Positions 1-64,000 of a stretch of DNA of 64,000 nt are shown here, one piece after another (the first letter of the stretch is position 1; the number at the start of each line of letters is the position of its first letter). The notes under the pieces were generated by a model, which saw only the letters and a program-made list of their open reading frames with translations, made no database searches and was not told where the DNA came from. The stretch lies in contig VMFW01000001.1 in the NCBI GenBank assembly GCA_007376265.1, forward strand, positions 2,455 to 66,454, written 5' to 3'. The stretch is from Parcubacteria group bacterium Gr01-1014_20. Its GTDB lineage: Bacteria; Patescibacteriota; Minisyncoccia; UBA6257; 2-01-FULL-56-20. The position numbers and the translations under genes were made by a program.

Positions 1-5
1 TGGCT

Positions 6-1724
6 TTGAAGTTGGGAGTTTTTATTTCGCTCTTCTCTTTGGTCATACCTAGAGTAACGCACGCTGGTTGGTTGTTCGATCTTGAGGATGCAGCCGCATG
101 GTTATTTGGTTGGATAATGTTCGTGGTGAGTTATTTAATATCGACTATTTTTGGCTTTTTTATCGCCATTCAGGCTTGGGCGATAGGGCTACTCCTCCAA
201 ATTCAATCGGCTCAAAAAATCGTAAACCTGCCGGTCGTGTCGATTGGTCACGAGATGATGCTCTCGCTTGCCAACCTAGGCTTTGTGGCGGCGATTATAT
301 TTATCGCTGTCGCCACCATCCTTAGGCTTCAGACCTACAACGTTAAGAAGACTTTATGGAAGTTAATTATTGCCGCGCTCCTTGTAAATTTCAGCCTGGT
401 TTTTACGGGCGCGATTATGAACTTGTCGGATCAGTTGAGTTTTACATTTTTACAGCAGTTCCCGGGACAATCCCCCGGATCAACGACTGGTTTTGCGAGC
501 GCCATCACAACGGCTTTTTCTCCGCAGAAGTACCTGAATCCTCAGGCTGACCCGGAAGCTAGGGCGGCAGCGGCGGCAAACCCCGCAGGGGTGACAGAAC
601 AATACGCTGGGGCGATATCACAAGTGGACGATGACCATCAGGAGGATATCGATGGAATTGGCCAGCTTCTAGCGCCGATTTTCTCGATGGTGATGACAGT
701 TTTAGGGTTGGGATCAATAGTGATGGTCTTGGGAGCTTTTCAAGTTTTACTGCTCATCAGATACATTGCTTTATCGATTCTTCTTGTGCTGATGCCAATG
801 GTGTGGCTTTTTTGGATCTTTCCGGGGCTTAGTGGGATGTGGACTTCCTGGTGGAAAAACTTTTTCCGGTGGACCTTTTTTGCGCCCATCGTTTTGTTTT
901 TTGTGTGGCTCGTAATTAAAACCGGGGAGGCGATGCAAGCTGGGTCTGCGGGAAGCCCGTTTAGCGGAGAAAACATGAACTTCTCGTCGAGTGATCCAAG
1001 CCCGTTGATAGCCTCTATCTCCAACTTCCTAGGCCAAACTTTCACACCGATTATCGGCACGACTCTGAATGGCTTCGTCTTAGTTGGATTGATGGTGGGG
1101 GGGCTTTTTGCGGCCAACAAGCTTTCGATCACGGGAGCGGGAGCGGCGGTGTCAGCTGTCAAGGGAGCTGGGAAGGGGGCGGCCAAGGGAGCGTGGGGAT
1201 ACACTAAGGGCAAGGCCACATCCACCCTCGGAAGACCGCCGGACCAGGACAAAGCTGGTTTTAAGGGATTGATGCAAAAAATGAATTTAGCCCAGGGCGT
1301 TCGCAAAAGAGTTCAGGATGCGGCCAAAATAGAGCAGAAGGTTGGTATTAAAGACGGCCCGGCCACAAAATTGGCGGCTAAAGGGAAGGAGGCAGCCGAG
1401 GAGTCAAAGAAGCGCGACGAGATGAAAAAGGAATATATTTCTAGGTATGGGGAAATTAAGGGGCGGGCGGCTTACGCGGTGGCTCCAGGGAAACCCAGCC
1501 CAACTCTGGTTCAATCTGTTTTCATTGAGGCCGCGAGGGGAAGCGGGCTTTTGGGAAAGAGCCAAAAGCTAACTAAGGAGCAAAAGAAGATGTTGGGGCT
1601 AGAGGAGAGAGAGGAGAAGGAGGAGAAACCAGAAGGAGAAAAGAAACCGGTTATCATCGCTGGAACCCAGGATGCTTACAACGAAGCAACGGGTGGGGGG
1701 CCGAAAATAATCCCTGGAGCTTAG
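6..1724 (+). CDS. VirB6/TrbL-like polytopic membrane protein with a Lys/Glu-rich C-terminal tail; possibly 5'-partial, since the frame is open to the window edge
   Basis: Possible signal peptide at the N-terminus, six or more hydrophobic helices and a long charged tail; lies in a cluster with a VirB4 ATPase. TTG start at 6. Confidence 0.45.
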   Translation: MKLGVFISLFSLVIPRVTHAGWLFDLEDAAAWLFGWIMFVVSYLISTIFGFFIAIQAWAIGLLLQIQSAQKIVNLPVVSIGHEMMLSLANLGFVAAIIFIAVATILRLQTYNVKKTLWKLIIAALLVNFSLVFTGAIMNLSDQLSFTFLQQFPGQSPGSTTGFASAITTAFSPQKYLNPQADPEARAAAAANPAGVTEQYAGAISQVDDDHQEDIDGIGQLLAPIFSMVMTVLGLGSIVMVLGAFQVLLLIRYIALSILLVLMPMVWLFWIFPGLSGMWTSWWKNFFRWTFFAPIVLFFVWLVIKTGEAMQAGSAGSPFSGENMNFSSSDPSPLIASISNFLGQTFTPIIGTTLNGFVLVGLMVGGLFAANKLSITGAGAAVSAVKGAGKGAAKGAWGYTKGKATSTLGRPPDQDKAGFKGLMQKMNLAQGVRKRVQDAAKIEQKVGIKDGPATKLAAKGKEAAEESKKRDEMKKEYISRYGEIKGRAAYAVAPGKPSPTLVQSVFIEAARGSGLLGKSQKLTKEQKKMLGLEEREEKEEKPEGEKKPVIIAGTQDAYNEATGGGPKIIPGA

Positions 1725-1734
1725 CGGTATCATC

Positions 1735-2757
1735 ATGAACTACTCATTATTTGAACCACAAATTTTAGTTGACCGTTTCGCGTCTTTGCCGGAGAACATC
1801 AAGAGTTCCTTGAATCACCCGAGCGACGCCGAGATTGTGGAACAAATTTGCCGGAATAATTTTTTGGAGGACGGCGACAAGATTTTAATGGTTCAACAGC
1901 TAACAACCTTGGTTTTGATGGGGTTTCTTTTGCCCGAGGAGCTAGGACGAGAAATTGCCAACAATCTTCACCTGAACCTAAAAGCAGGCCAAGCGATTGC
2001 CGAGGAGATTGATCGGAAAATTTTTACTTCGATTCATGCTGATCTAAAGAGAGTTTATTCGCCTCTCAAAGAAGCGGCGGCCGATGGTCCCGGACCAGTT
2101 ATCCTCGGGGTCACTTCGGCGGAGACGGGATCGGTCACAATGATTCCGGGGGGAATAGCGGCCGAGGCCGAGAAAAAATTAAAGGGAGCTTCGATTCAGG
2201 AAAAGATTGCGATTCTTCGAGAGGCCGCGACGGCAGGATTTGCAAGTCAGATTCCAAACATTGAGGAACACCTCAAGGAAAGCGAATTTAAGCTTTATGG
2301 AGAGCAAAAAACTTATCAGGACATCGCCGACCGAAGCGGACTAAGCCTAAAGACAATGGTGGCGGACAAAAAAACGACCGAGAGTCAAGCTGGGCCGGCG
2401 AGTGAAGTGGTTCAGAAAATTTCGGCCTACTTCAAACGCCTTCCCTCGCCCGGTGAGCTGGATTCTTTTTTTGGCGACTCATCTTTGACAAAACTCCTGC
2501 CCTTTGGACTAGACGCAACCGCACTCAAAGAAGTTCAGCTCGAGGTGGTGCGCGGAGTGACTTCGGGTTTTTCGCCGGAGGTGATGGCTAACTTTTTTGC
2601 TCAGCTTGTCAAAAGGGGGCGGCTTGAGAACTTTACTGCGGTGGCTCGCGGAGCAGGACTAAAGGAGTCCGACTTCGCGCCTGACAATTTACGATGGCTT
2701 ACAAACCAAGCGGCTGCGCCGCTTGGGATTGGTCGCCAAACTTTTGGTTTAGCTTAA
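1735..2757 (+). CDS. Hypothetical protein whose N-terminal ~100 aa are paralogous to the next ORF
   Basis: Shared motifs with ORF 2761: ...L(V/I)L(M/G)FL(L/R)PE(E/D)... and ...KIF(T/S)(S/P)(I/L)... then ...R(V/A)YxPL. Tightly packed in the same operon. Confidence 0.5.
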   Translation: MNYSLFEPQILVDRFASLPENIKSSLNHPSDAEIVEQICRNNFLEDGDKILMVQQLTTLVLMGFLLPEELGREIANNLHLNLKAGQAIAEEIDRKIFTSIHADLKRVYSPLKEAAADGPGPVILGVTSAETGSVTMIPGGIAAEAEKKLKGASIQEKIAILREAATAGFASQIPNIEEHLKESEFKLYGEQKTYQDIADRSGLSLKTMVADKKTTESQAGPASEVVQKISAYFKRLPSPGELDSFFGDSSLTKLLPFGLDATALKEVQLEVVRGVTSGFSPEVMANFFAQLVKRGRLENFTAVARGAGLKESDFAPDNLRWLTNQAAAPLGIGRQTFGLA

Positions 2758-2760
2758 CAA

Positions 2761-4146
2761 ATGACAATCACAAAAGAACAGGCTCAAACTCGATTTAAAA
2801 CCCTAACGCCTCTTTTGAAATCGGCACTTTTTTCGGTTCAAACCGCGGAGTCGATCGCAAGGGTGGCCGAACAAAACACCCTGCCAAAAGAAAAATCGAC
2901 CCAGATGGCGGAGGTGGCGGGGCTCGTAATACTAGGATTTCTACGACCGGAGGATGCGGCCCCAGAAATTCAATTGCGACTTGGTGTCCCCGCTCAATCG
3001 GCTAAGAGCATATCGGATTCACTGAGCAGTAAGATTTTTTCTCCTCTCAAGATTGAGATTGACCGAGCTTACCAACCGCTTGCCGGAGGCGACAAAAAAC
3101 CGACTTTTTCAACGGGTTCAACGTCAAAGCCAAGTATTGTGGAGGAGATAAAACAGCTTGAAAAATCTGGCGAAGAACTGGTGGGGGTTTTGAAAAGAAT
3201 GGAGAGTCCGGTTAAACCAGCTCAACCCCCGAGTTTTCCCGCAAGTTCGGGAATGGTGAAGACCCCGGCCGCACCCTTCATTCCGCCTCGGCCGTCAGCG
3301 GTCCCACTCCCTCCCTCTATTGAACTCAAAACAACTCCACCCCCACCCGTCCATGGACCAGTAATCCTCCACCGGGAATCGGAGGCTAACCCACTCGCAT
3401 CTGGCTTGGGTTTTAAGCTCGATATCCCCTCGGGAAAATTTTCGGATCGAGGCGTTACGCCCGAATCTACAGGGAAGATGGCGAGGTTAGAGGTTGGGGG
3501 AATGCAAAAATCGCCTGCCAATGCCACGGCTAGGACAGGCGTGGCGGGAGCGGGGAAAACCTTAAACTACGGCGGAAGTTTTGACCAAAATCCGAGACCA
3601 ACGGTGCCACCGCCACTCCCCATCAGGCCCACAGAGGAACCGTTTTCGAAGTCGGCTTTTGGGGGTTTGCCGCCCGTCATGCCTAAACCCTCTGTCTTGC
3701 CGCAAAGCCCTCAAGTGAACCTTCCGAACCCACCTCGACCCCAGCCACCTCGTCCCGAACAGGCGCCCCCCAACTTACCACCCCTGCCCGACAAAAAATA
3801 TCAAACTATGCCCAGGATAGAGAACAAACCCTCGCCCTTCGGCTGGATAAAATCTCTTTTTGGAAATAAGCAGCGACCCGTTCCTCCCGAAGTTAAGGTG
3901 GTGAACTTGAGCGCGGATAGTCGGCCAACCACCCCAAAAATAGAACTGCCCCAGCCCCAAAAACAAGGGCCGCCGCCAATACCCGCTTCTCCTCGTCCCC
4001 CGACCCCCCCCTTGCCCCCACCGCCAACCCCCGGCCCGAGGAGTAGCTCTCCGACAGTTGACATAAAACTTAAGGCGCCAGCTCCAACCCCGAACCAGAC
4101 CGAAGAAGTGATTGATTTGAGTTCGCTTACGAAGATAAGGAAGTAG
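2761..4146 (+). CDS. Hypothetical protein with a paralogous N-domain and a very proline-rich C-terminal ~250 aa (PPxP repeats)
   Basis: ATG start 4 nt after the previous stop. Long ORF whose proline codons create spurious antisense ORFs. Confidence 0.55.
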   Translation: MTITKEQAQTRFKTLTPLLKSALFSVQTAESIARVAEQNTLPKEKSTQMAEVAGLVILGFLRPEDAAPEIQLRLGVPAQSAKSISDSLSSKIFSPLKIEIDRAYQPLAGGDKKPTFSTGSTSKPSIVEEIKQLEKSGEELVGVLKRMESPVKPAQPPSFPASSGMVKTPAAPFIPPRPSAVPLPPSIELKTTPPPPVHGPVILHRESEANPLASGLGFKLDIPSGKFSDRGVTPESTGKMARLEVGGMQKSPANATARTGVAGAGKTLNYGGSFDQNPRPTVPPPLPIRPTEEPFSKSAFGGLPPVMPKPSVLPQSPQVNLPNPPRPQPPRPEQAPPNLPPLPDKKYQTMPRIENKPSPFGWIKSLFGNKQRPVPPEVKVVNLSADSRPTTPKIELPQPQKQGPPPIPASPRPPTPPLPPPPTPGPRSSSPTVDIKLKAPAPTPNQTEEVIDLSSLTKIRK

Positions 4147-4161
4147 TGGTATATTTTTTCT

Positions 4162-4671
4162 ATGCAGTTTCAGGTTCCTCAATTTATTGAAACGGAGGAT
4201 AAAATTGTTGGCCCGCTATCACTTCGGCAATTTATTTATATTGCGGTGGCGGGAGCGCTTTGCTTTATCTTGTTTTTCGCCCTTAAAACTTGGCTTTGGT
4301 TTATTTTTACAGTCTTGCTCGCGGCGATATCCTTTTCTTTAGCTTTTTTGAAGGTGAATGGACAACCCTTAGTAAGGGTGATTATGGCTGGAGCAAGATT
4401 TCTATGGAAGCCGCAAACTTTTGTTTGGCAGCCGGAACGGAAGACCCCTACGAGAGGGACTGACATGCAACCAGAAAAACCAGCTTTTTCGCTTCAAGAC
4501 ATCATGGCGGGGATGGCTCTTAGAAGCACGTGGCAGAAACTACAGACTGGCAGTCGGAAGTCACCAGCAGAAGAGGTGAAGCCGATTACTCAGAAAATAA
4601 AAGAAAGGTATCAAATTTTCGAGAAAATCACCGGCGAGCGCCAGGCAGCCAGGCGGGTAGATTACCGATAG
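4162..4671 (+). CDS. Small two-helix membrane protein, PrgI/VirB3-like candidate
   Basis: 169 aa with two adjacent TM helices near the N-terminus, positioned immediately upstream of VirB4 as in Gram-positive T4SS loci. Confidence 0.4.
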   Translation: MQFQVPQFIETEDKIVGPLSLRQFIYIAVAGALCFILFFALKTWLWFIFTVLLAAISFSLAFLKVNGQPLVRVIMAGARFLWKPQTFVWQPERKTPTRGTDMQPEKPAFSLQDIMAGMALRSTWQKLQTGSRKSPAEEVKPITQKIKERYQIFEKITGERQAARRVDYR

Positions 4672-4742
4672 CTGGGCATGGGTGAGTGTTTTTTTAAATA
4701 GAGAAACTTTGGGTTTCTCGATTTTGCTTTATAATAATTGGG

Positions 4743-5465
4743 ATGGCCTTAAACAAGCAATTATCAAATACGCAGGACCTGGTGGCGATTGAGGAGATTC
4801 ATGACAACACGGTTATCTTAAAAAGCGGGGCAATGCGACAAGTGCTTATGGTGGGCGGCATGAACACGGCTCTTAAATCGGAGGAGGAGCTGAATTTGAT
4901 TACGACGTCTTATCAGAATTTTCTGAACAGCCTCGATTTCTCGATTCAGATCATCGTTCACTCACGAAAGGTGAATATAGAAAAGTATCTTTCGGGCCTA
5001 GAGGAAAGGCGGCGGTTGGAACAGTCGGCTATTCTGCAAAGTCAGATTTCAGAGTACAAGGAGTTTATCGCTGGCTTTGTTCGAGAAAACGACATTATGG
5101 AGAAGACCTTTTTAGTGGTGGTGCCGTTTAGCCCGAGTGGCCTCGCCGGAGTAACGTCGGCTTCGGGAGTTGCGAAACTGTTTCCTTTCTTCGGTGCGAA
5201 AGGCGATGCGAAAGAGGTGAAGGTCAAAGAGGGGATGGAAAAGGAGGCGAGTTTCAAAGAGAGTTTGGGTCAGTTAAATCAAAGAGTTAACCAGATTGTC
5301 GAGGGCTTGCGAGCGATTGATCTAGACGCGGCAGTTCTAGGCGACGAGGAGCTGATTGAGCTTTTTTATAACTTCTACAATCCTGAAACAGTTGAGCGGG
5401 GAAACCTAAATGTCCCAGTCGAAAAAAACGAAGGCGTTGAAGGTGATGAGGTGGAGAACAAATAA
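4743..5465 (+). CDS. VirB4-family N-terminal domain encoded as a separate ORF
   Basis: Motif ...DNTVILKSGAMRQVLMVGGMNTALKSEEE... resembles the VirB4/TrbE N-terminus. TAA stop lies 2 nt before the ATG of the ATPase ORF, which is in a different frame. Confidence 0.6.
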   Translation: MALNKQLSNTQDLVAIEEIHDNTVILKSGAMRQVLMVGGMNTALKSEEELNLITTSYQNFLNSLDFSIQIIVHSRKVNIEKYLSGLEERRRLEQSAILQSQISEYKEFIAGFVRENDIMEKTFLVVVPFSPSGLAGVTSASGVAKLFPFFGAKGDAKEVKVKEGMEKEASFKESLGQLNQRVNQIVEGLRAIDLDAAVLGDEELIELFYNFYNPETVERGNLNVPVEKNEGVEGDEVENK

Positions 5466-5467
5466 TC

Positions 5468-7183
5468 ATGCCAGGAATCAATTTTAAAGAGACAAAAAAG
5501 ATAATCGCTCCAGCCGGAGTTCAGGTTGAGTCGAACTACCTGAAAATTGGAGATAAGTTTGTTAAAACTTTCTTTATATTTTCCTATCCGAGATATCTTT
5601 CGACAGGTTGGTTCGAGCCACTCATAAACTTGCCAAATATTTTTGATATTTCGATTTTTATTAACCCGGTAGACACCGGGATGGCACTCAAAAAACTCCG
5701 AAAGAAGGCTGCTCAAATCGAGTCGCAGATCAGCGACCAGCAGGAAAAGGGACTGGTGAGGGATCCCCTACTCGAGACGGCATTTCAGGATGTGGAGAGC
5801 TTAAGAGACGCTCTCCAACAAGCGCAAGAAAGGCTTTTTGAGATTGGGGTTTACGTTTCGATTTATGCCGACGATCTGGAGGCCTTGGCTAAACTTGAAA
5901 GTCGAATCGACTCTTTAATGGAAGCCAAACTTATATACATCAAGCCCGCGCTTTTCCAGCAGATTGAGGGGCTGTCTTCAATTTTGCCTCTCGCAAACGA
6001 TGAGGTGGATGTGACGACCCCGATGAACTCGGCGCCGATCTCTTCTTTTTTCCCGTTCGTTTCGGAGGACCTAAACTCCAGCCAGGGCATTATGTACGGC
6101 ATTAACCGTCATAACAACAACCTGATTATTTTTGATCGTTTCTCGCTCGAGAATGCAAATCAGGTGGTTTTTGCCAAATCTGGTTCTGGAAAATCCTATG
6201 CCACTAAGCTCGAGATAATTCGCTACTTGATGATGGGGGTGGATGTTCTCGTAATTGATCCGGAAAATGAATACAAAAAACTCTGTGAAGCGTTTGGGGG
6301 AAGTTTCTTCAATATATCTCTCTCGTCTCACGAACATATTAATCCTTTTGATGTGCCGGTTGTTCCAGAAGGAGAAACGCCAACGGATGTTCTCCGCTCT
6401 CACATAGTTAACCTAGCTGGGTTATTGAAGCTAATGCTTGGAAACATTAGCGTGGAGGAAGACGCGCTCTTGGATCGAGCAATCACTGAAACTTACGCCT
6501 CAAGAGAGATCGTGCCCGGAGAAGATTTCTCCGGAGCCCAACCACCGCTGCTTGAAGACTTGGAAACTGTGCTTCGGAACCTCGAAGGAGGGCGGGGAAT
6601 AGCCGAGCGGCTTTACAAATTTACGAAGGGAAGTTTCGCTGGGTTTGTGAATCAGCCCACCAATATTGATATTGGTAATCGCTTGATTGTTTTTTCTATC
6701 CGCGACCTTGAAGACGAACTTAGGCCGATTGCGATGTACATAATTCTTAACTTCATTTGGAATTTAACTCGGGCGCAACTTAAGAAGAGGTTGCTAATTA
6801 TAGATGAGGCTTGGTGGATGATGAAATATGAAGATAGCGCTACATTTCTTTTTGGGTTGGTGAAGCGGGCGAGAAAATATTACTTAGGGGTTTCCACGAT
6901 CACTCAAGACGTCGAGGATTTCTTAAGGTCCCCTTACGGGCGGCCAATTATTACTAACTCTTCCATTCAGCTACTACTCAAGCAGGCGCCGGCGACGATT
7001 GATATCGTGGCTAAGGCTTTTGGGCTTACTGAAGCCGAAAAAAATATGCTTCTTTCGGCGGAGGTGGGGACGGGGCTTTTCTTCGCGGGCCGGAAACACG
7101 TGGCTATCCAGATTATCGCTTCTTTCTTTGAAGACCAACTAGTGACAACCAACCCCCAGCAACTCCTAGAGGAAAAAGCTTGA
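5468..7183 (+). CDS. virB4: VirB4/TrbE/PrgJ-family conjugation-type ATPase (C-terminal ATPase portion)
   Basis: Walker A AKSGSGKSYATK, Walker B LLIIDEAWWMM, and a YPRYLSTGWFEPLINLPNIFDIS segment typical of Gram-positive VirB4. SD GAGGTGG lies upstream within the previous ORF. Confidence 0.85.
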   Translation: MPGINFKETKKIIAPAGVQVESNYLKIGDKFVKTFFIFSYPRYLSTGWFEPLINLPNIFDISIFINPVDTGMALKKLRKKAAQIESQISDQQEKGLVRDPLLETAFQDVESLRDALQQAQERLFEIGVYVSIYADDLEALAKLESRIDSLMEAKLIYIKPALFQQIEGLSSILPLANDEVDVTTPMNSAPISSFFPFVSEDLNSSQGIMYGINRHNNNLIIFDRFSLENANQVVFAKSGSGKSYATKLEIIRYLMMGVDVLVIDPENEYKKLCEAFGGSFFNISLSSHEHINPFDVPVVPEGETPTDVLRSHIVNLAGLLKLMLGNISVEEDALLDRAITETYASREIVPGEDFSGAQPPLLEDLETVLRNLEGGRGIAERLYKFTKGSFAGFVNQPTNIDIGNRLIVFSIRDLEDELRPIAMYIILNFIWNLTRAQLKKRLLIIDEAWWMMKYEDSATFLFGLVKRARKYYLGVSTITQDVEDFLRSPYGRPIITNSSIQLLLKQAPATIDIVAKAFGLTEAEKNMLLSAEVGTGLFFAGRKHVAIQIIASFFEDQLVTTNPQQLLEEKA

Positions 7184-7220
7184 GTGTGATCGGGAGCTTC
7201 AAGGTGGTAGAATAATATAT

Positions 7221-7784
7221 ATGGAAGACGAGCGTGATCATGAACCACTAATATCTCTGGTTGAGATTTTGATCATTGCCCCCTACATACTGGTAATCGA
7301 TATTATCGGAATACTTTTGGCGTTTTTGGCGTTGGATGATTTTTTCATTTTGGACATTTTGATGTTGCCGGTACTAGGATACCTCTGGTTTAAGGGGGTG
7401 CCGCTTACGAGATATGTTTCTTCGGCTATTGGGGAGGCGATACCGTGGATAGGAGATTTGCCGCTGTATTCGGTTGGTTTCATTTTAACGATTGTTGCGG
7501 ACAGAAACCCGAAGGTGGGGGCGGCCCTTGGAGCGGCCACGGGTTCAACGGCACTTGCCAAGGGGGCGGGAGGAGTCGCCAAGGGCGTGCAGGCGGAAAA
7601 AGGAGCGGTGGCTAAAGCTAAGGACTCGCTTCCAAAGAGGTCTCCGGCGACCCAACAGGCAACCGGACTGGAGGCCGATAGACCGCTTAGGGGACTAAAA
7701 GATACGATGGAGAAGGTTCCAGAATCAAATGTGGTTGATCTGCGCGGAGAGGAAGAGGACGATGAATACGGGATGGTGGCTTAG
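7221..7784 (+). CDS. Small membrane protein with a Gly/Ala/Lys-rich tail and acidic C-terminus
   Basis: Two or three TM helices. Its KGAGGVAKG-type motif resembles the one in the VirB6-like protein. Confidence 0.5.
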   Translation: MEDERDHEPLISLVEILIIAPYILVIDIIGILLAFLALDDFFILDILMLPVLGYLWFKGVPLTRYVSSAIGEAIPWIGDLPLYSVGFILTIVADRNPKVGAALGAATGSTALAKGAGGVAKGVQAEKGAVAKAKDSLPKRSPATQQATGLEADRPLRGLKDTMEKVPESNVVDLRGEEEDDEYGMVA

Positions 7785-7836
7785 GTTCTCGGTGGATCGC
7801 TGTTGATGAATATATGTGTGTTAGTTGTTATAATTG

Positions 7837-8520
7837 ATGGGAATGAATAAAAAAGGAGCTCTTTTTATAGTACTGTTTTTTTTCTTAGCAGCCTTCGCTT
7901 ACGTCGCTCGTGGCCAGACTTTTTCTCCTTCGGCAATTCTCACATGGCGGGCGGCGACTTTTTCACCGGCCAAATACCAAGGCAAAAACCTACCAACAGC
8001 CGGTGCTCAAATAAATTTGTCGGTCGAAGTGATTAATAAGGGGGTTTTGCTTAATTTAGCGAAGCAGAACATTCTGTGGTATTTGGGTGACGAACTGATC
8101 GCAAGTGGCGAGGGAGTGCGGGAGGCGATTTTTAGACCAACGAGAGACGGCCTTCAAGACGTGAGGGTGGAGGTTTGGTCACAATTCGGAAAGGTTTCGG
8201 CGGGAACAAAAATTCCGGTTGTGTGGCCGGAGGCAGTTGTCTCGGCGCCGTTTCCCGGGGGGAATTTTTCTAAGACAAACCTGACGGTTAGAGGATATCC
8301 GTATTTTTTTAATGTGGCTAATTTGGCTGATCTCAACTTTGTCTGGAAGGTAAATTCTAAAGAAGTCGGCGCGGCGGGTGACGTTGATGTCTTAAACCTA
8401 AACGTTGATCCGAAGGCGGCCCAGGGCTTTAGGTTGAATGTGGGTTTGAGTATCACAAAAAAGGCCGGGGACAAACAAGGATCGAGCAAGGAGGTGATTC
8501 TCACCTACAAAAAAATTTGA
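7837..8520 (+). CDS. Secreted protein with a signal peptide, function unknown
   Basis: N-terminus MGMNKKGALFIVLFFFLAAFAYVARG. An extended -10 element TGtTATAAT lies upstream at about 7815-7823. Confidence 0.5.
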   Translation: MGMNKKGALFIVLFFFLAAFAYVARGQTFSPSAILTWRAATFSPAKYQGKNLPTAGAQINLSVEVINKGVLLNLAKQNILWYLGDELIASGEGVREAIFRPTRDGLQDVRVEVWSQFGKVSAGTKIPVVWPEAVVSAPFPGGNFSKTNLTVRGYPYFFNVANLADLNFVWKVNSKEVGAAGDVDVLNLNVDPKAAQGFRLNVGLSITKKAGDKQGSSKEVILTYKKI

Positions 8521-9083
8521 TGGCGCGGCTAGTAGTTCATAAAACGATGGTTTTGATCTTTCTCTCCGTTGGTCTAGTGGTCTTAGGTTTGGGGTCAACC
8601 TTGGCGGCAGAGACAAACATCAGCGTGGGTATTCCGGGGCCTAACGATACGGTGGCCGAGGGGAGCGCCAACCCGGCTGGGGTGGTGGCGAATGCCTATC
8701 AGTTCGCGCTCATGATCGGGGGGTTAATGGCTTTTGTGATGATAGTTTACGGCGCCGTAAAATACACGGCGGCAGGCGGAAACAGTTCGGTTCAGAGCGA
8801 TGCCAAAGACCGGATCACGCAGGCGCTTTTGGGGTTAGCGCTTTTAGTTGGGGCGGCCATAATTCTTTCGACGATAAGCCCCCGCTTTAAATTAGAAAAT
8901 GGTGTTTTTACACTCCCGACGATTCCTTCTGGGCAGCAACTAGAAGAAGAAACGAACGCGCTTTTTAATCCTTTTCAAAATAACCCGCCGGGACAGTGTG
9001 GTCCGGTTGGTAGTCCCTGTACGTGCCCAGGCGGAACGAGTGGTAGTTGCGCCGCCGACGGAAGGTGTACGCCCTGTACATAA
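8520..9083 (+). CDS. VirB2/TrbC-like pilin candidate with a Cys-rich C-terminal extension
   Basis: Long signal peptide, then two hydrophobic helices (ANAYQFALMIGGLMAFVMIVYGAV and ALLGLALLVGAAIILSTI) separated by a charged loop. The tail has 6 Cys in CGPVGSPCTCPGGTSGSCAADGRCTPCT. Confidence 0.45.
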   Translation: MARLVVHKTMVLIFLSVGLVVLGLGSTLAAETNISVGIPGPNDTVAEGSANPAGVVANAYQFALMIGGLMAFVMIVYGAVKYTAAGGNSSVQSDAKDRITQALLGLALLVGAAIILSTISPRFKLENGVFTLPTIPSGQQLEEETNALFNPFQNNPPGQCGPVGSPCTCPGGTSGSCAADGRCTPCT

Positions 9084-9088
9084 ATAAT

Positions 9089-10309
9089 ATGAAAAAATAC
9101 ATATTTTTGTTGGTGGCAATAGCCGGAGTAGTACTTCTTTTTGTGGGGGGATATTTCTTGAGGCAGGGCTTAGACCGAAGTCCCGAGGCTCCGGGTGATA
9201 CTTCGGAGGGCGGAAGCTTGCCAGGAGCTGGAGACCAAAATCTCCCCCCAGGTGATCAAGGGGGGCAACCGGCTGGTCCTCTGACTAACCCTAAAGACTT
9301 GGTTCAGGTTTTGGCCGGACCGGTTTTGGATTATTTTGTTTCGTCTGGGGGGAACATAGTTTACATCCAACCAGACGGACAGATTTTTGAAAGTAAAGGC
9401 GGGCAGGCGGCAGTTTTGAGCGGCACTAAGATAGAAAACTTGGCTCGTGCCGGTTTTTCATATAACGGCGAGAAGTTATTGGTTGTTTTTGGTCAATTGG
9501 GGCAGCTTCAGGCAAGTGTGTTTGATTTGAAGACGAAGGCCTGGCAGCCACTCACCATTTCTCCGGAGACGGCTGCCTGGTCGCCGACTGACGAAAAGCT
9601 AGCGCTCCTTTCGAGGACAGCGGGGGTGGCGAGCGTTTCAACCCTTGATTTGGCTAACGCCAAATCGAAGCCGATTGAGCTTTTTAAGATCAGGGCTTGG
9701 GATGTCGATCTCGGGTGGCCAGTTAAGAACAAGCTGCTCCTTAAAGAAAGAACGGGTTCTCGATCTGGGGGTTCGGTCTGGATCTACGACTTGGATAGAA
9801 AGACGATTAGCTCACTTTTGGCTCACAAAACTGGACTGCGATCAACATGGAATAGCGCGCTTACACTAGGATTGGTTTTCGGAATCAATGAGGCAAGTGA
9901 GGGCTCACTATCACTCGTTGACGGAGCTGGTGTCACTACTCGGGGGTTGGGCTTCAAGACCAGACCAGACAAGTGCGCCTTTAGCGAAAGAACGGAAACG
10001 GTCACGAGCACGGTAGGAGCTACTGGAACTCCGGCGAAGAAAACGACAACAAGGATTGTTAACCTACTCACCTGCGGAGTACCCAGAAATTTTTCTTCGC
10101 TTACGGATCTGGGTTTTCTGGACGATTACGACAAAGAAGGCCTCTTCACAGTTGATAGTGTTTACCAGATAAACCTGGAGGGTGGCTCTTCACAGGCTCT
10201 TTTTGACGATCGATCGAAAAGTTTAGATGTGAGTCAGGTGAAAGTATTTTCCAAGAAGTTTTACTTCGTAGACAGATACAGCGGGGGTCTTTATTCGGTG
10301 GCGTTGTAG
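9089..10309 (+). CDS. Membrane-anchored or secreted protein, possibly a beta-propeller/TolB-like fold
   Basis: ATG at 9089 gives MKKYIFLLVAIAGVVLLFVGG as an N-terminal anchor. Last gene before a strong terminator. Confidence 0.45.
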   Translation: MKKYIFLLVAIAGVVLLFVGGYFLRQGLDRSPEAPGDTSEGGSLPGAGDQNLPPGDQGGQPAGPLTNPKDLVQVLAGPVLDYFVSSGGNIVYIQPDGQIFESKGGQAAVLSGTKIENLARAGFSYNGEKLLVVFGQLGQLQASVFDLKTKAWQPLTISPETAAWSPTDEKLALLSRTAGVASVSTLDLANAKSKPIELFKIRAWDVDLGWPVKNKLLLKERTGSRSGGSVWIYDLDRKTISSLLAHKTGLRSTWNSALTLGLVFGINEASEGSLSLVDGAGVTTRGLGFKTRPDKCAFSERTETVTSTVGATGTPAKKTTTRIVNLLTCGVPRNFSSLTDLGFLDDYDKEGLFTVDSVYQINLEGGSSQALFDDRSKSLDVSQVKVFSKKFYFVDRYSGGLYSVAL

Positions 10310-10317
10310 TTTTATTA

Positions 10318-10353
10318 AAATCCCCTTCGTCGTCTCGACGAAGGGGATTTTTG
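10318..10353. terminator. Bidirectional rho-independent terminator
   Basis: aaatccccttcgtcg tctc gacgaaggggattttt forms a perfect 13-bp stem flanked by T/A runs, between convergent genes. Confidence 0.65.
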
Positions 10354-10356
10354 TTC

Positions 10357-10791
10357 TTATCTGATTAATTTTATGATGACGTGTCTTTCTTTGCTTAAGC
10401 CCGCGCTTTCGGTAGTGACTTCGGGGTGAACAGCTAGCGCCATATGAATTAGGCGTCTCTCATAAGAGTTCATAACCGGAAGAGATATGTTCTCGCCGGT
10501 AGCTAAGACTTTTTTAGCGGCGGCCTTGGCGAGTTCAACAATAAGGTTTTCTCGCTCCTGGCGATAATTGTTCACGTCGAAGACCGGGGGTGTTTGCCCG
10601 CCTCTTTTCGCGGCCATCTGAATTACATAGTTCAGGCTCTCAACGATTTGCGCGAGGTTGTCCTTCACGAGGGTCGGACTGTCGTAAATAAAAACTAGCC
10701 CGCGGTTTCGTTCGTTGTCGATCTCGACCCTAAAGTCTTTAAAGCCGATTAACTCAATTGTTTTTTTCACGAATGTTTCCCAGTTCTCCAT
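10357..10791 (-). CDS. jag: Jag/KhpB-like RNA-binding protein (KH plus R3H domains)
   Basis: R3H-type motif YERRLIHMAL; synteny rnpA-yidC-jag. Confidence 0.7.
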   Translation of the reverse strand: MENWETFVKKTIELIGFKDFRVEIDNERNRGLVFIYDSPTLVKDNLAQIVESLNYVIQMAAKRGGQTPPVFDVNNYRQERENLIVELAKAAAKKVLATGENISLPVMNSYERRLIHMALAVHPEVTTESAGLSKERHVIIKLIR

Positions 10792-11506
10792 GTTCTCGGT
10801 TGATTTTTTTGCTGATAACTTTTTGTTGAATAATGGTTACGAGCGAGGTGGTTAACCAGTAGAGCGCCACGGTGGCCGGGAGACCGGCAAGGACGATAAT
10901 CGTAAACCCGGGGGTAATAAAGACCATCTGGCGACCAATTTTCTCGGCCTTAGTCGCTTCGTGCCCCGGTTTCTGGGGGGGGAGGGATAGCTTAGCTTGA
11001 AAGTACTGGGCGAGAGCAGCCAAAATCAGAACTATAAAGTTATTTCCCACGATACTACTTTCTTTTAGGTTTATCAAGCCCAGGAAAGAAGTGTTTAAAT
11101 CTACCGGCGCTTTCACAAAACTATAAAGCTCGGCGAACGTTTCGGGGGTGAAGCTCGATCGGGCGATTTGGAAAAGGGCGATGATGACCGGCATTTGAAC
11201 CAAGAGGATGAGAATGCCAGAGAAAGGTTTGACGTTATGTTCTTTGTAGAGCTCCATTGTGGCCTGGGCTTGTTTTTCGCGATTGCCTTTATGGACCTCT
11301 TGGGCTTTGCGAATTTTTGGCTGGAGCTTTTGCATTTCATTTTGATGACGGACATTTTTTTGAAAGAGCGGGTAAAGAATAATCCTAATGAAGATAGTGA
11401 GGAGAATAATGGCTAGACCAAAATTTTGGAATGCAACGGTGTTGTAAAAAAGGATTAGGATATTTAAAAGCGGCTCGTGGATTAAGTTGTTGTACAGTTC
11501 TATCAT
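10754..11506 (-). CDS. yidC: Membrane protein insertase YidC (short form)
   Basis: Polytopic, 250 aa, sits between rnpA and jag. Confidence 0.8.
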   Translation of the reverse strand: MIELYNNLIHEPLLNILILFYNTVAFQNFGLAIILLTIFIRIILYPLFQKNVRHQNEMQKLQPKIRKAQEVHKGNREKQAQATMELYKEHNVKPFSGILILLVQMPVIIALFQIARSSFTPETFAELYSFVKAPVDLNTSFLGLINLKESSIVGNNFIVLILAALAQYFQAKLSLPPQKPGHEATKAEKIGRQMVFITPGFTIIVLAGLPATVALYWLTTSLVTIIQQKVISKKINREHGELGNIREKNN

Positions 11507-11526
11507 TTTATTATTTTCCTCTCCGC

Positions 11527-11856
11527 TTACTTTGCTCTCTGGCTTTTCAATATCCCCCCTAAAAGTTCGGAGAGCTCGTCTTTGAGGGTAGGTTCGGGGT
11601 CGCTAGCTTTTTTGCTGTACACGAAAAGGATGTTTAGTCCGAGGTTGGGCCAACCCTTGAGGCCTTCGTAGATTTCTCGCTTCAAGGAGTGGCGTCTCAC
11701 CGCGCTTTTTTCAACCCGAGCGGCGATCGAAACTCCAAACCGGTTAAATTTTGATTGGTTTGGCCAAAATTTTAAAGTGAAATGCGTAGATCGAATAGAG
11801 TGGTGGCCACTGGATAAAAAATCTTCGGCTGAAAGCCGATATTTTTTAGCTAACAT
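11527..11856 (-). CDS. rnpA: RNase P protein component
   Basis: 109 aa basic protein (ARVEKSAVRRHSLKR) located downstream of rpmH. Confidence 0.85.
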   Translation of the reverse strand: MLAKKYRLSAEDFLSSGHHSIRSTHFTLKFWPNQSKFNRFGVSIAARVEKSAVRRHSLKREIYEGLKGWPNLGLNILFVYSKKASDPEPTLKDELSELLGGILKSQRAK

Positions 11857-11866
11857 GGGTCCGCCG

Positions 11867-12001
11867 CTAAACGGTCAGCTTTTTTCTTCCTTTTGCTCGA
11901 CGCCGACTAAGCACGCGTCTTCCCCCGGGCTTTCTTTGTCGCTTTAGAAAACCGTGGGTTCTGGCTCTTTTTCTTTTTTTAGGCTGATATGTTCGTGACA
12001 T
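11867..12001 (-). CDS. rpmH: 50S ribosomal protein L34
   Basis: Hand translation of the minus strand gives [44 protein letters not shown] (44 aa). Too short to appear in the ORF track. Confidence 0.85.
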
Positions 12002-12152
12002 TTTCTGTTTGATTGCTTTATTCTAGATAGTAGCATACTATTTGTGGGGTGTAAATCGTTAGTGGTTGTTTTCAAAAAGTTTTCAACAAGTAATCCCCAC
12101 TCGGTCGTTAAAATTTCTTTGACGGGGGCCAAATAGAAACTAAACTATCAGT

Positions 12153-13517
12153 ATGGATTTAAATCAACTTTGGCAGTTAGCTTTAGAAGAGATGCGGGTT
12201 CAGCTTTCTAGGGCTAGTTTTGCGACCTGGCTCAAAAGTAGCCGCTTAGTTGATAGGAAAGAGGGGGTTTTTTACATCAGCCTTCCAAATGACTTTACAA
12301 AGCAGTGGATAGAAGAAAAATATCAGAAAAATATACTGGGAATTATCAGAAACCTTGATAGCTCAGCGAGGAAGCTCGAGTTTATCGTGGCGGGACACGA
12401 GCCAAAGATCATATCCAAACGAGACTTAGAGATTGATCTTAATCGGTTTGACAATCAGATAGACTTGGACTTCAAGGTAGACCCAGAAACCAACCTTAAT
12501 CCTCGATACACACTGAAGTCTTTCATTGTGGGATCTTCGAATGAGCTCGCGTATGCGGCGGCCTCGGCCATTGCCCAAGAGGTGGGCAAAAAATACAATC
12601 CTTTCTTTATCTATGGAGGGGTGGGCTTAGGCAAGACTCATTTAATCCAGGCGCTCGGAAATGAGATTGTGGCTATTTATAAGGGCAAAGTTAGGCCGAA
12701 GTATGTTTCTTCTGAAAAATTCACCAGCGATGTGGTTTGGGCGATCCGGAACAAGCGGATGGAGGATATTAAGAAGAAGTACCGGGACGTGGACGTTTTA
12801 ATAATTGATGATATTCAGTTCATTGGAGGTAAAGAGAAGACAGAGGAGGAATTTTTCCACACCTTCAACGCCCTCTACGAGAACAACAAGCAGATAATCA
12901 TTTCTTCCGACCGGCCACCTCAATCCCTCCCCACCCTTCAGGAGAGGCTTCGATCTCGGTTTGAGGGGGGACTAACGGCGGATATTGGTTACCCGGAATA
13001 CGAAATGCGGGTGGCAATCATTAACAACCGCCTCCAGGCTGGCGGAAGACAATTAGATGAGAAGGTGATCGATCTCGTGGCCAACTCAATAAAGAGAAAC
13101 ATAAGGGAACTAGAGGGGGTTTTGAATAAGATTTTATTTTACCAGGACAGAAAGGGGGTTCCGATTAGTGAGAAGATGGCGATCGAGATAGTCGAGAAGT
13201 CTACCCAGAACTTCTCTAAGCGAATAAGTGACGAACACATACTAAAAACGGTTGCCTCATTTTATAACGTTCAACTTGCCGATTTAGTGGGTCGTTCCCG
13301 GAAGAAGGAGATGGTGGAACCGCGACAGGTGACGATGTATTTGCTTCGGGATATCCTCCGGATGTCCTATCCATACATTGGGGAGAAGTTGGGGCGAGAT
13401 CACACAACAGTGATACACTCTTTTGAGAAGATAAACCACGAGATAAATAAGAATTCTCCCTTTAACCAGAAGATATTATTAATAAAAGAGGCTTTGTATA
13501 ACGGAAATAAACAGTAA
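12153..13517 (+). CDS. dnaA: Chromosomal replication initiator DnaA
   Basis: AAA+ Walker A GGVGLGKTHL, box VII, and a C-terminal DNA-binding domain. Confidence 0.95.
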   Translation: MDLNQLWQLALEEMRVQLSRASFATWLKSSRLVDRKEGVFYISLPNDFTKQWIEEKYQKNILGIIRNLDSSARKLEFIVAGHEPKIISKRDLEIDLNRFDNQIDLDFKVDPETNLNPRYTLKSFIVGSSNELAYAAASAIAQEVGKKYNPFFIYGGVGLGKTHLIQALGNEIVAIYKGKVRPKYVSSEKFTSDVVWAIRNKRMEDIKKKYRDVDVLIIDDIQFIGGKEKTEEEFFHTFNALYENNKQIIISSDRPPQSLPTLQERLRSRFEGGLTADIGYPEYEMRVAIINNRLQAGGRQLDEKVIDLVANSIKRNIRELEGVLNKILFYQDRKGVPISEKMAIEIVEKSTQNFSKRISDEHILKTVASFYNVQLADLVGRSRKKEMVEPRQVTMYLLRDILRMSYPYIGEKLGRDHTTVIHSFEKINHEINKNSPFNQKILLIKEALYNGNKQ

Positions 13518-13663
13518 CCATTATTAAACAGGTTAATAACATGTTTTTTTACTTTTTGTTTTCAATTAAATAAAATTTCTCTTTGTTTGTGGGCGCCAAA
13601 AACCTTTTTATTTTTTTCTCCACAAGTTAACACCCTTAATAAAAATAATAATAATATTAATTT
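13518..13663. promoter_or_regulatory. Candidate oriC/DUE region in the dnaA-dnaN intergenic spacer
   Basis: Very AT-rich run aataaaaataataataatattaattta, plus a near-consensus DnaA box ttctccaca. Confidence 0.35.
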
Positions 13664-14776
13664 ATGGAAGTAGTAGTTATTAGAAATAATTTAAAGGATG
13701 GTTTGGGAATTATTCAGGGCGCGGTTGGAGATAATTTAAAGTTACCGGTTTTAAAGTACGCCCTTTTTGAGGCGGAGGCAGATCGGATTCGGTTTACAGC
13801 AACCAATCTTGAGATTGCAATGACAAGTATTGTTTCCGGAAAAGTAATTGAGAAAGGGAGGGTGGGTATTCCAGTTCTAACACTTCTAAGTCTAATAAAT
13901 AATATTCAAACCGAGAGAATAAGCCTTCAGGGTAAAGGGGGCCAAGTTAATTTAAAAACCGACAACTATGAGGCTATGATTCAAACAATTTCCCCCGAGG
14001 AGTTTCCCACCATACCAAAGCTCAAAGAAAAAAAGCGATTTTTTGAGATTGAGGGGGGGGTTCTCCGAGATGCGTTAACTCAAGTGGTGGTGGCGACGCA
14101 GTTTTCTGAATTAAGGCCGGAGCTTAATAGTGTCCTCTTTGATTTTTCCATCGATAGTTTGAGGTTGGCGGCTACAGACAGCTTTAGGTTGGCCGAGAAA
14201 ACTATCCCCAACAGCCAATTTAAGACAAACCAAGAGGATAGCGTGAGACTACTAATCCCCCTCCGAACCTGTCATGAACTCTTGAGAGTCATTAAAGAAG
14301 ACCCCGTGCGCATATATTTTGAGAGCAACCAGATCCTTTTTGAGGCACAGTCGTTTGAGTTCATATCGAGGTTGATTGAGGGAAACTTTCCCGACTATAC
14401 CCAGGTTTTGCCCAAAAAATTCGGATCGGAGCTTGTTTTAAACAAAGAAAAATTTATAAACGCCGTGAAGCTGGCCGGGGTGTTTGGGGGTCAGAATAAC
14501 GAGGTTAGATTGAAAGTTCTAGACGGGGGGAAGGCGGTGGAACTAAAGTCGTCAAACCAAGATGTGGGTGAGAATCGTTATGTGCTTCCGGCCAAAGCGT
14601 CTCGCGAGACCGGGGAGGTAGTTTTCAATGGCAAGTACCTCTTGGATGCTCTCCGGGTTTTGAGAACCGAAGAGGTTTTTTTGGGGGTTAATGAGGAAGA
14701 AAGAAGAGCCACCCTCCTCAAATCACCAAACGAGAGTTCTTATTTCTATATTTTAATGCCCATTCTTAAGGCCTAG
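13664..14776 (+). CDS. dnaN: DNA polymerase III beta sliding clamp
   Basis: 370 aa, directly after dnaA. Confidence 0.9.
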   Translation: MEVVVIRNNLKDGLGIIQGAVGDNLKLPVLKYALFEAEADRIRFTATNLEIAMTSIVSGKVIEKGRVGIPVLTLLSLINNIQTERISLQGKGGQVNLKTDNYEAMIQTISPEEFPTIPKLKEKKRFFEIEGGVLRDALTQVVVATQFSELRPELNSVLFDFSIDSLRLAATDSFRLAEKTIPNSQFKTNQEDSVRLLIPLRTCHELLRVIKEDPVRIYFESNQILFEAQSFEFISRLIEGNFPDYTQVLPKKFGSELVLNKEKFINAVKLAGVFGGQNNEVRLKVLDGGKAVELKSSNQDVGENRYVLPAKASRETGEVVFNGKYLLDALRVLRTEEVFLGVNEEERRATLLKSPNESSYFYILMPILKA

Positions 14777-14800
14777 GGCATTGGGGCGGTGCAGGGCAAT

Positions 14801-17206
14801 TTATCTATATATGATAACCCCCTCTTTGCTTCTGGCGGTTTTTTCATCAATAACTTCGATTTCGAGCAGGTTTTGGGCTTCTAGTTGCAGGGAGCTTAGC
14901 TGTAGGGAGAAGCTGTAGTTTTGTCCATAGGCTCCTGAGTTTTTGTAGACCAACTTACCATTTAAATAAACATTGATTTCTACTATGTTCGCTCCCGAGG
15001 TAAGGTTGGCTTGAAGGTTGATTTGGCTTGAGACGAATGACCCAACGCTTGGGCTGGTGATTTTGATTTGAGGAGCGTATGAAGCGCTAGGATTTGCTGT
15101 TGGTAAAATTCCTGGCTGGTTGTAGAGGGTGAAATCAGAAAGGTTTTTCTGGGCCCAATCAATGACTCCCGCCTCCCAGTTTTTAAATTGAGGATCTCTT
15201 CCTGGATCCTCGGGATATGGACCATCAGGGTTTTCCCGGTCAACGTAGTAGAGAATTGAGTGGATGACCTTGTTGTTTAGGTAGTCTCCTCGCAAGACCG
15301 GTTTTTGGGGAGTGGGGGTTTCGGGCTTGGTGAAGGTTTCAAGGGGCGAGTCTTTTAGGGCTTCACTCATAAACGCGTGCCAGATTGGTATGGCGGCTAA
15401 GATGCTTGAACCCCGCTTCTCCATCGGGGAGCTATCATTGTTTCCCGCCCAGACGCCCGTGACGAGGGTGGGGGTGTAGCCGAACGCCCAAGCGTCACGA
15501 TAGTCGTTCGAGGTTCCAGTTTTAAGAGCGACATCTTGGTTGAGGATGAGGGTGAGATAAAGGCTACTATGGTAGAGCCCAGCTCTTGCGTCTATGTCCG
15601 AGAGGATGTCGTTTACCATTCTTGGGTAGAGAGGGTCAACAACGACCTTGCTCTCTTCCCTAAACTGTTCAAGAACATTTCCTTTGTGATCACTAATTTC
15701 AAGAATGAATGTTTGGGGATGACTTTCGCCATCCTGGGAGAGGGTGGAGTAGGCGCCAACCATATCAATCAAGCGGACCTCTCCCCCACCCAAGACGAGC
15801 GACAAGCCATATCTTTTTGGGTCGGTGAGGGTAGAGATGTTAAAAGCGTTAGCGGTCGCGATGGCGTTTTTTAATCCCACTAGGTAGAGGGTTTTAACCG
15901 CTGGGATGTTAACAGATTGGGCGAGAGCATTTCTCAGACTTATCGGGCCACGGAAGGTTCCATCGAAATTTTCTGGGGTGTAAGCTTTTTCGGGGTTTTC
16001 CGAGGTGTCAAAATTGGTTGGAACATCGAACAAGACGGTGCTTGGGGTATAACCTTTTTCGAAAGCCGCTAAATAAACAAAAGGTTTCAGGGCGGAGCCA
16101 GGTTGTCTTAGGCCCTGGGTAGCCACATTGAAGTTTCCCTCGTTCGCGGTATCAAAGTAGTCCCTCGATCCAACAAGCGCCAGGATCTGCCCGGTTTTGG
16201 GGTCCTGGGTGGTCAAGGCGGCGTTTTTACCACTATAAAGCTCCTCATTCCTTTTTGCCCCCTCGAGAACCACCCGCTCAGCGATTTCTTGGAGTTCCCA
16301 GTCGAGAGTGGTGACCACCCTTAGTCCACCAGAGCGAACTAGATCCTCGCCGTATTTTTGAACAAGATAGTCTTGAACCGCAATTATAAAGTGAGGAGCC
16401 TTGATACCCTGGATTTGTTGGGGAGTGAAAACAATTTTCTCCTTTTTAGCGGCCTGAAGTTCTTTCTCGTCTATTTTTCCGAGCTCCCTCATTTTTTCTA
16501 ACACGAGGTCTTTTCTTCTTAGGAGTTCTTTCTGATGACTCCCCCAGGGCGAATAATAGCTTGGGGCTTTTGGTATGGCGGCAAGAATAGCGCTTTCGGG
16601 GAGAGTCAGGTCTTTTGCTGATTTGCTAAAATATGCCTGGCTAGCGGACTCTATGCCATAGAGGGTGGCGCCATAGGGAATTTCGTTGAGGTAGAGAGTT
16701 AAGATTTGGTCTTTGGGGAAGTGACGAGCTAGGCGAATAGCGAGGAAAAACTCTTTTATTTTTCGCGTGAAGGTTCGTTCGGTTGAAAGAAAGGCGTTCC
16801 GGGCAAGTTGTTGGGTGATCGTAGAGCCTCCCTGAAGGATTTTTCCTTTTGAGAGATTTACAAAGACCGCCCGGAGGATTCCGCGAACGCTAACACCCGG
16901 TTCGGTGTAGAAGTTTTCGTCTTCGATGGCGATCGTTGCATTTTTTAGGCTCTGAGGGATTTCTTCAAACAGGACGGAGGTTCTTTTTTGCCCATTAGAT
17001 ATTTCATAAAGGAGTACTTTTCCGGTTCGGTCAAAAATTTTGGTCGATTGAGGAATCTGCCGGTTAATAATTTGGTCGATTGAAGGGAGGGTTTTGTAGA
17101 GATAAATAAATGTTGCGGCAAGAATAAAAAGGCCACCGACGACAAAAGCGGAGAAGACCAAGATGAGGCGATGCCAATGTTTTTTGCGGGGTGTTTTTTT
17201 GCCCAT
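14801..17206 (-). CDS. mrcA: Class A penicillin-binding protein (transglycosylase/transpeptidase) with a C-terminal extension
   Basis: N-terminal TM anchor, GT51 motifs EDENFYTE and GGSTITQQL, transpeptidase motif SALKPF. The extra ~150 aa C-terminus looks like a beta-sandwich domain. Confidence 0.9.
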   Translation of the reverse strand: MGKKTPRKKHWHRLILVFSAFVVGGLFILAATFIYLYKTLPSIDQIINRQIPQSTKIFDRTGKVLLYEISNGQKRTSVLFEEIPQSLKNATIAIEDENFYTEPGVSVRGILRAVFVNLSKGKILQGGSTITQQLARNAFLSTERTFTRKIKEFFLAIRLARHFPKDQILTLYLNEIPYGATLYGIESASQAYFSKSAKDLTLPESAILAAIPKAPSYYSPWGSHQKELLRRKDLVLEKMRELGKIDEKELQAAKKEKIVFTPQQIQGIKAPHFIIAVQDYLVQKYGEDLVRSGGLRVVTTLDWELQEIAERVVLEGAKRNEELYSGKNAALTTQDPKTGQILALVGSRDYFDTANEGNFNVATQGLRQPGSALKPFVYLAAFEKGYTPSTVLFDVPTNFDTSENPEKAYTPENFDGTFRGPISLRNALAQSVNIPAVKTLYLVGLKNAIATANAFNISTLTDPKRYGLSLVLGGGEVRLIDMVGAYSTLSQDGESHPQTFILEISDHKGNVLEQFREESKVVVDPLYPRMVNDILSDIDARAGLYHSSLYLTLILNQDVALKTGTSNDYRDAWAFGYTPTLVTGVWAGNNDSSPMEKRGSSILAAIPIWHAFMSEALKDSPLETFTKPETPTPQKPVLRGDYLNNKVIHSILYYVDRENPDGPYPEDPGRDPQFKNWEAGVIDWAQKNLSDFTLYNQPGILPTANPSASYAPQIKITSPSVGSFVSSQINLQANLTSGANIVEINVYLNGKLVYKNSGAYGQNYSFSLQLSSLQLEAQNLLEIEVIDEKTARSKEGVIIYR

Positions 17207-17221
17207 ACGGTTAAAGTCTAT

Positions 17222-17256
17222 AAAAAAAACGAGCCCCGAACAACAATGCGCGGGGC
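17222..17256 (-). terminator. Rho-independent terminator on the minus strand
   Basis: gccccg N12 cggggc hairpin followed by an 8-nt U run on the minus strand. Confidence 0.5.
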
Positions 17257-17546
17257 GCGTTTCTTAGTAAATATTCTGTTTAAGGCGTTCCAGTTTCGTC
17301 TTCGAGGTCATCTTCGTCTAGCGAGGGGCTGTCGAGTGTTTCCAACTCTTCCTCCTCTCCAGTTTCGTCGCTTAAGAGATTTTCGTCCCAATCGCTCATG
17401 CGTAAGTCTTTAAGTTTACTATTCATAAAGGAACTCAATTTTCCGACCTTTGCTTAGCGTCGGGGCTGGAAGAGCTCGTTTCCGCCCGACGTAAGACTGA
17501 TTTTTCAGGATTTTGCTAATTTTGAGAAAAGTATATTTCTATTTGC

Positions 17547-18032
17547 TTATTTGTCAACCGGGGATAACCGCCGGGCCGAAGTAGCTAGGATCGCTAAGGC
17601 AAGAGCGTCCGTCACGTCGTCAATAACCCGTAACCCCGGCTCACCCAAGGTTAGCCTAACCATTTTGGCTACTGCTTTTTTATCAGCGAGGCCGTAGCCG
17701 GTAATGCCAAGCTTCATCTCATTAGGAGAGAACTCCCTCACTAATAAGTTGTTTTCGGCCGCACAGAGCAAAAGAACTCCCCTGCTTTCAGAGACCGCAA
17801 GGGCAGTTTTCTGGTTTTTTGAGAAATAAAGTTTCTCTATACCAAGAACTTCAGGCTCGAACTTTTTTATGATTGCTTCGAGTTCGTCTCTAATTTCCTT
17901 GTAGGCGATTGCTTTCGAGGAAGAGGTTATCTGAAGGAGGCCGGCTTTAATCATGGTCGTTTTCCCAAGGGACTGTTCGACCAAACCATACCCGACTCGT
18001 TTAAATCCCGGATCGATTCCTAGGGCAATCAT
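17547..18032 (-). CDS. ruvC: Holliday junction resolvase RuvC
   Basis: MIALGIDPGFKRVGYGLVE N-terminus with catalytic Asp. Confidence 0.9.
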   Translation of the reverse strand: MIALGIDPGFKRVGYGLVEQSLGKTTMIKAGLLQITSSSKAIAYKEIRDELEAIIKKFEPEVLGIEKLYFSKNQKTALAVSESRGVLLLCAAENNLLVREFSPNEMKLGITGYGLADKKAVAKMVRLTLGEPGLRVIDDVTDALALAILATSARRLSPVDK

Positions 18033-18583
18033 TTGGTGACGGTAAGATTTGGGTTTGAAAAGACCGATTGGATGTCGCTGTGTTTTTCGATGGCAGTGAC
18101 GAGTTTTTCAAGATCTAACCTGTCACCTTCTCTTAGTTCGTGATTGAACTTGGGACGCCACTCAGGGTCGTTTCCATCCTCGTTTTTATCAAAGGTCCAG
18201 AGCACGCTTCCTGGATTGGCCCACTTACCCTTGTTGTCACCGATGATTTTTTTAACTTCGGCAACAGTTCGGTTGCGGTTGTCGGTGATTGCTTCGATCA
18301 GGATAGGGGCGCCACCTGGCCCGTAGGCCTCGAGGAGGAGCTCTTCTAGATTTTGATTTTCTTCCGAGGCGCGCTTAATAGCTCGATCGATGTTTTCGTT
18401 CGGGACGCTAAAGTTTTTTGCTTTTTGAACGGCGGTTTTTAAGCGAGGATTAAAATTAGGATTTACGTCTGACTTGGCGGCGATAGAGATGGCGTTTAGG
18501 AGTTTCGAAAAAAGCTGTCCGCGTTTTTGATCAACAATATTTTTTCGATGTTTTATTTGTGTCCATTTATTGTGCCCGGCCAT
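18029..18583 (-). CDS. yebC: YebC/PmpR-family transcriptional regulator (short form)
   Basis: MAGHNKWTQIKHRK N-terminus; 4-nt overlap with ruvC. Confidence 0.85.
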   Translation of the reverse strand: MAGHNKWTQIKHRKNIVDQKRGQLFSKLLNAISIAAKSDVNPNFNPRLKTAVQKAKNFSVPNENIDRAIKRASEENQNLEELLLEAYGPGGAPILIEAITDNRNRTVAEVKKIIGDNKGKWANPGSVLWTFDKNEDGNDPEWRPKFNHELREGDRLDLEKLVTAIEKHSDIQSVFSNPNLTVTK

Positions 18584-18650
18584 ATCAAATGAATTATGCA
18601 GAACAGATTAGAAATTAGGAAGAGGGCGCCCGCGGTTCTGACCAGGTTTT

Positions 18651-19088
18651 TTAGTACCAAGCCGAAATATTCGGGTAGTGATTTATAACACAATTTTTAT
18701 CGATATTTGTCAATATTGGCTTTGGTTTCTTTTCACCGGTTAATTTTATAGCGATAAGATCAATCTGCCAACCGAGCGGTGAGTTGGTTAGGTGCTTGTG
18801 GCGGTTGAAAAAGTACTCACAAGTTTTTTCAAGTTTTTTGAGTTTAGAGCGACTCAGGTTGTCTTCTGGGCTAAGGTCGTTGCCTGATTCATTGCCGCTT
18901 GGTTCTTGCCGAATTGTTTTTACTTCAAAGAAGATCACTTTTCCCTCTTTTGATTTTGCAATAATATCAATTTCTCCCCACGGCCGACTAAAGTTTTTTG
19001 TGATTATTTTATACCCAAGCCTGGTTACAAATCTTTCAGCTAAAACTTCTCCGTCTTTGCCGATTTGTAGATGTTTAGCGCTAAACAT
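18651..19088 (-). CDS. yraN: YraN/UPF0102-family endonuclease-like protein
   Basis: GExDIIA...VIFFEVKT motif. Its start codon lies inside the first palindromic repeat. Confidence 0.7.
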   Translation of the reverse strand: MFSAKHLQIGKDGEVLAERFVTRLGYKIITKNFSRPWGEIDIIAKSKEGKVIFFEVKTIRQEPSGNESGNDLSPEDNLSRSKLKKLEKTCEYFFNRHKHLTNSPLGWQIDLIAIKLTGEKKPKPILTNIDKNCVINHYPNISAWY

Positions 19089-19339
19089 AGGTAACTCAAT
19101 ATTAGCAAAAAAATTAGCTTTTTTAAGCTTATCAGCTTAGGTCGGTTTTTCTCAGTGTTTAGCGCTAAACACTGTTTTTAGTGATTTTCGGCTTTTTCTA
19201 GGTTTTACAAGGCTACTGGGTTACTGGCGATATCTGAATGTTTAGCGCTAAACATTATTTTACGAGCAATTTAGTTTTATCTAGGTTTTACTTGACTATT
19301 GGGTTCTTCGGCCAGTATTAATGTTTAGCGCTAAACATT
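19071..19339. repeat. Four copies of a perfect palindrome (core TGTTTAGCGCTAAACA, 18-22 bp) spaced about 82 bp apart; copies 2-4 sit in about 82-bp tandem units
   Basis: Copies at 19071-19088, 19153-19174, 19237-19256 and 19320-19339, read directly from the sequence. They lie in the divergent region between the yraN-yebC-ruvC operon (minus) and ruvA (plus). Confidence 0.9.
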
Positions 19340-19379
19340 GTTTTTGCTCTATGGGTGCTTTTGGTTATAATTGCTAGAT

Positions 19380-19964
19380 ATGATTGAGTTTGTTCGTGGG
19401 AAGCTTGTTTCGAGGACAGACGATAGTCTTGTTGTGGATTTGGGTGGTTTTGGGATGAGAATATTTGTTTCGAAGTTTAGTCTAACGCACTTTTCTGCGG
19501 TTGTTCCCGGACAAGAAATAATGGTTTTTTGCCAACTTCGTCTTCGTGAGGATGGAGCCGATCTTTATGGGTTTTATAATCAGGACGAACTTCGAATTTT
19601 TAGACTTCTAAATACGATTTCTGGAGTTGGCCCAAAATCAGCTATTTCAATATTAAATATTGCAAGCCTTGAAGAATTAGTTTCAGCAATAAGTGAAAAA
19701 AGAGCTGATTTGCTAACTAGCGCGTCCGGGGTTGGTCGGAAAACCGCGGAGAGGATAATCCTCGAGTTGAGCGGTAGGGTTGTCGCGCCTAGGGCAGACG
19801 AGGTCGTGAAGAAGATGGAGATTGATCAAGACATAGTCGAAACCCTGGTTGGTCTAGGTTATCGAAAAGATGAGGCCCAAAGAGTTATAAGTAAGATCGA
19901 CGCAAGTGTTCAGGATATAAATTCTCGGCTGAAGTTGGCTCTCAAGATTTTAGCGAAAAGATAA
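19380..19964 (+). CDS. ruvA: Holliday junction DNA helicase subunit RuvA
   Basis: MIEFVRGKL N-terminus and HhH motifs. The ATG at 19380 is preferred over the TTG at 19371. Confidence 0.9.
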   Translation: MIEFVRGKLVSRTDDSLVVDLGGFGMRIFVSKFSLTHFSAVVPGQEIMVFCQLRLREDGADLYGFYNQDELRIFRLLNTISGVGPKSAISILNIASLEELVSAISEKRADLLTSASGVGRKTAERIILELSGRVVAPRADEVVKKMEIDQDIVETLVGLGYRKDEAQRVISKIDASVQDINSRLKLALKILAKR

Positions 19965-19971
19965 GACAAAG

Positions 19972-21237
19972 ATGCCCCCCCAAAAAAACTCTCCATTGGC
20001 AAGGTTTTTCTATCGGTTTGAATTTCTTAGATTGCTTTATCACTTTTGTCTATCTTTTTGGGCAGCCCTTTTTTACCACTTTCCCAGTAGAAAAACTTTT
20101 GTAATCGGAGTTACGGGAACCAAGGGGAAGACAACGGTTGTTGATTTGGTTAATCGTATTCTCGAAACAGCCGGGAAGAAAACCGCTGTCCTCTCCTCTC
20201 TCTATTTTAAGATTGGCGAAGATCGGGAGGAAAACTTAACCGAGAACACTATGCCTGGACGGTTTTTTGTCCAGGGCTTTTTAGATAGGGCGGTTAGGGC
20301 TGGGTGCGGTTACGCTGTCGTCGAGGTTACATCGGAGGGGATTCGATATTACAGGCATCGATTTATCAATTGGAATTTGGCGCTGATCACCAACTTAGCT
20401 CCAGAACACATTGAGTCCCACGGCTCCTTCGAAAAATATCGGGAAGCGAAACTTGATTTTTTAAAATATGCGGCCGCGAAAGGAGCAAAAATTTTTCTTA
20501 ACAACGACGACCAGGGCTCTAGTTTTTTTTTCAATCAACTCGGGAGAGAAAAAATTACTGCATATTCGATAGCCGACAGGCTAGTCGAGTCATTCCTAAC
20601 CTTAACCCCAAGTCAGGCCATTGACAAAAGCACTAATTTATTGTTTAAGAAATTCAACCTTTCGAACGTCGCGGCGGCGGTTGCGATTGCGAAATACTTA
20701 GGGGTTGGAGAAGTAGAGATAATTATGGCGCTTAAAGGCTTTAACGGTTTGCCGGGGCGCATGGACGTGATCCAGTGGGACCCGTTTCAATTCATTGTTG
20801 ATTATGCTCACACCCCCGAGAGTCTAGAAAAATTTTATCAAACAGTTAAGGAGGGACCACGGCAAAAAACAAAGTTAATTTGCATTCTTGGTTCGGCTGG
20901 CGGAGGAAGAGATAAATGGAAGCGGCCGGCGATGGGGAAAATCGCCGCTAATTATTGCGAGTCAATAATATTGACGAACGAAGACCCATACGACGAGGAC
21001 CCAAAAGAAATTCTGAAAGATATCAGGGTCGGGATTGGAGATGGAGTTTTGGTTTTAGAGGTTCTTGACCGCCGGGAAGCGATTTTAAAGGCCGTTGAGT
21101 TGGCGAACGCCGGTGACTCGGTGGTTATAACCGGGAAAGGAAGCGAGCCGTATATTCACGTTTCGGATGGCAGAAAAATCGCATGGAGTGATAAGGGAGT
21201 GGCCGAGGAGGTTTTGGAAATGAAAAAGCTCCGCTAG
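19972..21237 (+). CDS. Mur ligase family protein (MurE-like, lacking the usual N-terminal domain)
   Basis: GVTGTKGKTT P-loop, NLAPEHIESHGSFEKY, and DYAHTPESLEKFY close to the MurE motif DYAHTPDAL. Confidence 0.7.
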   Translation: MPPQKNSPLARFFYRFEFLRLLYHFCLSFWAALFYHFPSRKTFVIGVTGTKGKTTVVDLVNRILETAGKKTAVLSSLYFKIGEDREENLTENTMPGRFFVQGFLDRAVRAGCGYAVVEVTSEGIRYYRHRFINWNLALITNLAPEHIESHGSFEKYREAKLDFLKYAAAKGAKIFLNNDDQGSSFFFNQLGREKITAYSIADRLVESFLTLTPSQAIDKSTNLLFKKFNLSNVAAAVAIAKYLGVGEVEIIMALKGFNGLPGRMDVIQWDPFQFIVDYAHTPESLEKFYQTVKEGPRQKTKLICILGSAGGGRDKWKRPAMGKIAANYCESIILTNEDPYDEDPKEILKDIRVGIGDGVLVLEVLDRREAILKAVELANAGDSVVITGKGSEPYIHVSDGRKIAWSDKGVAEEVLEMKKLR

Positions 21238-21286
21238 TAATTTGCGGAGCTACTTCTTTATTTCAGCATCTCTCTTGAGGTACTTC

Positions 21287-21550
21287 TTAGAGTAGTAGGA
21301 GCTGGGTGATGGCGGAGCGATTTTTCTTCGCGTTTTTTCCATTGAGGGCGGCGTAGGCGTGTCGGCGAGCGGAAACCATGATGTGTTCAGGAACCCAAGT
21401 TCCCTCTGGGCCCATACGATTAGTCGACTCATCAGCCTTTGAGGTGAGAGTGATCCTCCCCCCGATCAGTGAGAAGCTCAAAAGGAACTCTTCGTTTTTG
21501 ATAGTGACTTTGCCGCTGGCTCTGTCTACGGAGACGATCTCGGGTGACAT
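21287..21550 (-). CDS. Hypothetical small protein
   Basis: 87 aa ORF with a GGGGG SD-like element 6 nt upstream; no recognisable family. Confidence 0.3.
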   Translation of the reverse strand: MSPEIVSVDRASGKVTIKNEEFLLSFSLIGGRITLTSKADESTNRMGPEGTWVPEHIMVSARRHAYAALNGKNAKKNRSAITQLLLL

Positions 21551-21746
21551 AATTTCCCCCTTGTGAGCGGTTTTAAGGAACTAGACTCGTAGTTTAATTC
21601 TAGCATGTATTTTCCTGTTTGTCAATATGAGGTCTTTCTTGTAAGTTCTGTTGGCTGTGATTTTTTATTGTTAACCCTCTAAGAGGACGGAGGTTTTTGC
21701 TCACGGTCCCTGAAAATGCTAGAATTCAGCTTACTTTGATTAGTTG

Positions 21747-23093
21747 ATGAAAATAATATTTTACGGGGGAGCGAACAGCGTAACTGGTTCGAATTACTAC
21801 CTAGAAAACGCGGAGACAAGAGTTCTGGTAGATTGCGGATTGCATCAAGGGAGTAATTTCGCCGAGCGGCGAAATTTTGAGCCGCTCCCATACGACGCGA
21901 AGAAAATCGACGCGGTTTTTATTACCCACTCTCACATTGATCACATCGGTCTTTTGCCTAAGCTTCTCCGGGATGGCTTTCGGGGCAAGATTTATTCCAC
22001 TAAACCCACGAAAGATTTTGCCGAACTGATGCTTCTCGACTCCGAGCATATTTTAGGCGAAGAGGCCAAGAAATGGAAAAAACCCGCGCTCTACGGAGCA
22101 GAGGACGTTTCAAAGGTGATGGCGGTTTGGGTGGGGGTTGAGTACCACGCTCCGGTTGAGGTGGGAGATCTTTCAGCCGAATTTTTTGACGCGGGACATA
22201 TTTTGGGTTCGGCATTTATCCGAATTTCCGGGAGCGGAAAGTCGGTGGTTTTCTCTGGTGACCTAGGAAATTATCCTGCGCCAATTATTAAATCAACAGA
22301 AAAGATTCCCGAGGCCGATTACTGTCTTATCGAATCAACCTACGGAGATCGAGTTCATGAGGGCGCCGAAAGCAGGTTGGAGCAACTCGAGGACGCGATT
22401 GAGGACATCAATCGGTCAAAAGGAGTTCTTTTAATACCGGCTTTTGCGATGGAGCGCACCCAGCAGTTGCTCTATGAGTTGAATGAGTTGGTTGAAAACG
22501 GCAGAGTCCCGAAAATCCCTGTTTATATTGATAGCCCCCTGGCGATTAAGCTCACGTCGGTTTACAAGAAGTATCGAAATTACTTCAACGAAGAAGCCGC
22601 CGGTCTCATCAGAGGCGGCGACGACATTTTGGACTTTAAAGGATTACATCTGACCCTAACCACCGATCAGTCGAAGGAAATTAATAATGTTCATCCACCA
22701 AAAGTGGTGGTAGCCGGATCCGGAATGTCCCACGGGGGGAGGATCTTGCATCACGAGAGGAGGTATTTGCCAGATCCAAACTCAATGGTTCTTTTTATTG
22801 GTTATCAAGGCAGTGGGTCTTTGGGAAGGATGATCCTTGATGGGGCGCGAGAGGTAAAGATTATGGGCGAAAGCATTCCGGTAAGGGCCAGAGTGAGAAG
22901 GATTAGCGCTTACTCTGCTCACGCGGATCAGCCGCGCTTGCTCGAGTGGCTTAAGCCAGCGAGGCAGGTTTTGAAAAATGTTTTTGTGGTTCAGGGCGAG
23001 AGTGGTTCGAGTGAAGCGTTAGCCCAGAAAATCAATGACGAGCTGGCGATTCAAACCACCATCCCAAGTCAGGGACAGGAATGTGAGTTATAA
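21747..23093 (+). CDS. MBL-fold metallo-hydrolase, beta-CASP RNA-metabolising family
   Basis: HSHIDHIG motif plus beta-CASP C-terminal region; ATG at 21747. Confidence 0.8.
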   Translation: MKIIFYGGANSVTGSNYYLENAETRVLVDCGLHQGSNFAERRNFEPLPYDAKKIDAVFITHSHIDHIGLLPKLLRDGFRGKIYSTKPTKDFAELMLLDSEHILGEEAKKWKKPALYGAEDVSKVMAVWVGVEYHAPVEVGDLSAEFFDAGHILGSAFIRISGSGKSVVFSGDLGNYPAPIIKSTEKIPEADYCLIESTYGDRVHEGAESRLEQLEDAIEDINRSKGVLLIPAFAMERTQQLLYELNELVENGRVPKIPVYIDSPLAIKLTSVYKKYRNYFNEEAAGLIRGGDDILDFKGLHLTLTTDQSKEINNVHPPKVVVAGSGMSHGGRILHHERRYLPDPNSMVLFIGYQGSGSLGRMILDGAREVKIMGESIPVRARVRRISAYSAHADQPRLLEWLKPARQVLKNVFVVQGESGSSEALAQKINDELAIQTTIPSQGQECEL

Positions 23094-23100
23094 TTAGAGA

Positions 23101-23718
23101 ATGGCTAGAACTGAAAAAAACGAAAAGAAGGTGCCTCTATCAAAGGTGTTGTATGAGCAGAAATACAAAATTGCTGTTTCGGGCGCGGCAGAGACCAGTC
23201 ACTGTCTTCCGGGGGCGAAAGAAAGAGCCGAAGAGATCGGACGACTGATTGCGAGAAGAGGGATGATTTTGATTACGGGGGCCACGACGGGGTTACCTTA
23301 TTGGGCGGCTAAGGGCGCCAAGGAAGAGGGCGGGGTGGTGATTGGTTTTTCGCCGGCGGCCTCGCGAATAGCTCATATCAATGTTTATCATTTACCGGTT
23401 GATTATCACGATGTTATCGTCTACACCGGGTTTGATTATTCTGGAAGGAACTTGATTTTGATTCGGGCGGCGGATGGAATAGTAACGGTTTGTGGCCGGA
23501 TGGGAACCCTGAATGAATTTACGATTGCGTTTGAGGATAAAAAACCTCAGGCGGTGTTTACGCCAAGTGGTGGCACCACCGATATGATTCAGGAGATAAT
23601 TAAGGTGGCGAAGCGGGGCCATGGGCAGGTGGTGTTTGAGAGCGACCCGAATCGCTTACTAGATCGACTAGTTGAGGTTATAAAGAAAGAACAAGGAGGG
23701 AAGGGGTCCTCGGGCTAA
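23101..23718 (+). CDS. LOG/TIGR00725-like Rossmann-fold protein
   Basis: ITGATTGLPYWAAKGAKEEGGVVIGFSP motif typical of the LOG/SLOG family. Confidence 0.55.
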   Translation: MARTEKNEKKVPLSKVLYEQKYKIAVSGAAETSHCLPGAKERAEEIGRLIARRGMILITGATTGLPYWAAKGAKEEGGVVIGFSPAASRIAHINVYHLPVDYHDVIVYTGFDYSGRNLILIRAADGIVTVCGRMGTLNEFTIAFEDKKPQAVFTPSGGTTDMIQEIIKVAKRGHGQVVFESDPNRLLDRLVEVIKKEQGGKGSSG

Positions 23719-23739
23719 AAAGCAGGTAAGCTTTGCGGT

Positions 23740-24840
23740 ATGTTTGATCGATTGAGTCAGTCGATAAGGGGTGGGGGTTTGGTGGCGGCAACGACGATTG
23801 GGGCCGGGATTTTTGTGCTCCCTTACGTTTTTTTACGAGGGGGCTGGCTCGTTGGTATTTTGTATTTTCTCATTCTGGGCTTTTTGGTGGTCTTCGCTCA
23901 CCATCTATTTTCGGAGGTTTTTTCAAAGGCGGGTGACAAGAGGGGGCTTTTGGGGTTAATTAGGGATAACTTCGGAGGAGGATTTTTTTACTTCGCGACT
24001 ATTGTGTTTAAAGGGGGACTTTTTTTAACGCTGGTTATTTATTTGCTCCTTGGGTCAAGCTTTATGACGATGGTTTTTCCCGGAGTAAATCACGGAGTGG
24101 CTTTGGCGTGGTTTTGGGTGATCGCTTCTTTCCCGATACTTTTAAGTTTGCGGCGATTCGTCGGGTTGGAGGTGGGAGCGACTCTGCTAATGGCCTTAAT
24201 TGTGGCTTTCGTTTTCGCGAAGGGTTTGCCGATTGATATTGAACGAGTCGGTCCGCCGGTCGGCGACTGGTTTTTTCCGTTTGGGCACGTGCTTTTTGCT
24301 CTGGCTGGATGGACGGCGGTCTACCCCTTATACGAAATTTCAAAAAAGAGAAAGAGCTTAATTTATCCGCTGATTTTCGGAACCGGAGTCTCGATCGCGA
24401 TTTACTTGTTTTTTGTTTTAGGGATAACGAGCGGGGCGCCAAACATCACTCCCGACGCTATTTCTGGTTTGACAGATTGGCCCAACTGGCAGATTGACCT
24501 TTTGGCGGTGCTTGGACTTTTCGCGATTTGGACTTCTTACGGGCCGATTGGTCTTGAGATCCGGAGTTCGTTTGAAAAAGACCTGAGGGTTTCTAGAATA
24601 GTAAGTTTCTTGGCGGTGCTTTTTGTCCCACTCATTCTGATTTGGTTAGGGTTTAATAACTTTTTAGAAATGGTGGGTTTGGTTGGCGGAGTTTTTCTGG
24701 CCTTCCAATATCTATTGATAGTTTTAGTTAGTAGAAAAGTGTTAGCTCTTAGGGGTTTTAGGAGAGTTGTTTCCGCTTTAGTGATTCTTATTTTTGCGCT
24801 GGCGGTTGTTTACGAAATTTACTATTTTGTAATAAAGTAG
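23740..24840 (+). CDS. Polytopic membrane protein, amino-acid permease-like
   Basis: About 10-11 TM helices; no soluble domain. Confidence 0.45.
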   Translation: MFDRLSQSIRGGGLVAATTIGAGIFVLPYVFLRGGWLVGILYFLILGFLVVFAHHLFSEVFSKAGDKRGLLGLIRDNFGGGFFYFATIVFKGGLFLTLVIYLLLGSSFMTMVFPGVNHGVALAWFWVIASFPILLSLRRFVGLEVGATLLMALIVAFVFAKGLPIDIERVGPPVGDWFFPFGHVLFALAGWTAVYPLYEISKKRKSLIYPLIFGTGVSIAIYLFFVLGITSGAPNITPDAISGLTDWPNWQIDLLAVLGLFAIWTSYGPIGLEIRSSFEKDLRVSRIVSFLAVLFVPLILIWLGFNNFLEMVGLVGGVFLAFQYLLIVLVSRKVLALRGFRRVVSALVILIFALAVVYEIYYFVIK

Positions 24841-24845
24841 AGCAG

Positions 24846-24917
24846 GCCCTCATAGTTGAATGGATACAATGTCTCCCTCCGAAGGAGGAGGTGCAGGTTC
24901 GATTCCTGCTGAGGGCA
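24846..24917 (+). tRNA. tRNA-Arg(CCG)
   Basis: Hand-folded cloverleaf: acceptor gccctca/tgagggc, anticodon loop ctCCGaa, T-loop ttcgatt, discriminator A. CCA is not encoded. Confidence 0.85.
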
Positions 24918-24936
24918 CACGAAGAGAGTAAAATTA

Positions 24937-24964
24937 AAGCCGCTTCTTTTTTGGGAAGCGGCTT
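24937..24964. terminator. Bidirectional terminator hairpin
   Basis: aagccgcttc ttttttgg gaagcggctt, a 10-bp stem lying between tRNA-Arg (plus) and the zinc-ribbon gene (minus). Confidence 0.6.
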
Positions 24965-24970
24965 TGGTTT

Positions 24971-25273
24971 CTAGCGCGCTCGAGGGGGGACTCTTTGATG
25001 GTTCGGGAGGCTCATAAGACCACCGGGCGGGTTCTGGTTTTCGGTCCGGAGGCTTTGCTCAGCAGCCTTTTGGAGTTTGTGGTTGTGGTGACAAGTCTTA
25101 CAACGCTTGGGGTCGTGGGCGTATCCCTTTTCTTCAAAGTACTCTCGGGCGCTTTTTGGGAAAGTGAACTCTTCGTGGCAGTCAACGCAGGTAAGAATAA
25201 CAGGTTTTCCTTCGGCGGATGGTCTTTCGCTTCTGGCGGTCGCCGAACTTCCGCCGGGAATACTCTCTGCCAT
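24971..25273 (-). CDS. Zinc-ribbon protein (C-x2-C ... C-x2-C), function unknown
   Basis: LTCVDCHEEFTF...KRCKTCHH motif. Confidence 0.4.
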   Translation of the reverse strand: MAESIPGGSSATARSERPSAEGKPVILTCVDCHEEFTFPKSAREYFEEKGYAHDPKRCKTCHHNHKLQKAAEQSLRTENQNPPGGLMSLPNHQRVPPRAR

Positions 25274-25439
25274 TTTTCCCCCAGAGAGGTTTGGTTGGGG
25301 TTTGTTTTTGTCTTGCCGAACGTGAGCGCTTTTTAGATACTTCTGTTCCTAAGTATAGTTTTTTATGCCGAGAAAGTAAACGCTGATATGAATCTTTAAG
25401 ACCTGTTTGGCTATTCTTTTTCTCCTGTATAATGTACGC

Positions 25440-26069
25440 ATGGATAAAGTCGGGCTTTTAAAAGAAGTTGAGCAAGAGATGATTCAAAATCGAGGCTTGC
25501 CTCTACGGGAGGCGAACTTAGTTTTTGGTGAAGGTGACGTTAACTGCAGTGTGATGTTTATCGGGGAAGCGCCGGGTTTTCATGAAAACGAGGCCAAACG
25601 GCCGTTTGTCGGACGGGGAGGACAGTTGTTGCGAAGGCTGATAAGGGAGCTCGGTTGGCTAGAGCAGGATGTCTATATCACAAATATCGTGAAGAGGCGG
25701 CCGCCGGAGAATCGGGACCCTAGCCCCGAGGAGATAGAGGCTTATCGACCCTACCTGGCGCGTCAGATTGAGATAATCAATCCCAAAATTGTTGTCCCTT
25801 TGGGCCGTTTTTCCATGAATTATTTTTTGCCGGAGGCGAAGATAACCCGTGACCAGGGAAGAGCTTTTAAGATTAACCATAGGCTTATTGTGCCGATGTT
25901 TCACCCGGCGGCGGCTCTTAGGTCAACTGGGGTTTTGGATCAGCTCCGGGCAAGTTTTTTGAGGTTGCCGCGTATAATCGGGGGAGAGGTTTTTGACGCG
26001 AACGTTTTAGTTTCATCACGAGAAGTAAAGCCGGCTACTCCCAAACAGGATCAAGTCAGCTTGTTTTAA
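25440..26069 (+). CDS. Uracil-DNA glycosylase, family 4
   Basis: GEAPGFHENEAKRPFVGRGGQLL and a C-terminal HPAA motif. The ATG at 25440 is preferred because the track start at 25407 is TTG. Confidence 0.85.
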   Translation: MDKVGLLKEVEQEMIQNRGLPLREANLVFGEGDVNCSVMFIGEAPGFHENEAKRPFVGRGGQLLRRLIRELGWLEQDVYITNIVKRRPPENRDPSPEEIEAYRPYLARQIEIINPKIVVPLGRFSMNYFLPEAKITRDQGRAFKINHRLIVPMFHPAAALRSTGVLDQLRASFLRLPRIIGGEVFDANVLVSSREVKPATPKQDQVSLF

Positions 26070-26091
26070 TTTTTTGGAATATAATTAAACC

Positions 26092-26442
26092 ATGGCCATC
26101 GTTTACCTTTTGAGTCGTCTTGGATATAGGACTTTGGATTTTTTTCATCACTGGTATTACCACGGATCAAGAGTTTTAACGAATTACTTTTTTGCATTCC
26201 TCGAGAAGCTGGATCGAGGGGTGGCCTTAAAAATAACACTGAAGTATTTTTTTCAGCCACTCTATAAAGACTACACGGTGATTGGCAGAATTCTGGGCGT
26301 GATTTTCAGAACTTTCAGAGTTGGCATTGGTTTCGTTGTCTATGGTTTTTTTGGATTTTTATTTACGGGCATTTACTTGGCTTGGGTTTTGCTTTTGCCA
26401 GCGATTCTTTTCTTTTTTGTGAGGAATTTATTTTTTCAATGA
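26092..26442 (+). CDS. Small membrane protein translationally coupled to the Clp-like ATPase
   Basis: Two C-terminal TM helices; its TGA stop overlaps the downstream ATG as ATGA. Confidence 0.5.
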   Translation: MAIVYLLSRLGYRTLDFFHHWYYHGSRVLTNYFFAFLEKLDRGVALKITLKYFFQPLYKDYTVIGRILGVIFRTFRVGIGFVVYGFFGFLFTGIYLAWVLLLPAILFFFVRNLFFQ

Positions 26443-28973
26443 GCATAAAGAAAGAAGAAGCAAGCGTCTATTTCGATGATCCGAGGCTCCGGATGGGCCT
26501 TTTCGGGCGGCTCACGGTCAGGGTGGCGGGGTACGTGGGGAATTTGGTTTTGGCGGTAGCTTGTTTTTCTTTGCTTTTTGCTTCGATTGGTTGGGCGCGT
26601 TATTTGGGACTTTTGTTTTTACTTTTCTTGATGGACAGATTTATTCATCGAGGAGAGGCGGACAAGCCTATTCCCGAGCGGCCAAAAGAGGGCCCGGTCA
26701 ACGTGGCGCTTTTTATGAGGCCGAGTGCTTTTTTGGCTCTCGAGAGGGCATACGATAAAAGTTTGATTTCAAAAACCAGCTTGTCCCTAGAGGCCCTAAG
26801 GGAGCTCTTGAACTTGCCGGAGATTCAAGAGGGTTTAGCAAGGATGGACGTCGAGCTTGGAGAGGTTAGGCAAAAGACCGAGGAGTTTTTACACCAAAGT
26901 GTTCAGATGATTCCGGGTGACCATAAACAAAAGAAAGAAGCGGCTCAAGAGATTGCCGTTAAGGCTTTTGAAATCGCCTCCCTTCATAACGATCAATTTG
27001 TTGAGCCCGCCAGCCTTTTTTCAGCCTTACCCCATACTTCGAAAGACGATTTTGTGAGTCGACTTTTTAATTTATTCGAGATTGAGAGCGACGACTTGGC
27101 CAAGGCGATGATGTTTGGGGTTTTAAAGAAACAGTTTTACTCAGTTGGGCGGATGCCGGGAAGTGTTGGGGAGTTTGTGAGGGGTCCGAAAAGAAGCTTG
27201 CGCCACCGGGTAATGAATCGAGCTTGGACGAGTCGGCCGACACCGACTTTGGATAGATATAGCTACGACTTAACCGATTTAGCGAGGCAAGAAAAAGTGG
27301 GTTTTCTAATTGGCCACAGGCTTGAGTTTGATAGATTGGTTGATGTGCTTTCTCGATCAGCGAATCCCAACGTGCTTTTGGTGGGTGAGGTAGGAGTGGG
27401 AAAGGAAACTTTGATTAGCCACCTGGCATTTCAGATCATTAAAGACAGGGTTCCGCCACCGCTTTTTGACAAACGATTAGTGTCCTTGAGTATCAGCAAC
27501 CTTGTGGCTGGAGCGGCGCCCGAGGAGCTTCAGGCCAGGTTGGATAGAATCATAAATGAGATCATTGCGGCTGGAAACATCATTCTCCACGTGCCGGATA
27601 TCCATAACTTAGTTAGAACTTCCGGGACGGCGTATCTCTCGGCCGCTGATGCCCTGATGCCGATATTTATGGATAATGCTTTTCCCATTATCGGGGCAAC
27701 TTTTCCCAAGGAGTATCGGGAAAACTTGGAGCCGAGGACTGATTTTAATGGGATTTTTGAAAGGATACAGGTTAGTGAAATAACTGAAGATGAGGCGGAA
27801 AGACTTTTGGTTTACGAGAGTTTGATTTTAGAGAGAGATTCGGGAGTGATGGTAACTTTCGGGGCGATTAAGAAAGCCGTGAAGCTGGCAAGAAAGTATT
27901 TTCGCAACAAGTTTTTACCGTCTTCTGCTGAAGAGCTCCTGAAGAACGCTTTGGCTGAAGCCAAAAGAAGAAAAGAGGTGGTGCTTGGACCAAACGAGAT
28001 TATTCGAACGGCCGAGGCTAAAGTTAATATTCCGATTCACGAGGCCTCGGAAGCGGAAGCTGCGGCGCTGGTTAACCTCGAAGAGATAATCCACGAGCGG
28101 CTAGTTGGTCAAGAGGAGGCGGTTCACGCAGTTGCAAACGTGCTTCGGGAGTATCGAAGCGGGCTTTCGAAGCCCGGAGGCCCAATTGCCAGCTTTCTTT
28201 TCGTTGGACCAACGGGAGTGGGCAAGACCGAGCTTTCCAAAATTTTGGCCAAGGTTCAGTTTGGCTCAATCGATCTCATGGTTCGCTTCGATATGTCCGA
28301 GTATCAGGACAAGCAGAGTTTTTATCGTTTCATCGGTTCGCCGGATGGGAAGATTTCCGGCGCCTTAACCGAAGCAATAACTCAAAAACCCTATAGCCTA
28401 ATTCTGCTCGATGAGTTCGAGAAAGCCTTTCCAGATATTTTGGATTTGTTTCTTCAGGTTTTTGACGATGGGAGGTTGACGGACAATTTGGGGCGGACGG
28501 TTGATTTCCAAAACACGATTATCATTGCGACCTCGAATGCTCAATCAGACATAATCAACGATGCTCTCCGACAAGGACAAACCATGAGTCAAATTGCGGA
28601 GTACTTAAAAAGTAAGCTAACTGATACTTTCAAACCGGAGCTTTTAAATCGTTTTTCGAAGATCGTGGTTTTCAATAATCTATCTCCTGGAGATCTCGAA
28701 AAAATAGCGCTGATTAATCTCAACGGTTTCTCAAAACTGGTGGCGGAGCAGGGGGTGGGATTGAAATTCAGTCTGGAGGCCGTTCGAGCGGTGGCGAAGC
28801 TCGGCTATGAGCCGGCTTTTGGAGCGCGACCGATTAATCGGGTGATTGAAGAGAGGCTCCGAGCTCCCTTGGCCGAGAAGATCCTAAAGCGGGAGGTTCA
28901 AAAAGGTAAAGAGTATCAGGTAACTTTCGAGGACGAGGCTTTCAAGTTTGTGCTTATGGAGAGAAATGGATAA
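26439..28973 (+). CDS. Membrane-anchored Clp/Hsp100-family AAA+ ATPase with a degenerate first nucleotide-binding domain
   Basis: Two N-terminal TM helices and Clp_N-like repeats. D1 reads GEVGVGKETL with no DE Walker B. D2 is canonical: GPTGVGKTELSK, LLDEFEKAFPDILDLFLQVFDDGRLTD, sensor-2. No IGF/IGL ClpP-docking loop seen. Confidence 0.8.
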   Translation: MSIKKEEASVYFDDPRLRMGLFGRLTVRVAGYVGNLVLAVACFSLLFASIGWARYLGLLFLLFLMDRFIHRGEADKPIPERPKEGPVNVALFMRPSAFLALERAYDKSLISKTSLSLEALRELLNLPEIQEGLARMDVELGEVRQKTEEFLHQSVQMIPGDHKQKKEAAQEIAVKAFEIASLHNDQFVEPASLFSALPHTSKDDFVSRLFNLFEIESDDLAKAMMFGVLKKQFYSVGRMPGSVGEFVRGPKRSLRHRVMNRAWTSRPTPTLDRYSYDLTDLARQEKVGFLIGHRLEFDRLVDVLSRSANPNVLLVGEVGVGKETLISHLAFQIIKDRVPPPLFDKRLVSLSISNLVAGAAPEELQARLDRIINEIIAAGNIILHVPDIHNLVRTSGTAYLSAADALMPIFMDNAFPIIGATFPKEYRENLEPRTDFNGIFERIQVSEITEDEAERLLVYESLILERDSGVMVTFGAIKKAVKLARKYFRNKFLPSSAEELLKNALAEAKRRKEVVLGPNEIIRTAEAKVNIPIHEASEAEAAALVNLEEIIHERLVGQEEAVHAVANVLREYRSGLSKPGGPIASFLFVGPTGVGKTELSKILAKVQFGSIDLMVRFDMSEYQDKQSFYRFIGSPDGKISGALTEAITQKPYSLILLDEFEKAFPDILDLFLQVFDDGRLTDNLGRTVDFQNTIIIATSNAQSDIINDALRQGQTMSQIAEYLKSKLTDTFKPELLNRFSKIVVFNNLSPGDLEKIALINLNGFSKLVAEQGVGLKFSLEAVRAVAKLGYEPAFGARPINRVIEERLRAPLAEKILKREVQKGKEYQVTFEDEAFKFVLMERNG

Positions 28974-28982
28974 AATAGGTGA

Positions 28983-29639
28983 GTGAGGATTAAAATAAAC
29001 GTTGATTTAAGGGTTGGGCGAGTCATTAAGTATTTTATTTTAGCGGACCTGGCGCTTTTAGCGGGTTGGGGCTTGGTGGGGCCGATCTTCTCTGTGTTTG
29101 TGATTGAGAGGGTGGCCGGGGCGACACTCGTGACCGTGGGGATTGCGGCCGGGATTTACTGGGTTTTAAAGTCCCTTCTTCAACTGCCGATAGCCACCTA
29201 CTTAGACAAAAAAGAGGGCGAAAGGGATGATTTTCTAGCTCTCATAATCGGGCTTTTTGTCTCCGCTTTCACGGCCATTGCTTACAACTTTATCACTCAA
29301 GTTTGGCATCTGTATTTAGTTGAGATTATCCATGCGATGGCTTTCGCTCTTTACGTTCCAGCCTGGTCGGCGATGTTTTCACGACACGTGGATAAAGATA
29401 GGGTTTCTTTCGACTGGTCGCTCGACAGCACGGTGGCGGGCTTGTCCGCGGGGGTGAGTGGTATTTTGGGAGGGGCGGTCGCAAGCGCGTGGGGTTTCCA
29501 TTGGGTTTTTATCCTAGCCGGCATATTTTCGGCCGTTTCAGCGTTTGTGCTTATTATGGCGCCGGATTTTATTTTTCCTCCACGGACAACCGAGAATCCA
29601 GTGATTAAGGATCATACGCCGGCGAATATCAGTCACTAA
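28983..29639 (+). CDS. Six-TM membrane protein resembling the C-terminal half of an MFS transporter
   Basis: GTG start, 218 aa, 6 TM helices. Confidence 0.4.
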   Translation: MRIKINVDLRVGRVIKYFILADLALLAGWGLVGPIFSVFVIERVAGATLVTVGIAAGIYWVLKSLLQLPIATYLDKKEGERDDFLALIIGLFVSAFTAIAYNFITQVWHLYLVEIIHAMAFALYVPAWSAMFSRHVDKDRVSFDWSLDSTVAGLSAGVSGILGGAVASAWGFHWVFILAGIFSAVSAFVLIMAPDFIFPPRTTENPVIKDHTPANISH

Positions 29640-29649
29640 AAAAGTAACA

Positions 29650-30174
29650 ATGGATCAAGAAATTTCAGCGGGAATAGTGGTTTACCGAAGGACTCAAGAA
29701 GGACCCAAGTTTTTGGTGCTTTACCACGGCCATAATTACTGGAACTTTGCTAAGGGTAAAATTGAGAGTGAGGAGAAAAGTTTTGCCGCCGCTCTCCGCG
29801 AAACGAGAGAGGAGACGGGGCTTGGGGAGAAAGACCTAAGGATCACGCGAAACTTTAAGGCTTACGAGCGATTTCACTTTAGGCGTTCTGGCAAGCAGGT
29901 TTTCAAGATCGTTATTTTTTATATGGCGGAGACCACGAAGCACGAGATAAAGATCTCTCACGAGCATCAAGGCTACGCCTGGTTTTTGTATAATGAAGCT
30001 AAGGGTATTTTAGGGAAGTATAAAGACAGCCAAAAAGTTTTAAGAAAAGCTTATGAACACCTTCGTCCAAAAAGTGATCGCAGTCGTCCGGCGAATCCCC
30101 AAAGGCCAAACCCGAACCTACCAGGAGGTGGCGCGCCGCGCCGGATCCCCCCGAGCGTACCGGGCAGTCGGTAA
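29650..30174 (+). CDS. NUDIX hydrolase
   Basis: Nudix box GKIESEEKSFAAALRETREETGL. The last ~40 codons overlap the next gene and read as low-complexity Pro/Arg sequence. Confidence 0.8.
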   Translation: MDQEISAGIVVYRRTQEGPKFLVLYHGHNYWNFAKGKIESEEKSFAAALRETREETGLGEKDLRITRNFKAYERFHFRRSGKQVFKIVIFYMAETTKHEIKISHEHQGYAWFLYNEAKGILGKYKDSQKVLRKAYEHLRPKSDRSRPANPQRPNPNLPGGGAPRRIPPSVPGSR

Positions 30175-30313
30175 TATTTTGAATCGCCACGGGGGGATGG
30201 AAAAAGGCATTCCGTGTCATCGAGTCATTAAGTCTGACGGGAGTGTGGGGGGTTATGCTTGGGGGTCAAAGAAGAAAGAAAAATTATTAAGGAAAGAAGG
30301 AGCCATTTTCTGA
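30053..30313 (+). CDS. Standalone MGMT/Ogt C-terminal domain protein (methylated-DNA-protein-cysteine methyltransferase family)
   Basis: PCHRV active-site motif and a TYQEVA helix. Confidence 0.8.
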   Translation: MNTFVQKVIAVVRRIPKGQTRTYQEVARRAGSPRAYRAVGNILNRHGGMEKGIPCHRVIKSDGSVGGYAWGSKKKEKLLRKEGAIF

Positions 30314-30331
30314 GGTGGCGGCTTTTCGGTG

Positions 30332-30360
30332 TTGACTTGTGTTGAGATGTTTTTTATCCT
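30332..30360 (+). promoter_or_regulatory. Sigma-70-type promoter for the HTH gene
   Basis: TTGACT, 17-nt spacer, TATCCT; strong SD AAGGAGG before the ATG at 30403. Confidence 0.5.
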
Positions 30361-30402
30361 GAACCAAGCCAAAATAAGGAGGGTGACGATGAGGAGGAAG
30401 AC

Positions 30403-30633
30403 ATGAAAAGATGCGGGGGAATGGTTGAACTTTCTAGCTTTCGGGAGCTGCTAGCGAGTTTGATTGACGCCAAGTTTAGCTCTCGAAACGCGTTTTGTGA
30501 TGTGATGAGGCTAGATCGAGGGCAGTTAAGCCGTGTTTTGGCTGGAACAAGCAGCTTTTCGGTCGAGGCCTTAGAGAGAGTTTTCAGCTCTTTGGGTTAC
30601 TCTGTGGTTTTGGTGCCGAAAAAGGAACCTTAG
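30403..30633 (+). CDS. Small XRE/Cro-type helix-turn-helix DNA-binding protein
   Basis: 76 aa with the HTH pattern SRNAFCDVMRLDRGQLSRVLAG. Confidence 0.6.
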   Translation: MKRCGGMVELSSFRELLASLIDAKFSSRNAFCDVMRLDRGQLSRVLAGTSSFSVEALERVFSSLGYSVVLVPKKEP

Positions 30634-30666
30634 GGTCGACTCAGCCACAAACAAAAAAGCCATCGT

Positions 30667-31014
30667 TTAAGAGATGGCTTTTTCTATGACTTTTTTGAAG
30701 ACGGCGGGTTCATGTTCGGCAAGGTCGGCCAGGATCTTTCGGTCGAGTTTGATGTTTTTCTTTTTTAACGCCGCGATTAGTTTACTATAGCTAAGATTTT
30801 CAGCTCTAGCGGCGGCGTTGATTTTCACGTTCCAGAGGGCGCGAGCGGTTCGCTTTTTTTCTTTGCGGCCGCGGAATTTTCTCGAGAGGGCGTGGAGCAG
30901 GGCTTCCTTAGCGGCGCGTTCTTTAGATTTGCGGCCCCAGCGAAAACCCTTGGTTTGCTTTAGGACTTTGGATCTCTTTCTCTTGGCGGTTGTGCCTCTT
31001 TTAACTCTGGGCAT
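30667..31014 (-). CDS. rplT: 50S ribosomal protein L20
   Basis: MPRVKRGTTAKRKRSKVLKQTKGF N-terminus. Confidence 0.95.
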   Translation of the reverse strand: MPRVKRGTTAKRKRSKVLKQTKGFRWGRKSKERAAKEALLHALSRKFRGRKEKKRTARALWNVKINAAARAENLSYSKLIAALKKKNIKLDRKILADLAEHEPAVFKKVIEKAIS

Positions 31015-31015
31015 T

Positions 31016-31195
31016 TTAGTAGTTTAGAATTTTTCTAGCGGGATAATTTAAGGAAGCCGGTCTCCTTTTTTGGCGTCGATTTTTTTTGGTCTTGGTGGTC
31101 TTAAAGTGGTCGATACCCATCGGTCGACGAATAAGTTTCCCTTGCCGAGTAATCCTTATTCTCTTGGTGACGCTTTTATTTGTTTTGTTAGCCAT
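31016..31195 (-). CDS. rpmI: 50S ribosomal protein L35
   Basis: Hand translation gives MANKTNKSVTKRIRITRQGKLIRRPMGIDHFKTTKTKKNRRQKRRPASLNYPARKILNY; sits between infC and rplT. Confidence 0.85.
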   Translation of the reverse strand: MANKTNKSVTKRIRITRQGKLIRRPMGIDHFKTTKTKKNRRQKRRPASLNYPARKILNY

Positions 31196-31268
31196 GGCTT
31201 AAATCGTACAACGTTAACACGTAGCGGATATGTTACTCTCTTTGACCTAGTTGGTCAAATCCAAAGAG

Positions 31269-31790
31269 TTATTTTTTGGCAATCTGGAGATTTAGTCCGT
31301 AACCGCCGAATTTGGGGGCGCCCAGAACTTTGTGTTCAATAGTGATCATCTTCAGGAATTCGGCGAGTTTTTGATTGGCCCACTCTCGGTTGTATTTTTC
31401 ACGACCCCGAAGGCGCAGGGCAATCTCGATGGGGTGGCCCTCGTTCATAAACTTTTCGAGCTGGTGGACTTTGATCAAGAGGTCGTTTTTTTGAGCTCGC
31501 GCGCTGATTTGAATTTGTTTTATTTCGGCCGTTTTTTGGGCAATGCGCTCTTTCTTCTCGGTTTTTTCCTTTTGATAGCGGTATTTGTCGTAACTCATCA
31601 CTTTTACGACCGGCGGAGTAGCAGTCGCAACCACCTCGATCAGGTCTAGGCCTTTTTGGTCGGCGATTTTTAGGGCACTCCCTAGCTTCATGACGCCTAG
31701 GGCCTCACCTTTTTCGTCTATAAGCCTTACCTCGGAGGCGGTAATTTCGTGGTTAAGGCGGGGTTTTTGAATTCTTGGGTTGATTCTCAC
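31269..31790 (-). CDS. infC: Translation initiation factor IF-3
   Basis: ASEVRLIDEKGEALGVMKL...LDLIEV motif; GTG start. Confidence 0.9.
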   Translation of the reverse strand: MRINPRIQKPRLNHEITASEVRLIDEKGEALGVMKLGSALKIADQKGLDLIEVVATATPPVVKVMSYDKYRYQKEKTEKKERIAQKTAEIKQIQISARAQKNDLLIKVHQLEKFMNEGHPIEIALRLRGREKYNREWANQKLAEFLKMITIEHKVLGAPKFGGYGLNLQIAKK

Positions 31791-31849
31791 TATATGGGTC
31801 TTTGGGGGTATTTTAAAGTATTAATGGCGACTAGTAAATATTGAAGGCA

Positions 31850-32096
31850 AAAAAATAATACCCCAGCCCTTATTGAAGAGCCGGGGTATTTTAAGCTACT
31901 CGCCATAAAACGGCTTGATTCCATGCCGGTTTTGGCGGCGAACAGGGAAACGACGGCCCCGGTGCTTGCCTTCCCGCCTGACCCTTTTTGGATTGGGGGT
32001 TAGAGGGTTGCGGAACAGATCTCGGGCTTCGGCAAAGCTCTTCACGAGCCACCTCCTACTGGTGAGGGTTTGGGGCCTTAAAACTTGGTGAGTACT
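31850..32096 (-). ncRNA. ffs: Candidate SRP RNA (4.5S/scRNA-like); boundaries approximate
   Basis: Minus-strand promoter TTGCCA-N17-TAAAAT at 32104-32132. Minus-strand terminator (7-bp stem plus U run) at about 31847-31893. Internal GUCAGGCGGGAAGGCAAGCACC resembles the SRP helix-8 consensus CAGG..GGAAGG.AGCAGCC. Confidence 0.45.
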
Positions 32097-32421
32097 AAAG
32101 ATTATTTTATTAGAAAGAATTTGTTTTGGCAACAGGAGCCAAGAGCGTAAAAGAAAAGGACCTCTAGGGGAGGTCCTTAATACTTATATAGTTCAGGATG
32201 ACATGTCATCCCAATGAGCGTGGTCTGGAGTAATTTTTTAAGGATCTGATTTAATCTTAGAGGAATGCGGCAAGTCGTCAAATGCCGGATTGGGGACAAC
32301 TTTTCGCTCACTTGGGCTAAAGGTTGCCTGCCTGCGAGAGCTTCCCGGAAAACAAATGCTCGCTTTGAGATAAAAAAATGAGCCGGGTCAACGTGAAGTT
32401 GTTCCGGCCCATAGGTTTTTT

Positions 32422-33078
32422 CTATCCTTCCTTATTGAGGAATGCTTGGACGACCTCAGCTGGGGTTCGCTTATCGGTTCCGGCGATCTTGGCGATGGTG
32501 GTCAAGGCGCTTAAGTAGCGACCTGCCAGCTTATTCTGTGCCGGAGTTGCCTGACCAGTAGACTCATCCCTGCAAAAGTCGTAGTGTTTCTTCGCCCACG
32601 CATTGTAGTAGGCGACTGACTGAATGTCGTCCAGGATGTCCCACCAGTCCCAGTCCGATGGGTAGAGTTCGCGGAGGCCAAGTTCCTCAACCCATTTCTC
32701 TACTATTGGTTGATCTGCCTCCGGATAGGTGTACTGGTGTGGAGCAACCGTTGCTTTGAGAAAAAGCGAAAAGTCGTAAAGCTGGCATGCCTCCCCATCT
32801 GTCAGCGACGCACCCGTCTTCAATTTGGCTAAGAGAACCACGCAATCATGAATGGTCATCTTCCGGAGGTCGTAGACATATTCCGCTTGAGCTCCTTCTT
32901 TAGCCCAGAGATCCACCTCTTCCGGATCCCCTCCAAAGTCAGCGATGTTCCTTTTTATATGCTCTACGAACAAAGCGACTGAATCGAAGGCAGGGGTTAC
33001 GAATTGATCCACTGTGCTGTTAAAGGCGACATATAGTGTGCCTTTGTCCGTCAACAACCTTCTAACGCTTGTGCCCAA
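32422..33078 (-). CDS. Hypothetical protein (about 50% GC, slightly above local background)
   Basis: 218 aa ORF with a terminator-like hairpin downstream; no recognisable motifs. Confidence 0.45.
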   Translation of the reverse strand: MGTSVRRLLTDKGTLYVAFNSTVDQFVTPAFDSVALFVEHIKRNIADFGGDPEEVDLWAKEGAQAEYVYDLRKMTIHDCVVLLAKLKTGASLTDGEACQLYDFSLFLKATVAPHQYTYPEADQPIVEKWVEELGLRELYPSDWDWWDILDDIQSVAYYNAWAKKHYDFCRDESTGQATPAQNKLAGRYLSALTTIAKIAGTDKRTPAEVVQAFLNKEG

Positions 33079-33379
33079 TGTTATCGCCGTCCTTTCTTCG
33101 GAAAACGAAATTTTAAAGGCGTGAATTTACTGGGAGTGATAGTATCACCTTGCTCTACTGTTTGTCAATGGGGGGTTAGTTGTTGGAGGTTCAGATCGGA
33201 GCATAATAACCCAGAGCACAAGACCCCGCCCTTGGGTGGATTTTTGTTAGCGGTGTTTTGGTGGAGATAGGGGAATTTCACTGCCTACCTTGAAGGAAGC
33301 TCCGACGTGATAGTCGGAGCACTCGTTTTGCAAACAAAAAAATACCGTGATCAATCGGTATTTTTTGTGCAAAACTGAG

Positions 33380-33695
33380 TGGAGATGGGCGGAATTGAAC
33401 CGCCGTGTAAGGGTATTGCCGCTAAATCATCTACGAGTGTATTTCCGCCGAAGCGAAAAAGGTTTGATTCATTGTCTCGTTCCTAAACCAGAATCATCGT
33501 TTAGAAACCAGTCTTCGGTATAACACCGCGATTAGCCAGAGAAGACTACCCAGCTAGGCGATGCCGAGTTTAAGCGTAAGCTAGGCTCGGAGCTGCAACT
33601 TTGTTGTTGGCAGTTATAAATTTTTTTGTCGGATTAACGAGACGACGCTCGACTCGCAATTCAGAACTTTACCCCTATCGAAGCCATTCATCCCC
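33380..33695 (-). ncRNA. ssrA: tmRNA (SsrA)
   Basis: 5' end GGGGATGAATGGCTTCGATAGGGG; 3' tRNA-like end GGCGGTTCAATTCCGCC-CATCTCC-A pairs with the 5' end including a G3-U wobble. Internal tag ORF GCC AAC AAC AAA GTT GCA GCT CCG AGC CTA GCT TAC GCT TAA gives ANNKVAAPSLAYA. Terminator hairpin downstream at about 33330-33365. Confidence 0.8.
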
Positions 33696-33703
33696 GAGCT
33701 CGC

Positions 33704-33732
33704 AGTTTACCACTTAATTTTATAAAAGTCAA
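33704..33732 (-). promoter_or_regulatory. Sigma-70-type promoter for ssrA
   Basis: Minus strand reads TTGACT-N17-TAAACT, with 8 nt to the tmRNA 5' G. Confidence 0.55.
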
Positions 33733-33744
33733 GATTAAAAAATC

Positions 33745-33778
33745 CCCAGAGCACGCGTTTGTGCTCTGGGGAATGGTT
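33745..33778 (-). terminator. Terminator for the GC-rich small gene
   Basis: ccccagagcac gcgttt gtgctctgggg 11-bp stem with a U run on the minus strand. Confidence 0.6.
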
Positions 33779-33799
33779 TGACTAGTCGTCTGTGGCAGA

Positions 33800-34078
33800 C
33801 TAGTTGGGCATCGGACGGACCGAGACGCCGGAGTTGGAACACTCGAGACGAATCTTATCGTAGAGTGTCGCCGGGTCGGTGTTGACCAGGATCAGGTTCC
33901 TGGCGGTCGGAACATCGATGAGCGGGGAGTGGCCGACCTTCAGGCCCTCCGGGAAGACCCGATACGCCGTGCCGTTCGTCTGGTCGACCCAGACGCCGGG
34001 CTGGTTGATATCGGAGAACTTCGCGGCGGTGATGCTGAAGGCCTGCGCGTTGCCCGGGGGCGTGGTGGTCTCGTTCAT
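33800..34078 (-). CDS. Small hypothetical protein (92 aa) encoded in a sharply GC-rich islet
   Basis: Perfect SD AAGGAG 7 nt upstream; own promoter TTGACA-N16-TACTAT (34167-34194); own terminator. About 60% GC against about 46% in the flanks. Confidence 0.6.
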   Translation of the reverse strand: MNETTTPPGNAQAFSITAAKFSDINQPGVWVDQTNGTAYRVFPEGLKVGHSPLIDVPTARNLILVNTDPATLYDKIRLECSNSGVSVRPMPN

Positions 34079-34233
34079 TGTGACACTCTCCTTAAGTTAC
34101 GAACGCCTCCCTTGGGGAGGCTGTTTTTGCTACCCATCGGCACCTTACCAATGGCAAGCGGGGTTCATAGTAGCAAGCCCGTTTATTTTGTCAACTCGTG
34201 GGTAAGATAGGCGTAGAATTGTCGCTTTTTTGA

Positions 34234-35424
34234 TCAAATGTCCGAAACTCGTTCGCCGAAGCGGATTTTGTATTTTTTTGAAGTGTAAATTTTGGTGATG
34301 AGGTAGTTAACCAGCCAGGTGGCTGCAACGATGATTAGAAAATAAAAGGCGCCGAGGCTCGTGATTTTTGGGAGTTCATTTCTTGAGAGGTAGCCGATGA
34401 TGCCAGAGATAACCCCGAGGCTTGTGATGAGCTGCAAGGATTGGATGCCGCGAGCAGTACTTTGGTTTTTGATTTCCACGATGTTCTGGATAGCAGAGGC
34501 GAGATAGTCCCCCGTCATCTTCCAAAGTTCTTTAATATAGTCGAGGGTGTCGGAGAGAACTTCAAATTTGAATTGGAAGAGTTTGGTTAGGTGTTCTTCA
34601 ATTTCCATGCCTTTGGCGATCGAGGAGCGAGTGCGGACATAGGTTCCCATTTGGTTGATGCGATTGCCAATGAGACTGATGGTTTTTTGATAGCTGTCGA
34701 GCTTGCCTCTTAGAATTTCAACTTCGTCCCCTTTCACGCTTTTGCGTTCTTTGATGTTTGATATTTCTTCCCAAAGTGTGCGGTGGATGTTTAAGTACTT
34801 TTCGAGCTGGTCTTTGAACTCTCTGAAAAAAACCTGCATCTCTACGATGTCGGCCACTTTGGTTTCCAAACCGGGTTTCGAGACCACGAAGATGTACGAG
34901 GGGGTTTTGTAGACGACAATGTTTTCGGACGAAATTTTTTGATAGACGGCGCCAAAGGTTTTTGAGTCGATGGAGTATTGGTCTGGGTTTTTGCTGGTTG
35001 AATTGATGACGGTTGGGTGAACGGTCTTGATGTTGGCCAGAATCTTGGGAGTGGGGGCGCCGAGCGAAAAGATGTAAGAGACGGCTGGGCTAAAGTGGTT
35101 TTCGAAGTAATCTTTAAGAAATTCCTGGCCCTGCTTAAGGTTCTTAGAGCTGGTTTCAAGGACGTAGAGGCCGTCTTCGTAGTAGCGGATTTCGATGCCA
35201 TCTTTGGTCAAGGCTTTCAAGAATTCGAGGTAACCGGCTTCTCTTGTCACCGAGGTTAGATTTAGGCCCTGCCGATACTTCTCAAGTGTTTCTTTGGAAA
35301 GATCGAGGTGAGATTTGCCGCTTTCGAAAAGGTTGTAGATTTCACTTAGATGGAGGGTGGTTCGTTGATACCAGCCCCCTAGGGTAATTTTAAAATTTTG
35401 ATTGCTGGCTTCATTTTTGCGCAT
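34234..35424 (-). CDS. Hypothetical protein with two C-terminal TM helices (CorA-like topology but no GMN motif)
   Basis: 396 aa with a large soluble N-domain. Confidence 0.5.
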   Translation of the reverse strand: MRKNEASNQNFKITLGGWYQRTTLHLSEIYNLFESGKSHLDLSKETLEKYRQGLNLTSVTREAGYLEFLKALTKDGIEIRYYEDGLYVLETSSKNLKQGQEFLKDYFENHFSPAVSYIFSLGAPTPKILANIKTVHPTVINSTSKNPDQYSIDSKTFGAVYQKISSENIVVYKTPSYIFVVSKPGLETKVADIVEMQVFFREFKDQLEKYLNIHRTLWEEISNIKERKSVKGDEVEILRGKLDSYQKTISLIGNRINQMGTYVRTRSSIAKGMEIEEHLTKLFQFKFEVLSDTLDYIKELWKMTGDYLASAIQNIVEIKNQSTARGIQSLQLITSLGVISGIIGYLSRNELPKITSLGAFYFLIIVAATWLVNYLITKIYTSKKYKIRFGERVSDI

Positions 35425-35501
35425 TCACTAATTATAGCAGGTAGCGATTGGGAACTGACGGATTATGCGCAGCGGGCGACTGTGTTAAAATTTCAAGGCG
35501 A

Positions 35502-36242
35502 ATGAAACCCAAAATTATCGCTCACCGAGGAGATTCGGAAAAATGTCCGGAGAACACGCTCTTGGCCTTCAAGAAGGCGATTGAGGTTGGGGCGGATAAA
35601 ATTGAGCTTGATGTTCATTTGTCGGCTGACAAAAAGCTCGTGGTGCACCATGACGCCTATCTTGGGCGGACGGACGACGGAGAGGGGTTACTTTTGAAAA
35701 AGGATTCGGTTTATTTAAAATCTCTAGACGCTGGCAAATGGAAGGGGGAGGGATTTAAGGGCTTACGAATGCCCTTTCTTCACGAGGTGTTTCAAGAGTT
35801 TGGGCGAGAGATTGAGTACGAGGTGGAGATGAAGGGGTTCGGGGAGGAGTTTTTGGACTTGCTTTTAGCGGAGGTGGACCGTTTTAATTTGATCGACAAA
35901 ATCGAGTTTACTTCTTTTCATCAATATCTGATTCGTGAGCTCAAGGTTAAGCGACCGGAGGTAATGACGGGGATGTTTGTTTTGGACTATCCAGGGTGGA
36001 TGGGGGCGGACTTAGGGAATATGATAACGGAGTCGGAGCTTGTTTTAGGGAAGATTGATGTGGCTCACTCTTCCCTCGGGATTTTGACTGAAGAGTTTAT
36101 GGAGAGGCTGAGGGCGAGAGGGATTTTAATTCATCCGAGGAACTGCAATTCAGAGATGGACATAAAGAGGGCGATTAATTTGAGGGTAGACCAGTTTTCG
36201 ACTAATGACCCAGAACTTGCTATAAAGATAAGAGGGAGATGA
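35502..36242 (+). CDS. Glycerophosphodiester phosphodiesterase
   Basis: IIAHRGDSEKCPENTLLAFKKAIEVGADKIELDVHLSADKKLVVHHD GDPD signature. ATG at 35502 chosen within the longer track ORF. Confidence 0.85.
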   Translation: MKPKIIAHRGDSEKCPENTLLAFKKAIEVGADKIELDVHLSADKKLVVHHDAYLGRTDDGEGLLLKKDSVYLKSLDAGKWKGEGFKGLRMPFLHEVFQEFGREIEYEVEMKGFGEEFLDLLLAEVDRFNLIDKIEFTSFHQYLIRELKVKRPEVMTGMFVLDYPGWMGADLGNMITESELVLGKIDVAHSSLGILTEEFMERLRARGILIHPRNCNSEMDIKRAINLRVDQFSTNDPELAIKIRGR

Positions 36243-36652
36243 AAGATTTTTCTAAGTATATTATCAAAAGTTATAAATACTGGGAGGTGACGATTCACGA
36301 AAACCAAGGCTACTTGGGCAGGTGTGTGATTTGGTGCAAACGGCCCGAGGCGGATGATTTGTCGGAGATAAGAAAGGGAGAGTATGACGAACTGCTTTTA
36401 ATCATTAACGAGTTAAAAGACGCAATTCATAAAGTTTTTAAGCCAGACTGGTTTAACTACGCTTTTTTGGGGAACGAGGTGAGACATTTGCATGCCCACG
36501 TGGTGCCGAGGTACGCCTCGGACCGATCTTACGAAGGCGGGATTTTCGCAGACAAACTTTACGGGCATAATTTTCAGACCGATCCAGGATTTAAGCTGGA
36601 CGAAGAGATGGTTTTGAAGATAAAAGAGGTGATTGCAAAAGAGCTCAATTGA
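36239..36652 (+). CDS. HIT-family hydrolase
   Basis: HLHAHVVPRY histidine triad; ATGA overlap with the upstream gene. Confidence 0.85.
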   Translation: MKDFSKYIIKSYKYWEVTIHENQGYLGRCVIWCKRPEADDLSEIRKGEYDELLLIINELKDAIHKVFKPDWFNYAFLGNEVRHLHAHVVPRYASDRSYEGGIFADKLYGHNFQTDPGFKLDEEMVLKIKEVIAKELN

Positions 36653-36666
36653 TTTAAAATTGAATC

Positions 36667-36984
36667 ATGACAAAACATAAAAACTCGACGCTGGCCGGCT
36701 TTACTTATTTGGTTTTCTTTTTGCCAATGATAACTGGTGAGAAGAACGATCCGTTTGTGAGGTACCATATGAAGCAGGCGATCGGGCTTTTGATTACCGT
36801 CCTAGCGGTTCAAGGAGCGATTAGGATTTTGGCGGCCTGGGGTTTGGGCTACGGAGGGTTGAACGCTTTGGCTTGGGGACTTAGGATCTACGCGCTCGTT
36901 TCGGTGGTCTTAGGTTTTTCAAGCGCGCAGAGAGGAGAGATGAAGCCGCTTTTTTGGATTGGGAATCACGCGGCGAAGATATAG
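36667..36984 (+). CDS. Small membrane protein, DUF4870-like
   Basis: KNDPFVRYHMKQA motif between TM helices. Confidence 0.45.
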   Translation: MTKHKNSTLAGFTYLVFFLPMITGEKNDPFVRYHMKQAIGLLITVLAVQGAIRILAAWGLGYGGLNALAWGLRIYALVSVVLGFSSAQRGEMKPLFWIGNHAAKI

Positions 36985-37032
36985 GTTGGTATCGCAGGTT
37001 GGTAAAAGAAAAAACCCCGGATGATCGAGGTT

Positions 37033-37875
37033 TTAGTTTTGTTTTTTTTGGCCTCTTTTGTAGAGGCTAGCCATTTCACCTTTTTCGTAACAGGTTTTTA
37101 TGACGTTGCCCTTGAGGACAAAGACCCAGCCGTGGATCCAGAGATATTCGGCTTCTTCAAATCCATGGCGAATAATTTGTGTAACGTTGTTTTCGCGTTT
37201 CACCAGAGTGGCTCTCTTGAACATGTCGTGAAAAGCTAGGAGGTAGGAGCTTTGGCTGCCTGGGTTTTTGTACCTGTTTTTGATCGTTCTAGATCTTCTT
37301 GCGTCTTTGATGAACTCTTCGAGTGCGTGGGGGCTTACCAGGTAAACGGTTCCCCTCACAGTAATTTCGGCAACGTGGGTAGCTTCTGGGTTTTTGGTTT
37401 TGTCGACAACTTTGATTGATGAGTTTCCCCGAAGTAGTGGATCTTGGGGGCTAATAGGGGTTAATAGCCTCACGTCGTAGATGAAGCCTTTAGCAACCTC
37501 GTACTTTTGGAGTAGAGGCTCGGCGTCTTTGTGCGTGAAAACATAACCGACAGTATTTATGCCCGATCCTTCGAAGCGCCAGATTTTTCTTCCGCAGAGA
37601 TCGAGGATGCCTTCTTTGGCAGTGGCGCGCTTATCGCTAGTTGCCCCAACTCCCAAAAGAAGAAGGCAGGCGTCGACAAGAAGATCGATGTGGCCATATT
37701 TGATAAAGAGGCCGCCCTTGATTCGGATTAGTCGCTGACTTCTTTGTTTGGCGCCCTTTCCCTTTCGAGATCGGAACTCCTCGATGGCCTTCACGAGTAA
37801 GTCTGGAGTTATGGTGACCTCGATTTCTTCTTGGTATAAGAGATTGAGACTTGAGGCCGATTTCCCTACGAGCAA
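37033..37875 (-). CDS. Hypothetical protein
   Basis: 280 aa ORF with no recognisable motifs. Confidence 0.45.
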   Translation of the reverse strand: MLVGKSASSLNLLYQEEIEVTITPDLLVKAIEEFRSRKGKGAKQRSQRLIRIKGGLFIKYGHIDLLVDACLLLLGVGATSDKRATAKEGILDLCGRKIWRFEGSGINTVGYVFTHKDAEPLLQKYEVAKGFIYDVRLLTPISPQDPLLRGNSSIKVVDKTKNPEATHVAEITVRGTVYLVSPHALEEFIKDARRSRTIKNRYKNPGSQSSYLLAFHDMFKRATLVKRENNVTQIIRHGFEEAEYLWIHGWVFVLKGNVIKTCYEKGEMASLYKRGQKKQN

Positions 37876-38013
37876 CTGACACCTCCTTTTTAAAGGTTGC
37901 TGTCGGAATATTTAACATAGCCGCAATTTTTTGTCGAATAGCGACTTGCTTTGCTTTGGTTTTTCGTGATAAACAGACTCTAGGACATTATCAACAAGAA
38001 GGAGGGTTTCTAG

Positions 38014-38784
38014 ATGAAGTGGCCAGTTGAGCTCGCTTTAATCCGGCACGGCGAGTCTGAATTTAACGCGCTCAAAGCTTCTAAACGAGCGAGCGAGCTT
38101 TACGCTGAGTTTTGCCAGCACTTTAAGCGAGAGTGGGATTCTCCAAGAACTCGCGAGTTAGCCCTGCGAGTTCAGAAAGAGTTCTCGTTGGATTTTGGAG
38201 ACTACGATACTCCGCTTACGACTAAGGGTGCGGAGCAGGCAGAGCGAACCGCTTCGGAACTCTCTCAAAAAGTCAGTTTGCCCGACGTGGTTTTCGTTTC
38301 ACCCTATCTGAGGACTTGTCAGACTTTTAGCGCTATGAAAGCGCGCTGGCCGGATCTTGGTCGAGCCAAGATTTTGTTCGATGACCGAATTCGAGAACAA
38401 GAACACGGACTGTCTCTTCTCTATAATGATTGGCGGGTGATGCACGTTCTTCATCCAGAACAACACCACCTATGGGAGCGACAGGGGCGATATTGGTACC
38501 AGTTTCCCCAGGGAGAGAGTGTTTCCCAAGTGAGGGACAGAACGCGATCATGGATGACGACCTTGATTCGGGAATTTGCCGGCAAGCGAGTTTTAGCCAT
38601 TACCCACCATCTGACGATTCTTTCGCTTCGAGCGAATCTGGAGCGCTTGAGTCCAGAGCAGTTTACCAGGCTCGATGAGGAAGAGACACCGATTAATTGC
38701 GGAGTAACTGTTTACCTTGGAAATCCCAACCTCGGTAACGATGGCAGGCTTCAGTTGTCACTCTACAACCAGAAACTTTACTAG
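38014..38784 (+). CDS. Histidine phosphatase (phosphoglycerate mutase-like) family protein
   Basis: LALIRHGESEFN RHG motif. Confidence 0.8.
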   Translation: MKWPVELALIRHGESEFNALKASKRASELYAEFCQHFKREWDSPRTRELALRVQKEFSLDFGDYDTPLTTKGAEQAERTASELSQKVSLPDVVFVSPYLRTCQTFSAMKARWPDLGRAKILFDDRIREQEHGLSLLYNDWRVMHVLHPEQHHLWERQGRYWYQFPQGESVSQVRDRTRSWMTTLIREFAGKRVLAITHHLTILSLRANLERLSPEQFTRLDEEETPINCGVTVYLGNPNLGNDGRLQLSLYNQKLY

Positions 38785-38838
38785 GAGTTAAAATATTAAT
38801 CCCGCCCCGGCGGGATTTTTTGTGTTATAATTCCACGG

Positions 38839-39837
38839 GTGATTAGGAAAGAATTCGCTCAATATATTACTGAAGCGGTCGGTCAGGGGACCAGCCAGGA
38901 GAAGGTTGAAGAAAAACTAAAGAGTTTGGGGTTATCGAGCGCGGAGCTTCAGGAGGCGCGTGTATTCTATAAGAAGGTGGCGGATGAGGGGAAGAAGATT
39001 GATCGGGCTTTTAACGCTTCTCCTCTAGCGAAAGGACCGGTTATGGATTTTCAAGCCTCGTTTTTCCGAATGAGGTTGGTGGACAGGGTTTTGATCTATA
39101 TAAGTGTATTTCTATTCCTCCTTGTAATCGGGACCTCTTTTTTCGGACTTTTTCAATATGAAGAGCGGGTTAATCTGAACAGGAAACTCTTGGCGTTCGA
39201 GAATGAAAAAGCTGCGCTCATTAAGCACGCGAGCTCTCGTTTTGATAGCTTAAGCTCGAAGGTAAAGGACTATTTTAGTATTTCCGGGGTTGATTGCGGT
39301 AAAGAAGTTGAACTTTGTTTGAATGATATTTTGGATCGGGTTAAGGTGGAAAGTTCTTTGATTAAAGCGACGCTTTCTTCTCCCTATCTGGTTTCGTGGA
39401 GTGAGGCTGGATCTACTTTTTCTCTTTCGGGGGTTTCACTTGGTCCAACCGTGGCTGGTCCGGACTTAAGCGACGGCCGAGGGGGGCTGTATCGAGAGGG
39501 AGTGACTTTAAACGCACTAGTTTTACATCTGAAGATTACTTCCGGAAAAACCGCCGAGTGTCTGTCGGTTGATTTTCGAAGGGTCCTAGACGAGGAGGGT
39601 AACTTGGCGCAACCCAACACGTTTAGGTATAAGTTTGTCGACCCAAGCATTCCTGGATCGTTTACGGGGTGTCCTATGTCTAGCACAACCTACAACGACC
39701 AGAGTGTTATTTTCGTTGTCGGAAAAGACGAGAAGGAGTTTTTGCTGAACACGGGAGGCCAGTCGAATTTGTTTTTCACCGTCAAAGTTGTTGAGGGCAA
39801 TAAGTTGAAAGTTGAAAAGCCAATTAAGAAGGGCTGA
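38839..39837 (+). CDS. Hypothetical single-pass membrane protein
   Basis: GTG start; TM helix around residue 90. Terminator at 38799-38822 and TGtgTTATAAT upstream. Confidence 0.45.
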   Translation: MIRKEFAQYITEAVGQGTSQEKVEEKLKSLGLSSAELQEARVFYKKVADEGKKIDRAFNASPLAKGPVMDFQASFFRMRLVDRVLIYISVFLFLLVIGTSFFGLFQYEERVNLNRKLLAFENEKAALIKHASSRFDSLSSKVKDYFSISGVDCGKEVELCLNDILDRVKVESSLIKATLSSPYLVSWSEAGSTFSLSGVSLGPTVAGPDLSDGRGGLYREGVTLNALVLHLKITSGKTAECLSVDFRRVLDEEGNLAQPNTFRYKFVDPSIPGSFTGCPMSSTTYNDQSVIFVVGKDEKEFLLNTGGQSNLFFTVKVVEGNKLKVEKPIKKG

Positions 39838-39844
39838 TTTTTTC

Positions 39845-40279
39845 CTAACGGCTCCGAGTTTCTCTTTCGATCGCTTTTTTCTTCAGGGCCTCGCGTTTGT
39901 CATGTTTTTTTCGGGAGCGGGCGAGTCCCAAATCAATTTTAATTAAATTTTTTTTGAGGTGGGCGTTTAAGGCGACGAGTGCCAATCCTTTTTCATTTAG
40001 CCGACCCATCAGGGATTTTATTTCGGGTGAACGCAGAAGGAGGCGCCGAGTGCGCTTAGAGTCGTAGTCAATGGGCGCGTTTTTGGGCTGGTAGGCGGGG
40101 ATTTCAGAATTTAGAAGCCAGACCTCACCTTTTTTTATGACCGCATAGCTCGCGCTTAAGTTAAGCTTGCCTGATTTGGCGCTTTTGACTTCTTGTCCAC
40201 TAAGCTCGATGCCGGCTTCGAAATTTTCGAGAACTTCATAGTCGAAGCGAGCGCGACGGTTCTCGGATATTACTTTCAT
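39845..40279 (-). CDS. smpB: SsrA-binding protein SmpB
   Basis: MKVISENRRARFDYEVLE N-terminus. Confidence 0.9.
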   Translation of the reverse strand: MKVISENRRARFDYEVLENFEAGIELSGQEVKSAKSGKLNLSASYAVIKKGEVWLLNSEIPAYQPKNAPIDYDSKRTRRLLLRSPEIKSLMGRLNEKGLALVALNAHLKKNLIKIDLGLARSRKKHDKREALKKKAIERETRSR

Positions 40280-40493
40280 GTTTTTAATGATGGCGGTTTT
40301 TGCCCCTTAATGCAATAAAAAGTCCCCGCGTTTAGCGCGGGGACGAGTGGTCGAGGCTCAGTCAAAAAATGGGGGAAAAACTTTAAGGTGAGGGTTACCT
40401 GGGAATGGTTTTTGACTCAAGCGGGGCGACCACCTCCGCTCGGGATTCTAGCATTTCTTGTTTAGGAGAGTAAATAGTTTTAAAGTTATGTTT

Positions 40494-42200
40494 ATGAAGG
40501 CCGAAATAACGAAGTTGGTTGAAAGAGTGGCTGGGACTGATCAGTTTGAGATTTTGGTTCCCGAACGAGATAGTTTTGGTCACTATTCGACTAACGTGGC
40601 GATGAGGATGGCTAAGCAGTCCGGTAGAAATCCGGTGGAGTTGGCGCGAGAGCTCATCGTGAGAATTTCGGCTGGGGCACCCAGGGGGGTGTTTCTAAAA
40701 ATCGAGGCGGCTGCTCCGGGGTTCATCAATTTTTGGCTTACAAAGGAGTTTTTGCAAAAGGAAGGATTTAGGGCCTTGGGGAACAAGAGCTTTGGCAAAA
40801 CAAATCTAGGGAGGGGTAAAAAAGTGATTTTTGAGTATTCGGATCCAAACATTGCAAAAAGAATGCACGTGGGACATTTAAGGGCGACGATTATCGGTGA
40901 CGCACTTGCGAATATTTATGAGTTTTTGGGGTACAAGGTGGTCCGATGGAATTACATCGGGGATTGGGGGACGCAGTTTGGGAAGATGATCGTGGCTTAC
41001 AAGCTTTGGGGAAACAAGGTAGCCGTTCAAAAAAATCCAATTGAAGAACTGCAGAGGCTGTATGTGAAGTTTCACGAAGAGATGGAGAGAAGTCCGGATT
41101 TGGAAGAACGGGGTCAGGAGGAATTTAAAAAGCTAGAAGAGGGAAATGGGGGAAACAAGAAACTTTGGGAATGGTTTAAGAGGGAATCGCTCCGGGAGTT
41201 TGATAGAATCTATCAGCTCTTAGGGGTGAAGTTCGACGTGACGATTGGTGAGGCCTTTTATGAAAAGGGCTTAAAAAAGCTCGTGGCTGATTTAAAAAGT
41301 AAGGGGGTGGCTAAAGAGAGTGAGGGGTCGCTCATCGTGACTCTAGAAAAATTTGGTTTGCCACCCGCCCTAGTTCAGAAGTCTGACGGGGCAAGTTTGT
41401 ATATGACCCGCGACATCGCAAACATCAAGTACCGCTTGGCGAAATATAAACCCGTAAAAATGTTTTATGTAGTCGGGAACGAACAGTCGTTGCATTTTGA
41501 GCAACTGTTTAAGGTGGCAGAAATTTTGAAGTTGAATAAAGCAGAGCTGAAGCACCTGAAGTTTGGTTTAGTTTTGGATGAAGATGGGCAAAAGTTTGCG
41601 ACGCGCGAGGGGCGGGTGGTTTTGTTGGACGACTTGATAAATAAGGCGATGGCCTTGGCGCTTGAGATAGTGGATAGGAAAAATCCTGGTTTATCAAAAA
41701 AAGATAAAGAGAAAGTTGCTCGCGCGGTGGGAATTGGAGCTTTGAAATATAACGACCTCAAAGAAAACCGGCATTCGGATGTGACGTTTAACTGGGGGCA
41801 GATGTTGAATATTTCGGGTAACAGCGGGCCGTACCTTCAGTATACGTACGCAAGGTTGGCAAGTATCTTGGGAAAAAACAAAAAACAAAAAACAAATAAC
41901 AAAAAGACCAAACCAGATTTTAAGTTGTTGGATAAAAAAGAAGAATTAGATTTGATCAGAAAAGTTTTACAGTTTCCGGATGCCATCTCAGAAGCCCACG
42001 ATTCGCTTTTGACCAGTAATTTTTCGAACTATCTTTACGAGCTGGCTAGCTTGGCGAATAGATTTTATGAGACGACCCCGGTTATAAAAGAGCCAGATGT
42101 TGCCCGGCGGGGGGCGAGGGTCGGCCTTATTCAGGTCACCAACCGAGTCATTAAAGCCGGTTTGGGACTACTTGGAATCAGGGCGCTTGGTAGTATTTAG
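40494..42200 (+). CDS. argS: Arginyl-tRNA synthetase
   Basis: HVGH class-I motif; N-terminus MKAEITKLVERV aligns with the ArgRS add-1 domain. The track start at 40458 is TTG. Confidence 0.9.
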   Translation: MKAEITKLVERVAGTDQFEILVPERDSFGHYSTNVAMRMAKQSGRNPVELARELIVRISAGAPRGVFLKIEAAAPGFINFWLTKEFLQKEGFRALGNKSFGKTNLGRGKKVIFEYSDPNIAKRMHVGHLRATIIGDALANIYEFLGYKVVRWNYIGDWGTQFGKMIVAYKLWGNKVAVQKNPIEELQRLYVKFHEEMERSPDLEERGQEEFKKLEEGNGGNKKLWEWFKRESLREFDRIYQLLGVKFDVTIGEAFYEKGLKKLVADLKSKGVAKESEGSLIVTLEKFGLPPALVQKSDGASLYMTRDIANIKYRLAKYKPVKMFYVVGNEQSLHFEQLFKVAEILKLNKAELKHLKFGLVLDEDGQKFATREGRVVLLDDLINKAMALALEIVDRKNPGLSKKDKEKVARAVGIGALKYNDLKENRHSDVTFNWGQMLNISGNSGPYLQYTYARLASILGKNKKQKTNNKKTKPDFKLLDKKEELDLIRKVLQFPDAISEAHDSLLTSNFSNYLYELASLANRFYETTPVIKEPDVARRGARVGLIQVTNRVIKAGLGLLGIRALGSI

Positions 42201-42275
42201 CCCGTTTGACCGAAGGAGTTGAATTTGATATCTAGAGAGTAGGAAAGTTTTACAATTTAAAACCAAGGGGGATCT

Positions 42276-42848
42276 ATGGGATTGTTAAGGCCGAGGAAGC
42301 CGAATTGGGCAGACAAGATGCGGGCTAAGAAAAAATTTAGGAGCGAGAGGAGGAGGGCGGCGGTCCACATTGACATGACGCCAATGGTGGACATTGGCTT
42401 CTTGCTTTTAATTTTCTACATGTCGACCACCCAGTTTAAGCCGCCGGAACAGAAAGACGTTACCTTACCTCGTTCGACTTCAGAGCGAAAGTTGCCCAAA
42501 GAGAACTTTATCACGGTTACAGTAACCAAAGAGGACTCAATTTACGTTGATTACGTGATCAAGGTGAGGGAATTTGACCCTGCAACGGGAGACTCAATTG
42601 ACGTGCCGTCTAGGGAGTACATCGCTACTTCGCCCGAAAGAGTGGGGAGGGAAGTAAAAAGGATGCAGGCTAACGCTTTTAATAAAGGCATCCGTGAGCT
42701 CTACTTGGCAATTAAGGGCGATCGGGACGCATCTTTTGGAGCTGTTGAGAAGGTGATGAAGTCTTTGCAGGAAGAGAACCTGAATAGCTTCCAGGTCGTT
42801 ACTGACCTTGATCGGTCTTTGAAGCGGACAACGGTTGGTGGTCCTTAG
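42276..42848 (+). CDS. ExbD/TolR-family protein
   Basis: MTPMVDIGFLLLIFYM TM segment typical of ExbD/TolR; no ExbB/TolQ/MotA partner in the window. Confidence 0.6.
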   Translation: MGLLRPRKPNWADKMRAKKKFRSERRRAAVHIDMTPMVDIGFLLLIFYMSTTQFKPPEQKDVTLPRSTSERKLPKENFITVTVTKEDSIYVDYVIKVREFDPATGDSIDVPSREYIATSPERVGREVKRMQANAFNKGIRELYLAIKGDRDASFGAVEKVMKSLQEENLNSFQVVTDLDRSLKRTTVGGP

Positions 42849-42996
42849 GTTTTTGGCGCCAGGCATTGATTAACCTCTGTAACTCACACAGGGGTTTTTT
42901 ATTCGAGTCGCTCCTGTACTTGATTTTTTTGGTCCCACTTTGTAAGCGGGGCTTTTTGTTGACCCGGGCGTGTTAGAATTAGTAGGATAAACCCTA

Positions 42997-45900
42997 ATGT
43001 TCGTTAAAGATTTAAAAGAATTTAATTTGCCCAAAACCGAGGAAAAGGTTTTGGAGTACTGGAAGAAAAACCAAATTTTCGAAAAAACACTCGCTTTAAG
43101 GAAACCCACCTCCGCTAAAGCTTCGAAGGGCAAAAAACACTTCGTGTTTTTTGAGGGGCCACCGACGGCGAACGGCCGGCCTGGGATCCACCACGTTTTG
43201 GCGCGAGCTTTTAAGGACGTCATTTTACGGTATAAAACCATGCGGGGTTTTAACGCGCCGCGGCGGGCGGGGTGGGACACGCACGGACTGCCAGTAGAGA
43301 TTCAGGTTGAAAAAGAGCTGGGCTTGAAGTCGAAAAAAGATATTGAAAAATTTGGGATCGCGGAGTTTAACAAAAAGTGCAAGGAATCGGTCTGGAAATT
43401 TAAGGATGAGTGGGAGAGGTTAACCGAGCGGATGGGTTTTTGGTTGGATATGAAAGACCCTTATGTCACTTACGAGAAAGATTATATTGAAACTTTGTGG
43501 TGGATCATCGCGCAGTTTTGGAAGAAGAAGCTTTTATACAAAGGAAACCGAATAGTGAATTGGTGCACCCGTTGCGGAACAGGACTTTCTTCACACGAGA
43601 TGGCGCAGGGGTACAAGGAAGTGACGGATAATTCGGTTTATGTAAAGTTTAAACTGAAGAAGGGCCAGAAGGTCGGAAAAGATTTTTCGACAAACGATAA
43701 AACCTATATTTTATCTTGGACAACCACGCCCTGGACGTTGCCCGGTAACGTAGCGCTCGCAGCTGGAGAGAAGATACGTTACGTCTTTATTGAAGCCGAT
43801 GGAGAAGTTTTGGTTTTAGCTAAAGAAAGGATGGAGGCGGTGGGAGTTCAGGGAAGAATTATTAAAGAAACGATGGGCAAAGATTTGGTAGGTTTGTCGT
43901 ACCAACCGCTTTTTGAGGTGGACCCACTCAAGAGCAAAAATTCTTACAAAGTTTATGCGGCGGATTTTGTGACGACGACGGATGGAACAGGTGTGGTGCA
44001 TACGGCGGTCATGTACGGAGAGGATGACTACAAGTTGGGCGTGAAGATGGGTTTGACCCAACACCACACCGTGGACGTGGCAGGGAAATTTACAAAAGAC
44101 GTAAAAGTTCTGGCGGGTATGTACGTCAAAGATAAAAAAACTGAAGAAAAAATTCTTAATTATCTAAAAGCTAGAAGTTATCACCTGAAAACTGAACCAC
44201 ACAAACATGACTATCCGCATTGCTGGCGATGTTCGACGCCTCTGCTTTATTATGCGAGGTCGTCTTGGTTTGTGGCGATGTCGAAGCTCAAAAAAGAACT
44301 TTTAGCTAGTAACAATAAGATCAATTGGACGCCAGAGCACGTTAAAAATGGAAGGTTTGGCGAGTGGCTTCGAGAGGTTAAAGATTGGAATTTTTCGCGG
44401 GAAAGATACTGGGGGACGCCCTTGCCGATTTGGGAGTGTAGCAAATGCGGGATTACGGAAGCAATTGAGAGTTTAGCTGATTTAGATGGAAAAACCGGAG
44501 GGGCGAGAAATCGGTATTGGGTGATGAGACACGGACAATCCGAGGCGATGATGGTGGGCGTGATTGACGCTGGTAAAGGAAAGTATCGTTTGACTGACCT
44601 GGGACGAAAACAAGCGGAAAAAACCGCCAAGAGGTTGGCCAAGGAAAAAATTGATTTAGTAATTAGCTCCGATGTTTTGAGGACTAAAGAGACGGCGCAA
44701 ATTGTGGCCAGGGTTTTGGAGGTGGGGAAGCCGGTTTTAGATGAGCGTCTTCGCGAGATAAATTTGGGGGTTTTGGCCGGAAAATCTGTTCGGGAGTATT
44801 CGGAGATTTTGCCTACGCTCGATTCCAGGATTTTAGGAAAACCAGAAGGTGGGGAGTCGATAACAGATGTGAGAACCAGGATGTGGAGTTTCGTTCAGGA
44901 GATTGAGAAGAAGTATAAAGGCAAAAATATTTTGCTAGTTAGTCACGAGTACCCGATATGGATTTTAAGTCAGGTGATGAATGGCTGGACGAATCAGGAA
45001 CTCATTCTAGAAAAAACTAAAGGGGGAAAAAACTATATTGAGGCTGGTGAGGTTTGGGGGGTGGCGCATAAGGTTTTGCCGAGAGATAATACCGGTCTGG
45101 TTGATTTGCACCGACCGTATATCGACGAGATTTTCCTAAAGTGTTCGAAGTGCGAAGGAAAAATGAAGAGGGTAAAAGAATTGGCGGACGTCTGGTTTGA
45201 TTCTGGGGCGATGCCGCTAGCACAGTCTCATTTTCCATTCGACCGTGCAAAAAGTTCCAAGTCACAAATAACAAATAACAAAGAACACGTTGATTATCCG
45301 GCGGACTATATTTGCGAGGCAGTGGATCAGACGCGGGGATGGTTTTATACGCTTTTAGCGATAGCCACGGCTCTCGGTAAGAACGCGCCTTACCGAAATG
45401 TAATTTCGCTCGGACATATCAACGACAAACACGGGCAAAAAATGTCCAAATCAAAAGGAAACATTGTTGATCCGTGGATGATGGCAGAAAAATATGGCAT
45501 GGATGCCGTGCGTTGGTACATGTATGCTGCGACACCGCCGGGAGAGCCAAAAAATTTTGACGAGCAAGAGCTTCTTAAAACCTACAGGCGGATGCATTTA
45601 ATTTTGTGGAACTCCCTTCTTTTCTATAAAACATACGCCGTTTCTGGGTCCAGTCGTAAGTTGGGGTTGCGGCCGAAGTCTAAGAATTTGCTTGATTTAT
45701 GGATGCTCTCTCGGCTTGATGAGGCGATAGTCAGAGCGACTAAAGCGATGGATCGATATGATATTCGGGGGGCTGCGCTCGAGATTGAAAAACTGGTGGA
45801 CGATCTTTCTAGATGGTACATTCGTCGCTCGCGACGAAGGTTGCAACGACCGGAGAGTAAAGCCGATTTTGAAGCTTGTGCGTCTACGCTTCAGCATGTC

Positions 45901-46563
45901 CTAGCCTCGATTTCTAAAATGATGGCGCCGTTTAATCCTTTCTTTTCGGAGGTTGTTTGGAATACTTTGGGAGGCGCGAGCTCTATTCACCTTGAAGATT
46001 GGCCGACAAGAAACATTAAGAGCCAAGCGCCAGGCAATAAGTTGGTGGAAGAGATGGGAGTGATACGCGGCTTAGCAACCCTGGGTTTGGCGAAAAGAGC
46101 CGAGGTGGGGGTGAAGGTGAGACAGCCCCTCTCGGTGATGAAAATAAAGCCCAAGGTTACCAACAAGCAGTCGCTTCAGATTTTGGCTGATGAGGTCAAT
46201 GTTAAAAAGACTATCGTTGATGCGAAGATAAAAGGTGAGATCGAACTCGATACAAGGATAACTGCGGAGTTGAAAGAAGAGGGGATTTTAAGGGAGCTCG
46301 TACGGGCGATTCAGGATTTGCGTCAGAGAGCGGGGCTGGAGCCTGGCGACGCGATTGTTGTGATGTTGGAGTTGCCGGATAACTTGCGAGAGATAGTTTT
46401 GTCCGCCGGAGGCCGATCCTCCTCGGGAGGAAAAAATGAAGCCTTTTTGAAGAATGAAACTGGAGCTAAAAGTATTGAATACAAAAGATCAGAAAAGTTT
46501 GAAGCGGAAGCGATCACGAAGTTTGAAGATTCAGAGGTTTGGTTGGCAGTTAGGAAGATATAA
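42997..46563 (+). CDS. ileS: Isoleucyl-tRNA synthetase carrying an inserted histidine-phosphatase-like domain
   Basis: HIGH motif PPTANGRPGIHHV, CP1 editing motifs (TTPWTLPGN, GTGVVHTA), KMSKS. About 190 aa (RYWVMRHGQSE ... LLVSHEYPIW) lie between PLPIWECSKCG and DLHRPYID. Confidence 0.95.
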   Translation: MFVKDLKEFNLPKTEEKVLEYWKKNQIFEKTLALRKPTSAKASKGKKHFVFFEGPPTANGRPGIHHVLARAFKDVILRYKTMRGFNAPRRAGWDTHGLPVEIQVEKELGLKSKKDIEKFGIAEFNKKCKESVWKFKDEWERLTERMGFWLDMKDPYVTYEKDYIETLWWIIAQFWKKKLLYKGNRIVNWCTRCGTGLSSHEMAQGYKEVTDNSVYVKFKLKKGQKVGKDFSTNDKTYILSWTTTPWTLPGNVALAAGEKIRYVFIEADGEVLVLAKERMEAVGVQGRIIKETMGKDLVGLSYQPLFEVDPLKSKNSYKVYAADFVTTTDGTGVVHTAVMYGEDDYKLGVKMGLTQHHTVDVAGKFTKDVKVLAGMYVKDKKTEEKILNYLKARSYHLKTEPHKHDYPHCWRCSTPLLYYARSSWFVAMSKLKKELLASNNKINWTPEHVKNGRFGEWLREVKDWNFSRERYWGTPLPIWECSKCGITEAIESLADLDGKTGGARNRYWVMRHGQSEAMMVGVIDAGKGKYRLTDLGRKQAEKTAKRLAKEKIDLVISSDVLRTKETAQIVARVLEVGKPVLDERLREINLGVLAGKSVREYSEILPTLDSRILGKPEGGESITDVRTRMWSFVQEIEKKYKGKNILLVSHEYPIWILSQVMNGWTNQELILEKTKGGKNYIEAGEVWGVAHKVLPRDNTGLVDLHRPYIDEIFLKCSKCEGKMKRVKELADVWFDSGAMPLAQSHFPFDRAKSSKSQITNNKEHVDYPADYICEAVDQTRGWFYTLLAIATALGKNAPYRNVISLGHINDKHGQKMSKSKGNIVDPWMMAEKYGMDAVRWYMYAATPPGEPKNFDEQELLKTYRRMHLILWNSLLFYKTYAVSGSSRKLGLRPKSKNLLDLWMLSRLDEAIVRATKAMDRYDIRGAALEIEKLVDDLSRWYIRRSRRRLQRPESKADFEACASTLQHVLASISKMMAPFNPFFSEVVWNTLGGASSIHLEDWPTRNIKSQAPGNKLVEEMGVIRGLATLGLAKRAEVGVKVRQPLSVMKIKPKVTNKQSLQILADEVNVKKTIVDAKIKGEIELDTRITAELKEEGILRELVRAIQDLRQRAGLEPGDAIVVMLELPDNLREIVLSAGGRSSSGGKNEAFLKNETGAKSIEYKRSEKFEAEAITKFEDSEVWLAVRKI

Positions 46564-46564
46564 A

Positions 46565-46600
46565 AAGCGCTCCGGTAGTTATCGGAGCGCTTGGGTTTTT
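46565..46600. terminator. Bidirectional terminator
   Basis: aagcgctccg gtagttat cggagcgctt 10-bp stem followed by a T run. Confidence 0.7.
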
Positions 46601-47023
46601 CTACTCGGCTAGTTCCGGGTAGTTGTCGATGACAAGACTGGGGCAATCAACAAAGTCCTTGTCTTCGTCGAAGAACGGCTGGCCGCCGAAGCAGACCATT
46701 TCCATTTCGGTCAGAGGATATAGGGTGTGAGCCTCGAGTCGATTGAAGCAGACGACCGAGTTTGGTTCGAACGGCACTTTTTGGGGAGGCGAAGTTATAT
46801 TCCCCTTGGGATCAACTTCGGCTACAAGAAAATACCCACTTCCGGAGAGGATGAGGAAATGTTCGCTTTTGAAGCGGTGAGCGTGTTTTCCAAGTGGAGC
46901 TTTCGTCTGGCGGATTTCGAATCTTTGATAAACAAAGCCGCCTGGAATTGAGTTCAATTCACGAATCGTGCGTCTCTCGTCGCTCATTCGGGGATCGGTG
47001 ACTGAGACTTGTCCTGTTATCAA
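46601..47023 (-). CDS. Cupin-fold protein
   Basis: Two-His cupin-like motifs (GKHAHRF ... EAHTLY). Confidence 0.45.
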   Translation of the reverse strand: MITGQVSVTDPRMSDERRTIRELNSIPGGFVYQRFEIRQTKAPLGKHAHRFKSEHFLILSGSGYFLVAEVDPKGNITSPPQKVPFEPNSVVCFNRLEAHTLYPLTEMEMVCFGGQPFFDEDKDFVDCPSLVIDNYPELAE

Positions 47024-47095
47024 GTTACCTCCTTTGGGTGGTGGTTTTTTATTAAAGAACTCAGATAAGTCAATTTAGAGCTTACAGATTGATTT

Positions 47096-47129
47096 GTCAA
47101 AGAAAAAGCGGCTCGTTTGACGAGCCGCT
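47096..47129. terminator. Bidirectional terminator
   Basis: aagcggctcg tttga cgagccgctt followed by ggggttttt. Confidence 0.65.
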
Positions 47130-47137
47130 TGGGGTTT

Positions 47138-47923
47138 TTACGGATGTTTTACAACCGAGTAGTGTTGCATATATTCGTCATAGGAGGTATAGCTTTCGTC
47201 CATGCGGGTGGCTTTGACATCGGGGATCAGCGGGAATCGATCGGTTTCCGGGAAGCCAAACCTTCTGAAGAAATCTCGGAGAATTCGATCCTGACTCCAT
47301 CCGGTTTCTAGACGCTTAGCAACAATCTCATCAAGCGAAGTTATGACGCTGATTGACTCGCTTGAGAGGTTGCCAAACTTCTCTTGAATCCTGACGAGCT
47401 TAGCCCAAACGTCGTCGTCCAATCCGGCCATCCAGACGGAGGCAAAACCTTGAACGTCGCCGGTTTTGTTTTCCGGGTCGGCTCGATCAAAAACGATTCT
47501 TGGGACAAACTCGATGTAATCACCGAGATGAAAGAGTGAGTCGATAATAGCCCTCTTGACGGCTTCGAGATCATCCAGATCTCCCTCGCTTGGATCAACA
47601 TTCTTCCGGTCGACAGTTCGAGTTGAGACTGCGTGGCCAAAGATTTGGGCGAGCTCGGCGTCGTCAACTGGGCCGAGCGGTCTTTTGACCGAGAGCTCTT
47701 CCTTGATTTCCCGAATGAGCGTGCCCTTGGGACTTCCGTCGTTAGCGGCAGCGGTTCCGAGCCAATTGCCTCCCATGCAGAGAAGCTTGAGTGCGAAAGC
47801 CTTCTTAGGATAAGTGGCGTCTTTCATATCGAGGAAGACGTCTCTCGGATTGCTTTTCCGATAGGTGATGCAAACCGCCGAAAGGGTTTGAACCTCCGGA
47901 CGGCCGTCGGCTGCGGTGATCAA
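47138..47923 (-). CDS. Nudix-like protein with a degenerate Nudix box; paralog of ORF 48823-49623
   Basis: GGNWLGTAAANDGSPKGTLIREIKEEL is a Nudix box with E replaced by D and a 1-aa insertion. Clear paralogy with ORF 48823 (ITSLDEIV, VFL-E-KD motifs). Confidence 0.5.
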   Translation of the reverse strand: MITAADGRPEVQTLSAVCITYRKSNPRDVFLDMKDATYPKKAFALKLLCMGGNWLGTAAANDGSPKGTLIREIKEELSVKRPLGPVDDAELAQIFGHAVSTRTVDRKNVDPSEGDLDDLEAVKRAIIDSLFHLGDYIEFVPRIVFDRADPENKTGDVQGFASVWMAGLDDDVWAKLVRIQEKFGNLSSESISVITSLDEIVAKRLETGWSQDRILRDFFRRFGFPETDRFPLIPDVKATRMDESYTSYDEYMQHYSVVKHP

Positions 47924-47947
47924 TCATGACCTCCTTTTTGAAGCGGG

Positions 47948-48775
47948 TTAGTCGTTCAGGATTGAGAGTAGTTGGTTGTGGATTTTGCCGTTGGTGGCCA
48001 AGGTGCGATTGGCGTAGCACTTCCAGTCGTTACCCCGAAAGTCTGTTACGCGACCCCCGGCTTTTTTCAGAATAAGTCCGGAGGCGGCGGTGTCGAAGGG
48101 ATCAGGTTGGCCGATAATGCCATCGATTTCACCGCTAACCATTTTCATGAAGTAGGCGGTTGAGGAGGTTGGGATTTGACCATGAATGCCGATTCGCCGC
48201 ATTTTTTCCATGATTTGCCAGAAAGGATTTTCGGGTGGGTTGGCGAGTCCAGGTTTTCCATAGTCGAAGGCGACGTTGCAGCGCGTGAGTTCAGTTTTTA
48301 CGCTGACTTTTGGGTGGACGATTTTGTCAGAACCATCCTCGGTCATTTCGGTGGGAGTGTCTATAGTAGCGCTGAAGAGTTGTCTTGCGATGGGTAGGTA
48401 GACTACTCCAGCCACAGAGACACCGTTTTCGATCAGGGCGATCGAAACGCCCCACTCTGGGTTACCTTTGTAATAGCTGATTGTGCCGTCTAGGGGATCG
48501 ATGACCCAGCGCAGCCCTTCCTGACTAAACTCGCCACCAGCCTCTTCGGAGTAGGCAGGAATTTCTGGGAATGCTTCACCAAGAATCTCGAGAATTTTGC
48601 TTTCTGATTTAAGGTCTTGCTGGGTGACGAAGTCTTTGTAGTTTTGGTCGATGGATTCAGCCTCGAGTTGCTCGTCGCGAAGCATTTTGCCAGCGGCGAG
48701 AGCGGCCTCTTTCATTGGGGAGATGTAGTCGTTTTTCACCTGTTTTTTGTCTCCTTTGGGTTTTTTCGATTTCAA
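47948..48775 (-). CDS. Inositol monophosphatase/CysQ/SuhB-family phosphatase
   Basis: WVIDPLDGT motif. Confidence 0.8.
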   Translation of the reverse strand: MKSKKPKGDKKQVKNDYISPMKEAALAAGKMLRDEQLEAESIDQNYKDFVTQQDLKSESKILEILGEAFPEIPAYSEEAGGEFSQEGLRWVIDPLDGTISYYKGNPEWGVSIALIENGVSVAGVVYLPIARQLFSATIDTPTEMTEDGSDKIVHPKVSVKTELTRCNVAFDYGKPGLANPPENPFWQIMEKMRRIGIHGQIPTSSTAYFMKMVSGEIDGIIGQPDPFDTAASGLILKKAGGRVTDFRGNDWKCYANRTLATNGKIHNQLLSILND

Positions 48776-48822
48776 TAAACTGGTCCAATATTGCGTTATC
48801 GTAAGATTTTTGTCAAGAAAAC

Positions 48823-49623
48823 TTAGCGAGGGGTCAACGGATTTTTTTGTACGTCGTATTTTTCCAAGTACTTTTGGTAGGAAGCCAATGGCGCTCCCAA
48901 AAACTTACTAGTAACACCTTGGTCGAGCTTAATACTCTTGGCTTTGTTTAGGCGGTGGCTTAAGAAAAATTTTTGGATAGCTCGGTCATGACCGAAGACG
49001 AATTTCGCCCCTTTCTTTACGATTTCATCTAGTGAGGTTATGAGAGTCCTTGATTCGTTCGAAAGGTTTTCGAATTTAGCTTGAAGGGTTACTAGAATTT
49101 GCCAGTCTTTTTCGTTGAGAGCGATAGACCAAGAAGAGCATAGAACGACAAAGTTCGTCTTTTTGTCTCGTTTGTTTCCCGTGAGTAGTGTTTTCGGGAG
49201 GGTGTGCATAAAGTCACCCAACGCCTTGGGCGATTTCGTTAAAACTTTCTTGAGTTCACGCAGGAGTCTTAAATCCTTTTCGCTGGGGGCAACTTTTTTT
49301 CTTGGCGTGACGTAAGATTTTTTATCTTTTGTAATATTGAGAAGTTTGAGTTCGAGGGTAGTTGCATTTTTTTTGATGAGAGATATTTCTTCTTCTATTT
49401 CTCGTTTTAAGGTTTGGGGAGTACCTAGGTCTTTCTTTGCGGCTACGCCGATCCAGTTTCCTCCTATGAGGCATAGCCGATTTCGAAAAAGTTTTACCGG
49501 GTGAGTTACGTCTTTTTCCTCGAGAAAAACTTCGGCTGGATTTGACTCACGATAAATAATGCCAACACTTGCGATGTTGTTAACTTTCGGTTTTGCGCTG
49601 GCGTTGTCGTTTCTCTCCAGCAT
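48823..49623 (-). CDS. Nudix-like protein (Lys-rich, AT-rich paralog of 47138-47923)
   Basis: GGNWIGVAAKKDLGTPQTLKREIEEEI. Confidence 0.5.
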   Translation of the reverse strand: MLERNDNASAKPKVNNIASVGIIYRESNPAEVFLEEKDVTHPVKLFRNRLCLIGGNWIGVAAKKDLGTPQTLKREIEEEISLIKKNATTLELKLLNITKDKKSYVTPRKKVAPSEKDLRLLRELKKVLTKSPKALGDFMHTLPKTLLTGNKRDKKTNFVVLCSSWSIALNEKDWQILVTLQAKFENLSNESRTLITSLDEIVKKGAKFVFGHDRAIQKFFLSHRLNKAKSIKLDQGVTSKFLGAPLASYQKYLEKYDVQKNPLTPR

Positions 49624-50747
49624 TAAAGAGTGAGACCAGTTCTTTTCTTAACCTCAAGTATCTTTTTGTCGGCAATTTTACCGGCTTTTTTGGATCCTTG
49701 AGTGAGGGTGGTCGAAAGAGTGCTCGGCTTTGCGAGCAAGGATTTTTTATTTTTGCGATAGTCAGCGAAGTAGGTTATGGCAAGTTTGGCGAGGGAAGAT
49801 TTGAGTTCAGAGTAGGTTTTTCCAGAGAATTCTTTTTCGAGTTTCTCGGTGTTTTTGTCGCTGAGGCTCGAGTAAATCTTTAAAAGATTCGAGATGGCTG
49901 GTTTGGTTTCGGGATTGAACTTAACTTCGTTGCCGGAGTCGGTTACCGCGCGTTTGATTTTGGATTCTATCACCTCGGGGGAGTCATCTAAGAAAAGGCA
50001 GGTTTCGGGTTTGGACTTAGACATTTTTTTAGAAGGGTCGCCCAGACTCATGACTCTCGGGATTTCGGTGTGAAGGCCTTGGGGTTCGGTGAAAACTTTC
50101 CCGAACTTGGAATTGAATTTTCGAACCAGGGCGCGGGTGAGCTCTAGGTGCTGGTCTTGATCGTCGCCTGTGGGGACAAACTTCGCGTCGTATAAAATGA
50201 TGTCGGCGGCCATCAAAATTGGATAAGTGAAGAGGCCTGCATTTGTATTTTCCCGCGCCTCTTTGGCCTTATCAAAATATTCTATAGACTCGTTGAGTTT
50301 TTTTATGAAATCGTCTGTTTTAACTGGGGTACCCGGTTTAAAGTCTAGTCGAGCGTTTTCTAGTATTTTTCGTGCTTCAGCATAGTTTTTTGACATGCCT
50401 GCTTTATCTTTAAATTGCGTCATCCTTTCAAGTTCACCCATTGGGGTAATGGTGTTTAAAATAAAAGCTAGTTCAGAGTGGGCAGGGATTTGGGACTGCT
50501 GGAAGATGACGGATTTTTTGGGATCCAAACCGGCGGCGAGATAGTCGGCGGTGAGTTCCAAAATCTGCTTGGCTTTTTCTTCGGGATTGAACTCTTCGGT
50601 TAAGGAGTGAAGATCGGCGATGAAAAAGTAGCACTCATACTTGTCGGAGTTTTGGAGGTCAACGAAATTTTTCAGGGCGCCGAGGTAATTTCCAAGATGG
50701 AGGCGACCCGAAGGTTGGATGCCAGATAGTAAGCGAGGCCTCGACAT
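49623..50747 (-). CDS. trpS: Tryptophanyl-tRNA synthetase
   Basis: GIQPSGRLHLGNYLG HIGH-like motif and KMSKS. Confidence 0.9.
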   Translation of the reverse strand: MSRPRLLSGIQPSGRLHLGNYLGALKNFVDLQNSDKYECYFFIADLHSLTEEFNPEEKAKQILELTADYLAAGLDPKKSVIFQQSQIPAHSELAFILNTITPMGELERMTQFKDKAGMSKNYAEARKILENARLDFKPGTPVKTDDFIKKLNESIEYFDKAKEARENTNAGLFTYPILMAADIILYDAKFVPTGDDQDQHLELTRALVRKFNSKFGKVFTEPQGLHTEIPRVMSLGDPSKKMSKSKPETCLFLDDSPEVIESKIKRAVTDSGNEVKFNPETKPAISNLLKIYSSLSDKNTEKLEKEFSGKTYSELKSSLAKLAITYFADYRKNKKSLLAKPSTLSTTLTQGSKKAGKIADKKILEVKKRTGLTL

Positions 50748-50764
50748 AAATTTAATTAAAAACT

Positions 50765-52495
50765 TTAAACTTCGATGATGACGGGCAAGATCATGGGCCG
50801 ACGTTTAGTTTTAGTATACAAAAGTTGGCCGACTTGGTCGCGGATCAGAGTTTTCAAATAATCGGCTTCGAGGGGCTGATAGTTTGGGAGGCGGGCGACA
50901 AGGTTTCTGATTTTTTTTCTTATTTCTTCTAGAATGTCCTGGTTCTCCTTGATGTAGATAAAACCGCGCGAGATAATGTCTGGACTTTTTAGGAGCTTGT
51001 TGTGTTTGCGATCGATGGTAGCAATGATCACGACCATCCCCTCCTGAGAGAGGGCCCGCCGATCTCGGAGAACTACCTCTTCGACATCTCCCACTCCAAG
51101 ACCGTCAACCATGACGTAAGAAGCAGGAACGGTTTCACGAGTGATAGAGAAGCTGTCTTTGGTGATCTCGGACACCTGGCCGTTATCGAGGAGGAAGATA
51201 TTTTTTCGGGGGATGCCGATTTCCACTCCGGATTGGGCGTTAATTGAGCGTTTGTAAAAGTAGCCGTGAATGGGCACCAAGAATTTGGGATTTAAAAGTT
51301 TCATGGCAAGTTTTAAATCTTCCTTCGGGGCGTGACCAGAGGCGTGGATGTCGATGATATCAGAGGTGTAAATGATTGCGCCCTGACGAGCGAGATTATC
51401 TTTTAGGCCTTGAACGCTGCGTTCGTTGCCGGGAATTACCGAGGCTGAAAACATGACGGTGTCGCCGGGTTTGATTTGAATGTGGCGGTGCTCGCCGTTG
51501 ATTATTTTCATAAGCGAGGCGTTTGATTCACCCTGCGCGCCAGTTGAGAGGATTAAAATCTTGTTGTCTTTGTATTTATGAATCTCCTCGACGGGAATGA
51601 TTGTGTCTGGGTCGGATTTAATGAAGCCGAGGCGTTTAGCGATCTCAATATTGGCTTTCATGGAGTATCCAGAGAGGGCGACTTTGCGGCCGAGTTTTTC
51701 AGAGATTTTAATGACCTCGGCGATGCGAGTAAGAACCGAAGCGAACATGGCAACGATGATCCGACCCTCGGCTCCCTTGATCAACTCCTCCAGGTTTTTT
51801 TCGACAGTGCGTTCGGACTCGGAGCGACCAGGGCGGTCGGCATTGGTACTTTCTATCGTGAAGACGTGGACACCTTGTTTGCCGATTCTTTCAAGATCTT
51901 GGGTTTCGGTCGGATTGCCCTTGGCGTCGTATTCAATTTTGAAGTCGCCGAGGTTAACAACGTTTCCCACTGGAGTTCGAAGATTGACGGCGGTTGACTC
52001 TGGGATGGTGTGGATGATACCGAAAAATTCTGCCTCGAAATGATTGGAAAGTTTTACAACGTCGCCGTTTTTGACGACGATGATGTTTAGTTTATCTCGA
52101 TTCGGGAAGTCCTCTTGTCTTTTTTCTATGAGAGCTTTAGTAAGCGAGGTGCAGTAGATTGGTGGGTTGCCGATTTTTCCCATGATGTAGGGAATGGCGC
52201 CGATGTGATCGTAGTGGCCGTGGGTGATAATGAGGGCGTGGACGTTAGCTTTTTTGGATTCTAAGTAAGAGACGTTTGGAATAATAAAATCGATACCGGG
52301 AGTTTCTTCTTCCGGGAACTGCAAACCAGCATCGATAGCGACGATTTCATTTTTATATTCGAAGAACATCATGTTCCGACCGATTTCTTCGAGGCCCCCA
52401 AGCGGAACAAAGCGAAGGTGGGGTTCGCTCTTGTTGGTAGATTTTTGATCAACCGGGGGTTTAATTCTCGGTCGAGGATAAGTTTTTCTGATCAT
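50765..52495 (-). CDS. rnj: Ribonuclease J
   Basis: ALIITHGHYDHIGAIPYI MBL motif, with beta-CASP and a C-terminal domain. Confidence 0.9.
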   Translation of the reverse strand: MIRKTYPRPRIKPPVDQKSTNKSEPHLRFVPLGGLEEIGRNMMFFEYKNEIVAIDAGLQFPEEETPGIDFIIPNVSYLESKKANVHALIITHGHYDHIGAIPYIMGKIGNPPIYCTSLTKALIEKRQEDFPNRDKLNIIVVKNGDVVKLSNHFEAEFFGIIHTIPESTAVNLRTPVGNVVNLGDFKIEYDAKGNPTETQDLERIGKQGVHVFTIESTNADRPGRSESERTVEKNLEELIKGAEGRIIVAMFASVLTRIAEVIKISEKLGRKVALSGYSMKANIEIAKRLGFIKSDPDTIIPVEEIHKYKDNKILILSTGAQGESNASLMKIINGEHRHIQIKPGDTVMFSASVIPGNERSVQGLKDNLARQGAIIYTSDIIDIHASGHAPKEDLKLAMKLLNPKFLVPIHGYFYKRSINAQSGVEIGIPRKNIFLLDNGQVSEITKDSFSITRETVPASYVMVDGLGVGDVEEVVLRDRRALSQEGMVVIIATIDRKHNKLLKSPDIISRGFIYIKENQDILEEIRKKIRNLVARLPNYQPLEADYLKTLIRDQVGQLLYTKTKRRPMILPVIIEV

Positions 52496-52576
52496 GTTTT
52501 GCTTTGTTGTCGCCCCGTCTGGGGCGGAGCATAAGAAAATCTAGAATTCGTTTTGCTAATTAAGATTTTCTATTTG

Positions 52577-52658
52577 TGCCGAGGGTGGGACTTGAACCCA
52601 CAAGCCTTGCGGCATACGGCCCTGAACCGTACGTGTCTGCCAATTTCACCACCTCGGC
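52577..52658 (-). tRNA. tRNA-Leu(CAG)
   Basis: Hand fold: acceptor gccgagg/cctcggc, anticodon loop ttCAGgg, long variable arm, T-loop ttcaagt. Confidence 0.85.
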
Positions 52659-52873
52659 AAAAGGGGGATTTTGTAGAATGTTTGTTTTATGAAGTTTTTC
52701 TCAAGTTCGAGTTACTTAAATTTTGACTAAGTGAGTAGTTGTGGCTAGGGTGATTTCGAGGGTTTGAATCAAAGAAGGGATAATTGAAGGTATTTTGATT
52801 CTAATTTCTGGTTTTGAATAAGTCAAATAAAGAATTCCCCCAGTCACACATTGCTGTATGACTGGGGGATGGA

Positions 52874-53698
52874 CTACTCTCGTATGTCTCTTGGACCCAA
52901 AACGAACTGGTAGGCGTGAACGCCCTTCCCTGGAATGCGGAACTGGCGTTCGGCGGTGCCCTGGATGTAGCCCTCGCTTGCAAAAGTGAACTGGAGGCTG
53001 GCCTGTTGCCCACGCTCCAGAACTTCTCGTCCGTGGAAGATGTAGATTTCACCGGGACGAAGAGTGTAGCGAAGCTGGCCGCCCACTCTGATACTTAGAT
53101 CAAAGTGAGTGTTGTTGGCTACTTGGACCACGGCCGTGGCGTTCCAATCTTCCCTGGGGTAATCAACCGTGTGCGTGCGCAGACTGGCTTTGGCGAGAGC
53201 GTAAACGGGTGTTTGGCCGCTTCGGAGTTGATTTCCGTCGGGGGTTTTTATGTCTCCCAGGCGGACGATCCAGGATTGCGATCGGGGATTCTGACTTTGA
53301 AAACTAAAGATCTTGGAGGCGAATCCGAGATGTTTTCCTTGCGAGAGGTCGTCGGCGTCGAGGTAGTACTTGATGAGAACCGACACCTGAGGATTCAGGG
53401 GTTCCCACTTTAGACCAAGGAGTTCTTGGCCGATGACGCCGTCGATGCTTTCACCCGGTGCGATGAGAGCCACTTCCTTGTCGTAGACGTAGACTCTTCC
53501 GTAGAAAGGAACAGCCGAGGTCACCGAGAGGTGATTGCCATTCAGGTCGAAGCCAAGCTTTTTCATAGCTGGGCTATCCACTTTCACAGCGGAAAGCGAG
53601 TTTTCGACCAGGCCCGCGATTTGCTTGATGATTCCGGCGTTTGCTGATTGGGTCAGGAGCGCGACGATCACGACGAGAAAAAGCGTCTTTTTTGCCAT
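52874..53698 (-). CDS. Secreted protein with a signal peptide, function unknown
   Basis: MAKKTLFLVVIVALLTQSANA signal peptide. Confidence 0.5.
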   Translation of the reverse strand: MAKKTLFLVVIVALLTQSANAGIIKQIAGLVENSLSAVKVDSPAMKKLGFDLNGNHLSVTSAVPFYGRVYVYDKEVALIAPGESIDGVIGQELLGLKWEPLNPQVSVLIKYYLDADDLSQGKHLGFASKIFSFQSQNPRSQSWIVRLGDIKTPDGNQLRSGQTPVYALAKASLRTHTVDYPREDWNATAVVQVANNTHFDLSIRVGGQLRYTLRPGEIYIFHGREVLERGQQASLQFTFASEGYIQGTAERQFRIPGKGVHAYQFVLGPRDIRE

Positions 53699-53864
53699 AT
53701 AGACATCCTCCGTTTTCGGGTTTAGAGAGTTAAGACTACTTTCTTTATTATATACTTTTATCTATTAAATGTCAAATGAGAAGAAGGTTTGACTACTTTC
53801 GGTTTTTAGGACAAGATGGAGGCGGATTTTTAACAATTTAGAGGAGAATAAGGAGGTGACCTGA

Positions 53865-54806
53865 ATGGCCAAAAATAAACCCACTTTTGCCCTTGGGCGA
53901 GCGGGTTATATTCCCAAGCGTCGTGAAGGGAAAACCAGCAATATGAATGGGCGGCCGAAGCGAGGACGAGAGGAGGGCGAAGCCCTTGATCTTTACCTGA
54001 ACGAGATTGGCCGTATTCCGCTTTTGACTGGAGAGCAAGAGAGGGCTCTCGCGACCCGAGTTCGAGAGGGTGATGAAGAGGCTTGTCAAAAACTCGTGCA
54101 GTCGAATCTGCGATTTGTGGTTTCAGTAGCGAAACAATACCAGAACCAGGGTATGACACTCGGTGACTTGATCAACGAGGGCAATGTTGGTTTGATGAAA
54201 GCCGCAAAGAGATTTGACCCAAGCCTGGGTTTCAAGTTTATTTCTTACGCGGTGTGGTGGATTCGCCAGGCGGTCTTGCAGGCACTTTCCGAGCAGTCGA
54301 GGATTGTTCGGCTTCCCCTCAATAAGGTTGGTGATCTTCAAAAGATCAACCGGACGAAAGAAATGCTCGAGAAAGACGGTGGGCAACCGGCGGATGCGGC
54401 AACAATTGCCGATGAGCTTGGAATGTCTAGCGAAGATGTGACCCGAGCTCTCCAGATCGCAGGGACTCATTTGTCGCTAGACGCTCCTTTCGCGGGCGCG
54501 GAGGACACTAGTCTCATGGATATCCTTGAAGATGAGGCGGTTGTTTCACCGGACGTGGCGGCTCTTGAGGGTTCTTTGAGGGACGCGATTGACGTTTGTC
54601 TTTCTCAGCTTTCGGCAAGAGAGGAGTTGGTGGTTAGACTTTATTCTGGGTTAAGTGCTGACGGTATGAAACTTACCCTCGAAGAGATTGGTGTCAGGCT
54701 TAACATAACCCGAGAGAGGGTGAGGCAAATCAAAGAAAAGGCTCTTAAGCGCCTTCGAATTGGCAATCGAGCTAGACTCCTGAGGTCGTTTTACGATTCT
54801 TTCTAA
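53865..54806 (+). CDS. RNA polymerase sigma-70 family factor (RpoD-like, short)
   Basis: Regions 1.2 (DLYLNEIGRIPLLT), 2.x (NLRFVVSVAKQY, DLINEGNVGLMKA, ISYAVWWIRQA), 3 and 4. Strong SD AAGGAGG upstream. Confidence 0.85.
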   Translation: MAKNKPTFALGRAGYIPKRREGKTSNMNGRPKRGREEGEALDLYLNEIGRIPLLTGEQERALATRVREGDEEACQKLVQSNLRFVVSVAKQYQNQGMTLGDLINEGNVGLMKAAKRFDPSLGFKFISYAVWWIRQAVLQALSEQSRIVRLPLNKVGDLQKINRTKEMLEKDGGQPADAATIADELGMSSEDVTRALQIAGTHLSLDAPFAGAEDTSLMDILEDEAVVSPDVAALEGSLRDAIDVCLSQLSAREELVVRLYSGLSADGMKLTLEEIGVRLNITRERVRQIKEKALKRLRIGNRARLLRSFYDSF

Positions 54807-54807
54807 G

Positions 54808-54838
54808 CCACCCGTATTTAAGGGTGGCTTTTTTATAC
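54808..54838 (+). terminator. Rho-independent terminator after the sigma factor gene
   Basis: agccaccc gtatttaa gggtggct ttttt. Confidence 0.7.
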
Positions 54839-54854
54839 CCATCCATCCCTTGTA

Positions 54855-54882
54855 TTGACAGGTAAATGCTCGCATGTATAAT
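54855..54882 (+). promoter_or_regulatory. Consensus sigma-70 promoter upstream of nusA
   Basis: TTGACA-N16-TATAAT, perfect hexamers. Confidence 0.6.
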
Positions 54883-55002
54883 TAAGACTAATTCAGATTC
54901 GATTGATTTTTGGTCCGCCTGCGAGCGGACTTTATTATTGAGAGCGGTCACGAATATAAGAATTTCGATGAATATACAAACGAGTAATTATTTAAAACTA
55001 AA

Positions 55003-56274
55003 ATGTTTGATGTAAAAAGTTTTTCGAAGTTAGTAACACAGGTGGCGGAGGAGAAGGGAATTCCGGCCGAAAAAGTAATCGAGGCGATTGAATCTGCAAT
55101 TGCGGCGGCCTACAAGAAAGAATATGGGGTAAGAGGTGAGATCGTGAAAGCAAAGTTTAACCTAAAAACCGGAGGGGTTGATTTTTGGCGAGTTAAGACG
55201 GTGGTGGATGAAACGACGGTAAGGGTTGTCGAGGAGGGAGAAGAGGAAAGTGAAGCTTCGACGTTCGCCCGAGGCGAGGTCGGAGTCCCGCCCGTTTCGC
55301 GTGTTGGGAAAGAGACTGAAGATGATGAGCAGAAACTTCCCCGTTACAATTCGGAGAGACACATTTTTATTAAAGAAGCGCGAGAGATAAAAGCTGACGC
55401 GGTTTTGGGAGAGGAGTTAACTTTTCCTCTCGAGATGAGGGAAGATTTTGGAAGGATTGCGGCTCAAGCGGCCAAGCAGGTGATTTTTCAAAAACTTAGA
55501 GGCTCGGAGCGGGATTCTATTTTGAGCGAGTGGCGAGGCAAAGAGGGGCAGGTTGTGAGCGGAGTAGTGCAGCGTTTTGAGAAGGGGCACATTTACATTG
55601 ATCTAGGAAGAACAGTGGGGGTGATGTTTTCAAATGAGTCAGTTCCAAGTGAGCACTATCGTTCTGGTGATCGGATGAAGTTTTTGGTCTTAGCGGTTCA
55701 GGAAGACACCCGCTTGCCGGGGGTGATTCTTTCCCGCTCACATCCGAAGTTTGTGGCTAAGCTTTTTGAGAGTGAGGTGCCGGAGCTGGCTGAGGGATTA
55801 GTGGAAATAAAAGCTATCACTCGAGAGCCAGGCAACCGAACGAAACTGGCGGTGGCTTCGAATGCTGATGGGGTGGATCCGGTAGGGGCTTTGGTTGGCC
55901 AGCGTGGAACGAGGGTGATGGTTGTAAACAATGAACTCGGAAATGAGAAGATTGATATTATCGAATGGTCGGATGACCCAGAGAAATTTATCGCGAACGC
56001 GCTTTCGCCAGCTAAAGTGATGGGAGTAGAGGCTTTGCAAAGGAGGGAGGCCAGGGTTTTTGTGCCGGAAGATCAGTTGAGTTTGGCGATTGGCCGAGGT
56101 GGCCAGAACGTCCGGTTGGCGGCTAGACTTACGGGTTGGAAGATTGATGTTCGGTCGCAAACGAGGCCGGAAGAAGTTCAAGCGGGAGGGGTGGCGGGGG
56201 GAGAGGTGTCGGGTAATTTTGAGGAAACGCCGGATGATAAAGACGAAGCCAAACCGGCCAAAGCTAAAAAATAA
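55003..56274 (+). CDS. nusA: Transcription termination/antitermination factor NusA
   Basis: N-terminal domain plus S1 and KH domains. Confidence 0.9.
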   Translation: MFDVKSFSKLVTQVAEEKGIPAEKVIEAIESAIAAAYKKEYGVRGEIVKAKFNLKTGGVDFWRVKTVVDETTVRVVEEGEEESEASTFARGEVGVPPVSRVGKETEDDEQKLPRYNSERHIFIKEAREIKADAVLGEELTFPLEMREDFGRIAAQAAKQVIFQKLRGSERDSILSEWRGKEGQVVSGVVQRFEKGHIYIDLGRTVGVMFSNESVPSEHYRSGDRMKFLVLAVQEDTRLPGVILSRSHPKFVAKLFESEVPELAEGLVEIKAITREPGNRTKLAVASNADGVDPVGALVGQRGTRVMVVNNELGNEKIDIIEWSDDPEKFIANALSPAKVMGVEALQRREARVFVPEDQLSLAIGRGGQNVRLAARLTGWKIDVRSQTRPEEVQAGGVAGGEVSGNFEETPDDKDEAKPAKAKK

Positions 56275-56294
56275 ACTATTAAATTAATTTAAAC

Positions 56295-58268
56295 ATGAAT
56301 AACATCCTACCCATTGCGCTCTCCTTGGTTTCGATAGCTTTTGGTTTGTTTTTGATTTTTCTTATTAAACGTTATCCGGCTGGAGACAGTAAGATTTTAG
56401 CGATCAGAGACGCGATTAAGGAGGGATCCAAAACTTACTTGAAACGACAGAACAAAACTGTTTTTTGGGTGGCATTGATAATCGCAGTTATTTTGTGGAA
56501 GGTTCTGAGTGGCGCGGCGGCCTTAGGATTTCTTTTGGGGGCTTTTGCTTCGGCTTTGGCGGGCTACTTAGGGATGATGACGGCGGTTGACACCAACTCG
56601 AGAACAACTGAAGCCGCCAAAAAAGGATTAGGCGAGGCTTTTCGGGTGGCTTTTTTGGGAGGATCGGTGACGGGATTTTTAGTCGTGGGTTTAGGACTTT
56701 TAATAGTCGGAGCTTTTTACATTTTTTTGCCGGCCGGGAATATTCAACCTTTGGTTGGTTTAGCGTTCGGGAGTTCGCTTATCTCTGTGTTTGCCCGCTT
56801 AGGGGGTGGAATTTTTACTAAGGCGGCTGATGTCGGAACGGATCTAGTGGGTAAGGTTGAGGCTGGAATTCCGGAGGACGACCCTCGAAATCCGGGAGTG
56901 ATTGCTGATAATGTTGGCGATAACGTCGGTGATTGCGCTGGGATGGCAGCTGACCTTTTTGAAACTTATGCGGTCACGCTTACGGCGGCCATTCTTCTTG
57001 GGACCGCCAGTCTTTCTATAGAACAGGTATCTTTTCCTCTGGCGCTTGGAGGAATGGCGATTGTAGCTTCTATTTTGGGAAGTTTCTTTGTGAGGGTCGG
57101 GAAAAGCGGCTCAATTATGGGCGCGCTTTATAAGGGACTAATAATTTCGCTCTCGGTGTCGGCGGTTTTGTTTTACTGGGCCGCTAAAATTTACTTTCCG
57201 GAAAATTATCTGAACATTTTCTTTGCGAGTTTAGTGGGTTTGGCGGTAACAGCGTTAATGGTTTGGGTGACCGACTACTATACTGCTAAAAAATACCGGC
57301 CAGTAAAAAGTATCGCCGAAGCCTCAAAGTTTGGACATGGAACGAATATTATCATGGGGCTTTCAGTCGGAATGGAATCAACTTTCCTCCCGATCTTGAT
57401 AATTGTTTTGGGAATTTTGTCAGCCCATGCTTTTGCCGGTCTTTATGGAATTGCGGTCGCCGCGACGGCGATGTTATCGGTGGCGGGAATTATTGTGGCG
57501 ATCGATTCTTTCGGGCCAATTACGGATAACGCCGGGGGGATAGCGGAGATGACGGGGGCGCCCGAGTCGGTTCGGGAGACAACCGATGCGCTCGATGCGG
57601 TTGGAAATACCACTAAGGCAATTACAAAGGGTTACGCTATCGCTTCGGCTGGGCTTGCGGCCATAGTTTTATTTTCTGGTTACATTGAGGAGCTTGTGGC
57701 TTCTGGGAAGACGGTGGTTTTTGAGCTTCAGGACCCTCAGGTTATTGTGGGGCTTTTTCTTGGAGCATCAATCCCGTTTCTTTTCGCCTCAATCGCCATG
57801 AAGGCGGTGGGTAAGGCGGCCGGATCTTTAGTGGCTGAGATTCGTCGACAGTTCAGAGAAATTAAGGGGTTAATGGAGGGGACGGCAAAACCGGAATATG
57901 GGAAGGCCGTTGATATTGTGACTCGGTCGGCTTTGAAAGAGATGATAGTTCCTGCGCTTTTGCCAATCGTTTCCGTGCTTGCGGTTGGTTTTTTTATGGG
58001 AGCGAAAGGGGTGGGAGGATTTTTAATCGGGAGTATTGTTTCCGGTCTTTTTGTGGCGATTTCAATGACTTCGGGCGGAGCGGCTTGGGATAACGCTAAA
58101 AAATTCATTGAAAGCGGGAACTTTGGCGGGAAGGGATCGGAGGCCCATAAGGCAGCCGTGACCGGAGACACTGTTGGTGACCCCTACAAAGATACAGCCG
58201 GACCAGCGATTAATCCTTTGATCAAAGTGATCAACATTGTGGCGTTGCTTCTAGTGCCATTTTTGTAA
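56295..58268 (+). CDS. hppA: Membrane-bound proton-translocating pyrophosphatase
   Basis: [19 protein letters not shown] and DNVGDNVGD signatures. Confidence 0.9.
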
Positions 58269-58356
58269 GATAACTTGGTAAATTGCAATTCGTGACAAAT
58301 TGGTTGGGTTTTTGTAAAATATGTTTGTCGCAGGTTGTCGGTAATAAATTAAGAAC

Positions 58357-58941
58357 ATGAATCTAATCCCAACCGTAATCGAAAAAAGTGGGCGAGGGGA
58401 GAGGGCTTATGACATTTACTCCCGTCTGCTCAAGGAGAGAATAATTTTTCTGGGCGGACCAATAGTGGATGCGGTAGCAAACTCGGTGATTGCTCAGCTT
58501 TTGTTCTTAGAGCACGAGGACAGCAAAAAGGATATTAAGCTTTACTTAAACACCCCAGGCGGGTCGGTGACGGCGGGGCTCGCAATTTATGACACGATGC
58601 AATATGTAAAGCCCGACGTGCAGACGATTTGCGTGGGAATGGCCGCTTCAATGGGCGCGGTTCTACTTGCCGCCGGGAAAAAAGGTAAGCGGTTTTCCTT
58701 GCCCAATGCAGAGGTTTTGCTTCACCAGGTGATGGGTGGAGTGGAGGGTCAGGCCATTGAAGTTGAAATCACCGCTCGGCACATTATTAAAATCAAGGAC
58801 AAAATTAACCAAATCCTAGCTAAGCACACAGGGAAACCAATTGGGAAGATAGAAAAAGACACGGATCGAGATTTTTACATGACTCCACTTGAGGCGAAGG
58901 AATATGGTTTGGTTGATGAGATTATAAAAAATAATCGGTAG
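58357..58941 (+). CDS. clpP: ATP-dependent Clp protease proteolytic subunit
   Basis: GMAASMGA active-site Ser and His motif. Confidence 0.9.
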
Positions 58942-58964
58942 GTTTTACTCGAAAAGGCCTTGAT

Positions 58965-58990
58965 AAAAACCGCCGATTGGGCGGTTTTTG
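58965..58990 (+). terminator. Rho-independent terminator after clpP
   Basis: aaccgcc gatt ggcggtt ttt. Confidence 0.6.
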
Positions 58991-59007
58991 TGATAGAATT
59001 TTAGAAT

Positions 59008-60204
59008 ATGGAATCTGACCGGGAAAAAAATATAAAACAGGTTTTAGAAAGAAACGTTCAGGATGTCATTGAGCGAGGACATCTTCGCCAGGCTTTGCTT
59101 AGCGGTAAAAAGCTAAGAATTAAGCACGGGATTGATCCGACGGGTGACAAAATTCACATTGGGCGCGCGGTAGTGCTTTGGAAACTCAAAGAGTTTCAAG
59201 AGTTGGGGCATAAGATTGTTTTAATTATCGGAGATTTTACGGCTCAGATTGGAGACCCATCGGATAAACTTTCAAAGCGACCGTTTCTCTCTAGCACCGA
59301 GATTAAAAAGAATTTGAAGAATTATCTTCCTCAGATTGGAAAAATTTTGAATTTGAAAAAGGTGGAGGTGAGATACAACAGTGAGTGGCTTTCGAAGCTT
59401 GACTTTCGAGAGGTTTCGGAACTCGCGGAAGTATTTTCGGTTCAGCAGATGGTGAAGCGGCGTAACTTTGCCGAGCGGTGGGAGAAGGAAGAGGAGATAA
59501 GCTTAAGGGAGTTTTTTTATCCATTGATGCAGGGGTACGATTCAGTGGCGGTTAAGGCGGATTTGGAGTTAGGTGGTACGGATCAACTCTTCAACCTAAT
59601 GGCCGGGAGAAAGATTCAGGAATATTACGGTCAGAAACCGCAGGACGTAATGACCGCCAAGATGCTTTTGGGGACAGACGGTCGGAAGATGAGCACGAGC
59701 TGGGGGAATGTAATCAACATTATTGACTCTCCGAGGGAGCAGTTCGGGAAAGTAATGTCAATGAAGGACGAGAGTATTCTCGAGTACTTTGCTTTGGCAA
59801 CCGATGCTTCCACAGACGAAATTAGAGAAGTCGAAGCAGAACTGAAAAAATCCAACCCTAAAATAGTTAAAGAGAAGTTGGCGACTAGAATTGTCGAAAG
59901 GTACCACGGAGGAGAGGCGGCCTTAAAAGCGAAGGCGGATTTTGAGAAGGTTTTTTCTAAGAGAGATTTTTCGGGCCCGTTGCCGGTTTTAGGAATTCCA
60001 AAGTCTGGTTTTCAGATTTTGGAGTTGGTGATGATTTCCGGGGTAGTAACAAGTCGAAGTGAAGCGAGAAGACTAATAGAGCAGGGCGGGGTGGATGTGG
60101 ACGATGAGAATGTATCCGACCCAAAAACTGAGAAAGTTTTTAAGGGAGGAGAAGTTTTGCGGGTGGGAAAGAAAAGTTTTTTTAAAGTTCAGATTGTGAA
60201 GTGA
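59008..60204 (+). CDS. tyrS: Tyrosyl-tRNA synthetase
   Basis: Class-I HIGH-like HIGR and KMSTS motifs, with a C-terminal S4-like domain. Confidence 0.9.
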   Translation: MESDREKNIKQVLERNVQDVIERGHLRQALLSGKKLRIKHGIDPTGDKIHIGRAVVLWKLKEFQELGHKIVLIIGDFTAQIGDPSDKLSKRPFLSSTEIKKNLKNYLPQIGKILNLKKVEVRYNSEWLSKLDFREVSELAEVFSVQQMVKRRNFAERWEKEEEISLREFFYPLMQGYDSVAVKADLELGGTDQLFNLMAGRKIQEYYGQKPQDVMTAKMLLGTDGRKMSTSWGNVINIIDSPREQFGKVMSMKDESILEYFALATDASTDEIREVEAELKKSNPKIVKEKLATRIVERYHGGEAALKAKADFEKVFSKRDFSGPLPVLGIPKSGFQILELVMISGVVTSRSEARRLIEQGGVDVDDENVSDPKTEKVFKGGEVLRVGKKSFFKVQIVK

Positions 60205-60281
60205 GGATTGCAGCCCCGTTCGACTCCATTTACCCGGAACTAAATTAATATGACAGTTAGTAATATTAATTTGGTTAGCAG

Positions 60282-60352
60282 AGCGGGTAAGGGGAGTCGA
60301 ACCCCTGTCATCAGCTTGGAAAGCTGAGGTAATGCCGTTATACGATACCCGC
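60282..60352 (-). tRNA. tRNA-Gly(UCC)
   Basis: Hand fold: acceptor gcgggta/tacccgc, anticodon loop ttTCCaa, T-loop ttcgact. Confidence 0.8.
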
Positions 60353-60442
60353 AGTTTGGTTTAATTTAGCAAGTTTTCTCTAAAACTCAAAATAATTGAC
60401 TGGTTACTTGTGTTAAATTAGAATGGTTCTGAGATAAATAGG

Positions 60443-61039
60443 ATGAAAAAATTACCCCATAAGGTAAAACTTTTCTTGGTTTTCGCCGCCGTTGTTTTCG
60501 GCGGTTATTTGGCTATAACGCTGGCGGGTTCTTTTGGCGGGGGGGTGCCAGCGGCTTTTTCGGATGCTAGAATGCAGGGAGCCCTGATTGCCCAAAACAT
60601 AGTCGATGTTTCGAACCAATCGGTGACTGACCTTGAAAAAATCAGCGCGCTTGATAAGTCCGGCAACTTTACGGAGGCGCTAAACGAAATAACCGCCATG
60701 GTTGGTAGGAGTCAAGAAATTAGAAATCATGCAGTTGAGTTATCGACGGAACTTGAAAAGATGACTCGGTCACTTTCAGAGGTAAAATCTTTCGAGGCTA
60801 GGCAGGCGGCACTAGAAGCAATTGGGAATCATTTGTCGATGATTAGCAGACTCATAAATTACAGCGCGTATTTAGGGGGGTTACTCGAGGTACTCCGAAA
60901 CAGATTTCTGGGCAATTTTTCAGATAACGTGCGAGTTGTGGACATCATTACCCAGATCAATATAGAGGTAAAATCAATAAACGATTTAAATATTCAGGCA
61001 AAGTCTGCTATTCAAAGATTTGACGAGTTGGTGCGTTGA
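60443..61039 (+). CDS. Hypothetical protein with an N-terminal membrane anchor
   Basis: 198 aa with a TM segment at residues 10-30. Confidence 0.45.
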   Translation: MKKLPHKVKLFLVFAAVVFGGYLAITLAGSFGGGVPAAFSDARMQGALIAQNIVDVSNQSVTDLEKISALDKSGNFTEALNEITAMVGRSQEIRNHAVELSTELEKMTRSLSEVKSFEARQAALEAIGNHLSMISRLINYSAYLGGLLEVLRNRFLGNFSDNVRVVDIITQINIEVKSINDLNIQAKSAIQRFDELVR

Positions 61040-61072
61040 TTGGAGGTAGTTTTGGTAAGCGATAAGTGTTTT

Positions 61073-61144
61073 CGGCCCGTAGCTCAGTGGCAGAGCAAGC
61101 GTCTTATAAGCGCTGGGTCGCAGGTTCGATCCCTGCCGGGCCGA
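61073..61144 (+). tRNA. tRNA-Ile(UAU), putative
   Basis: Hand fold: acceptor cggcccg/cgggccg, D-loop agtggcaga, anticodon loop ctTATaa, T-loop ttcgatc, discriminator A. Confidence 0.7.
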
Positions 61145-61149
61145 CAGAT

Positions 61150-63057
61150 TTAAACCGAGACCGGTTTTATCTTGAAGGGTTTGATGATGCTGTAGAAATC
61201 TTCTTGTTCCAGGGTTTCTCGCTCTATCAGGGCTTTCGCGACTGAGGCGAGAGCTTTTTTGTTGCTCACAATAATCTTTTTAGCGGTTTCGTAGCTTCGA
61301 GTGATAAAATTTTTTACTTCCTCGTCAATCTTTTCGGCCACTTTTTCCGAGTAGTTTTTTTCGGACGAGATTTCTCTCCCCAAGAAAATCAACTCATCCG
61401 TCTTACCAAAGGTGAGCGGCCCGAGAACTTCGCTCATGCCGTATTTGGTAATCATTTTCCTTGCGAGAGCAGAGGCTTCTTTAAGGTCGCTCGAGGCTCC
61501 AGTTGATATGTCGTTAAACTGAACTTTTTCAGCGATCATGCCAGCGAGCATAACGGCTAAGTCGTTTAGGAATTGAGTTTTAGTTCGTAGGTGCTGTTCT
61601 TCAAGGGGAAGTTTCATGGTGTAGCCGCCGGCAGTGCCGCGACTCACTATCGAAACTTTGTGGACGGGATCAGAATCCTTGAGAGAGGCGGCGACAAGCG
61701 CGTGACCCCCTTCATGGTAAGCGGTAATTTCTTTCTCTTTCACAGAGATGATCCGATTTTTTCTTTCGGGACCCAAAATCACTTTTTCAATAGAAGAGTA
61801 TAGATCTTCCTGTTCTATGATTTTTTGATTTTTCCTGGCGGCTAAGATGGCGGATTCGTTAGTGAGGTTGGCCAGGTCGGCGCCCGAAAAGCCCGGAGTG
61901 CGAACGGCGATTTTTTTTAAGTCAACTTTCGGCGATAAAGGTTTGCCCCGGACGTGAATTTTTAGGATTTCTTCTCGATCCTTGATGTCGGGCATATCAA
62001 TGACTACTCGTCGGTCAAATCGGCCTGGGCGAAGCAGGGCTGGGTCGAGAATGTCGGGTCGATTGGTAGCGGCAAGAACGATGATTTTTGTATCCCGGTC
62101 AAAGCCATCGAGCTCGACTAAGATTTGATTTAGAGTTTGCTCCCGCTCATCGTTGCCCCCACCCATACCGGCGCCTCTCTGGCGGCCAACGGCGTCGATT
62201 TCATCAACGAAAAGGATGGCTGGAGCAGCGCGTTTGGCGACGGCGAACGCGTCTCGAGTGCGCGAGGCGCCAACACCGACGAACATCTCAACGAATTCTG
62301 AGGCCGAAATGTTGAAAAAGGGAACGTTGGCTTCGCCGGCAACAGCTCGGGCGAGGAGGGTCTTGCCGGTACCGGGCATGCCCACCAATAGAACGCCTCG
62401 GGGGATTCTGGCTCCTAGCTCAAGAAATTTTTTAGGACTTTTAAGAAACTCGACGACCTCCATCAACTCTTCCTTGGCTTCTTTGCAACCCGCCACGTCG
62501 TTGAAGGTGATTTTTTCTTTCGCTAAGTTTGATAGACGAACACCGGAGCGGCCGAAGTTGAAAGCCTGATTGACGCCCGTTCGGGCCTGACGAAACATTA
62601 ACCAGAAGATAGCGCCGATAAAAATAACCGGTAGGAGAGTAGGGATTAAAATACCCGCCCAAAATTGCCAGCCTGACGGCTCCTCTATTTCAAGTTGAAC
62701 TTTTTGAAGGGCCGCCTGATCGACGGCTAAGTTTTTTAGGGTTTCGGTGAATCCAGATTCAGCTTCTTTTTTTGATTTGGCTTCGGTGCCATCGCTTAAA
62801 GTGACTTTAATGCTCTCGCCACTGATTACAATTGTTTTGACTTCTCCGGCGTTAATTTTCGCTACCAACTCGTTGATATTGATTTCTTTTGGTTTGGTTG
62901 TGCCACTTTCGATGAGGGATGAGAAAACTAACGAGATAACAATTAAAGTGACGAGGGACCAGATGATGTTTTTTGTGAAATTAGACATGATGTTTCTGAT
63001 TGTATGCCAAAATTTGAATTTTGAAAAGACGGGGGGCCTTCCCGTCTTTTCTTCCAT
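61150..63057 (-). CDS. ftsH: ATP-dependent zinc metalloprotease FtsH
   Basis: [33 protein letters not shown]. Confidence 0.95.
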
Positions 63058-63073
63058 CCGTTTTTAAGTTCAA

Positions 63074-63367
63074 TTACTTCTTTTTGGCGGCAGCTAGAAA
63101 GTCCTTCATTTCTCTCACTAACCCCTCCATTTCCTCATTTCTAACTTCGTCTAGATCGGAAACCTTGGCGCGTAGGAATTCGTCCACTTTGGCGGCGTTG
63201 CCAATCTCAACTAGTTTGTCGAACTCTTTTTGGTCTTCGGCTGTGAGTCGATCGTAGACTCTGATTACGAGGCGTTTCAAGAGCGAGTCGGTGATTTGGA
63301 TAAGAATTTTTGACTTATCTTCTTCGTTTAAGTTTTCCAGGTCGAGTTCTTTGGTGATGTCGTTCAT
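63074..63367 (-). CDS. Small acidic hypothetical protein
   Basis: 97 aa ORF. Confidence 0.4.
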   Translation of the reverse strand: MNDITKELDLENLNEEDKSKILIQITDSLLKRLVIRVYDRLTAEDQKEFDKLVEIGNAAKVDEFLRAKVSDLDEVRNEEMEGLVREMKDFLAAAKKK

Positions 63368-63404
63368 GATTTTATGTTATCAGATTTGTTGTTTTCGACC
63401 AAAA

Positions 63405-63923
63405 TTATCTGGAAAAGCTGGCCATTTTGAGAAGCTTTTCGATGGTTAAGTTTTTAACGGATCGGCCGGGGAATAAGTTTCTCAAGATTTGGGCTAAGCC
63501 GCGCCGATGGCTGATTTCTGCGGCATCAATATTTTTTTCATCTGGGAAGTATTCGAATAGGTCTCGGCCGTAGCGTTTTAGGTATTCTCCAACTTTAAGA
63601 TCTTTAATTTTGGTGTATTCGGTTTCGGTGAGACCTGAAGAACCCCAGGCCTCATTGTAGTTTTCGATGGCGTGTTCGTGGAGGGGGTGATTTTGTAGGA
63701 AAACCAGTAGTTTTTGGAGGTAGGGTTGGTCAGGGTTGCGTTTGAGGGCTTGGGCGGTTTTCTTGATCAACTCTTCTTGATCTAGAAGGCAGTAGTTTTC
63801 TAGGGTGGTTTCGGCCTCGTGGGCGATGTTTTCAGGGATGATTTCGGCATGAGTATGGACGTGGGCGTGAGTTTCCGCAGAACTTGCGTCTGGTTTGATA
63901 TCGCTTGAGGGTTCCCTGATCAC
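63405..63923 (-). CDS. Hypothetical protein (His-rich N-terminus)
   Basis: 172 aa ORF near the window end. Confidence 0.4.
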   Translation of the reverse strand: MIREPSSDIKPDASSAETHAHVHTHAEIIPENIAHEAETTLENYCLLDQEELIKKTAQALKRNPDQPYLQKLLVFLQNHPLHEHAIENYNEAWGSSGLTETEYTKIKDLKVGEYLKRYGRDLFEYFPDEKNIDAAEISHRRGLAQILRNLFPGRSVKNLTIEKLLKMASFSR

Positions 63924-64000
63924 CGAATCGGTTGAGTGGGGTGTTGCATTGGTATCAGGAGTGTCTGTGGTGATATCTGGGAGCGAGTGGTATTCAAAAC

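Follow-up and report, generated by a model that had tools for sequence, protein, structure and literature searches.

A chromosomal type IV secretion system, probably of the Patescibacteria clade, between ksgA and dnaA in a Paceibacteria genome

Introduction

Patescibacteria (CPR) with ultra-small cells mostly carry a type IV secretion system (T4SS) that has been described in papers published from 2023 to 2025. In a survey of 3,035 Patescibacteria genomes, 2,417 carried VirB4, together with TrsD, PrgI, VirB6 and VirB2-like pilins and without a relaxase, and the Paceibacteria system was placed near dnaA/dnaN/rnpA/ksgA (Quinonero-Coronel et al. 2025, PMC12102498). A non-conjugative role has already been proposed (PMC12102498, PMC10633639), including, explicitly, macromolecule import (PMC12102498). 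[quoted passage not shown] 2023, PMC10633639), a Saccharimonadia species and the only one for which T4SS essentiality is known; there, type IV pili are predicted to serve adhesion and the T4SS to deliver DNA or protein. Tubular structures at a parasite-host interface may be T4SS pili, a cultivated relative feeds on host RNA, and VirB4 is monophyletic in the phylum (bioRxiv 10.64898/2026.06.21.733656). A review of the Patescibacteria T4SS is available (PMC12857230).

The locus examined here, from the Parcubacteria/Paceibacteria MAG Gr01-1014_20, resembles the Patescibacteria-clade T4SS in having an MPF-FATA-like VirB4 with a separate TrsD gene just upstream, a PrgI/VirB3 protein, a putative VirB6-like protein and a VirB2-like PF18895 pilin, and in lacking a relaxase, an adjacent coupling protein (T4CP) and a recognizable VirB8. 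It is chromosomal and adjoins dnaA/dnaN/rnpA/ksgA, as do the Paceibacteria systems in PMC12102498. Relative to S. epibionticum SEML1_0006-0019, it has one pilin gene in place of a six-gene pilin array and no peptidase or lysozyme genes 3′ of virB4.

We also compared the locus with the monoderm conjugative MPF-FATA systems (pCF10 Prg/Pcf, pIP501 Tra, pGO1/pSK41 Trs and Tn916/CTn2). Shared features are the VirB4 type (CD1110 above cut-off), the PrgI-type VirB3, a putative TrbL/VirB6-type polytopic protein and a monoderm architecture without the VirB7/9/10 outer-membrane core, and the TrsD and VirB4 gene pair recalls TrsD/TrsE of pGO1. In contrast to these plasmid- or ICE-borne systems, the locus is chromosomal and vertically inherited, lacks a relaxase, T4CP, VirB1-type hydrolase, VirB8-like protein and PrgB-type adhesin, and carries a VirB2-like pilin that they do not have.

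We conclude, with a probability of roughly 0.88, that the region encodes a chromosomal, vertically inherited Paceibacteria T4SS belonging to the Patescibacteria clade and derived from monoderm MPF-FATA conjugation machinery. It is an ordinary copy of that system, and its novelty is low because published work already covers the TrsD gene and the pilins, the lack of a relaxase and the location near the origin.

Results

The module comprises 12 genes at an origin-proximal site

The window, by which we mean the whole 64 kb stretch of DNA that was analyzed, begins with ten long plus-strand ORFs that fill positions 6-10309 (Table 1). Intergenic distances by longest-ORF starts range from -37 to 71 nt. 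The pilin and 420 aa genes each overlap the gene before them, and with called gene starts these overlaps are reduced to -1 and -19 nt. The original prediction of ten co-oriented, packed genes therefore describes the window correctly but not the full module. ORF 1 runs off the window edge; the complete gene (positions 4488-6257 of the longer contig L001) begins 46 nt ahead of base 1 and encodes a protein of 589 aa. Further upstream on L001 are genes for 808 aa and 402 aa secreted or anchored proteins, followed by ksgA, and the module therefore comprises 12 genes rather than 10. At its other end, a terminator hairpin separates the final T4SS gene from the convergent jag gene, beyond which lie yidC, rnpA, dnaA and dnaN. 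This chromosomal, origin-proximal location between ksgA and jag-yidC-rnpA-dnaA-dnaN marks the cluster as, in all probability, the Patescibacteria-clade T4SS of PMC12102498 and PMC10633639.

Table 1. Features of the T4SS module, in window coordinates
Feature	Position	Strand	Evidence or note
VirB6/TrbL-like polytopic membrane protein, cut by window edge	1..1724	+	Topology and orthologues
340 aa soluble protein, N-terminal all-helical ~107-residue domain	1735..2757	+	
461 aa paralogue of the 340 aa protein, same N-terminal domain	2761..4146	+	BLASTP, hhalign
PrgI/VirB3-like small membrane protein	4162..4671	+	PF12666
TrsD-like protein (VirB4 N-terminal domain as own gene)	4743..5465	+	NF041427, VirB4_plasma, PF26593
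VirB4 ATPase, MPF-FATA/CD1110 type	5468..7183	+	NF045971, PF19044, 4ag5, Walker motifs
187 aa small membrane protein	7221..7784	+	Alignment; no family match
228 aa secreted/anchored protein, Ig-like beta-sandwich domains	7834..8520	+	Weak PKD match, orthologue matches
VirB2-like T4SS pilin	8517..9083	+	PF18895
420 aa membrane-anchored extracellular protein	9047..10309	+	TM segment, weak propeller matches
Terminator hairpin, strong, bidirectional, 16 bp stem	10317..10351	.	Closes module

Gene order is conserved across related genomes

At least 593 VirB4 relatives were recovered, and the best 80 (58-90% identity) were used as related loci. All 80 come from uncultured MAGs; about two thirds carry the names of Patescibacteria lineages, and none carries that of another cultured phylum. 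Nearest neighbors and the best NCBIfam model, from which the clade membership of VirB4 was judged, are consistent with the Patescibacteria clade. Synteny is maintained among these loci: dozens of species-level genomes keep the order ksgA - p808 - VirB6-like - N-domain - PrgI - TrsD - VirB4 - p187 - p228 - pilin - p420, continuing into jag/yidC/rnpA - dnaA - dnaN. Median identity in the 80 related loci is 61% for VirB4, as against 44% for DnaA, 32.5% for DnaN and 35% for YidC, which points to strong purifying selection. The accessory proteins are much less conserved (26-33% median identity).

No relaxase or coupling-protein gene is recognizable in the window

No module protein has a family match in Pfam or NCBIfam to VirD4/T4CP, a relaxase, VirB1 or VirB8. 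Beyond the module, a further 30 ORFs of the window, including every one of at least 190 aa, were scanned with Pfam, and neither these nor the module yielded an integrase or, in agreement with the original prediction, a T4CP, relaxase, VirB1 or VirB8. Profiles for SLT, CHAP, NlpC and VirB8/TcpC were likewise unmatched in any module protein or its orthologue sets. A very divergent VirB1- or VirB8-type analogue may be present among the module proteins, and a T4CP or relaxase could be encoded elsewhere in the genome, beyond the window; most CPR genomes have VirD4-like matches well away from virB4 (PMC12102498).

VirB4 is encoded by a conserved TrsD and ATPase gene pair

The product of the larger virB4 ORF matches NF045971 (conju_CD1110, MPF-FATA) with 386 bits against a cut-off of 325 over profile positions 186-734, and thus lacks the N-terminal third of a complete VirB4. 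It also matches PF19044 (E 1e-29), its closest solved structure is a VirB4 (PDB 4ag5, E 5e-43), and both the Walker A (GSGKS) and Walker B (LLIIDEAW) motifs are intact in the translation. These profile HMM results establish the ATPase as a VirB4-family member and uphold the predicted Gram-positive-like architecture with a PrgJ-type VirB4.

The preceding ORF supplies the N-terminal domain, matching TrsD/TraD NF041427 (E 5.6e-8), VirB4_plasma (E 2e-11) and the TraC-like family PF26593, as well as, weakly, positions 1-116 of the CD1110 profile (E 0.017). The stop codon of trsD precedes the VirB4 ATG by 2 nt, and a Shine-Dalgarno-like motif, GAGGTGGAG, ends 11 nt 5′ of that ATG. Among the related loci, trsD and virB4 are separate ORFs in 70 of 76 and fused in 6, and the split occurs in all three relative reading frames. 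Because the separation is conserved to this extent, it does not reflect a frameshift error. The original description of a VirB4 split into two ORFs is therefore accurate as to the ORFs, which are better termed a conserved TrsD and VirB4 gene pair.

The same data bear on the idea that the locus is a degenerate remnant of a Gram-positive-type ICE, stripped of relaxase, coupling protein and hydrolase, with the split VirB4 as a frameshift pseudogene. The best NCBIfam model is indeed that of an ICE-type VirB4, the protein is divided between two ORFs in different frames, and conjugation-specific genes are missing. However, the gene order and chromosomal site recur identically in dozens of species, and VirB4 has its own ATG and Shine-Dalgarno-like motif, retains its Walker motifs and is better conserved than DnaA. 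Moreover, the scanned ORFs of the window include no integrase, the locus has no flanking tRNA gene, and GC content is not distinctive (0.46-0.53 in the module and 0.41-0.50 elsewhere). We regard such decay as extremely improbable, the synteny and conservation data having effectively refuted it.

A putative VirB6-like protein, PrgI and a VirB2-like pilin

The protein encoded by ORF 1 has eight hydrophobic segments followed by a charged, K/E-rich C-terminal tail. The window's own copy has no direct Pfam or NCBIfam match, and a PDB profile search returned low-complexity artifacts only. Nevertheless, three of 24 positional orthologues match Pfam TrbL or TrbL_4 (E 1.9e-7 and 9e-7), and the family is found in 46 of the 55 related loci that have sufficient upstream flank. 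ORF 1 is thus putatively VirB6-like, indirectly and through its orthologues only, which is consistent with the VirB6/TrbL-like protein originally proposed.

The two other small subunits named in that proposal were recovered by direct family matches. The PrgI/VirB3-like protein matches PF12666 (E 3.1e-10, 40.9 bits against a cut-off of 27), and its gene lies directly 5′ of trsD in 74 of 80 related loci. The candidate VirB2-like pilin matches PF18895, T4SS_pilin (E 3.1e-8, 34 bits against 26.6); its sequence, with three hydrophobic segments and 6 Cys, comprises a signal peptide, a pair of hydrophobic helices and a C-terminal tail rich in Cys, and its family is present in 54 of 59 related loci.

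Accessory proteins form conserved positional families

The remaining genes had been taken to encode mostly novel, unannotatable partners. They are uncharacterized, but all belong to conserved positional families of the related loci, and the accounts of the Patescibacteria-clade T4SS cited here leave these neighbors unnamed (PMC12102498, PMC10633639). The 340 aa and 461 aa proteins are paralogues (30% identity over 98 aa, E 8e-12 by BLASTP; hhalign probability 99.8%). The helical N-domain that they share is uncurated; its family comprises about 8,000 clusters and has no Pfam model. It is followed in the 340 aa protein by a lineage-specific helical C-terminal part and in the 461 aa protein by a low-complexity tail rich in proline (18.7% Pro). 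AF2 models were uninformative as to the fold of the N-domain and of the core of the 808 aa protein; in the latter protein only a PKD domain was modeled with confidence.

Immediately 3′ of virB4 in 37 of 59 related loci is the family of the 187 aa protein, which combines a hydrophobic core of ~100 aa with a variable charged tail. Within the core, the family alignment shows an 'E-x-I-P ... P' motif whose two prolines are invariant. It has no family match in Pfam or NCBIfam and proved unrelated to the pilin and PrgI families by hhalign. The 228 aa and 420 aa families are each present in 52 of 59 related loci. The 228 aa protein has an N-terminal hydrophobic segment and a weak PKD match, while 10 of its 25 orthologues match BiPBP_C and 3 match Cadherin-like beta-sandwich domains. 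The 420 aa protein has one N-terminal TM segment, an invariant Cys pair and a conserved C-terminal motif; it is probably a beta-propeller, as suggested by weak TolB-propeller matches and by weak WD40/eIF2A propeller matches in a few orthologues.

The pilin gene and the conserved Ig-like and propeller-like surface proteins beside it could indicate that the apparatus is mainly an organelle whose VirB4-driven, VirB2-like pilus and surface proteins fasten the cell to its host, nothing being translocated. The fast evolution of the accessory proteins relative to VirB4 would be expected of host-contact surfaces. However, minimal variants in related species lose the Ig-like and propeller proteins while keeping the VirB6-like protein, PrgI, VirB4 and pilin, and those of five to six genes also retain an N-domain protein. 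In addition, the S. epibionticum predictions reserve adhesion for type IV pili and delivery for the T4SS (PMC10633639). An organelle confined to adhesion is therefore unlikely. In every T4SS that has been studied, VirB6 and VirB3 belong to the translocon, which also speaks against adhesion alone.

Discussion

In the model that we favor, the VirB6-like polytopic protein and PrgI/VirB3 would form a cytoplasmic-membrane translocon on which the two-polypeptide VirB4 motor, consisting of the TrsD N-domain and the ATPase, would dock. The motor would power pilus assembly from the VirB2-like pilin, passage of a substrate, or both. Roles for the accessory proteins can be suggested from topology, fold class and gene position only: the soluble 340 aa and 461 aa helical-domain proteins would work at the cytoplasmic face, and the 808, 228 (Ig-like), 420 (propeller-like) and 187 aa proteins would form or decorate a wall-spanning, host-contacting surface part.

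Because neither a relaxase nor an adjacent coupling protein was recognized in the window, the machine is presumably not used for conjugation. The original suggestion of a role other than classical conjugation is supported by the HMM searches, the literature and synteny across the 80 related loci. More likely, the machine serves a host-dependent way of life, through host contact, effector export or the import of host macromolecules, and we infer a function in host contact and macromolecule transfer.

The direction of transfer is where a dedicated import machine enters, one that would resemble archaeal Ced or Helicobacter ComB and draw DNA, RNA or other host macromolecules into a nucleotide-auxotrophic epibiont. 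Ced and ComB, for which uptake is proposed, likewise pair a VirB4-family ATPase with the lack of a relaxase or conjugative coupling protein, neither of which was found in the module or the scanned window ORFs. The P-loop region of VirB4 weakly matches CedB (E 3.9e-8) and CedD (E 2.6e-5), and import fits both the proposal in PMC12102498 and the RNA-feeding relative (bioRxiv 10.64898/2026.06.21.733656). However, the CedB and CedD scores of 32 and 23 bits fall far under the respective cut-offs of 700 and 600 and reflect the common ATPase fold, and Pfam and NCBIfam searches of the module detected no CedA/CedA1/CedA2 or ComB-specific components. Dedicated import is thus conceivable, though we would not bet on it; moreover, it is a sub-hypothesis about transport direction within the Paceibacteria T4SS assignment rather than a different identity for the locus.

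What sets this T4SS apart is its Paceibacteria-specific accessory set, made up of the 808 aa protein, the helical N-domain proteins in two copies, and the 187, 228 and 420 aa proteins. We tentatively suggest that these partners might be Paceibacteria-specific T4SS subunits, with the N-domain protein as a previously unrecognized cytoplasmic core component and the surface proteins as replacements for VirB8, VirB1 and the adhesin, a proposal to which we attach rather low confidence. If it is correct, the N-domain protein might, for example, stand in for the missing coupling protein or a substrate adaptor, and the surface proteins would determine host contact.

A T4SS module at the chromosomal replication origin

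Window positions 6-10309 are filled by ten long plus-strand ORFs, spaced by -37 to 71 nt when the longest-ORF starts are used. If the called gene starts are used instead, the two overlaps among them are reduced to -1 and -19 nt. Profile searches of Pfam and NCBIfam identified four of the ten ORFs (see table below) and gave no significant match for the remaining six. The identified genes substantiate the VirB4-family ATPase, the PrgI/VirB3-like protein, and the VirB2-like pilin candidate of the original prediction. Among solved structures, the ATPase has a single relative, the C-terminal domain of Thermoanaerobacter VirB4 (4ag5, E 5e-43). Both Walker motifs, A (GSGKS) and B (LLIIDEAW), are intact in the ATPase translation.

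The first gene of the module is cut by the window edge. We therefore consulted L001, a longer contig (ENA k139_85422, 87 kb) that is identical to the window and extends further, in which the full gene encodes 589 aa and starts 46 nt 5′ of window base 1. Two additional co-oriented genes, encoding an 808-aa secreted protein and a 402-aa membrane-anchored protein, lie 5′ of this gene, with ksgA (rRNA adenine dimethyltransferase) upstream of both. Downstream of the module, jag, yidC, and rnpA are present on the minus strand, followed by dnaA and dnaN. Given the two upstream genes and these flanks, we conclude that the module comprises 12 genes at the chromosomal replication origin, and that the earlier count of ten holds only for the part inside the window.

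Neither the module nor 30 other window ORFs scanned with Pfam (including all of at least 190 aa) contained a recognizable T4CP, relaxase, integrase, VirB1, or VirB8, in agreement with what had been noted for VirD4, relaxase, VirB1, and VirB8. Those 30 ORFs either gave no match or encode housekeeping functions, among them PBP1, RuvA/C, YebC, a Mur ligase, beta-CASP RNases, ClpB, ArgRS, IleRS, TrpRS, RNase J, a sigma-70 factor, NusA, H+-PPase, ClpP, TyrRS, and FtsH.

Positions of features in the window and in related loci (locus handles are given where positions refer to a related locus)
Feature	Position	Strand	Evidence or remark
N-domain, 340-aa and 461-aa proteins	1735-2082; 2761-3099	+
PrgI/VirB3 family protein	4162-4671	+	PF12666, 40.9 bits (cut-off 27)
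TrsD-like, VirB4 N-terminal part only	4743-5465	+	TrsD/TraD NF041427, E 5.6e-8; VirB4_plasma, E 2e-11
VirB4 ATPase	5468-7183	+	NF045971 conju_CD1110, 386 bits (cut-off 325), profile positions 186-734; PF19044, E 1e-29
T4SS pilin	8517-9083	+	PF18895, 34 bits (cut-off 26.6)
Bidirectional terminator	10317-10351		16-bp stem; closes cluster before convergent jag
DnaA	12153-13517
SLOG cluster4 (LDcluster4) protein	23101-23718	+	E 7.8e-35
ORFs of 200-400 aa	32422-33078; 34234-35424; 37033-37875; 38839-39837; 47138-47923; 48823-49623; 52874-53698		No Pfam match
tmRNA gene	33379-33695	-	Tag ANNKVAAPSLAYA
Stand-alone His_Phos_1 protein	38014-38784
ExbD/TolR-family protein	42276-42848	+	E 4.2e-22
IleRS (1188 aa)	42997-46563	+	Complete His_Phos_1 domain, residues 508-668, E 2.8e-35
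tRNA-Ile	61073-61145	+	UAU anticodon
Minimal locus, L031	4838-12453
Minimal locus, L034	5066-12484
Minimal locus, L037	5107-13443
Minimal locus, L016	230-3915
LysM + Peptidase_M23 gene, L086	1-76	-

Gene order is conserved among related loci

A scan of the VirB4 sequence against one genome per GTDB species yielded at least 593 relatives. Of these, the best 80 share 58-90% identity with the query and all derive from uncultured MAGs; about two thirds are named Paceibacterota, Parcubacteria, or other Patescibacteria, and none is named for another cultured phylum. By using tblastn and iterative HMM searches over these 80 loci, we found that a single order is kept: ksgA, 808-aa family, VirB6-like protein, N-domain protein, PrgI, TrsD, VirB4, 187-aa family, 228-aa family, pilin, 420-aa family, jag/yidC/rnpA, dnaA, and dnaN. 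When only loci with enough flanking sequence are counted, the VirB6-like protein is present in 46 of 55, the N-domain protein in 44 of 55, and the 808-aa family in 40 of 55; on the other side of VirB4, the 187-aa family occurs in 37 of 59 loci, the 228-aa and 420-aa families in 52 of 59 each, and the pilin in 54 of 59. The 402-aa protein is lineage-specific (two loci).

Across the same related loci (L003-L082), median identity is higher for VirB4 (61%) than for DnaA (44%), YidC (35%), or DnaN (32.5%), and the accessory proteins show 26-33% identity. Such values are what would be expected of a machine that is inherited vertically under strong selection and whose surface parts evolve fast, and they are at odds with a mobile element in decay. 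A remnant of an ICE is excluded by the synteny across related loci.

More distant Paceibacteria loci carry a UvrD helicase gene 5′ of ksgA (upstream genes of L086 and L084). Just past the UvrD gene in L086 and L087, on the opposite strand, is a LysM + Peptidase_M23 gene, possibly specifying a cell-wall hydrolase near the T4SS. A counterpart was not found in the window.

VirB4 is encoded by a conserved gene pair

The TrsD-like ORF weakly matches positions 1-116 of the CD1110 profile (E 0.017). Two bases separate its TAA from the downstream ATG that opens the ATPase gene, the two frames differ, and a Shine-Dalgarno-like motif (GAGGTGGAG) ends 11 nt 5′ of that ATG. Of 76 related loci, 70 encode the TrsD and VirB4 parts as separate ORFs, with all three relative frames seen, and the other six have them joined in a single ORF of 768-794 aa. 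Because of this recurrence in every frame, the split is a real and conserved arrangement, a TrsD + VirB4 pair, and its explanation as a frameshift, sequencing error, or pseudogene is ruled out. The division into two ORFs reported in the original prediction thus stands, although not as a broken gene. A pair of this kind is known from pGO1, and in Patescibacteria it is the commonest T4SS component reported (PMC12102498).

Accessory families and a helical N-domain

The 589-aa protein contains eight hydrophobic segments together with a K/E-rich tail, and 3 of 24 positional orthologues match Pfam TrbL or TrbL_4 directly. A PDB profile search with this family returned only low-complexity matches to the charged tail. 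The proposed VirB6/TrbL-like identity draws on the orthologues and the polytopic topology, and assignment as VirB6 is plausible but indirect.

The small 187-aa membrane protein is marked by a proline motif that is invariant. We considered whether it might be a second pilin or VirB3, and hhalign among the module families revealed no relation to either the pilin or the PrgI family. Indeed, hhalign uncovered no hidden paralogy among any of the module families, except between the 340-aa and 461-aa proteins. The 228-aa family has an Ig-like beta-sandwich fold, with matches to BiPBP_C in 10 of 25 orthologues and to Cadherin-like in 3 of 25, and the membrane-anchored 420-aa family gives weak beta-propeller signals. 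Members of the pilin family combine a signal peptide and two hydrophobic helices with a conserved FVPLxPIPG motif; their tail varies and is often rich in Cys.

The 808-aa protein has a strongly conserved, Cys-containing core that matches no family. Its AF2 model is poor (mean pLDDT 59) and confident only in a C-terminal PKD domain, the sole part to match anything (4xed, E 3.6e-6), so the model speaks neither for nor against a role as a VirB1 analogue.

The helical N-domain common to the 340-aa and 461-aa proteins, about 107 residues long, belongs to a family with 7,973 cluster representatives at E <= 1e-3 in an exhaustive representative search. A word-indexed homologue search with the same alignment gave eight matches, probably since proline-rich words dominated. 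The family has no Pfam model and no match in a PDB profile search. Some members carry two to three copies of the domain, and tails bear short repeated FG motifs (GRQTFGL, SLFG) or a DPYRE end (hits P0032-P0179).

Minimal variants suggest a five-part core

Four related Paceibacteria species carry a reduced locus of five to six genes, in the order VirB6-like protein, N-domain protein, PrgI, fused TrsD-VirB4 (again 768-794 aa), (187-aa protein), and pilin. The genes for the 808-aa, Ig-like (228-aa), and propeller-like (420-aa) proteins are absent from these versions. This minimal set fills the whole ksgA-to-jag interval in the three loci with full upstream flank; L016 is cut 5′ of PrgI. Because only these genes are kept, the variants suggest a core of VirB6, VirB3, VirB4, pilin, and N-domain protein, to which the 808-, 228-, and 420-aa proteins would add an optional extracellular layer.

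Relation to published systems

Quinonero-Coronel et al. 2025 (PMC12102498) have described this system, and the locus matches their findings in each point. In that study, VirB4 was found in 2,417 of 3,035 Patescibacteria genomes as a monophyletic clade nested in MPF-FATA, with TrsD, PrgI/VirB3, VirB6, and VirB2-like PF18895 pilins nearby; relaxases are almost absent, T4CP is rarely adjacent, and VirB8 is hardly ever found. Paceibacteria systems lie near dnaA, dnaN, rnpA, ksgA, and rpmH (PMC12102498). Our locus shares with this clade TrsD, PrgI/VirB3, the PF18895 pilin, the origin-near position, and the lack of a relaxase. In Southlakia epibionticum, the one species tested, Tn-seq showed T4SS genes and a pilin array to be essential for epibiotic growth, and coupling and relaxase proteins are lacking (Wang et al. 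2023, PMC10633639). A 2025 FEMS review places these systems on a new branch within the T4SS superfamily (PMC12857230), and a 2026 preprint (10.64898/2026.06.21.733656) reports, besides feeding on host RNA, tubular structures at a parasite-host interface that may be T4SS pili.

Family matches, synteny, and this agreement show that the module is real and was correctly read, and its reading as a non-conjugative T4SS-like system coincides with the published view (PMC12102498, PMC10633639). The same papers mean that its novelty was overestimated. What remains new is the set of accessory families that are conserved but uncharacterized, above all the helical N-domain, which is uncurated and occurs alongside the core genes.

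Alongside the observed gene identities, conservation, chromosomal position, and absence of conjugation genes, the reading with most support is that of a non-conjugative T4SS with a pilus, which would serve a host-dependent lifestyle. The VirB6-like protein and PrgI would form the membrane translocon, the two-part VirB4 would act as motor, and extrusion of the pilin would give a filament or conduit. A wall or surface location is predicted for the Ig-like, propeller-like, and 808-aa proteins and a place at the cytoplasmic side for the N-domain proteins; the predicted activity is either to take up macromolecules from the host or to export effectors.

The Patescibacteria T4SS, being pilus-bearing, relaxase-less, and monoderm, is a notable recent addition to the superfamily. 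The locus offers no new principle and is a clean Paceibacteria example. Comparison with the 80 related loci provides a usable parts list: conserved unannotated neighbors, a real VirB4 split, minimal fused variants, and an uncurated helical domain family that travels with the core genes. These parts are natural targets for complex structure prediction, cryo-ET, and genetics in a manipulable Paceibacteria-host co-culture.

Other features of the window

The IleRS has a histidine-phosphatase domain (His_Phos_1) inserted between the two halves of its class I catalytic domain, and a stand-alone His_Phos_1 protein is also encoded. A tRNA-Ile with a UAU anticodon is present; such tRNAs are uncommon in bacteria, where AUA is usually read by a lysidine-modified CAU tRNA. 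The window further encodes a tmRNA, a SLOG cluster4 protein, and an ExbD/TolR-family protein, the last in a lineage thought to be without an outer membrane.

Follow-up and report, generated by a model that had tools for sequence, protein, structure and literature searches.

The closest described relatives of the locus analysed here are the type IV secretion systems (T4SSs) of Patescibacteria, as presented in the main text of a recent survey (Quinonero-Coronel et al. 2025, Microb Genom, PMC12102498). These systems combine VirB6-like, PrgI/VirB3, TrsD, VirB4 and VirB2-like pilin components and lie near dnaA, the Paceibacteria type near dnaA, dnaN, rnpA and rpmH. The survey reports TrsD to be the most abundant T4SS component next to virB4 and remotely homologous to the N-terminal portion of VirB4, and counts 2272 homologues in Patescibacteria, 1664 of them virB4-associated; it is essential in Ca. 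S. epibionticum, and in Gracilibacteria its homologues are often found away from virB4. A term search of the same main text returned no mention of TrsD-VirB4 fusions, of the position of the break in the N-terminal domain or of the geometry of the junction, and the name TrsD is absent from the main text of Guglielmini et al. 2014 (PMC4027160). The N-terminal domains of VirB4 touch VirB3 and VirB8 and link protomers (PMC12857230). The second close relative is the TrsD/TrsE pair of the staphylococcal plasmids pSK41/pGO1 (MPF-FATA, pGO1 subclass), where, as here, a VirB3-like gene, trsD and the gene for the VirB4-like TrsE follow one another in that order. On pSK41 they occupy 25492-25899 (VirB3-like), 25886-26569 (trsD, 227 aa) and 26584-28602 (TrsE, 672 aa), with a gap of 14 nt between trsD and the TrsE gene.

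The window, that is, the whole 64,000-nucleotide stretch of DNA that was analysed, contains a comparable cluster near its start. Its features, all on the forward (+) strand, are as follows.

6..1724, +, polytopic membrane protein, VirB6/TrbL-like (BLASTP match at E 2e-62 with its syntenic counterpart, carrying PF19590 TrbL_3, in a relative locus, L001), perhaps cut by the window start
4162..4671, +, PrgI family (VirB3-like) membrane protein (PF12666 PrgI, E 3.1e-10, 40.9 bits, cutoff 27)
4701..4719, +, terminator-like hairpin with a T-rich tail, located between prgI and ORF1 (consensus scan)
4730..4735, +, hexamer TATAAT, 7 nt upstream of the ORF1 ATG, a possible -10 box
4743..5465, +, ORF1, TrsD-like, first half of the VirB4 N-terminal domain (ATG start, 240 aa, TAA at 5463-5465)
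5448..5456, +, GAGGTGGAG, a Shine-Dalgarno (SD)-like string inside ORF1 codons E-V-E, probably coincidental
5463..5470, +, junction TAA-TC-ATG, TAATCATG (ORF1 stop, 2-nt spacer TC, ORF2 start)
5468..7183, +, ORF2, VirB4 ATPase without its first ~220 residues (ATG start, 571 aa)
6173..6196, +, Walker A, AKSGSGKS, ORF2 aa 236-243 (K237, G239, G241, K242 and S243 invariant in alignment A1, 19 homologues)
6788..6814, +, Walker B region, RLLIIDEAW, ORF2 aa 441-449 (R441, D446, E447, A448 and W449 invariant in the same alignment of 19 homologues)
8517..9083, +, VirB2-like T4SS pilin (PF18895 T4SS_pilin, E 3.1e-8, 34 bits, cutoff 26.6)

The cluster runs in the order VirB6-like, PrgI/VirB3-like, TrsD-like, VirB4, pilin, is chromosomal, and adjoins yidC, rnpA, dnaA and dnaN; YidC-like and DnaA-like ORFs were recognized by sequence and by synteny with locus L001, and the window also contains an R3H match. 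A local Pfam scan of the product of 6..1724 gave no match. With the same phylum, the same gene set and the same chromosomal site by dnaA, dnaN, rnpA and rpmH, the cluster is an instance of the Patescibacteria T4SS, MPF-FATA-derived, and shows no essential difference from it as that system is described in the survey's main text. pSK41, on the other hand, is conjugative and encodes a relaxase and a coupling protein, whereas the window cluster is chromosomal and the large ORFs of the window that were scanned included neither protein. The prgI gene is separate and directly upstream of ORF1, at a distance of 71 nt, and a VirB3/PrgI-like gene also precedes the TrsD-like gene in four relative loci (L001-L004), in Geobacillus, in Miltoncostaea and on pSK41. 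The VirB3-VirB4 fusions of some Gram-negative T4SSs that the survey's main text mentions likewise shift the boundaries between virB3, N-terminal virB4 and C-terminal virB4, but they represent the opposite event, in which the upstream partner has been joined.

The coordinates and differing frames of ORF1 and ORF2 given in a preliminary description of this DNA were borne out, and identical boundaries are found in NCBI (TSC82824.1 and TSC82825.1), ENA and Logan. Together the two ORFs encode 811 aa, close to the normal length of VirB4 as had been proposed (792–797 aa in fused homologues), and they map colinearly onto models of the full-length protein. In the CD1110 family model (NF045971, 752 positions), ORF1 aa 10-123 align to positions 1-116 and ORF2 aa 8-547 to positions 186-734 (386.2 bits, cutoff 325); in the Mbov_0397 VirB4 model (894 positions), ORF1 aa 4-114 align to 98-219 (E 2e-11) and ORF2 aa 8-558 to 294-892. 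A Pfam TraC_F_IV match is shared out between the two ORFs in the same colinear manner. ORF1 and ORF2 thus span the models of single-chain VirB4 proteins (TrwK of R388, the CD1110 family, TraC of F) end to end and in the same order, the difference being that those proteins are one polypeptide whereas here there are two, with the break inside the classical ~400-residue N-terminal domain and about halfway along it. At the level of sequence this confirms that the division of VirB4 into two polypeptides is real and colinear.

ORF2 is a VirB4 family ATPase by the curated cutoff of the family model, its intact Walker A and B motifs and its match to the VirB4 C-terminal domain structure. PF19044 P-loop_TraG matches it with E 1e-29 (103.8 bits, cutoff 25.8), and PDB entry 4ag5_A, the VirB4 C-terminal domain, matches only aa 203-560 (E 9.8e-51); aa 1-200 are the latter half of the N-terminal domain and precede the C-terminal ATPase domain. 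A complete N-terminal domain is absent, the matches starting at position 186 of 752 (CD1110), 294 of 894 (Mbov_0397) and 238 of 792 (TIGR00929), and by these alignments the absent part is ORF1. The original assignment of ORF1 as the VirB4 N-domain consequently holds only in the sense of homology to the N-terminal part of VirB4; ORF1 is not the whole domain, since ORF2 aa 1-200 still belong to it. Among the 120 best ORF2 homologues, 117 are 558–605 aa long.

The relation of ORF1 to TrsD is, by profile comparison, one of remote homology only. The NCBIfam TrsD/TraD model NF041427 aligns ORF1 aa 4-113 to model positions 9-121 of 201 with E 5.6e-8 and 32.8 bits, far below the curated cutoff of 200, and hhalign finds only a weak direct match to pSK41 TrsD (E 4e-4, probability 35%). 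A protein 100% identical to ORF1 (P0001) and all 120 homologues listed carry a precomputed PF26593 TraC-like match; a local Pfam scan of ORF1 (E<=0.1) found neither PF26593 nor PF27097, and the local library may be without the PF26593 model. The AlphaFold2 model of ORF1 (pLDDT 72) was compared with the PDB by Foldseek, and the 13 best matches were all TrwK/VirB4 chains of R388, although these matches are modest (E 3e-3 at best, query-normalized TM-scores 0.39–0.45). A PDB sequence search with an ORF1 profile returned no VirB4 and only chance-level matches (2f40, Nop56). A total of 1121 ORF1 homologues were found, and the best 120 (52–100% identity) are all stand-alone proteins of 217–247 aa. 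In an alignment of 55 sequences, 38 columns are invariant and the mean column identity is 55%, which indicates that ORF1 is under constraint. In a separate observation, a haloarchaeal plasmid carries a TrsD-like segment joined to a different, larger upstream protein.

The preliminary description had left open whether the pair represents a real split or a recent frameshift pseudogene, and for the latter, or for an assembly error, a single-base indel in a virB4 gene of ~800 aa would be sufficient. The ORFs are indeed only 2 nt apart in different frames, and close relatives have fused genes of 792–797 aa. The best 80 GTDB species-representative loci, all Patescibacteria, were compared; three had no upstream DNA, leaving 77 informative loci. 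The genes are split in 72 of these and fused in five. Across the 72 split loci the relative frames 0, +1 and +2 occur 18, 33 and 21 times, and the median spacer is 5 nt (range -14 to +497), with 8 nt or less in 45 loci and at least 64 nt in 11, three of which exceed 440 nt. Every split orthologue starts its ATPase gene with a separate ATG at the homologous position, and ORF2 does likewise. A library of 50%-identity representatives gave 3009 clusters at E<=1e-3, with fused length in only one of the best 150. The split is conserved over hundreds of lineages. Frames and spacers differ in the closest split relatives, which argues that the break is not one recent event. Given that the split is the rule, that both parts are strongly conserved and that three archives agree on the ORF boundaries, an indel or assembly error at this locus is scarcely credible, and for the family as a whole the pseudogene reading is refuted.

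The same gene order and break are also found on plasmids of Pontibacillus and Geobacillus (Bacillales) and of Miltoncostaea (actinobacterial). On pSK41, TrsE from aa 38 onwards aligns to ORF2 from aa 13 onwards (E 3e-35), with the start at a homologous residue. The split is very probably old, earlier than the diversification of Patescibacteria, and its place in the protein matches that in staphylococcal TrsD/TrsE; we regard the locus with high confidence as a genuine, conserved two-gene arrangement of TrsD-like protein and VirB4 in a chromosomal T4SS cluster of a Parcubacterium. The arrangement is an ordinary one, already published for Patescibacteria and for some Gram-positive plasmids, and represents neither a pseudogene nor a new mechanism.

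The fused genes lie at syntenic loci of close relatives (81% identity), and each was found in at least two samples. They belong to at least three separate lineages of Paceibacteria. In an internal neighbor-joining tree with Bacillales outgroups, monophyly of all fused forms was recovered in 0 of 100 bootstraps, while three separate placements of fused forms received 100, 96 and 94 of 100. In the fused proteins a variable linker, flanked by the conserved motifs LYNFYNPE..EK and IAPxG, forms the junction, so that in at least three lineages re-fusion has taken place at the original linker. The main text of the 2025 survey (PMC12102498) makes no mention of these re-fusions. As judged from these loci, split and fused forms are interchangeable. 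The independent occurrence of fused genes speaks for the two proteins working together as a single VirB4, and the recurrent transition from split to fused provides a gene-fusion (Rosetta-stone) argument that TrsD is the N-terminal module of VirB4; the same transitions also offer natural constructs for probing TrsD in that role. A combined MAFFT alignment (A3) of fused proteins and separate N- and C-parts was discarded because the N-part sequences were misplaced (identities of 30–38%, with invariant columns only in the ATPase region).

The existence of evidently functional fused proteins in relatives also bears on whether a full-length VirB4 could be made from the split genes, beside or instead of the separate products, by programmed -1 ribosomal frameshifting or stop-codon bypass. 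ORF1 codons start at 0 mod 3 and ORF2 codons at 2 mod 3, so that ORF2 is in the -1 (= +2) frame and not the +1 frame. Because a TGA interrupts the ORF2 frame at 5447-5449, a change of frame would be possible only within 5450-5462 (GGTGGAGAACAAA), a 13-nt overlap from whose first position the ORF2 frame is open. Although the sequence AAC AAA TAA at the ORF1 stop is A-rich, no X XXY YYZ heptamer occurs in 5450-5462. The preliminary description had found +1 frameshifting unlikely for want of a slippery site, but joining the ORFs would need a -1 shift. The occurrence of all three relative frames among the orthologues, with spacers of up to hundreds of nucleotides and a separate ATG in every split ATPase gene, excludes a single conserved recoding mechanism. 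Programmed frameshifting and readthrough were rejected on this basis, and as an explanation for the present locus they are very improbable.

The preliminary description had called the two ORFs translationally coupled and pointed to GAGGTGG about 14 nt upstream of the ORF2 ATG. The string is indeed located inside ORF1, at 5448-5454, 13 nt before the ORF2 ATG, but a core SD sequence precedes the ATPase start in only one of the 72 split loci, and the 64-kb window shows no enrichment of SD motifs before genes (9 of 44 genes versus 17.6% of random positions). SD-mediated coupling via GAGGTGG was accordingly rejected as a conserved feature and is doubtful in this organism, and the string is probably not a working Shine-Dalgarno site. 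An Rfam scan of the window returned only a tmRNA and three tRNAs, and no 16S rRNA. We consider it somewhat probable that the junction instead supports coupled reinitiation, in which ribosomes ending at the ORF1 TAA would restart 2 nt downstream on ORF2 with no need for an SD sequence. A single transcript, probably begun at a promoter just ahead of ORF1, would carry both ORFs, and restarting at the junction would yield roughly equal amounts of the two proteins. The 11 orthologous loci with spacers of at least 64 nt imply that stop/start coupling is not universal.

The ORF1 and ORF2 proteins would then pair non-covalently to give a complete VirB4 protomer, in which the TrsD-like part would anchor VirB4 at the membrane, supplying the contacts made by the N-terminus of R388 VirB4, namely those to VirB3/PrgI, to VirB8-like partners and to the neighboring VirB4 protomer. 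Alternatively, ORF1 may have originated from the VirB4 N-terminus and become an independent accessory protein, for example an adaptor or regulator, that is no longer part of VirB4. The frequent separation of TrsD homologues from virB4 in Gracilibacteria (as given in the main text of PMC12102498) would fit this, as would the extra C-terminal sequence in ~45 of the 150 best representatives, which brings these TrsD-like proteins to 260–443 aa, and the haloarchaeal protein mentioned above. The repeated re-fusion to VirB4 at the original linker, the near-universal adjacency to the ATPase gene with tight spacing, and the lack in ORF2 of the first ~190–290 positions of full-length VirB4 models argue against it, and we consider an independent accessory protein unlikely. 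With pairing into one VirB4 retained as the preferred reading, it is conceivable, though speculative, that the cut in the N-terminal domain is functionally meaningful and that free TrsD is a separately dosed adaptor between the VirB4 ring and membrane PrgI/VirB3. If so, the re-fusions in at least three lineages of Paceibacteria may mark lineages that gave up such flexibility, and the natural pairs of split and fused forms at 81% identity would provide a ready test of the VirB4 N-terminus in an essential, non-conjugative T4SS.

These results leave the present view of type IV secretion as it was, and their main value is for annotation. In the deposited record the product of the 240-aa gene is called a hypothetical protein (TSC82824.1), and the pair might be taken for a broken virB4; it would be better annotated as TrsD-like protein plus VirB4, an intact and probably essential machine of epibiotic bacteria.

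As to transcription signals, a promoter and terminator scan of 4000-7900 gave a site count no higher than in shuffled sequence, and the hairpin at 4701..4719 is for this reason weak evidence for a terminator. The TATAAT hexamer at 4730..4735 is possibly the -10 box of a leaderless transcript, and such a hexamer is found 4–9 nt upstream of 10 of the 44 gene starts in the window versus 2.2% of all ATGs.

The TrsD-like gene (ORF1) and the VirB4 ATPase gene (ORF2) are adjacent T4SS genes and lie among the following features of the window:

6–1724, VirB6/TrbL_3-like gene, first of the cluster
4162–4671, PrgI gene, upstream of the TrsD-like gene
4701–4719, hairpin with T-rich tail, after prgI
4730–4735, TATAAT, −10-like hexamer 5′ of the ORF1 ATG at 4743
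4743–5465, + strand, ORF1, ATG start, 240 aa, TAA at 5463–5465
5448–5454, GAGGTGG, SD-like string
5468–7183, + strand, ORF2, ATG start, 571 aa
8517–9083, T4SS pilin gene, downstream of VirB4

The boundaries of both ORFs are the same in NCBI, ENA and Logan, and the preliminary description had them exactly. The NCBI entries are TSC82824.1 ("hypothetical protein") for ORF1 and TSC82825.1 ("Type IV secretory pathway VirB4 components-like protein", Parcubacteria group bacterium Gr01-1014_20) for ORF2. Two bases separate the ORF1 stop from the ORF2 ATG, and the reading frame of ORF2 is −1 (= +2) with respect to that of ORF1 rather than +1. Since a TGA at 5447–5449 closes the ORF2 frame, recoding would be possible only within 5450–5462 (GGTGGAGAACAAA), and no X XXY YYZ heptamer is found in that interval, in agreement with the earlier remark that a slippery site is absent.

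Both products follow one another in order along three VirB4 models, which confirms a colinear split and supports a relation of ORF1 to the N-terminal part of VirB4. ORF1 and ORF2 occupy positions 1–116 and 186–734 of 752 in the CD1110-type model (386 bits for ORF2, curated cutoff 325), 98–219 and 294–892 of 894 in the Mbov_0397 model, and 6–169 and 238–725 of 792 in TIGR00929. ORF1 also matched the NCBIfam TrsD/TraD model with an E-value of 5.6e-8, although its 32.8 bits fall short of the cutoff of 200, and Pfam PF26593 "TraC-like" is precomputed on a database protein identical to it. A profile search of PDB sequences with ORF1 gave no match. The 13 best Foldseek PDB matches of its AlphaFold2 model (pLDDT 72, pTM 0.57) are all TrwK/VirB4 chains of R388 cryo-EM structures, with modest statistics (E 3e-3 at best, query-normalised TM-score 0.39–0.45).

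The division had been described as N-domain plus ATPase, a view that has to be revised. Alignment to the C-terminal ATPase domain of VirB4, as solved in 4ag5, is confined to ORF2 residues 203–560, and in the Pfam scan the 375-position N-terminal-domain model TraC_F_IV is shared out between ORF1 residues 174–217 (model positions 133–175) and ORF2 residues 76–176 (274–374). These alignments place the cut inside the classical N-terminal domain of ~400 residues rather than between the two domains.

The preliminary description had left open a real split or a recent frameshift pseudogene. There are 1121 homologues of ORF1 at E≤1e-3, the best 120 of which (52–100% identity) all measure 217–247 aa; among the best 120 homologues of ORF2 (77–100% identity), 117 measure 558–605 aa. 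The ORF1 profile matched 3009 clusters of a 50%-identity representative library, 1419 of them at E≤1e-10, and a fused length (797 aa) occurs in one of the best 150. In 80 species-representative GTDB loci, where both parts were located with HMMs built from ORF1 and ORF2 homologues, the break is overwhelmingly shared: 72 are split, five fused and three without upstream DNA. In the split loci every ATPase gene starts from an ATG of its own at the homologous position; its frame relative to the N-part is 0, +1 or +2 in 18, 33 and 21 of them, and the N-part stop is TAA in 57 of the 72. The stop-to-ATG spacer ranges from −14 to +497 nt (median 5; ≤8 nt in 45/72). Neither a recent indel nor any programmed frameshift conserved across the loci is compatible with such varied frames and spacers; the real split is supported, and the pseudogene or frameshift alternative is refuted. 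At three split loci (L013, L046, L064) the genes are 445–497 nt apart, a distance that could accommodate an inserted small gene. Of the best 150 TrsD-like representatives, about 45 are longer, at 260–443 aa (e.g. P0259, P0274, P0309, P0336, P0353, P0362), with extra sequence after, and occasionally before, a conserved module of ~215 aa.

The same arrangement is found outside Patescibacteria. A tblastn search of plasmids with ORF1 located a TrsD-like gene directly 5′ of a separate VirB4-like ATPase gene in Pontibacillus (274 and 621 aa, 11-nt overlap), Geobacillus (318 and 636 aa, 14-nt overlap, PrgI upstream) and the actinobacterium Miltoncostaea (PrgI, then 337 and 661 aa). In pSK41, TrsE (672 aa) begins 14 nt past the end of the annotated trsD (227 aa), and ORF2 aligns from residue 13 onward with TrsE from residue 38 onward (E 3e-35), so the cut is at the homologous position. 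On the haloarchaeal plasmid NZ_CP129994 of Salinibaculum sp. KK48 (genes 592–3819 and 3861–6392), a 1075-aa protein ends in the TrsD-like segment and is encoded immediately 5′ of an 843-aa DUF87 ATPase, so that here the detached VirB4 N-part is fused to another partner.

Fused genes also occur in close relatives. P0171 (793 aa) and P0229 (792 aa), each present in at least two independent samples, are encoded at syntenic loci and share 81% identity with ORF2; the GTDB loci add five further fused genes. When the ATPase region was placed on a neighbour-joining tree with Bacillales genes as the root, fused genes fell at three separate places: L001/L003 inside the window's own split clade (100/100 bootstraps), L015 with the split L010/L012 (96/100), and L014/L025/L029/L035 as one clade (94/100). 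Monophyly of all fused genes was recovered in 0/100 bootstraps. Given split outgroups, the parsimonious reading is at least three secondary fusions in Paceibacteria lineages. At the junction, a short and variable stretch links the conserved motifs LYNFYNPE..EK and IAPxG. This interchangeability of split and fused forms is good evidence that TrsD and the shortened VirB4 work as one VirB4. In R388, the VirB4 N-terminal domains link inner and outer protomers and touch VirB3 and VirB8 (PMC12857230); a comparable role for the TrsD-like protein would be to link the ATPase with PrgI/VirB3 and with adjacent protomers.

ORF1 would head a transcript, and ORF2, with its ATG 2 nt past the ORF1 stop, would be translated through termination-reinitiation. 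Members of the family can do without such coupling, since 11 orthologous loci have spacers of at least 64 nt. The Shine-Dalgarno role proposed for GAGGTGG is doubtful: a core motif (GGAG, GAGG or AGGA at suitable distance) precedes the ATPase start in 1/72 orthologous loci. In the window such a motif precedes 9/44 gene starts, against 17.6% of random positions, which is no enrichment. A −10-like hexamer lies 4–9 nt before the start of 10/44 window genes, including ORF1, against 2.2% of all ATGs, a roughly tenfold excess. This excess suggests that leaderless transcripts are common and, together with the SD frequencies, that much of the initiation in this Parcubacterium is leaderless or independent of SD sites. 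TATAAT-like hexamers across the window include those at 4730–4735, 19380, 23101, 25440 and 35424 (− strand). Hairpins with T-rich tails such as that at 4701–4719 occur no more often than in shuffled sequence.

Systems of this kind have been described before, as TrsD plus VirB4 of pGO1/pSK41 and of the Patescibacteria T4SS. Quinonero-Coronel et al. 2025 (PMC12102498) report 2272 TrsD homologues in Patescibacteria, 1664 of them associated with virB4, describe TrsD as remotely homologous to the N-terminal portion of VirB4, as known elsewhere from the pGO1 subclass of MPF-FATA alone, and its homologue in Ca. S. epibionticum as essential, and place the Paceibacteria T4SS cluster next to dnaA, dnaN, rnpA and rpmH. 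The window has just that arrangement (VirB6/TrbL_3-like, PrgI, TrsD-like, VirB4, T4SS pilin, then R3H/Jag, YidC, DnaA, DnaN) and is thus an instance of the described system. A term search of the main text of that paper returned VirB3-VirB4 as the only fusions named. Three minor points may be added to it: the cut falls within the N-terminal domain, the junction is of a non-SD type, and re-fusion has recurred. The place between the VirB6-like gene and prgI is taken by 2761–4146 (+ strand), whose 461-aa product has no Pfam match and is very rich in proline over its C-terminal half; in L001 and L003 this place belongs to unannotated syntenic genes of ~398 aa.

Elsewhere in the window, a tmRNA gene lies at 33377–33695 (− strand; Rfam RF00023, 120 bits), and no ORF of at least 150 aa is found around 30.2–34.2 kb. 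At 42997–46563 (+ strand), a class I aminoacyl-tRNA synthetase of 1188 aa (tRNA-synt_1 at residues 18–485 and 795–862, Anticodon_1 at 900–1047) carries a histidine-phosphatase domain (PF00300 His_Phos_1, residues 508–668, E 2.8e-35) between the halves of its catalytic domain, roughly at the usual place of the CP1/editing insertion.

Follow-up and report, generated by a model that had tools for sequence, protein, structure and literature searches.

Within a co-directional cluster of T4SS genes in the window, by which we mean the whole 64-kb stretch of DNA that was analyzed, there is a small ORF at 8520–9083 on the + strand that starts with an ATG at 8520 and stops at 9081–9083 (Table 1). This gene is real because its product has a significant Pfam match, an identical protein at NCBI, 12 homologues, and 7,857 representative relatives. 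The identical protein (TSC82828.1, locus tag G01um101420_10, from a Parcubacteria MAG) is recorded as "Uncharacterized protein." The Pfam match is to PF18895 (T4SS_pilin), at 34.0 bits versus a cutoff of 26.6 (E = 3.1e-8), where residues 55–119 cover profile positions 8–71 of 71, and the same profile is matched by all 26 of the diverse relatives tested. A preliminary description of this DNA had proposed a T4SS pilin-type helical hairpin here and had named a pilin-type profile and a hairpin fold as what should be looked for. Both were found, since PF18895 scores above its cutoff and AlphaFold2 (AF2) predicts a hairpin, and the cluster of VirB3, TrsD, and VirB4 genes further upholds the proposal. 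The particular profile it had suggested for a TrbC/VirB2 assignment, PF04956, has no match to the product at E ≤ 1, and that assignment is not supported; PF04956 is touched by only 5 of the 26 relatives, with a best E of 0.0096 that is below threshold.

Table 1. Features of the T4SS gene cluster and of the pilin gene, in window positions
Feature	Position	Strand	Basis
Seven-TM membrane protein, candidate VirB6/PrgH-like channel subunit	6–1724	+	7 TM by hydropathy; no Pfam/NCBIfam match
PrgI family (VirB3-like) T4SS membrane protein	4162–4671	+	PF12666, 40.9 bits vs cutoff 27
TrsD-like protein, resembles N-terminal part of VirB4	4743–5465	+	NF041427 E=5.6e-8; VirB4_plasma N-terminal region E=2e-11
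VirB4-type T4SS ATPase, CD1110 / MPF-FATA type	5468–7183	+	NF045971 conju_CD1110, 386.2 bits vs cutoff 325; P-loop_TraG, AAA_10
Small membrane protein, syntenic with pilin in relatives	7221–7784	+	Profile scans, hydropathy; synteny L001–L003
Secreted 225-aa protein	7843–8520	+	Sequence; only weak PKD match
Pilin gene, 187 aa + stop	8520–9083	+	ORF list, sequence, PF18895, identical NCBI protein
Pilin: Sec signal peptide, aa 1–30	8520–8609	+	Hydropathy; AxA conserved in homologues
Pilin: exposed N-terminal segment of mature protein, aa 31–52, family "xPG" motif	8610–8675	+	Alignments; pLDDT <50
Pilin: hydrophobic helix 1, aa 53–84	8676–8771	+	AF2 helix 52–84, pLDDT ~85; hydropathy
Pilin: polar turn region, aa 81–101, KYTAAGGNSSVQSDAKDRITQ	8760–8822	+	Conservation over 142 relatives; VirB2 loop analogy
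Pilin: hydrophobic helix 2, aa 102–120, ends in conserved S/N-T-I-S/N-P	8823–8879	+	AF2 helix 89–119; hydropathy; conservation
Pilin: flexible spacer, Cys-free, Pro/Thr/Gly-rich, aa 121–159	8880–8996	+	pLDDT <50; family comparison
Pilin: six-Cys C-terminal knob, aa 160–187	8997–9080	+	Sequence; pLDDT ~75, three short strands (AF2)
N-terminally anchored extracytoplasmic protein, 406 aa, last cluster gene	9089–10309	+	Sequence; synteny L001–L003

The virB4 gene ends 1.3 kb upstream of the pilin gene, and the PrgI and TrsD genes are in the same co-directional cluster. The TrsD-like ORF is directly upstream of virB4, and its NF041427 score of 32.8 bits is far under the 200-bit cutoff; TrsD has been described as the most abundant T4SS component in Patescibacteria. 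Beyond the cluster, jag, yidC, and rnpA occupy 10357–11856 and dnaA is at 12153, with the pilin gene 3 kb from dnaA/dnaN. The order VirB4, TM protein, secreted protein, pilin, anchored protein, jag/yidC/rnpA, dnaA is kept in the three related loci L001–L003. No relaxase or T4CP was matched among the subset of window ORFs that was scanned against Pfam and NCBIfam. The cluster shares with the MPF-FATA-like T4SS of Patescibacteria (Quinonero-Coronel et al. 2025) a CD1110/FATA-type VirB4, a PrgI/VirB3 protein, and a location beside dnaA/dnaN/rnpA/rpmH. Origin-proximal Patescibacteria T4SSs with VirB2-like pilins have already been published (PMC12102498, PMC10633639), and 1,135 assemblies show close linkage of pilin genes to VirB4. 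We consider it very probable that ORF 8520–9083 encodes a VirB2-like PF18895 pilin of a chromosomal, origin-proximal, monoderm-type (MPF-FATA-like) T4SS of Parcubacteria (Patescibacteria/CPR).

The signal peptide of the pilin had been called long in the preliminary description. A signal peptide is indeed present, with R3 and K8 in its n-region, a hydrophobic section at 10–25, and an ordinary LAA↓E cleavage motif, but at 30 aa it is not unusually long, and the leader of VirB2 has ~47 aa. The AxA motif ahead of ETN is kept in the alignments of homologues, and from this motif the precursor is predicted to be cleaved after Ala30. Hydrophobic stretches are seen by hydropathy at 1–30, ~55–81, and ~102–120, while AF2 predicts helices at 2–30, 52–84, and 89–119, with a pLDDT of 84–88 for the hairpin. 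The two hydrophobic helices around a charged loop that had been described earlier are thus borne out by hydropathy, by the second and third of these helices, and by K81, K96, and R98, which are the positive charges in the polar turn region; the N-terminal segment contains no positive charge. By per-column conservation over 142 relatives, the family is most strongly conserved in the turn region, with the consensus GNPSxQSDAKDxITQ, and GGNSSVQSDAKDRITQ in the window pilin fits this consensus in the form GN(P/S)SxQSDAKDxITQ. By analogy with the luminal loop of VirB2, the turn region is predicted to face the cytoplasm while the protein is in the membrane and the lumen once it is in a filament.

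The pilin ORF with a six-Cys end was found as the preliminary description had it, and its tail terminates exactly in CGPVGSPCTCPGGTSGSCAADGRCTPCT. The tail after the hairpin, put at ~70 aa, has the six Cys and an exact length of 67 aa. After helix 2, the family motif L.LP.L reads FTLPTI in the spacer of the window pilin, and across the family the spacer is P/L/T/G-rich with a median of 27 aa up to the first Cys. All six Cys residues of the tail (160, 167, 169, 177, 183, and 186) are within the last 28 residues, and the knob has the pattern C-x6-C-x-C-x7-C-x5-C-x2-C-T. This cluster is not a matter of chance, because Cys averages 0.42% over the 59 window ORFs and at that background the probability of at least 6 Cys in 28 residues is P = 1.9e-9. 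Residues 120–187 have no Pfam or NCBIfam match and the knob resembles no known peptide family; its spacing of C-x6-C-x-C-x7-C-x5-C-x2-C does not agree with the EGF or ICK consensus. Among the family tails compared, the same Cys pattern is present only in the relatives P0002 and P0005, and scans of metagenome and genome contigs yielded no new sequences with this pattern.

A tail of this kind had been thought unusual, and within the pilin's own family this is not the case, as Cys-rich C-terminal modules are the rule. At least 4 Cys follow the hairpin in 117 of the 158 nearest relatives, and the Cys content is 5.9% in family tails versus 0.4% in heads. The window pilin is an ordinary PF18895 member with the family-wide Cys-rich tail. 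In the searchable literature we found no description of this tail or of cysteine-rich or disulfide features of Patescibacteria pilins. The number of Cys residues is even in 111 of 120 family tails and odd in 9 (p = 1.7e-23), and this parity indicates disulfides.

While the pilin core of close relatives is 94–99% identical, the knob is only ~40% identical. At the DNA level, identity to relatives drops from 80–95% in the core to 45–56% at ~8930–9100 and recovers in the next gene, and the hypervariable 3′ cassette therefore spans roughly 8930–9100 with the knob inside it. Compared with L001, whose DnaA is 96.7% identical, 66 of 70 core positions are identical versus 12 of 30 in the knob, and the corresponding values for L003 are 69/70 and 13/32. 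The core of L002 is more divergent (61/70), yet L002 shares the Cys pattern of the window pilin (17/32 identical in the knob), and this combination amounts to phylogenetic incongruence. In pairs of relatives with at least 70% core identity, any tail similarity is seen in only 72 of 729. A clustering of tails by BLAST with single linkage lumped 80 low-complexity Cys-rich tails together and shows only that tail and core are decoupled. Judged from these alignments, the Cys module forms a hypervariable cassette with sharp boundaries, a finding that is new here.

Both the chemistry of the tail and the origin of its variability can be read in another way. The six Cys could form a metal-binding cluster of the zinc-knuckle or ribbon-like type instead of disulfides, since the window pilin has CxC (167–169) and CxxC (183–186), the close relative P0002 has two CxxC motifs, and the three short strands in the AF2 model resemble those of a zinc ribbon. 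Many CPR inhabit anoxic groundwater, and this also counts for a metal cluster. However, the predicted topology places the tail outside the cytoplasm. Of 107 Cys-rich tails in the family, 97 lack CxxC; neighboring Cys residues are usually 3–11 residues apart, many tails have 6, 10, or 14 Cys, and His accounts for just 1.4% of residues. The zinc-knuckle reading is disfavored by the missing CxxC, and we regard metal binding as quite improbable. Taken together, the Cys counts, the spacing, and the low CxxC and His content typify disulfide-rich mini-domains. Counting against disulfides, the 64-kb window shows no Dsb- or VKOR-like oxidoreductase. As for the variability, it is restricted to the last 100–150 nt of the gene, which is the usual site of the variable repeat of a diversity-generating retroelement (DGR), and DGRs are common in CPR genomes. 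Yet the 64-kb window has no template-repeat-like copy of 8900–9100 (apart from itself, the segment matches at best over 25 nt at 80% identity), the variants differ by indels and altered Cys spacing that are not products of adenine mutagenesis, and no reverse transcriptase was found among the ORFs scanned against Pfam and NCBIfam, a minority of the 59 window ORFs. We rejected the DGR reading on the missing template repeat, and we give it hardly any chance.

Several known pilins can be compared with the product of 8520–9083. It belongs, above threshold, to the same Pfam family as the published Patescibacteria T4SS pilins (the Southlakia epibionticum ML1 array and TM7x_00135; PMC12102498, PMC10633639, PMC12857230), and it shares with them a signal peptide and hairpin, PrgI/TrsD/VirB4 neighbors, the dnaA/dnaN/rnpA position, and the phylum. 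The S. epibionticum pilin array is essential for epibiotic growth (PMC12102498, PMC10633639, PMC12857230). Whereas the published systems have arrays of 2–11 pilin genes, 8520–9083 is the sole pilin gene in the 64-kb window, in which a family HMM run over all six-frame ORFs found no second paralogue or array. Hypervariability and C-terminal Cys-rich modules go unmentioned in the searchable descriptions of Patescibacteria pilins. Like VirB2, TrbC, and TraA, the window pilin has a predicted cleaved leader, two antiparallel hydrophobic helices, a positively charged turn, and VirB3/VirB4 next door, and the same orientation is expected, with the termini outward and the loop luminal, as is the case in the T-pilus. 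Unlike these pilins, it belongs to a monoderm host without an outer-membrane complex, and it has 67 residues after helix 2, whereas the classical pilins (mature ~70 aa) stop within a few residues of helix 2 or undergo trimming or cyclization. Moreover, a pilus is known for VirB2, TrbC, and TraA (T-pilus, RP4 pilus, and F-pilus), whereas a pilus made of the 8520–9083 product is a prediction. An hhalign comparison of the core profile with Agrobacterium tumefaciens VirB2, for which an approximate sequence was used, gave an in-register alignment at only 8% probability, which we take as a lead and not as evidence; with this value and the best PF04956 E of the relatives, the connection to classical VirB2 is weak. 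Neither Foldseek nor a sequence profile search of the PDB brought up a solved pilin; the latter, with a profile of 26 cores, returned nothing but the TM hairpin of HtrII (E 0.3).

The archaeal CedA1 and TedC pilins (PMC9905601) are also VirB2-like hairpins that go with a VirB4-type ATPase, their cells likewise lack an outer membrane, and their systems, as here, are used otherwise than for classical plasmid export. They differ from the window pilin in that no sequence relation is detected and they lack a disulfide-rich C-terminal module, their surface decoration being a glycan-like density (PMC9905601). By analogy only, type IVa pilins (PilE/PilA) and flagellins likewise combine a conserved polymerizing core with a hypervariable exposed part. 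Type IV pilins carry their antigenic or adhesive variation in a disulfide-bonded C-terminal part. The fold of type IVa pilins, their secretion route (prepilin peptidase and T2SS-like machinery), and their assembly ATPases are unrelated to those considered here.

Our preferred explanation is that Sec would export the pilin precursor, with cleavage after Ala30, and that the hairpin would then sit in the membrane with its N-terminus and tail outside and its positively charged turn inside. The VirB4/TrsD/PrgI machinery would extract and polymerize the pilin into an extracellular filament or a short conduit, in which the conserved turn would line the lumen while both termini point outward, as in the solved VirB2/TraA pili. 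Each subunit would project a flexible spacer of ~39 aa and a 28-aa knob held by three predicted disulfides. The knob would be a rapidly exchanged surface module with a conserved scaffold, and its most likely role would be contact with the host-cell surface (adhesion or partner specificity) or evasion of filament recognition. The conserved interior, i.e., the turn region, and the variable exterior across the family fit a filament. The preliminary description had spoken of a disulfide-knotted tip, a geometry that is probably wrong, because the window has a single pilin gene and, by analogy with solved T4SS pili, every shaft subunit would have a knob. That the tail would stud the whole filament surface and not the tip alone is the second point that is new here. 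A role of the knob as an adhesin or in host specificity is plausible from its exposure and variability. Some relatives have tails of 150–800 aa, for which a tight filament would hardly have room on each subunit, and therefore not all family members can act as major pilins. We put the probability of this explanation as a whole, from T4SS pilin through filament with outward knob to host contact, at roughly 0.6; the filament, outward knob, and host-contact steps taken jointly fall somewhat short of an even chance.

The same hairpin could instead stay in the cytoplasmic membrane, within or beside the translocon, without ever polymerizing, as a T4SS subunit or surface anchor that displays the spacer and knob at the surface or wall zone. 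T4SSs of other monoderm bacteria are without pili and VirB2 homologues, T4SS pili have yet to be seen on a Patescibacteria cell (published accounts mention only a potential to elaborate pili), and the pilin core weakly matches the TM hairpin of HtrII. Many relatives have large C-terminal domains (SLT_3 lysozyme-like domains, coiled coils) and some fuse 3–6 hairpins in one polypeptide, and these features are easier to reconcile with a membrane anchor than with tight packing in a filament. On the other hand, the turn, which would be cytoplasmic in the membrane form, is the part of the family that is most conserved, as would be expected from filament, lipid, or machinery contacts. The link to VirB4 in 1,135 assemblies and the essentiality in S. 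epibionticum further speak against an anchor, as does the curation of PF18895 as a T4SS pilin family, of which a minority of members touch PF04956. We judge a non-polymerizing anchor to be unlikely, at something like one chance in a handful. It is far less likely that the hairpin is a mere carrier, with a cut in the spacer setting the tail free as a small peptide rich in disulfides that might act, for example, as a toxin, bacteriocin, or signal. The spacer is predicted to be disordered, the conserved L.LP.L after helix 2 is a candidate processing site, and the C-terminus of RP4 TrbC is trimmed in maturation. However, the cluster has neither a peptidase gene nor a recognizable cleavage motif, the knob is unlike known peptides, and other tails of the family are enzymes or coiled coils, which favors display over release. 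We regard a released peptide as very improbable.

Under the filament explanation, a broader reading can be put forward tentatively, though we doubt it more than we believe it: in Patescibacteria, the hairpin of PF18895 may serve as a conserved carrier that polymerizes into a T4SS filament in a cell without an outer membrane and displays swappable, hypervariable modules along the shaft, and these modules would set the host cells to which the bacterium attaches or on which it feeds. If this is true, the displayed modules would mostly be small disulfide-bonded knobs and otherwise lysozyme-like or coiled-coil domains, and the knob cassette (~8930–9083) would be a host-range determinant exchanged by recombination between lineages. 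The T4SS is among the few machines kept by genome-reduced Patescibacteria, the single species tested cannot grow as an epibiont without it, and the literature describes the function of Patescibacteria T4SSs as completely unknown. The pilin is the T4SS part likeliest to touch the host, and its predicted outward C-terminus, typically a disulfide-rich module, changes much more rapidly than the other parts of the locus. The variable knob would thus be a concrete handle on host attachment and host range. For the gene at 8520–9083 itself, the main gain is that a product listed in the database as uncharacterized is now correctly annotated as typical of its family.

For the secreted protein encoded just upstream of the pilin, only four homologues were found, all near-identical, and its AF2 model has a pLDDT of 32. 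The stop codon of its gene overlaps the pilin start (TGATG at 8518–8522), and the same 1-nt overlap is present in L002 and L003, which suggests translational coupling of the two genes.

By its sequence, the 187-aa product of the pilin gene belongs to Pfam family PF18895 (T4SS_pilin), which it matches with 34 bits against a curated cutoff of 26.6, and it is identical to TSC82828.1, listed at NCBI as "Uncharacterized protein G01um101420_10" from Parcubacteria group bacterium Gr01-1014_20. The preliminary description had called it a VirB2/TrbC-like pilin, and of this the pilin identity and the architecture stand, but PF04956 gives no match to the protein at E≤1. PF04956 matches five of 26 diverse relatives, the lowest E being 0.0096, and hhalign against Agrobacterium tumefaciens VirB2 gives an in-register alignment over the mature N-terminus and helix 1, at a probability of 8%. 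Neither Foldseek nor a sequence profile retrieved a solved pilin. The architecture is like that of classical VirB2/TrbC, but PF04956 membership is not demonstrated, and it is by inference that the protein works like a VirB2. All named relatives from genome collections are Patescibacteria MAGs, and the gene is a typical member of a known pilin family and a known system, unannotated in the database.

Hydropathy gives three hydrophobic stretches in the pilin, i.e., an ordinary Sec signal peptide and two helices around the polar segment KYTAAGGNSSVQSDAKDRITQ, the helix pair being as described from the sequence. An AlphaFold2 model built from a 13-sequence alignment has helices at 52–84 and 89–119 (pLDDT 84–88), disorder at 121–155 (pLDDT < 50), and a Cys region of moderate confidence (pLDDT ~75) with three short strands. 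The 67-aa tail ends exactly as first quoted, with Cys at 160, 167, 169, 177, 183, and 186; because Cys makes up only 0.42% of residues in the 59 long window ORFs, six in 28 residues has P = 1.9e-9.

Ten co-directional genes make up the cluster, with the pilin gene in ninth place; they are listed below with the segments of the pilin.

Genes of the T4SS cluster and hydrophobic segments of the pilin
Feature	Position	Strand	Remarks
7-TM protein, VirB6-like candidate	6-1724	+	
Protein of no assigned product	1735-2757	+	
Protein of no assigned product	2761-4146	+	
PrgI/VirB3-like	4162-4671	+	40.9 bits
TrsD-like	4743-5465	+	resembles VirB4 N-terminus
VirB4	5468-7183	+	conju_CD1110, 386 bits vs 325 cutoff
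Small membrane protein	7221-7784	+	
Secreted protein	7843-8520	+	stop overlaps pilin start (TGATG)
Pilin	8520-9083	+	PF18895
N-terminally anchored protein	9089-10309	+	
Pilin signal peptide	aa 1-30		n-region R3 and K8, hydrophobic core, motif LAA|ETN
Pilin hydrophobic helix 1	aa ~55-81		hydropathy
Pilin hydrophobic helix 2	aa ~102-120		hydropathy

Gene order around the pilin is kept in three related contigs (L001–L003). Directly 3′ of the cluster, jag-yidC-rnpA-rpmH occupy the other strand, and dnaA and dnaN come next; the other large ORFs scanned are housekeeping (ClpB, aminoacyl-tRNA synthetases, RNase J, H+-PPase, FtsH, and NusA), and no relaxase or coupling protein was matched among the window ORFs scanned. 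Quinonero-Coronel et al. 2025 describe the same Patescibacteria system, with an MPF-FATA-like VirB4, TrsD, PrgI, VirB6, and VirB2-like pilins detected by PF18895; in most cases it lacks a relaxase, and it often lies beside dnaA, dnaN, rnpA, and rpmH. The two adjacent proteins of no assigned product resemble each other in an N-terminal motif, ...L(V/L)(L/I)(M/L)GFL.PE(E/D)..., lack TM segments, match nothing in Pfam or NCBIfam, and may, from their sequences, be paralogous cytoplasmic components. The TGATG overlap (8518–8522) is conserved in two related loci (L002 at 3356 and L003 at 2608), which suggests that the secreted protein and pilin are translationally coupled.

The Cys tail had been thought unusual, and within PF18895 it is not. 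A phmmer search of 1.84 billion representatives (E≤1e-3) recovered 7,857 relatives of 114–916 aa, and in the nearest 158, from which tail statistics were drawn, at least 30 residues follow the hairpin in 143, at least four Cys in 117, and at least six in 96. Cys is 5.9% of tail residues in these relatives vs 0.4% of signal-peptide-plus-core residues. Among single-domain members that have Cys in the tail, 111 have an even number and 9 an odd one (p = 1.7e-23); 97 of the 107 Cys-rich tails lack CxxC, and Cys-Cys spacing is usually 3–11 residues. Because of these features, and because the tail is predicted to lie outside, the sequences point to disulfide-bonded mini-domains and not metal sites. 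The family layout, to which the window pilin conforms, is a signal peptide, an xPG motif, helix 1, a highly conserved turn (GNPSxQSDAKDxITQ), helix 2 ending NTINP, L.LP.L, a spacer rich in Pro, Thr, and Gly (the first Cys is reached after a median of 27 aa), and a Cys module in which the last Cys is followed by a median of 2 residues. Other relatives have Pro-rich tails, long coiled coils (P0027, P0038, P0057, P0065, and P0076), or SLT_3 lysozyme-like domains C-terminal to the core (P0008, P0050, P0055, P0130, P0146, and P0155), where a cell-wall hydrolase would be displayed on a pilin-type anchor. Three to six tandem PF18895 hairpins occur per polypeptide in P0014 (461 aa), P0015 (891 aa), P0036 (552 aa), P0140, and P0153; these are genuine fusions of a pilin array or else the result of gene calls being merged.

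Sequence comparison makes the six-Cys module, or knob, a sharply bounded hypervariable cassette. In L001, DnaA and YidC are 96.7% and 94.4% identical to those of the window, and the pilin matches at 66/70 core positions and 12/30 in the Cys region, where six of the 12 are the Cys themselves; the corresponding counts are 69/70 and 13/32 in L003 and 61/70 and 17/32 in L002, where the window's Cys pattern is present. DNA identity to relatives is 80–95% in the core, 45–56% with many gaps at ~8930–9100, and ~80% in the next gene. L002 is more distant overall yet has the Cys pattern in common, an incongruence which suggests that cassettes are exchanged or that the sequence diversifies episodically while the disulfide scaffold stays fixed. 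Across the family, 729 pairs have cores that are at least 70% identical, and in just 72 of them is any tail similarity detectable. The spacing C-x6-C-x-C-x7-C-x5-C-x2-C, placed at the very C-terminal end, is confined to the window pilin and two relatives (P0002 and P0005). A DGR origin of the variable 3′ end is unlikely, since no template repeat is present in the 64-kb window. The L002 locus (1912–5126) is a mosaic relative to window 7221–10309, with VirB4 92.8%, the pilin 57%, and three non-pilin neighbours 37–39% identical; apparently, those parts of the cluster that are exposed at the surface have been replaced as a block.

In the mechanism we propose, the precursor would be exported by Sec and cleaved after Ala30, leaving a membrane hairpin with the N-terminus and tail outside and the K/R-bearing turn inside, consistent with the positive-inside rule, and the VirB4 machinery would extract and polymerise it. 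The solved T-pilus has its termini facing outward, and the lumen is lined by a positively charged loop that is in contact with lipid head groups. If this geometry is transferred, the conserved turn would be luminal and spacer and knob would project from every subunit, so that the filament would be studded with knobs along its whole length, in place of the disulfide-knotted tip, a possible adhesin, of the preliminary description. The 64-kb window has no second pilin gene, which argues that this pilin is the major subunit, and further pilins may lie elsewhere in the genome because one related Patescibacteria genome (MAG H51-bin005_1) has two divergent pilin genes, one on contig L028 and the other on L029. 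In the main alternative reading, the hairpin stays in the membrane and merely anchors the displayed module; relatives with large C-terminal domains or multi-hairpin fusions fit this, and no Patescibacteria T4SS pilus has yet been observed in the literature. In Southlakia epibionticum, a pilin array is essential for epibiotic growth.

For the knob, host-surface contact or specificity, or evasion, is our best guess. Other surface filaments under selection from partners or enemies likewise combine a conserved interior with a hypervariable exterior. The searchable literature on Patescibacteria pilins yielded no mention of Cys-rich or disulfide C-terminal modules or of hypervariability, so the Cys-rich tail may be an under-described family-level feature, and the hypervariable module offers a testable handle on host specificity.

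Elsewhere in the window, a 1,188-aa class I aminoacyl-tRNA synthetase (42997–46563, +; tRNA-synt_1 and Anticodon_1) carries an unusual insertion, a His_Phos_1 histidine-phosphatase domain (aa 508–668, E=2.8e-35). A tmRNA gene (33379–33695, −) encodes the tag peptide ANNKVAAPSLAYA. There is also a tRNA-Ile with a UAU anticodon (61073–61145, +); in most bacteria, AUA is decoded by a lysidine-modified CAU tRNA instead.
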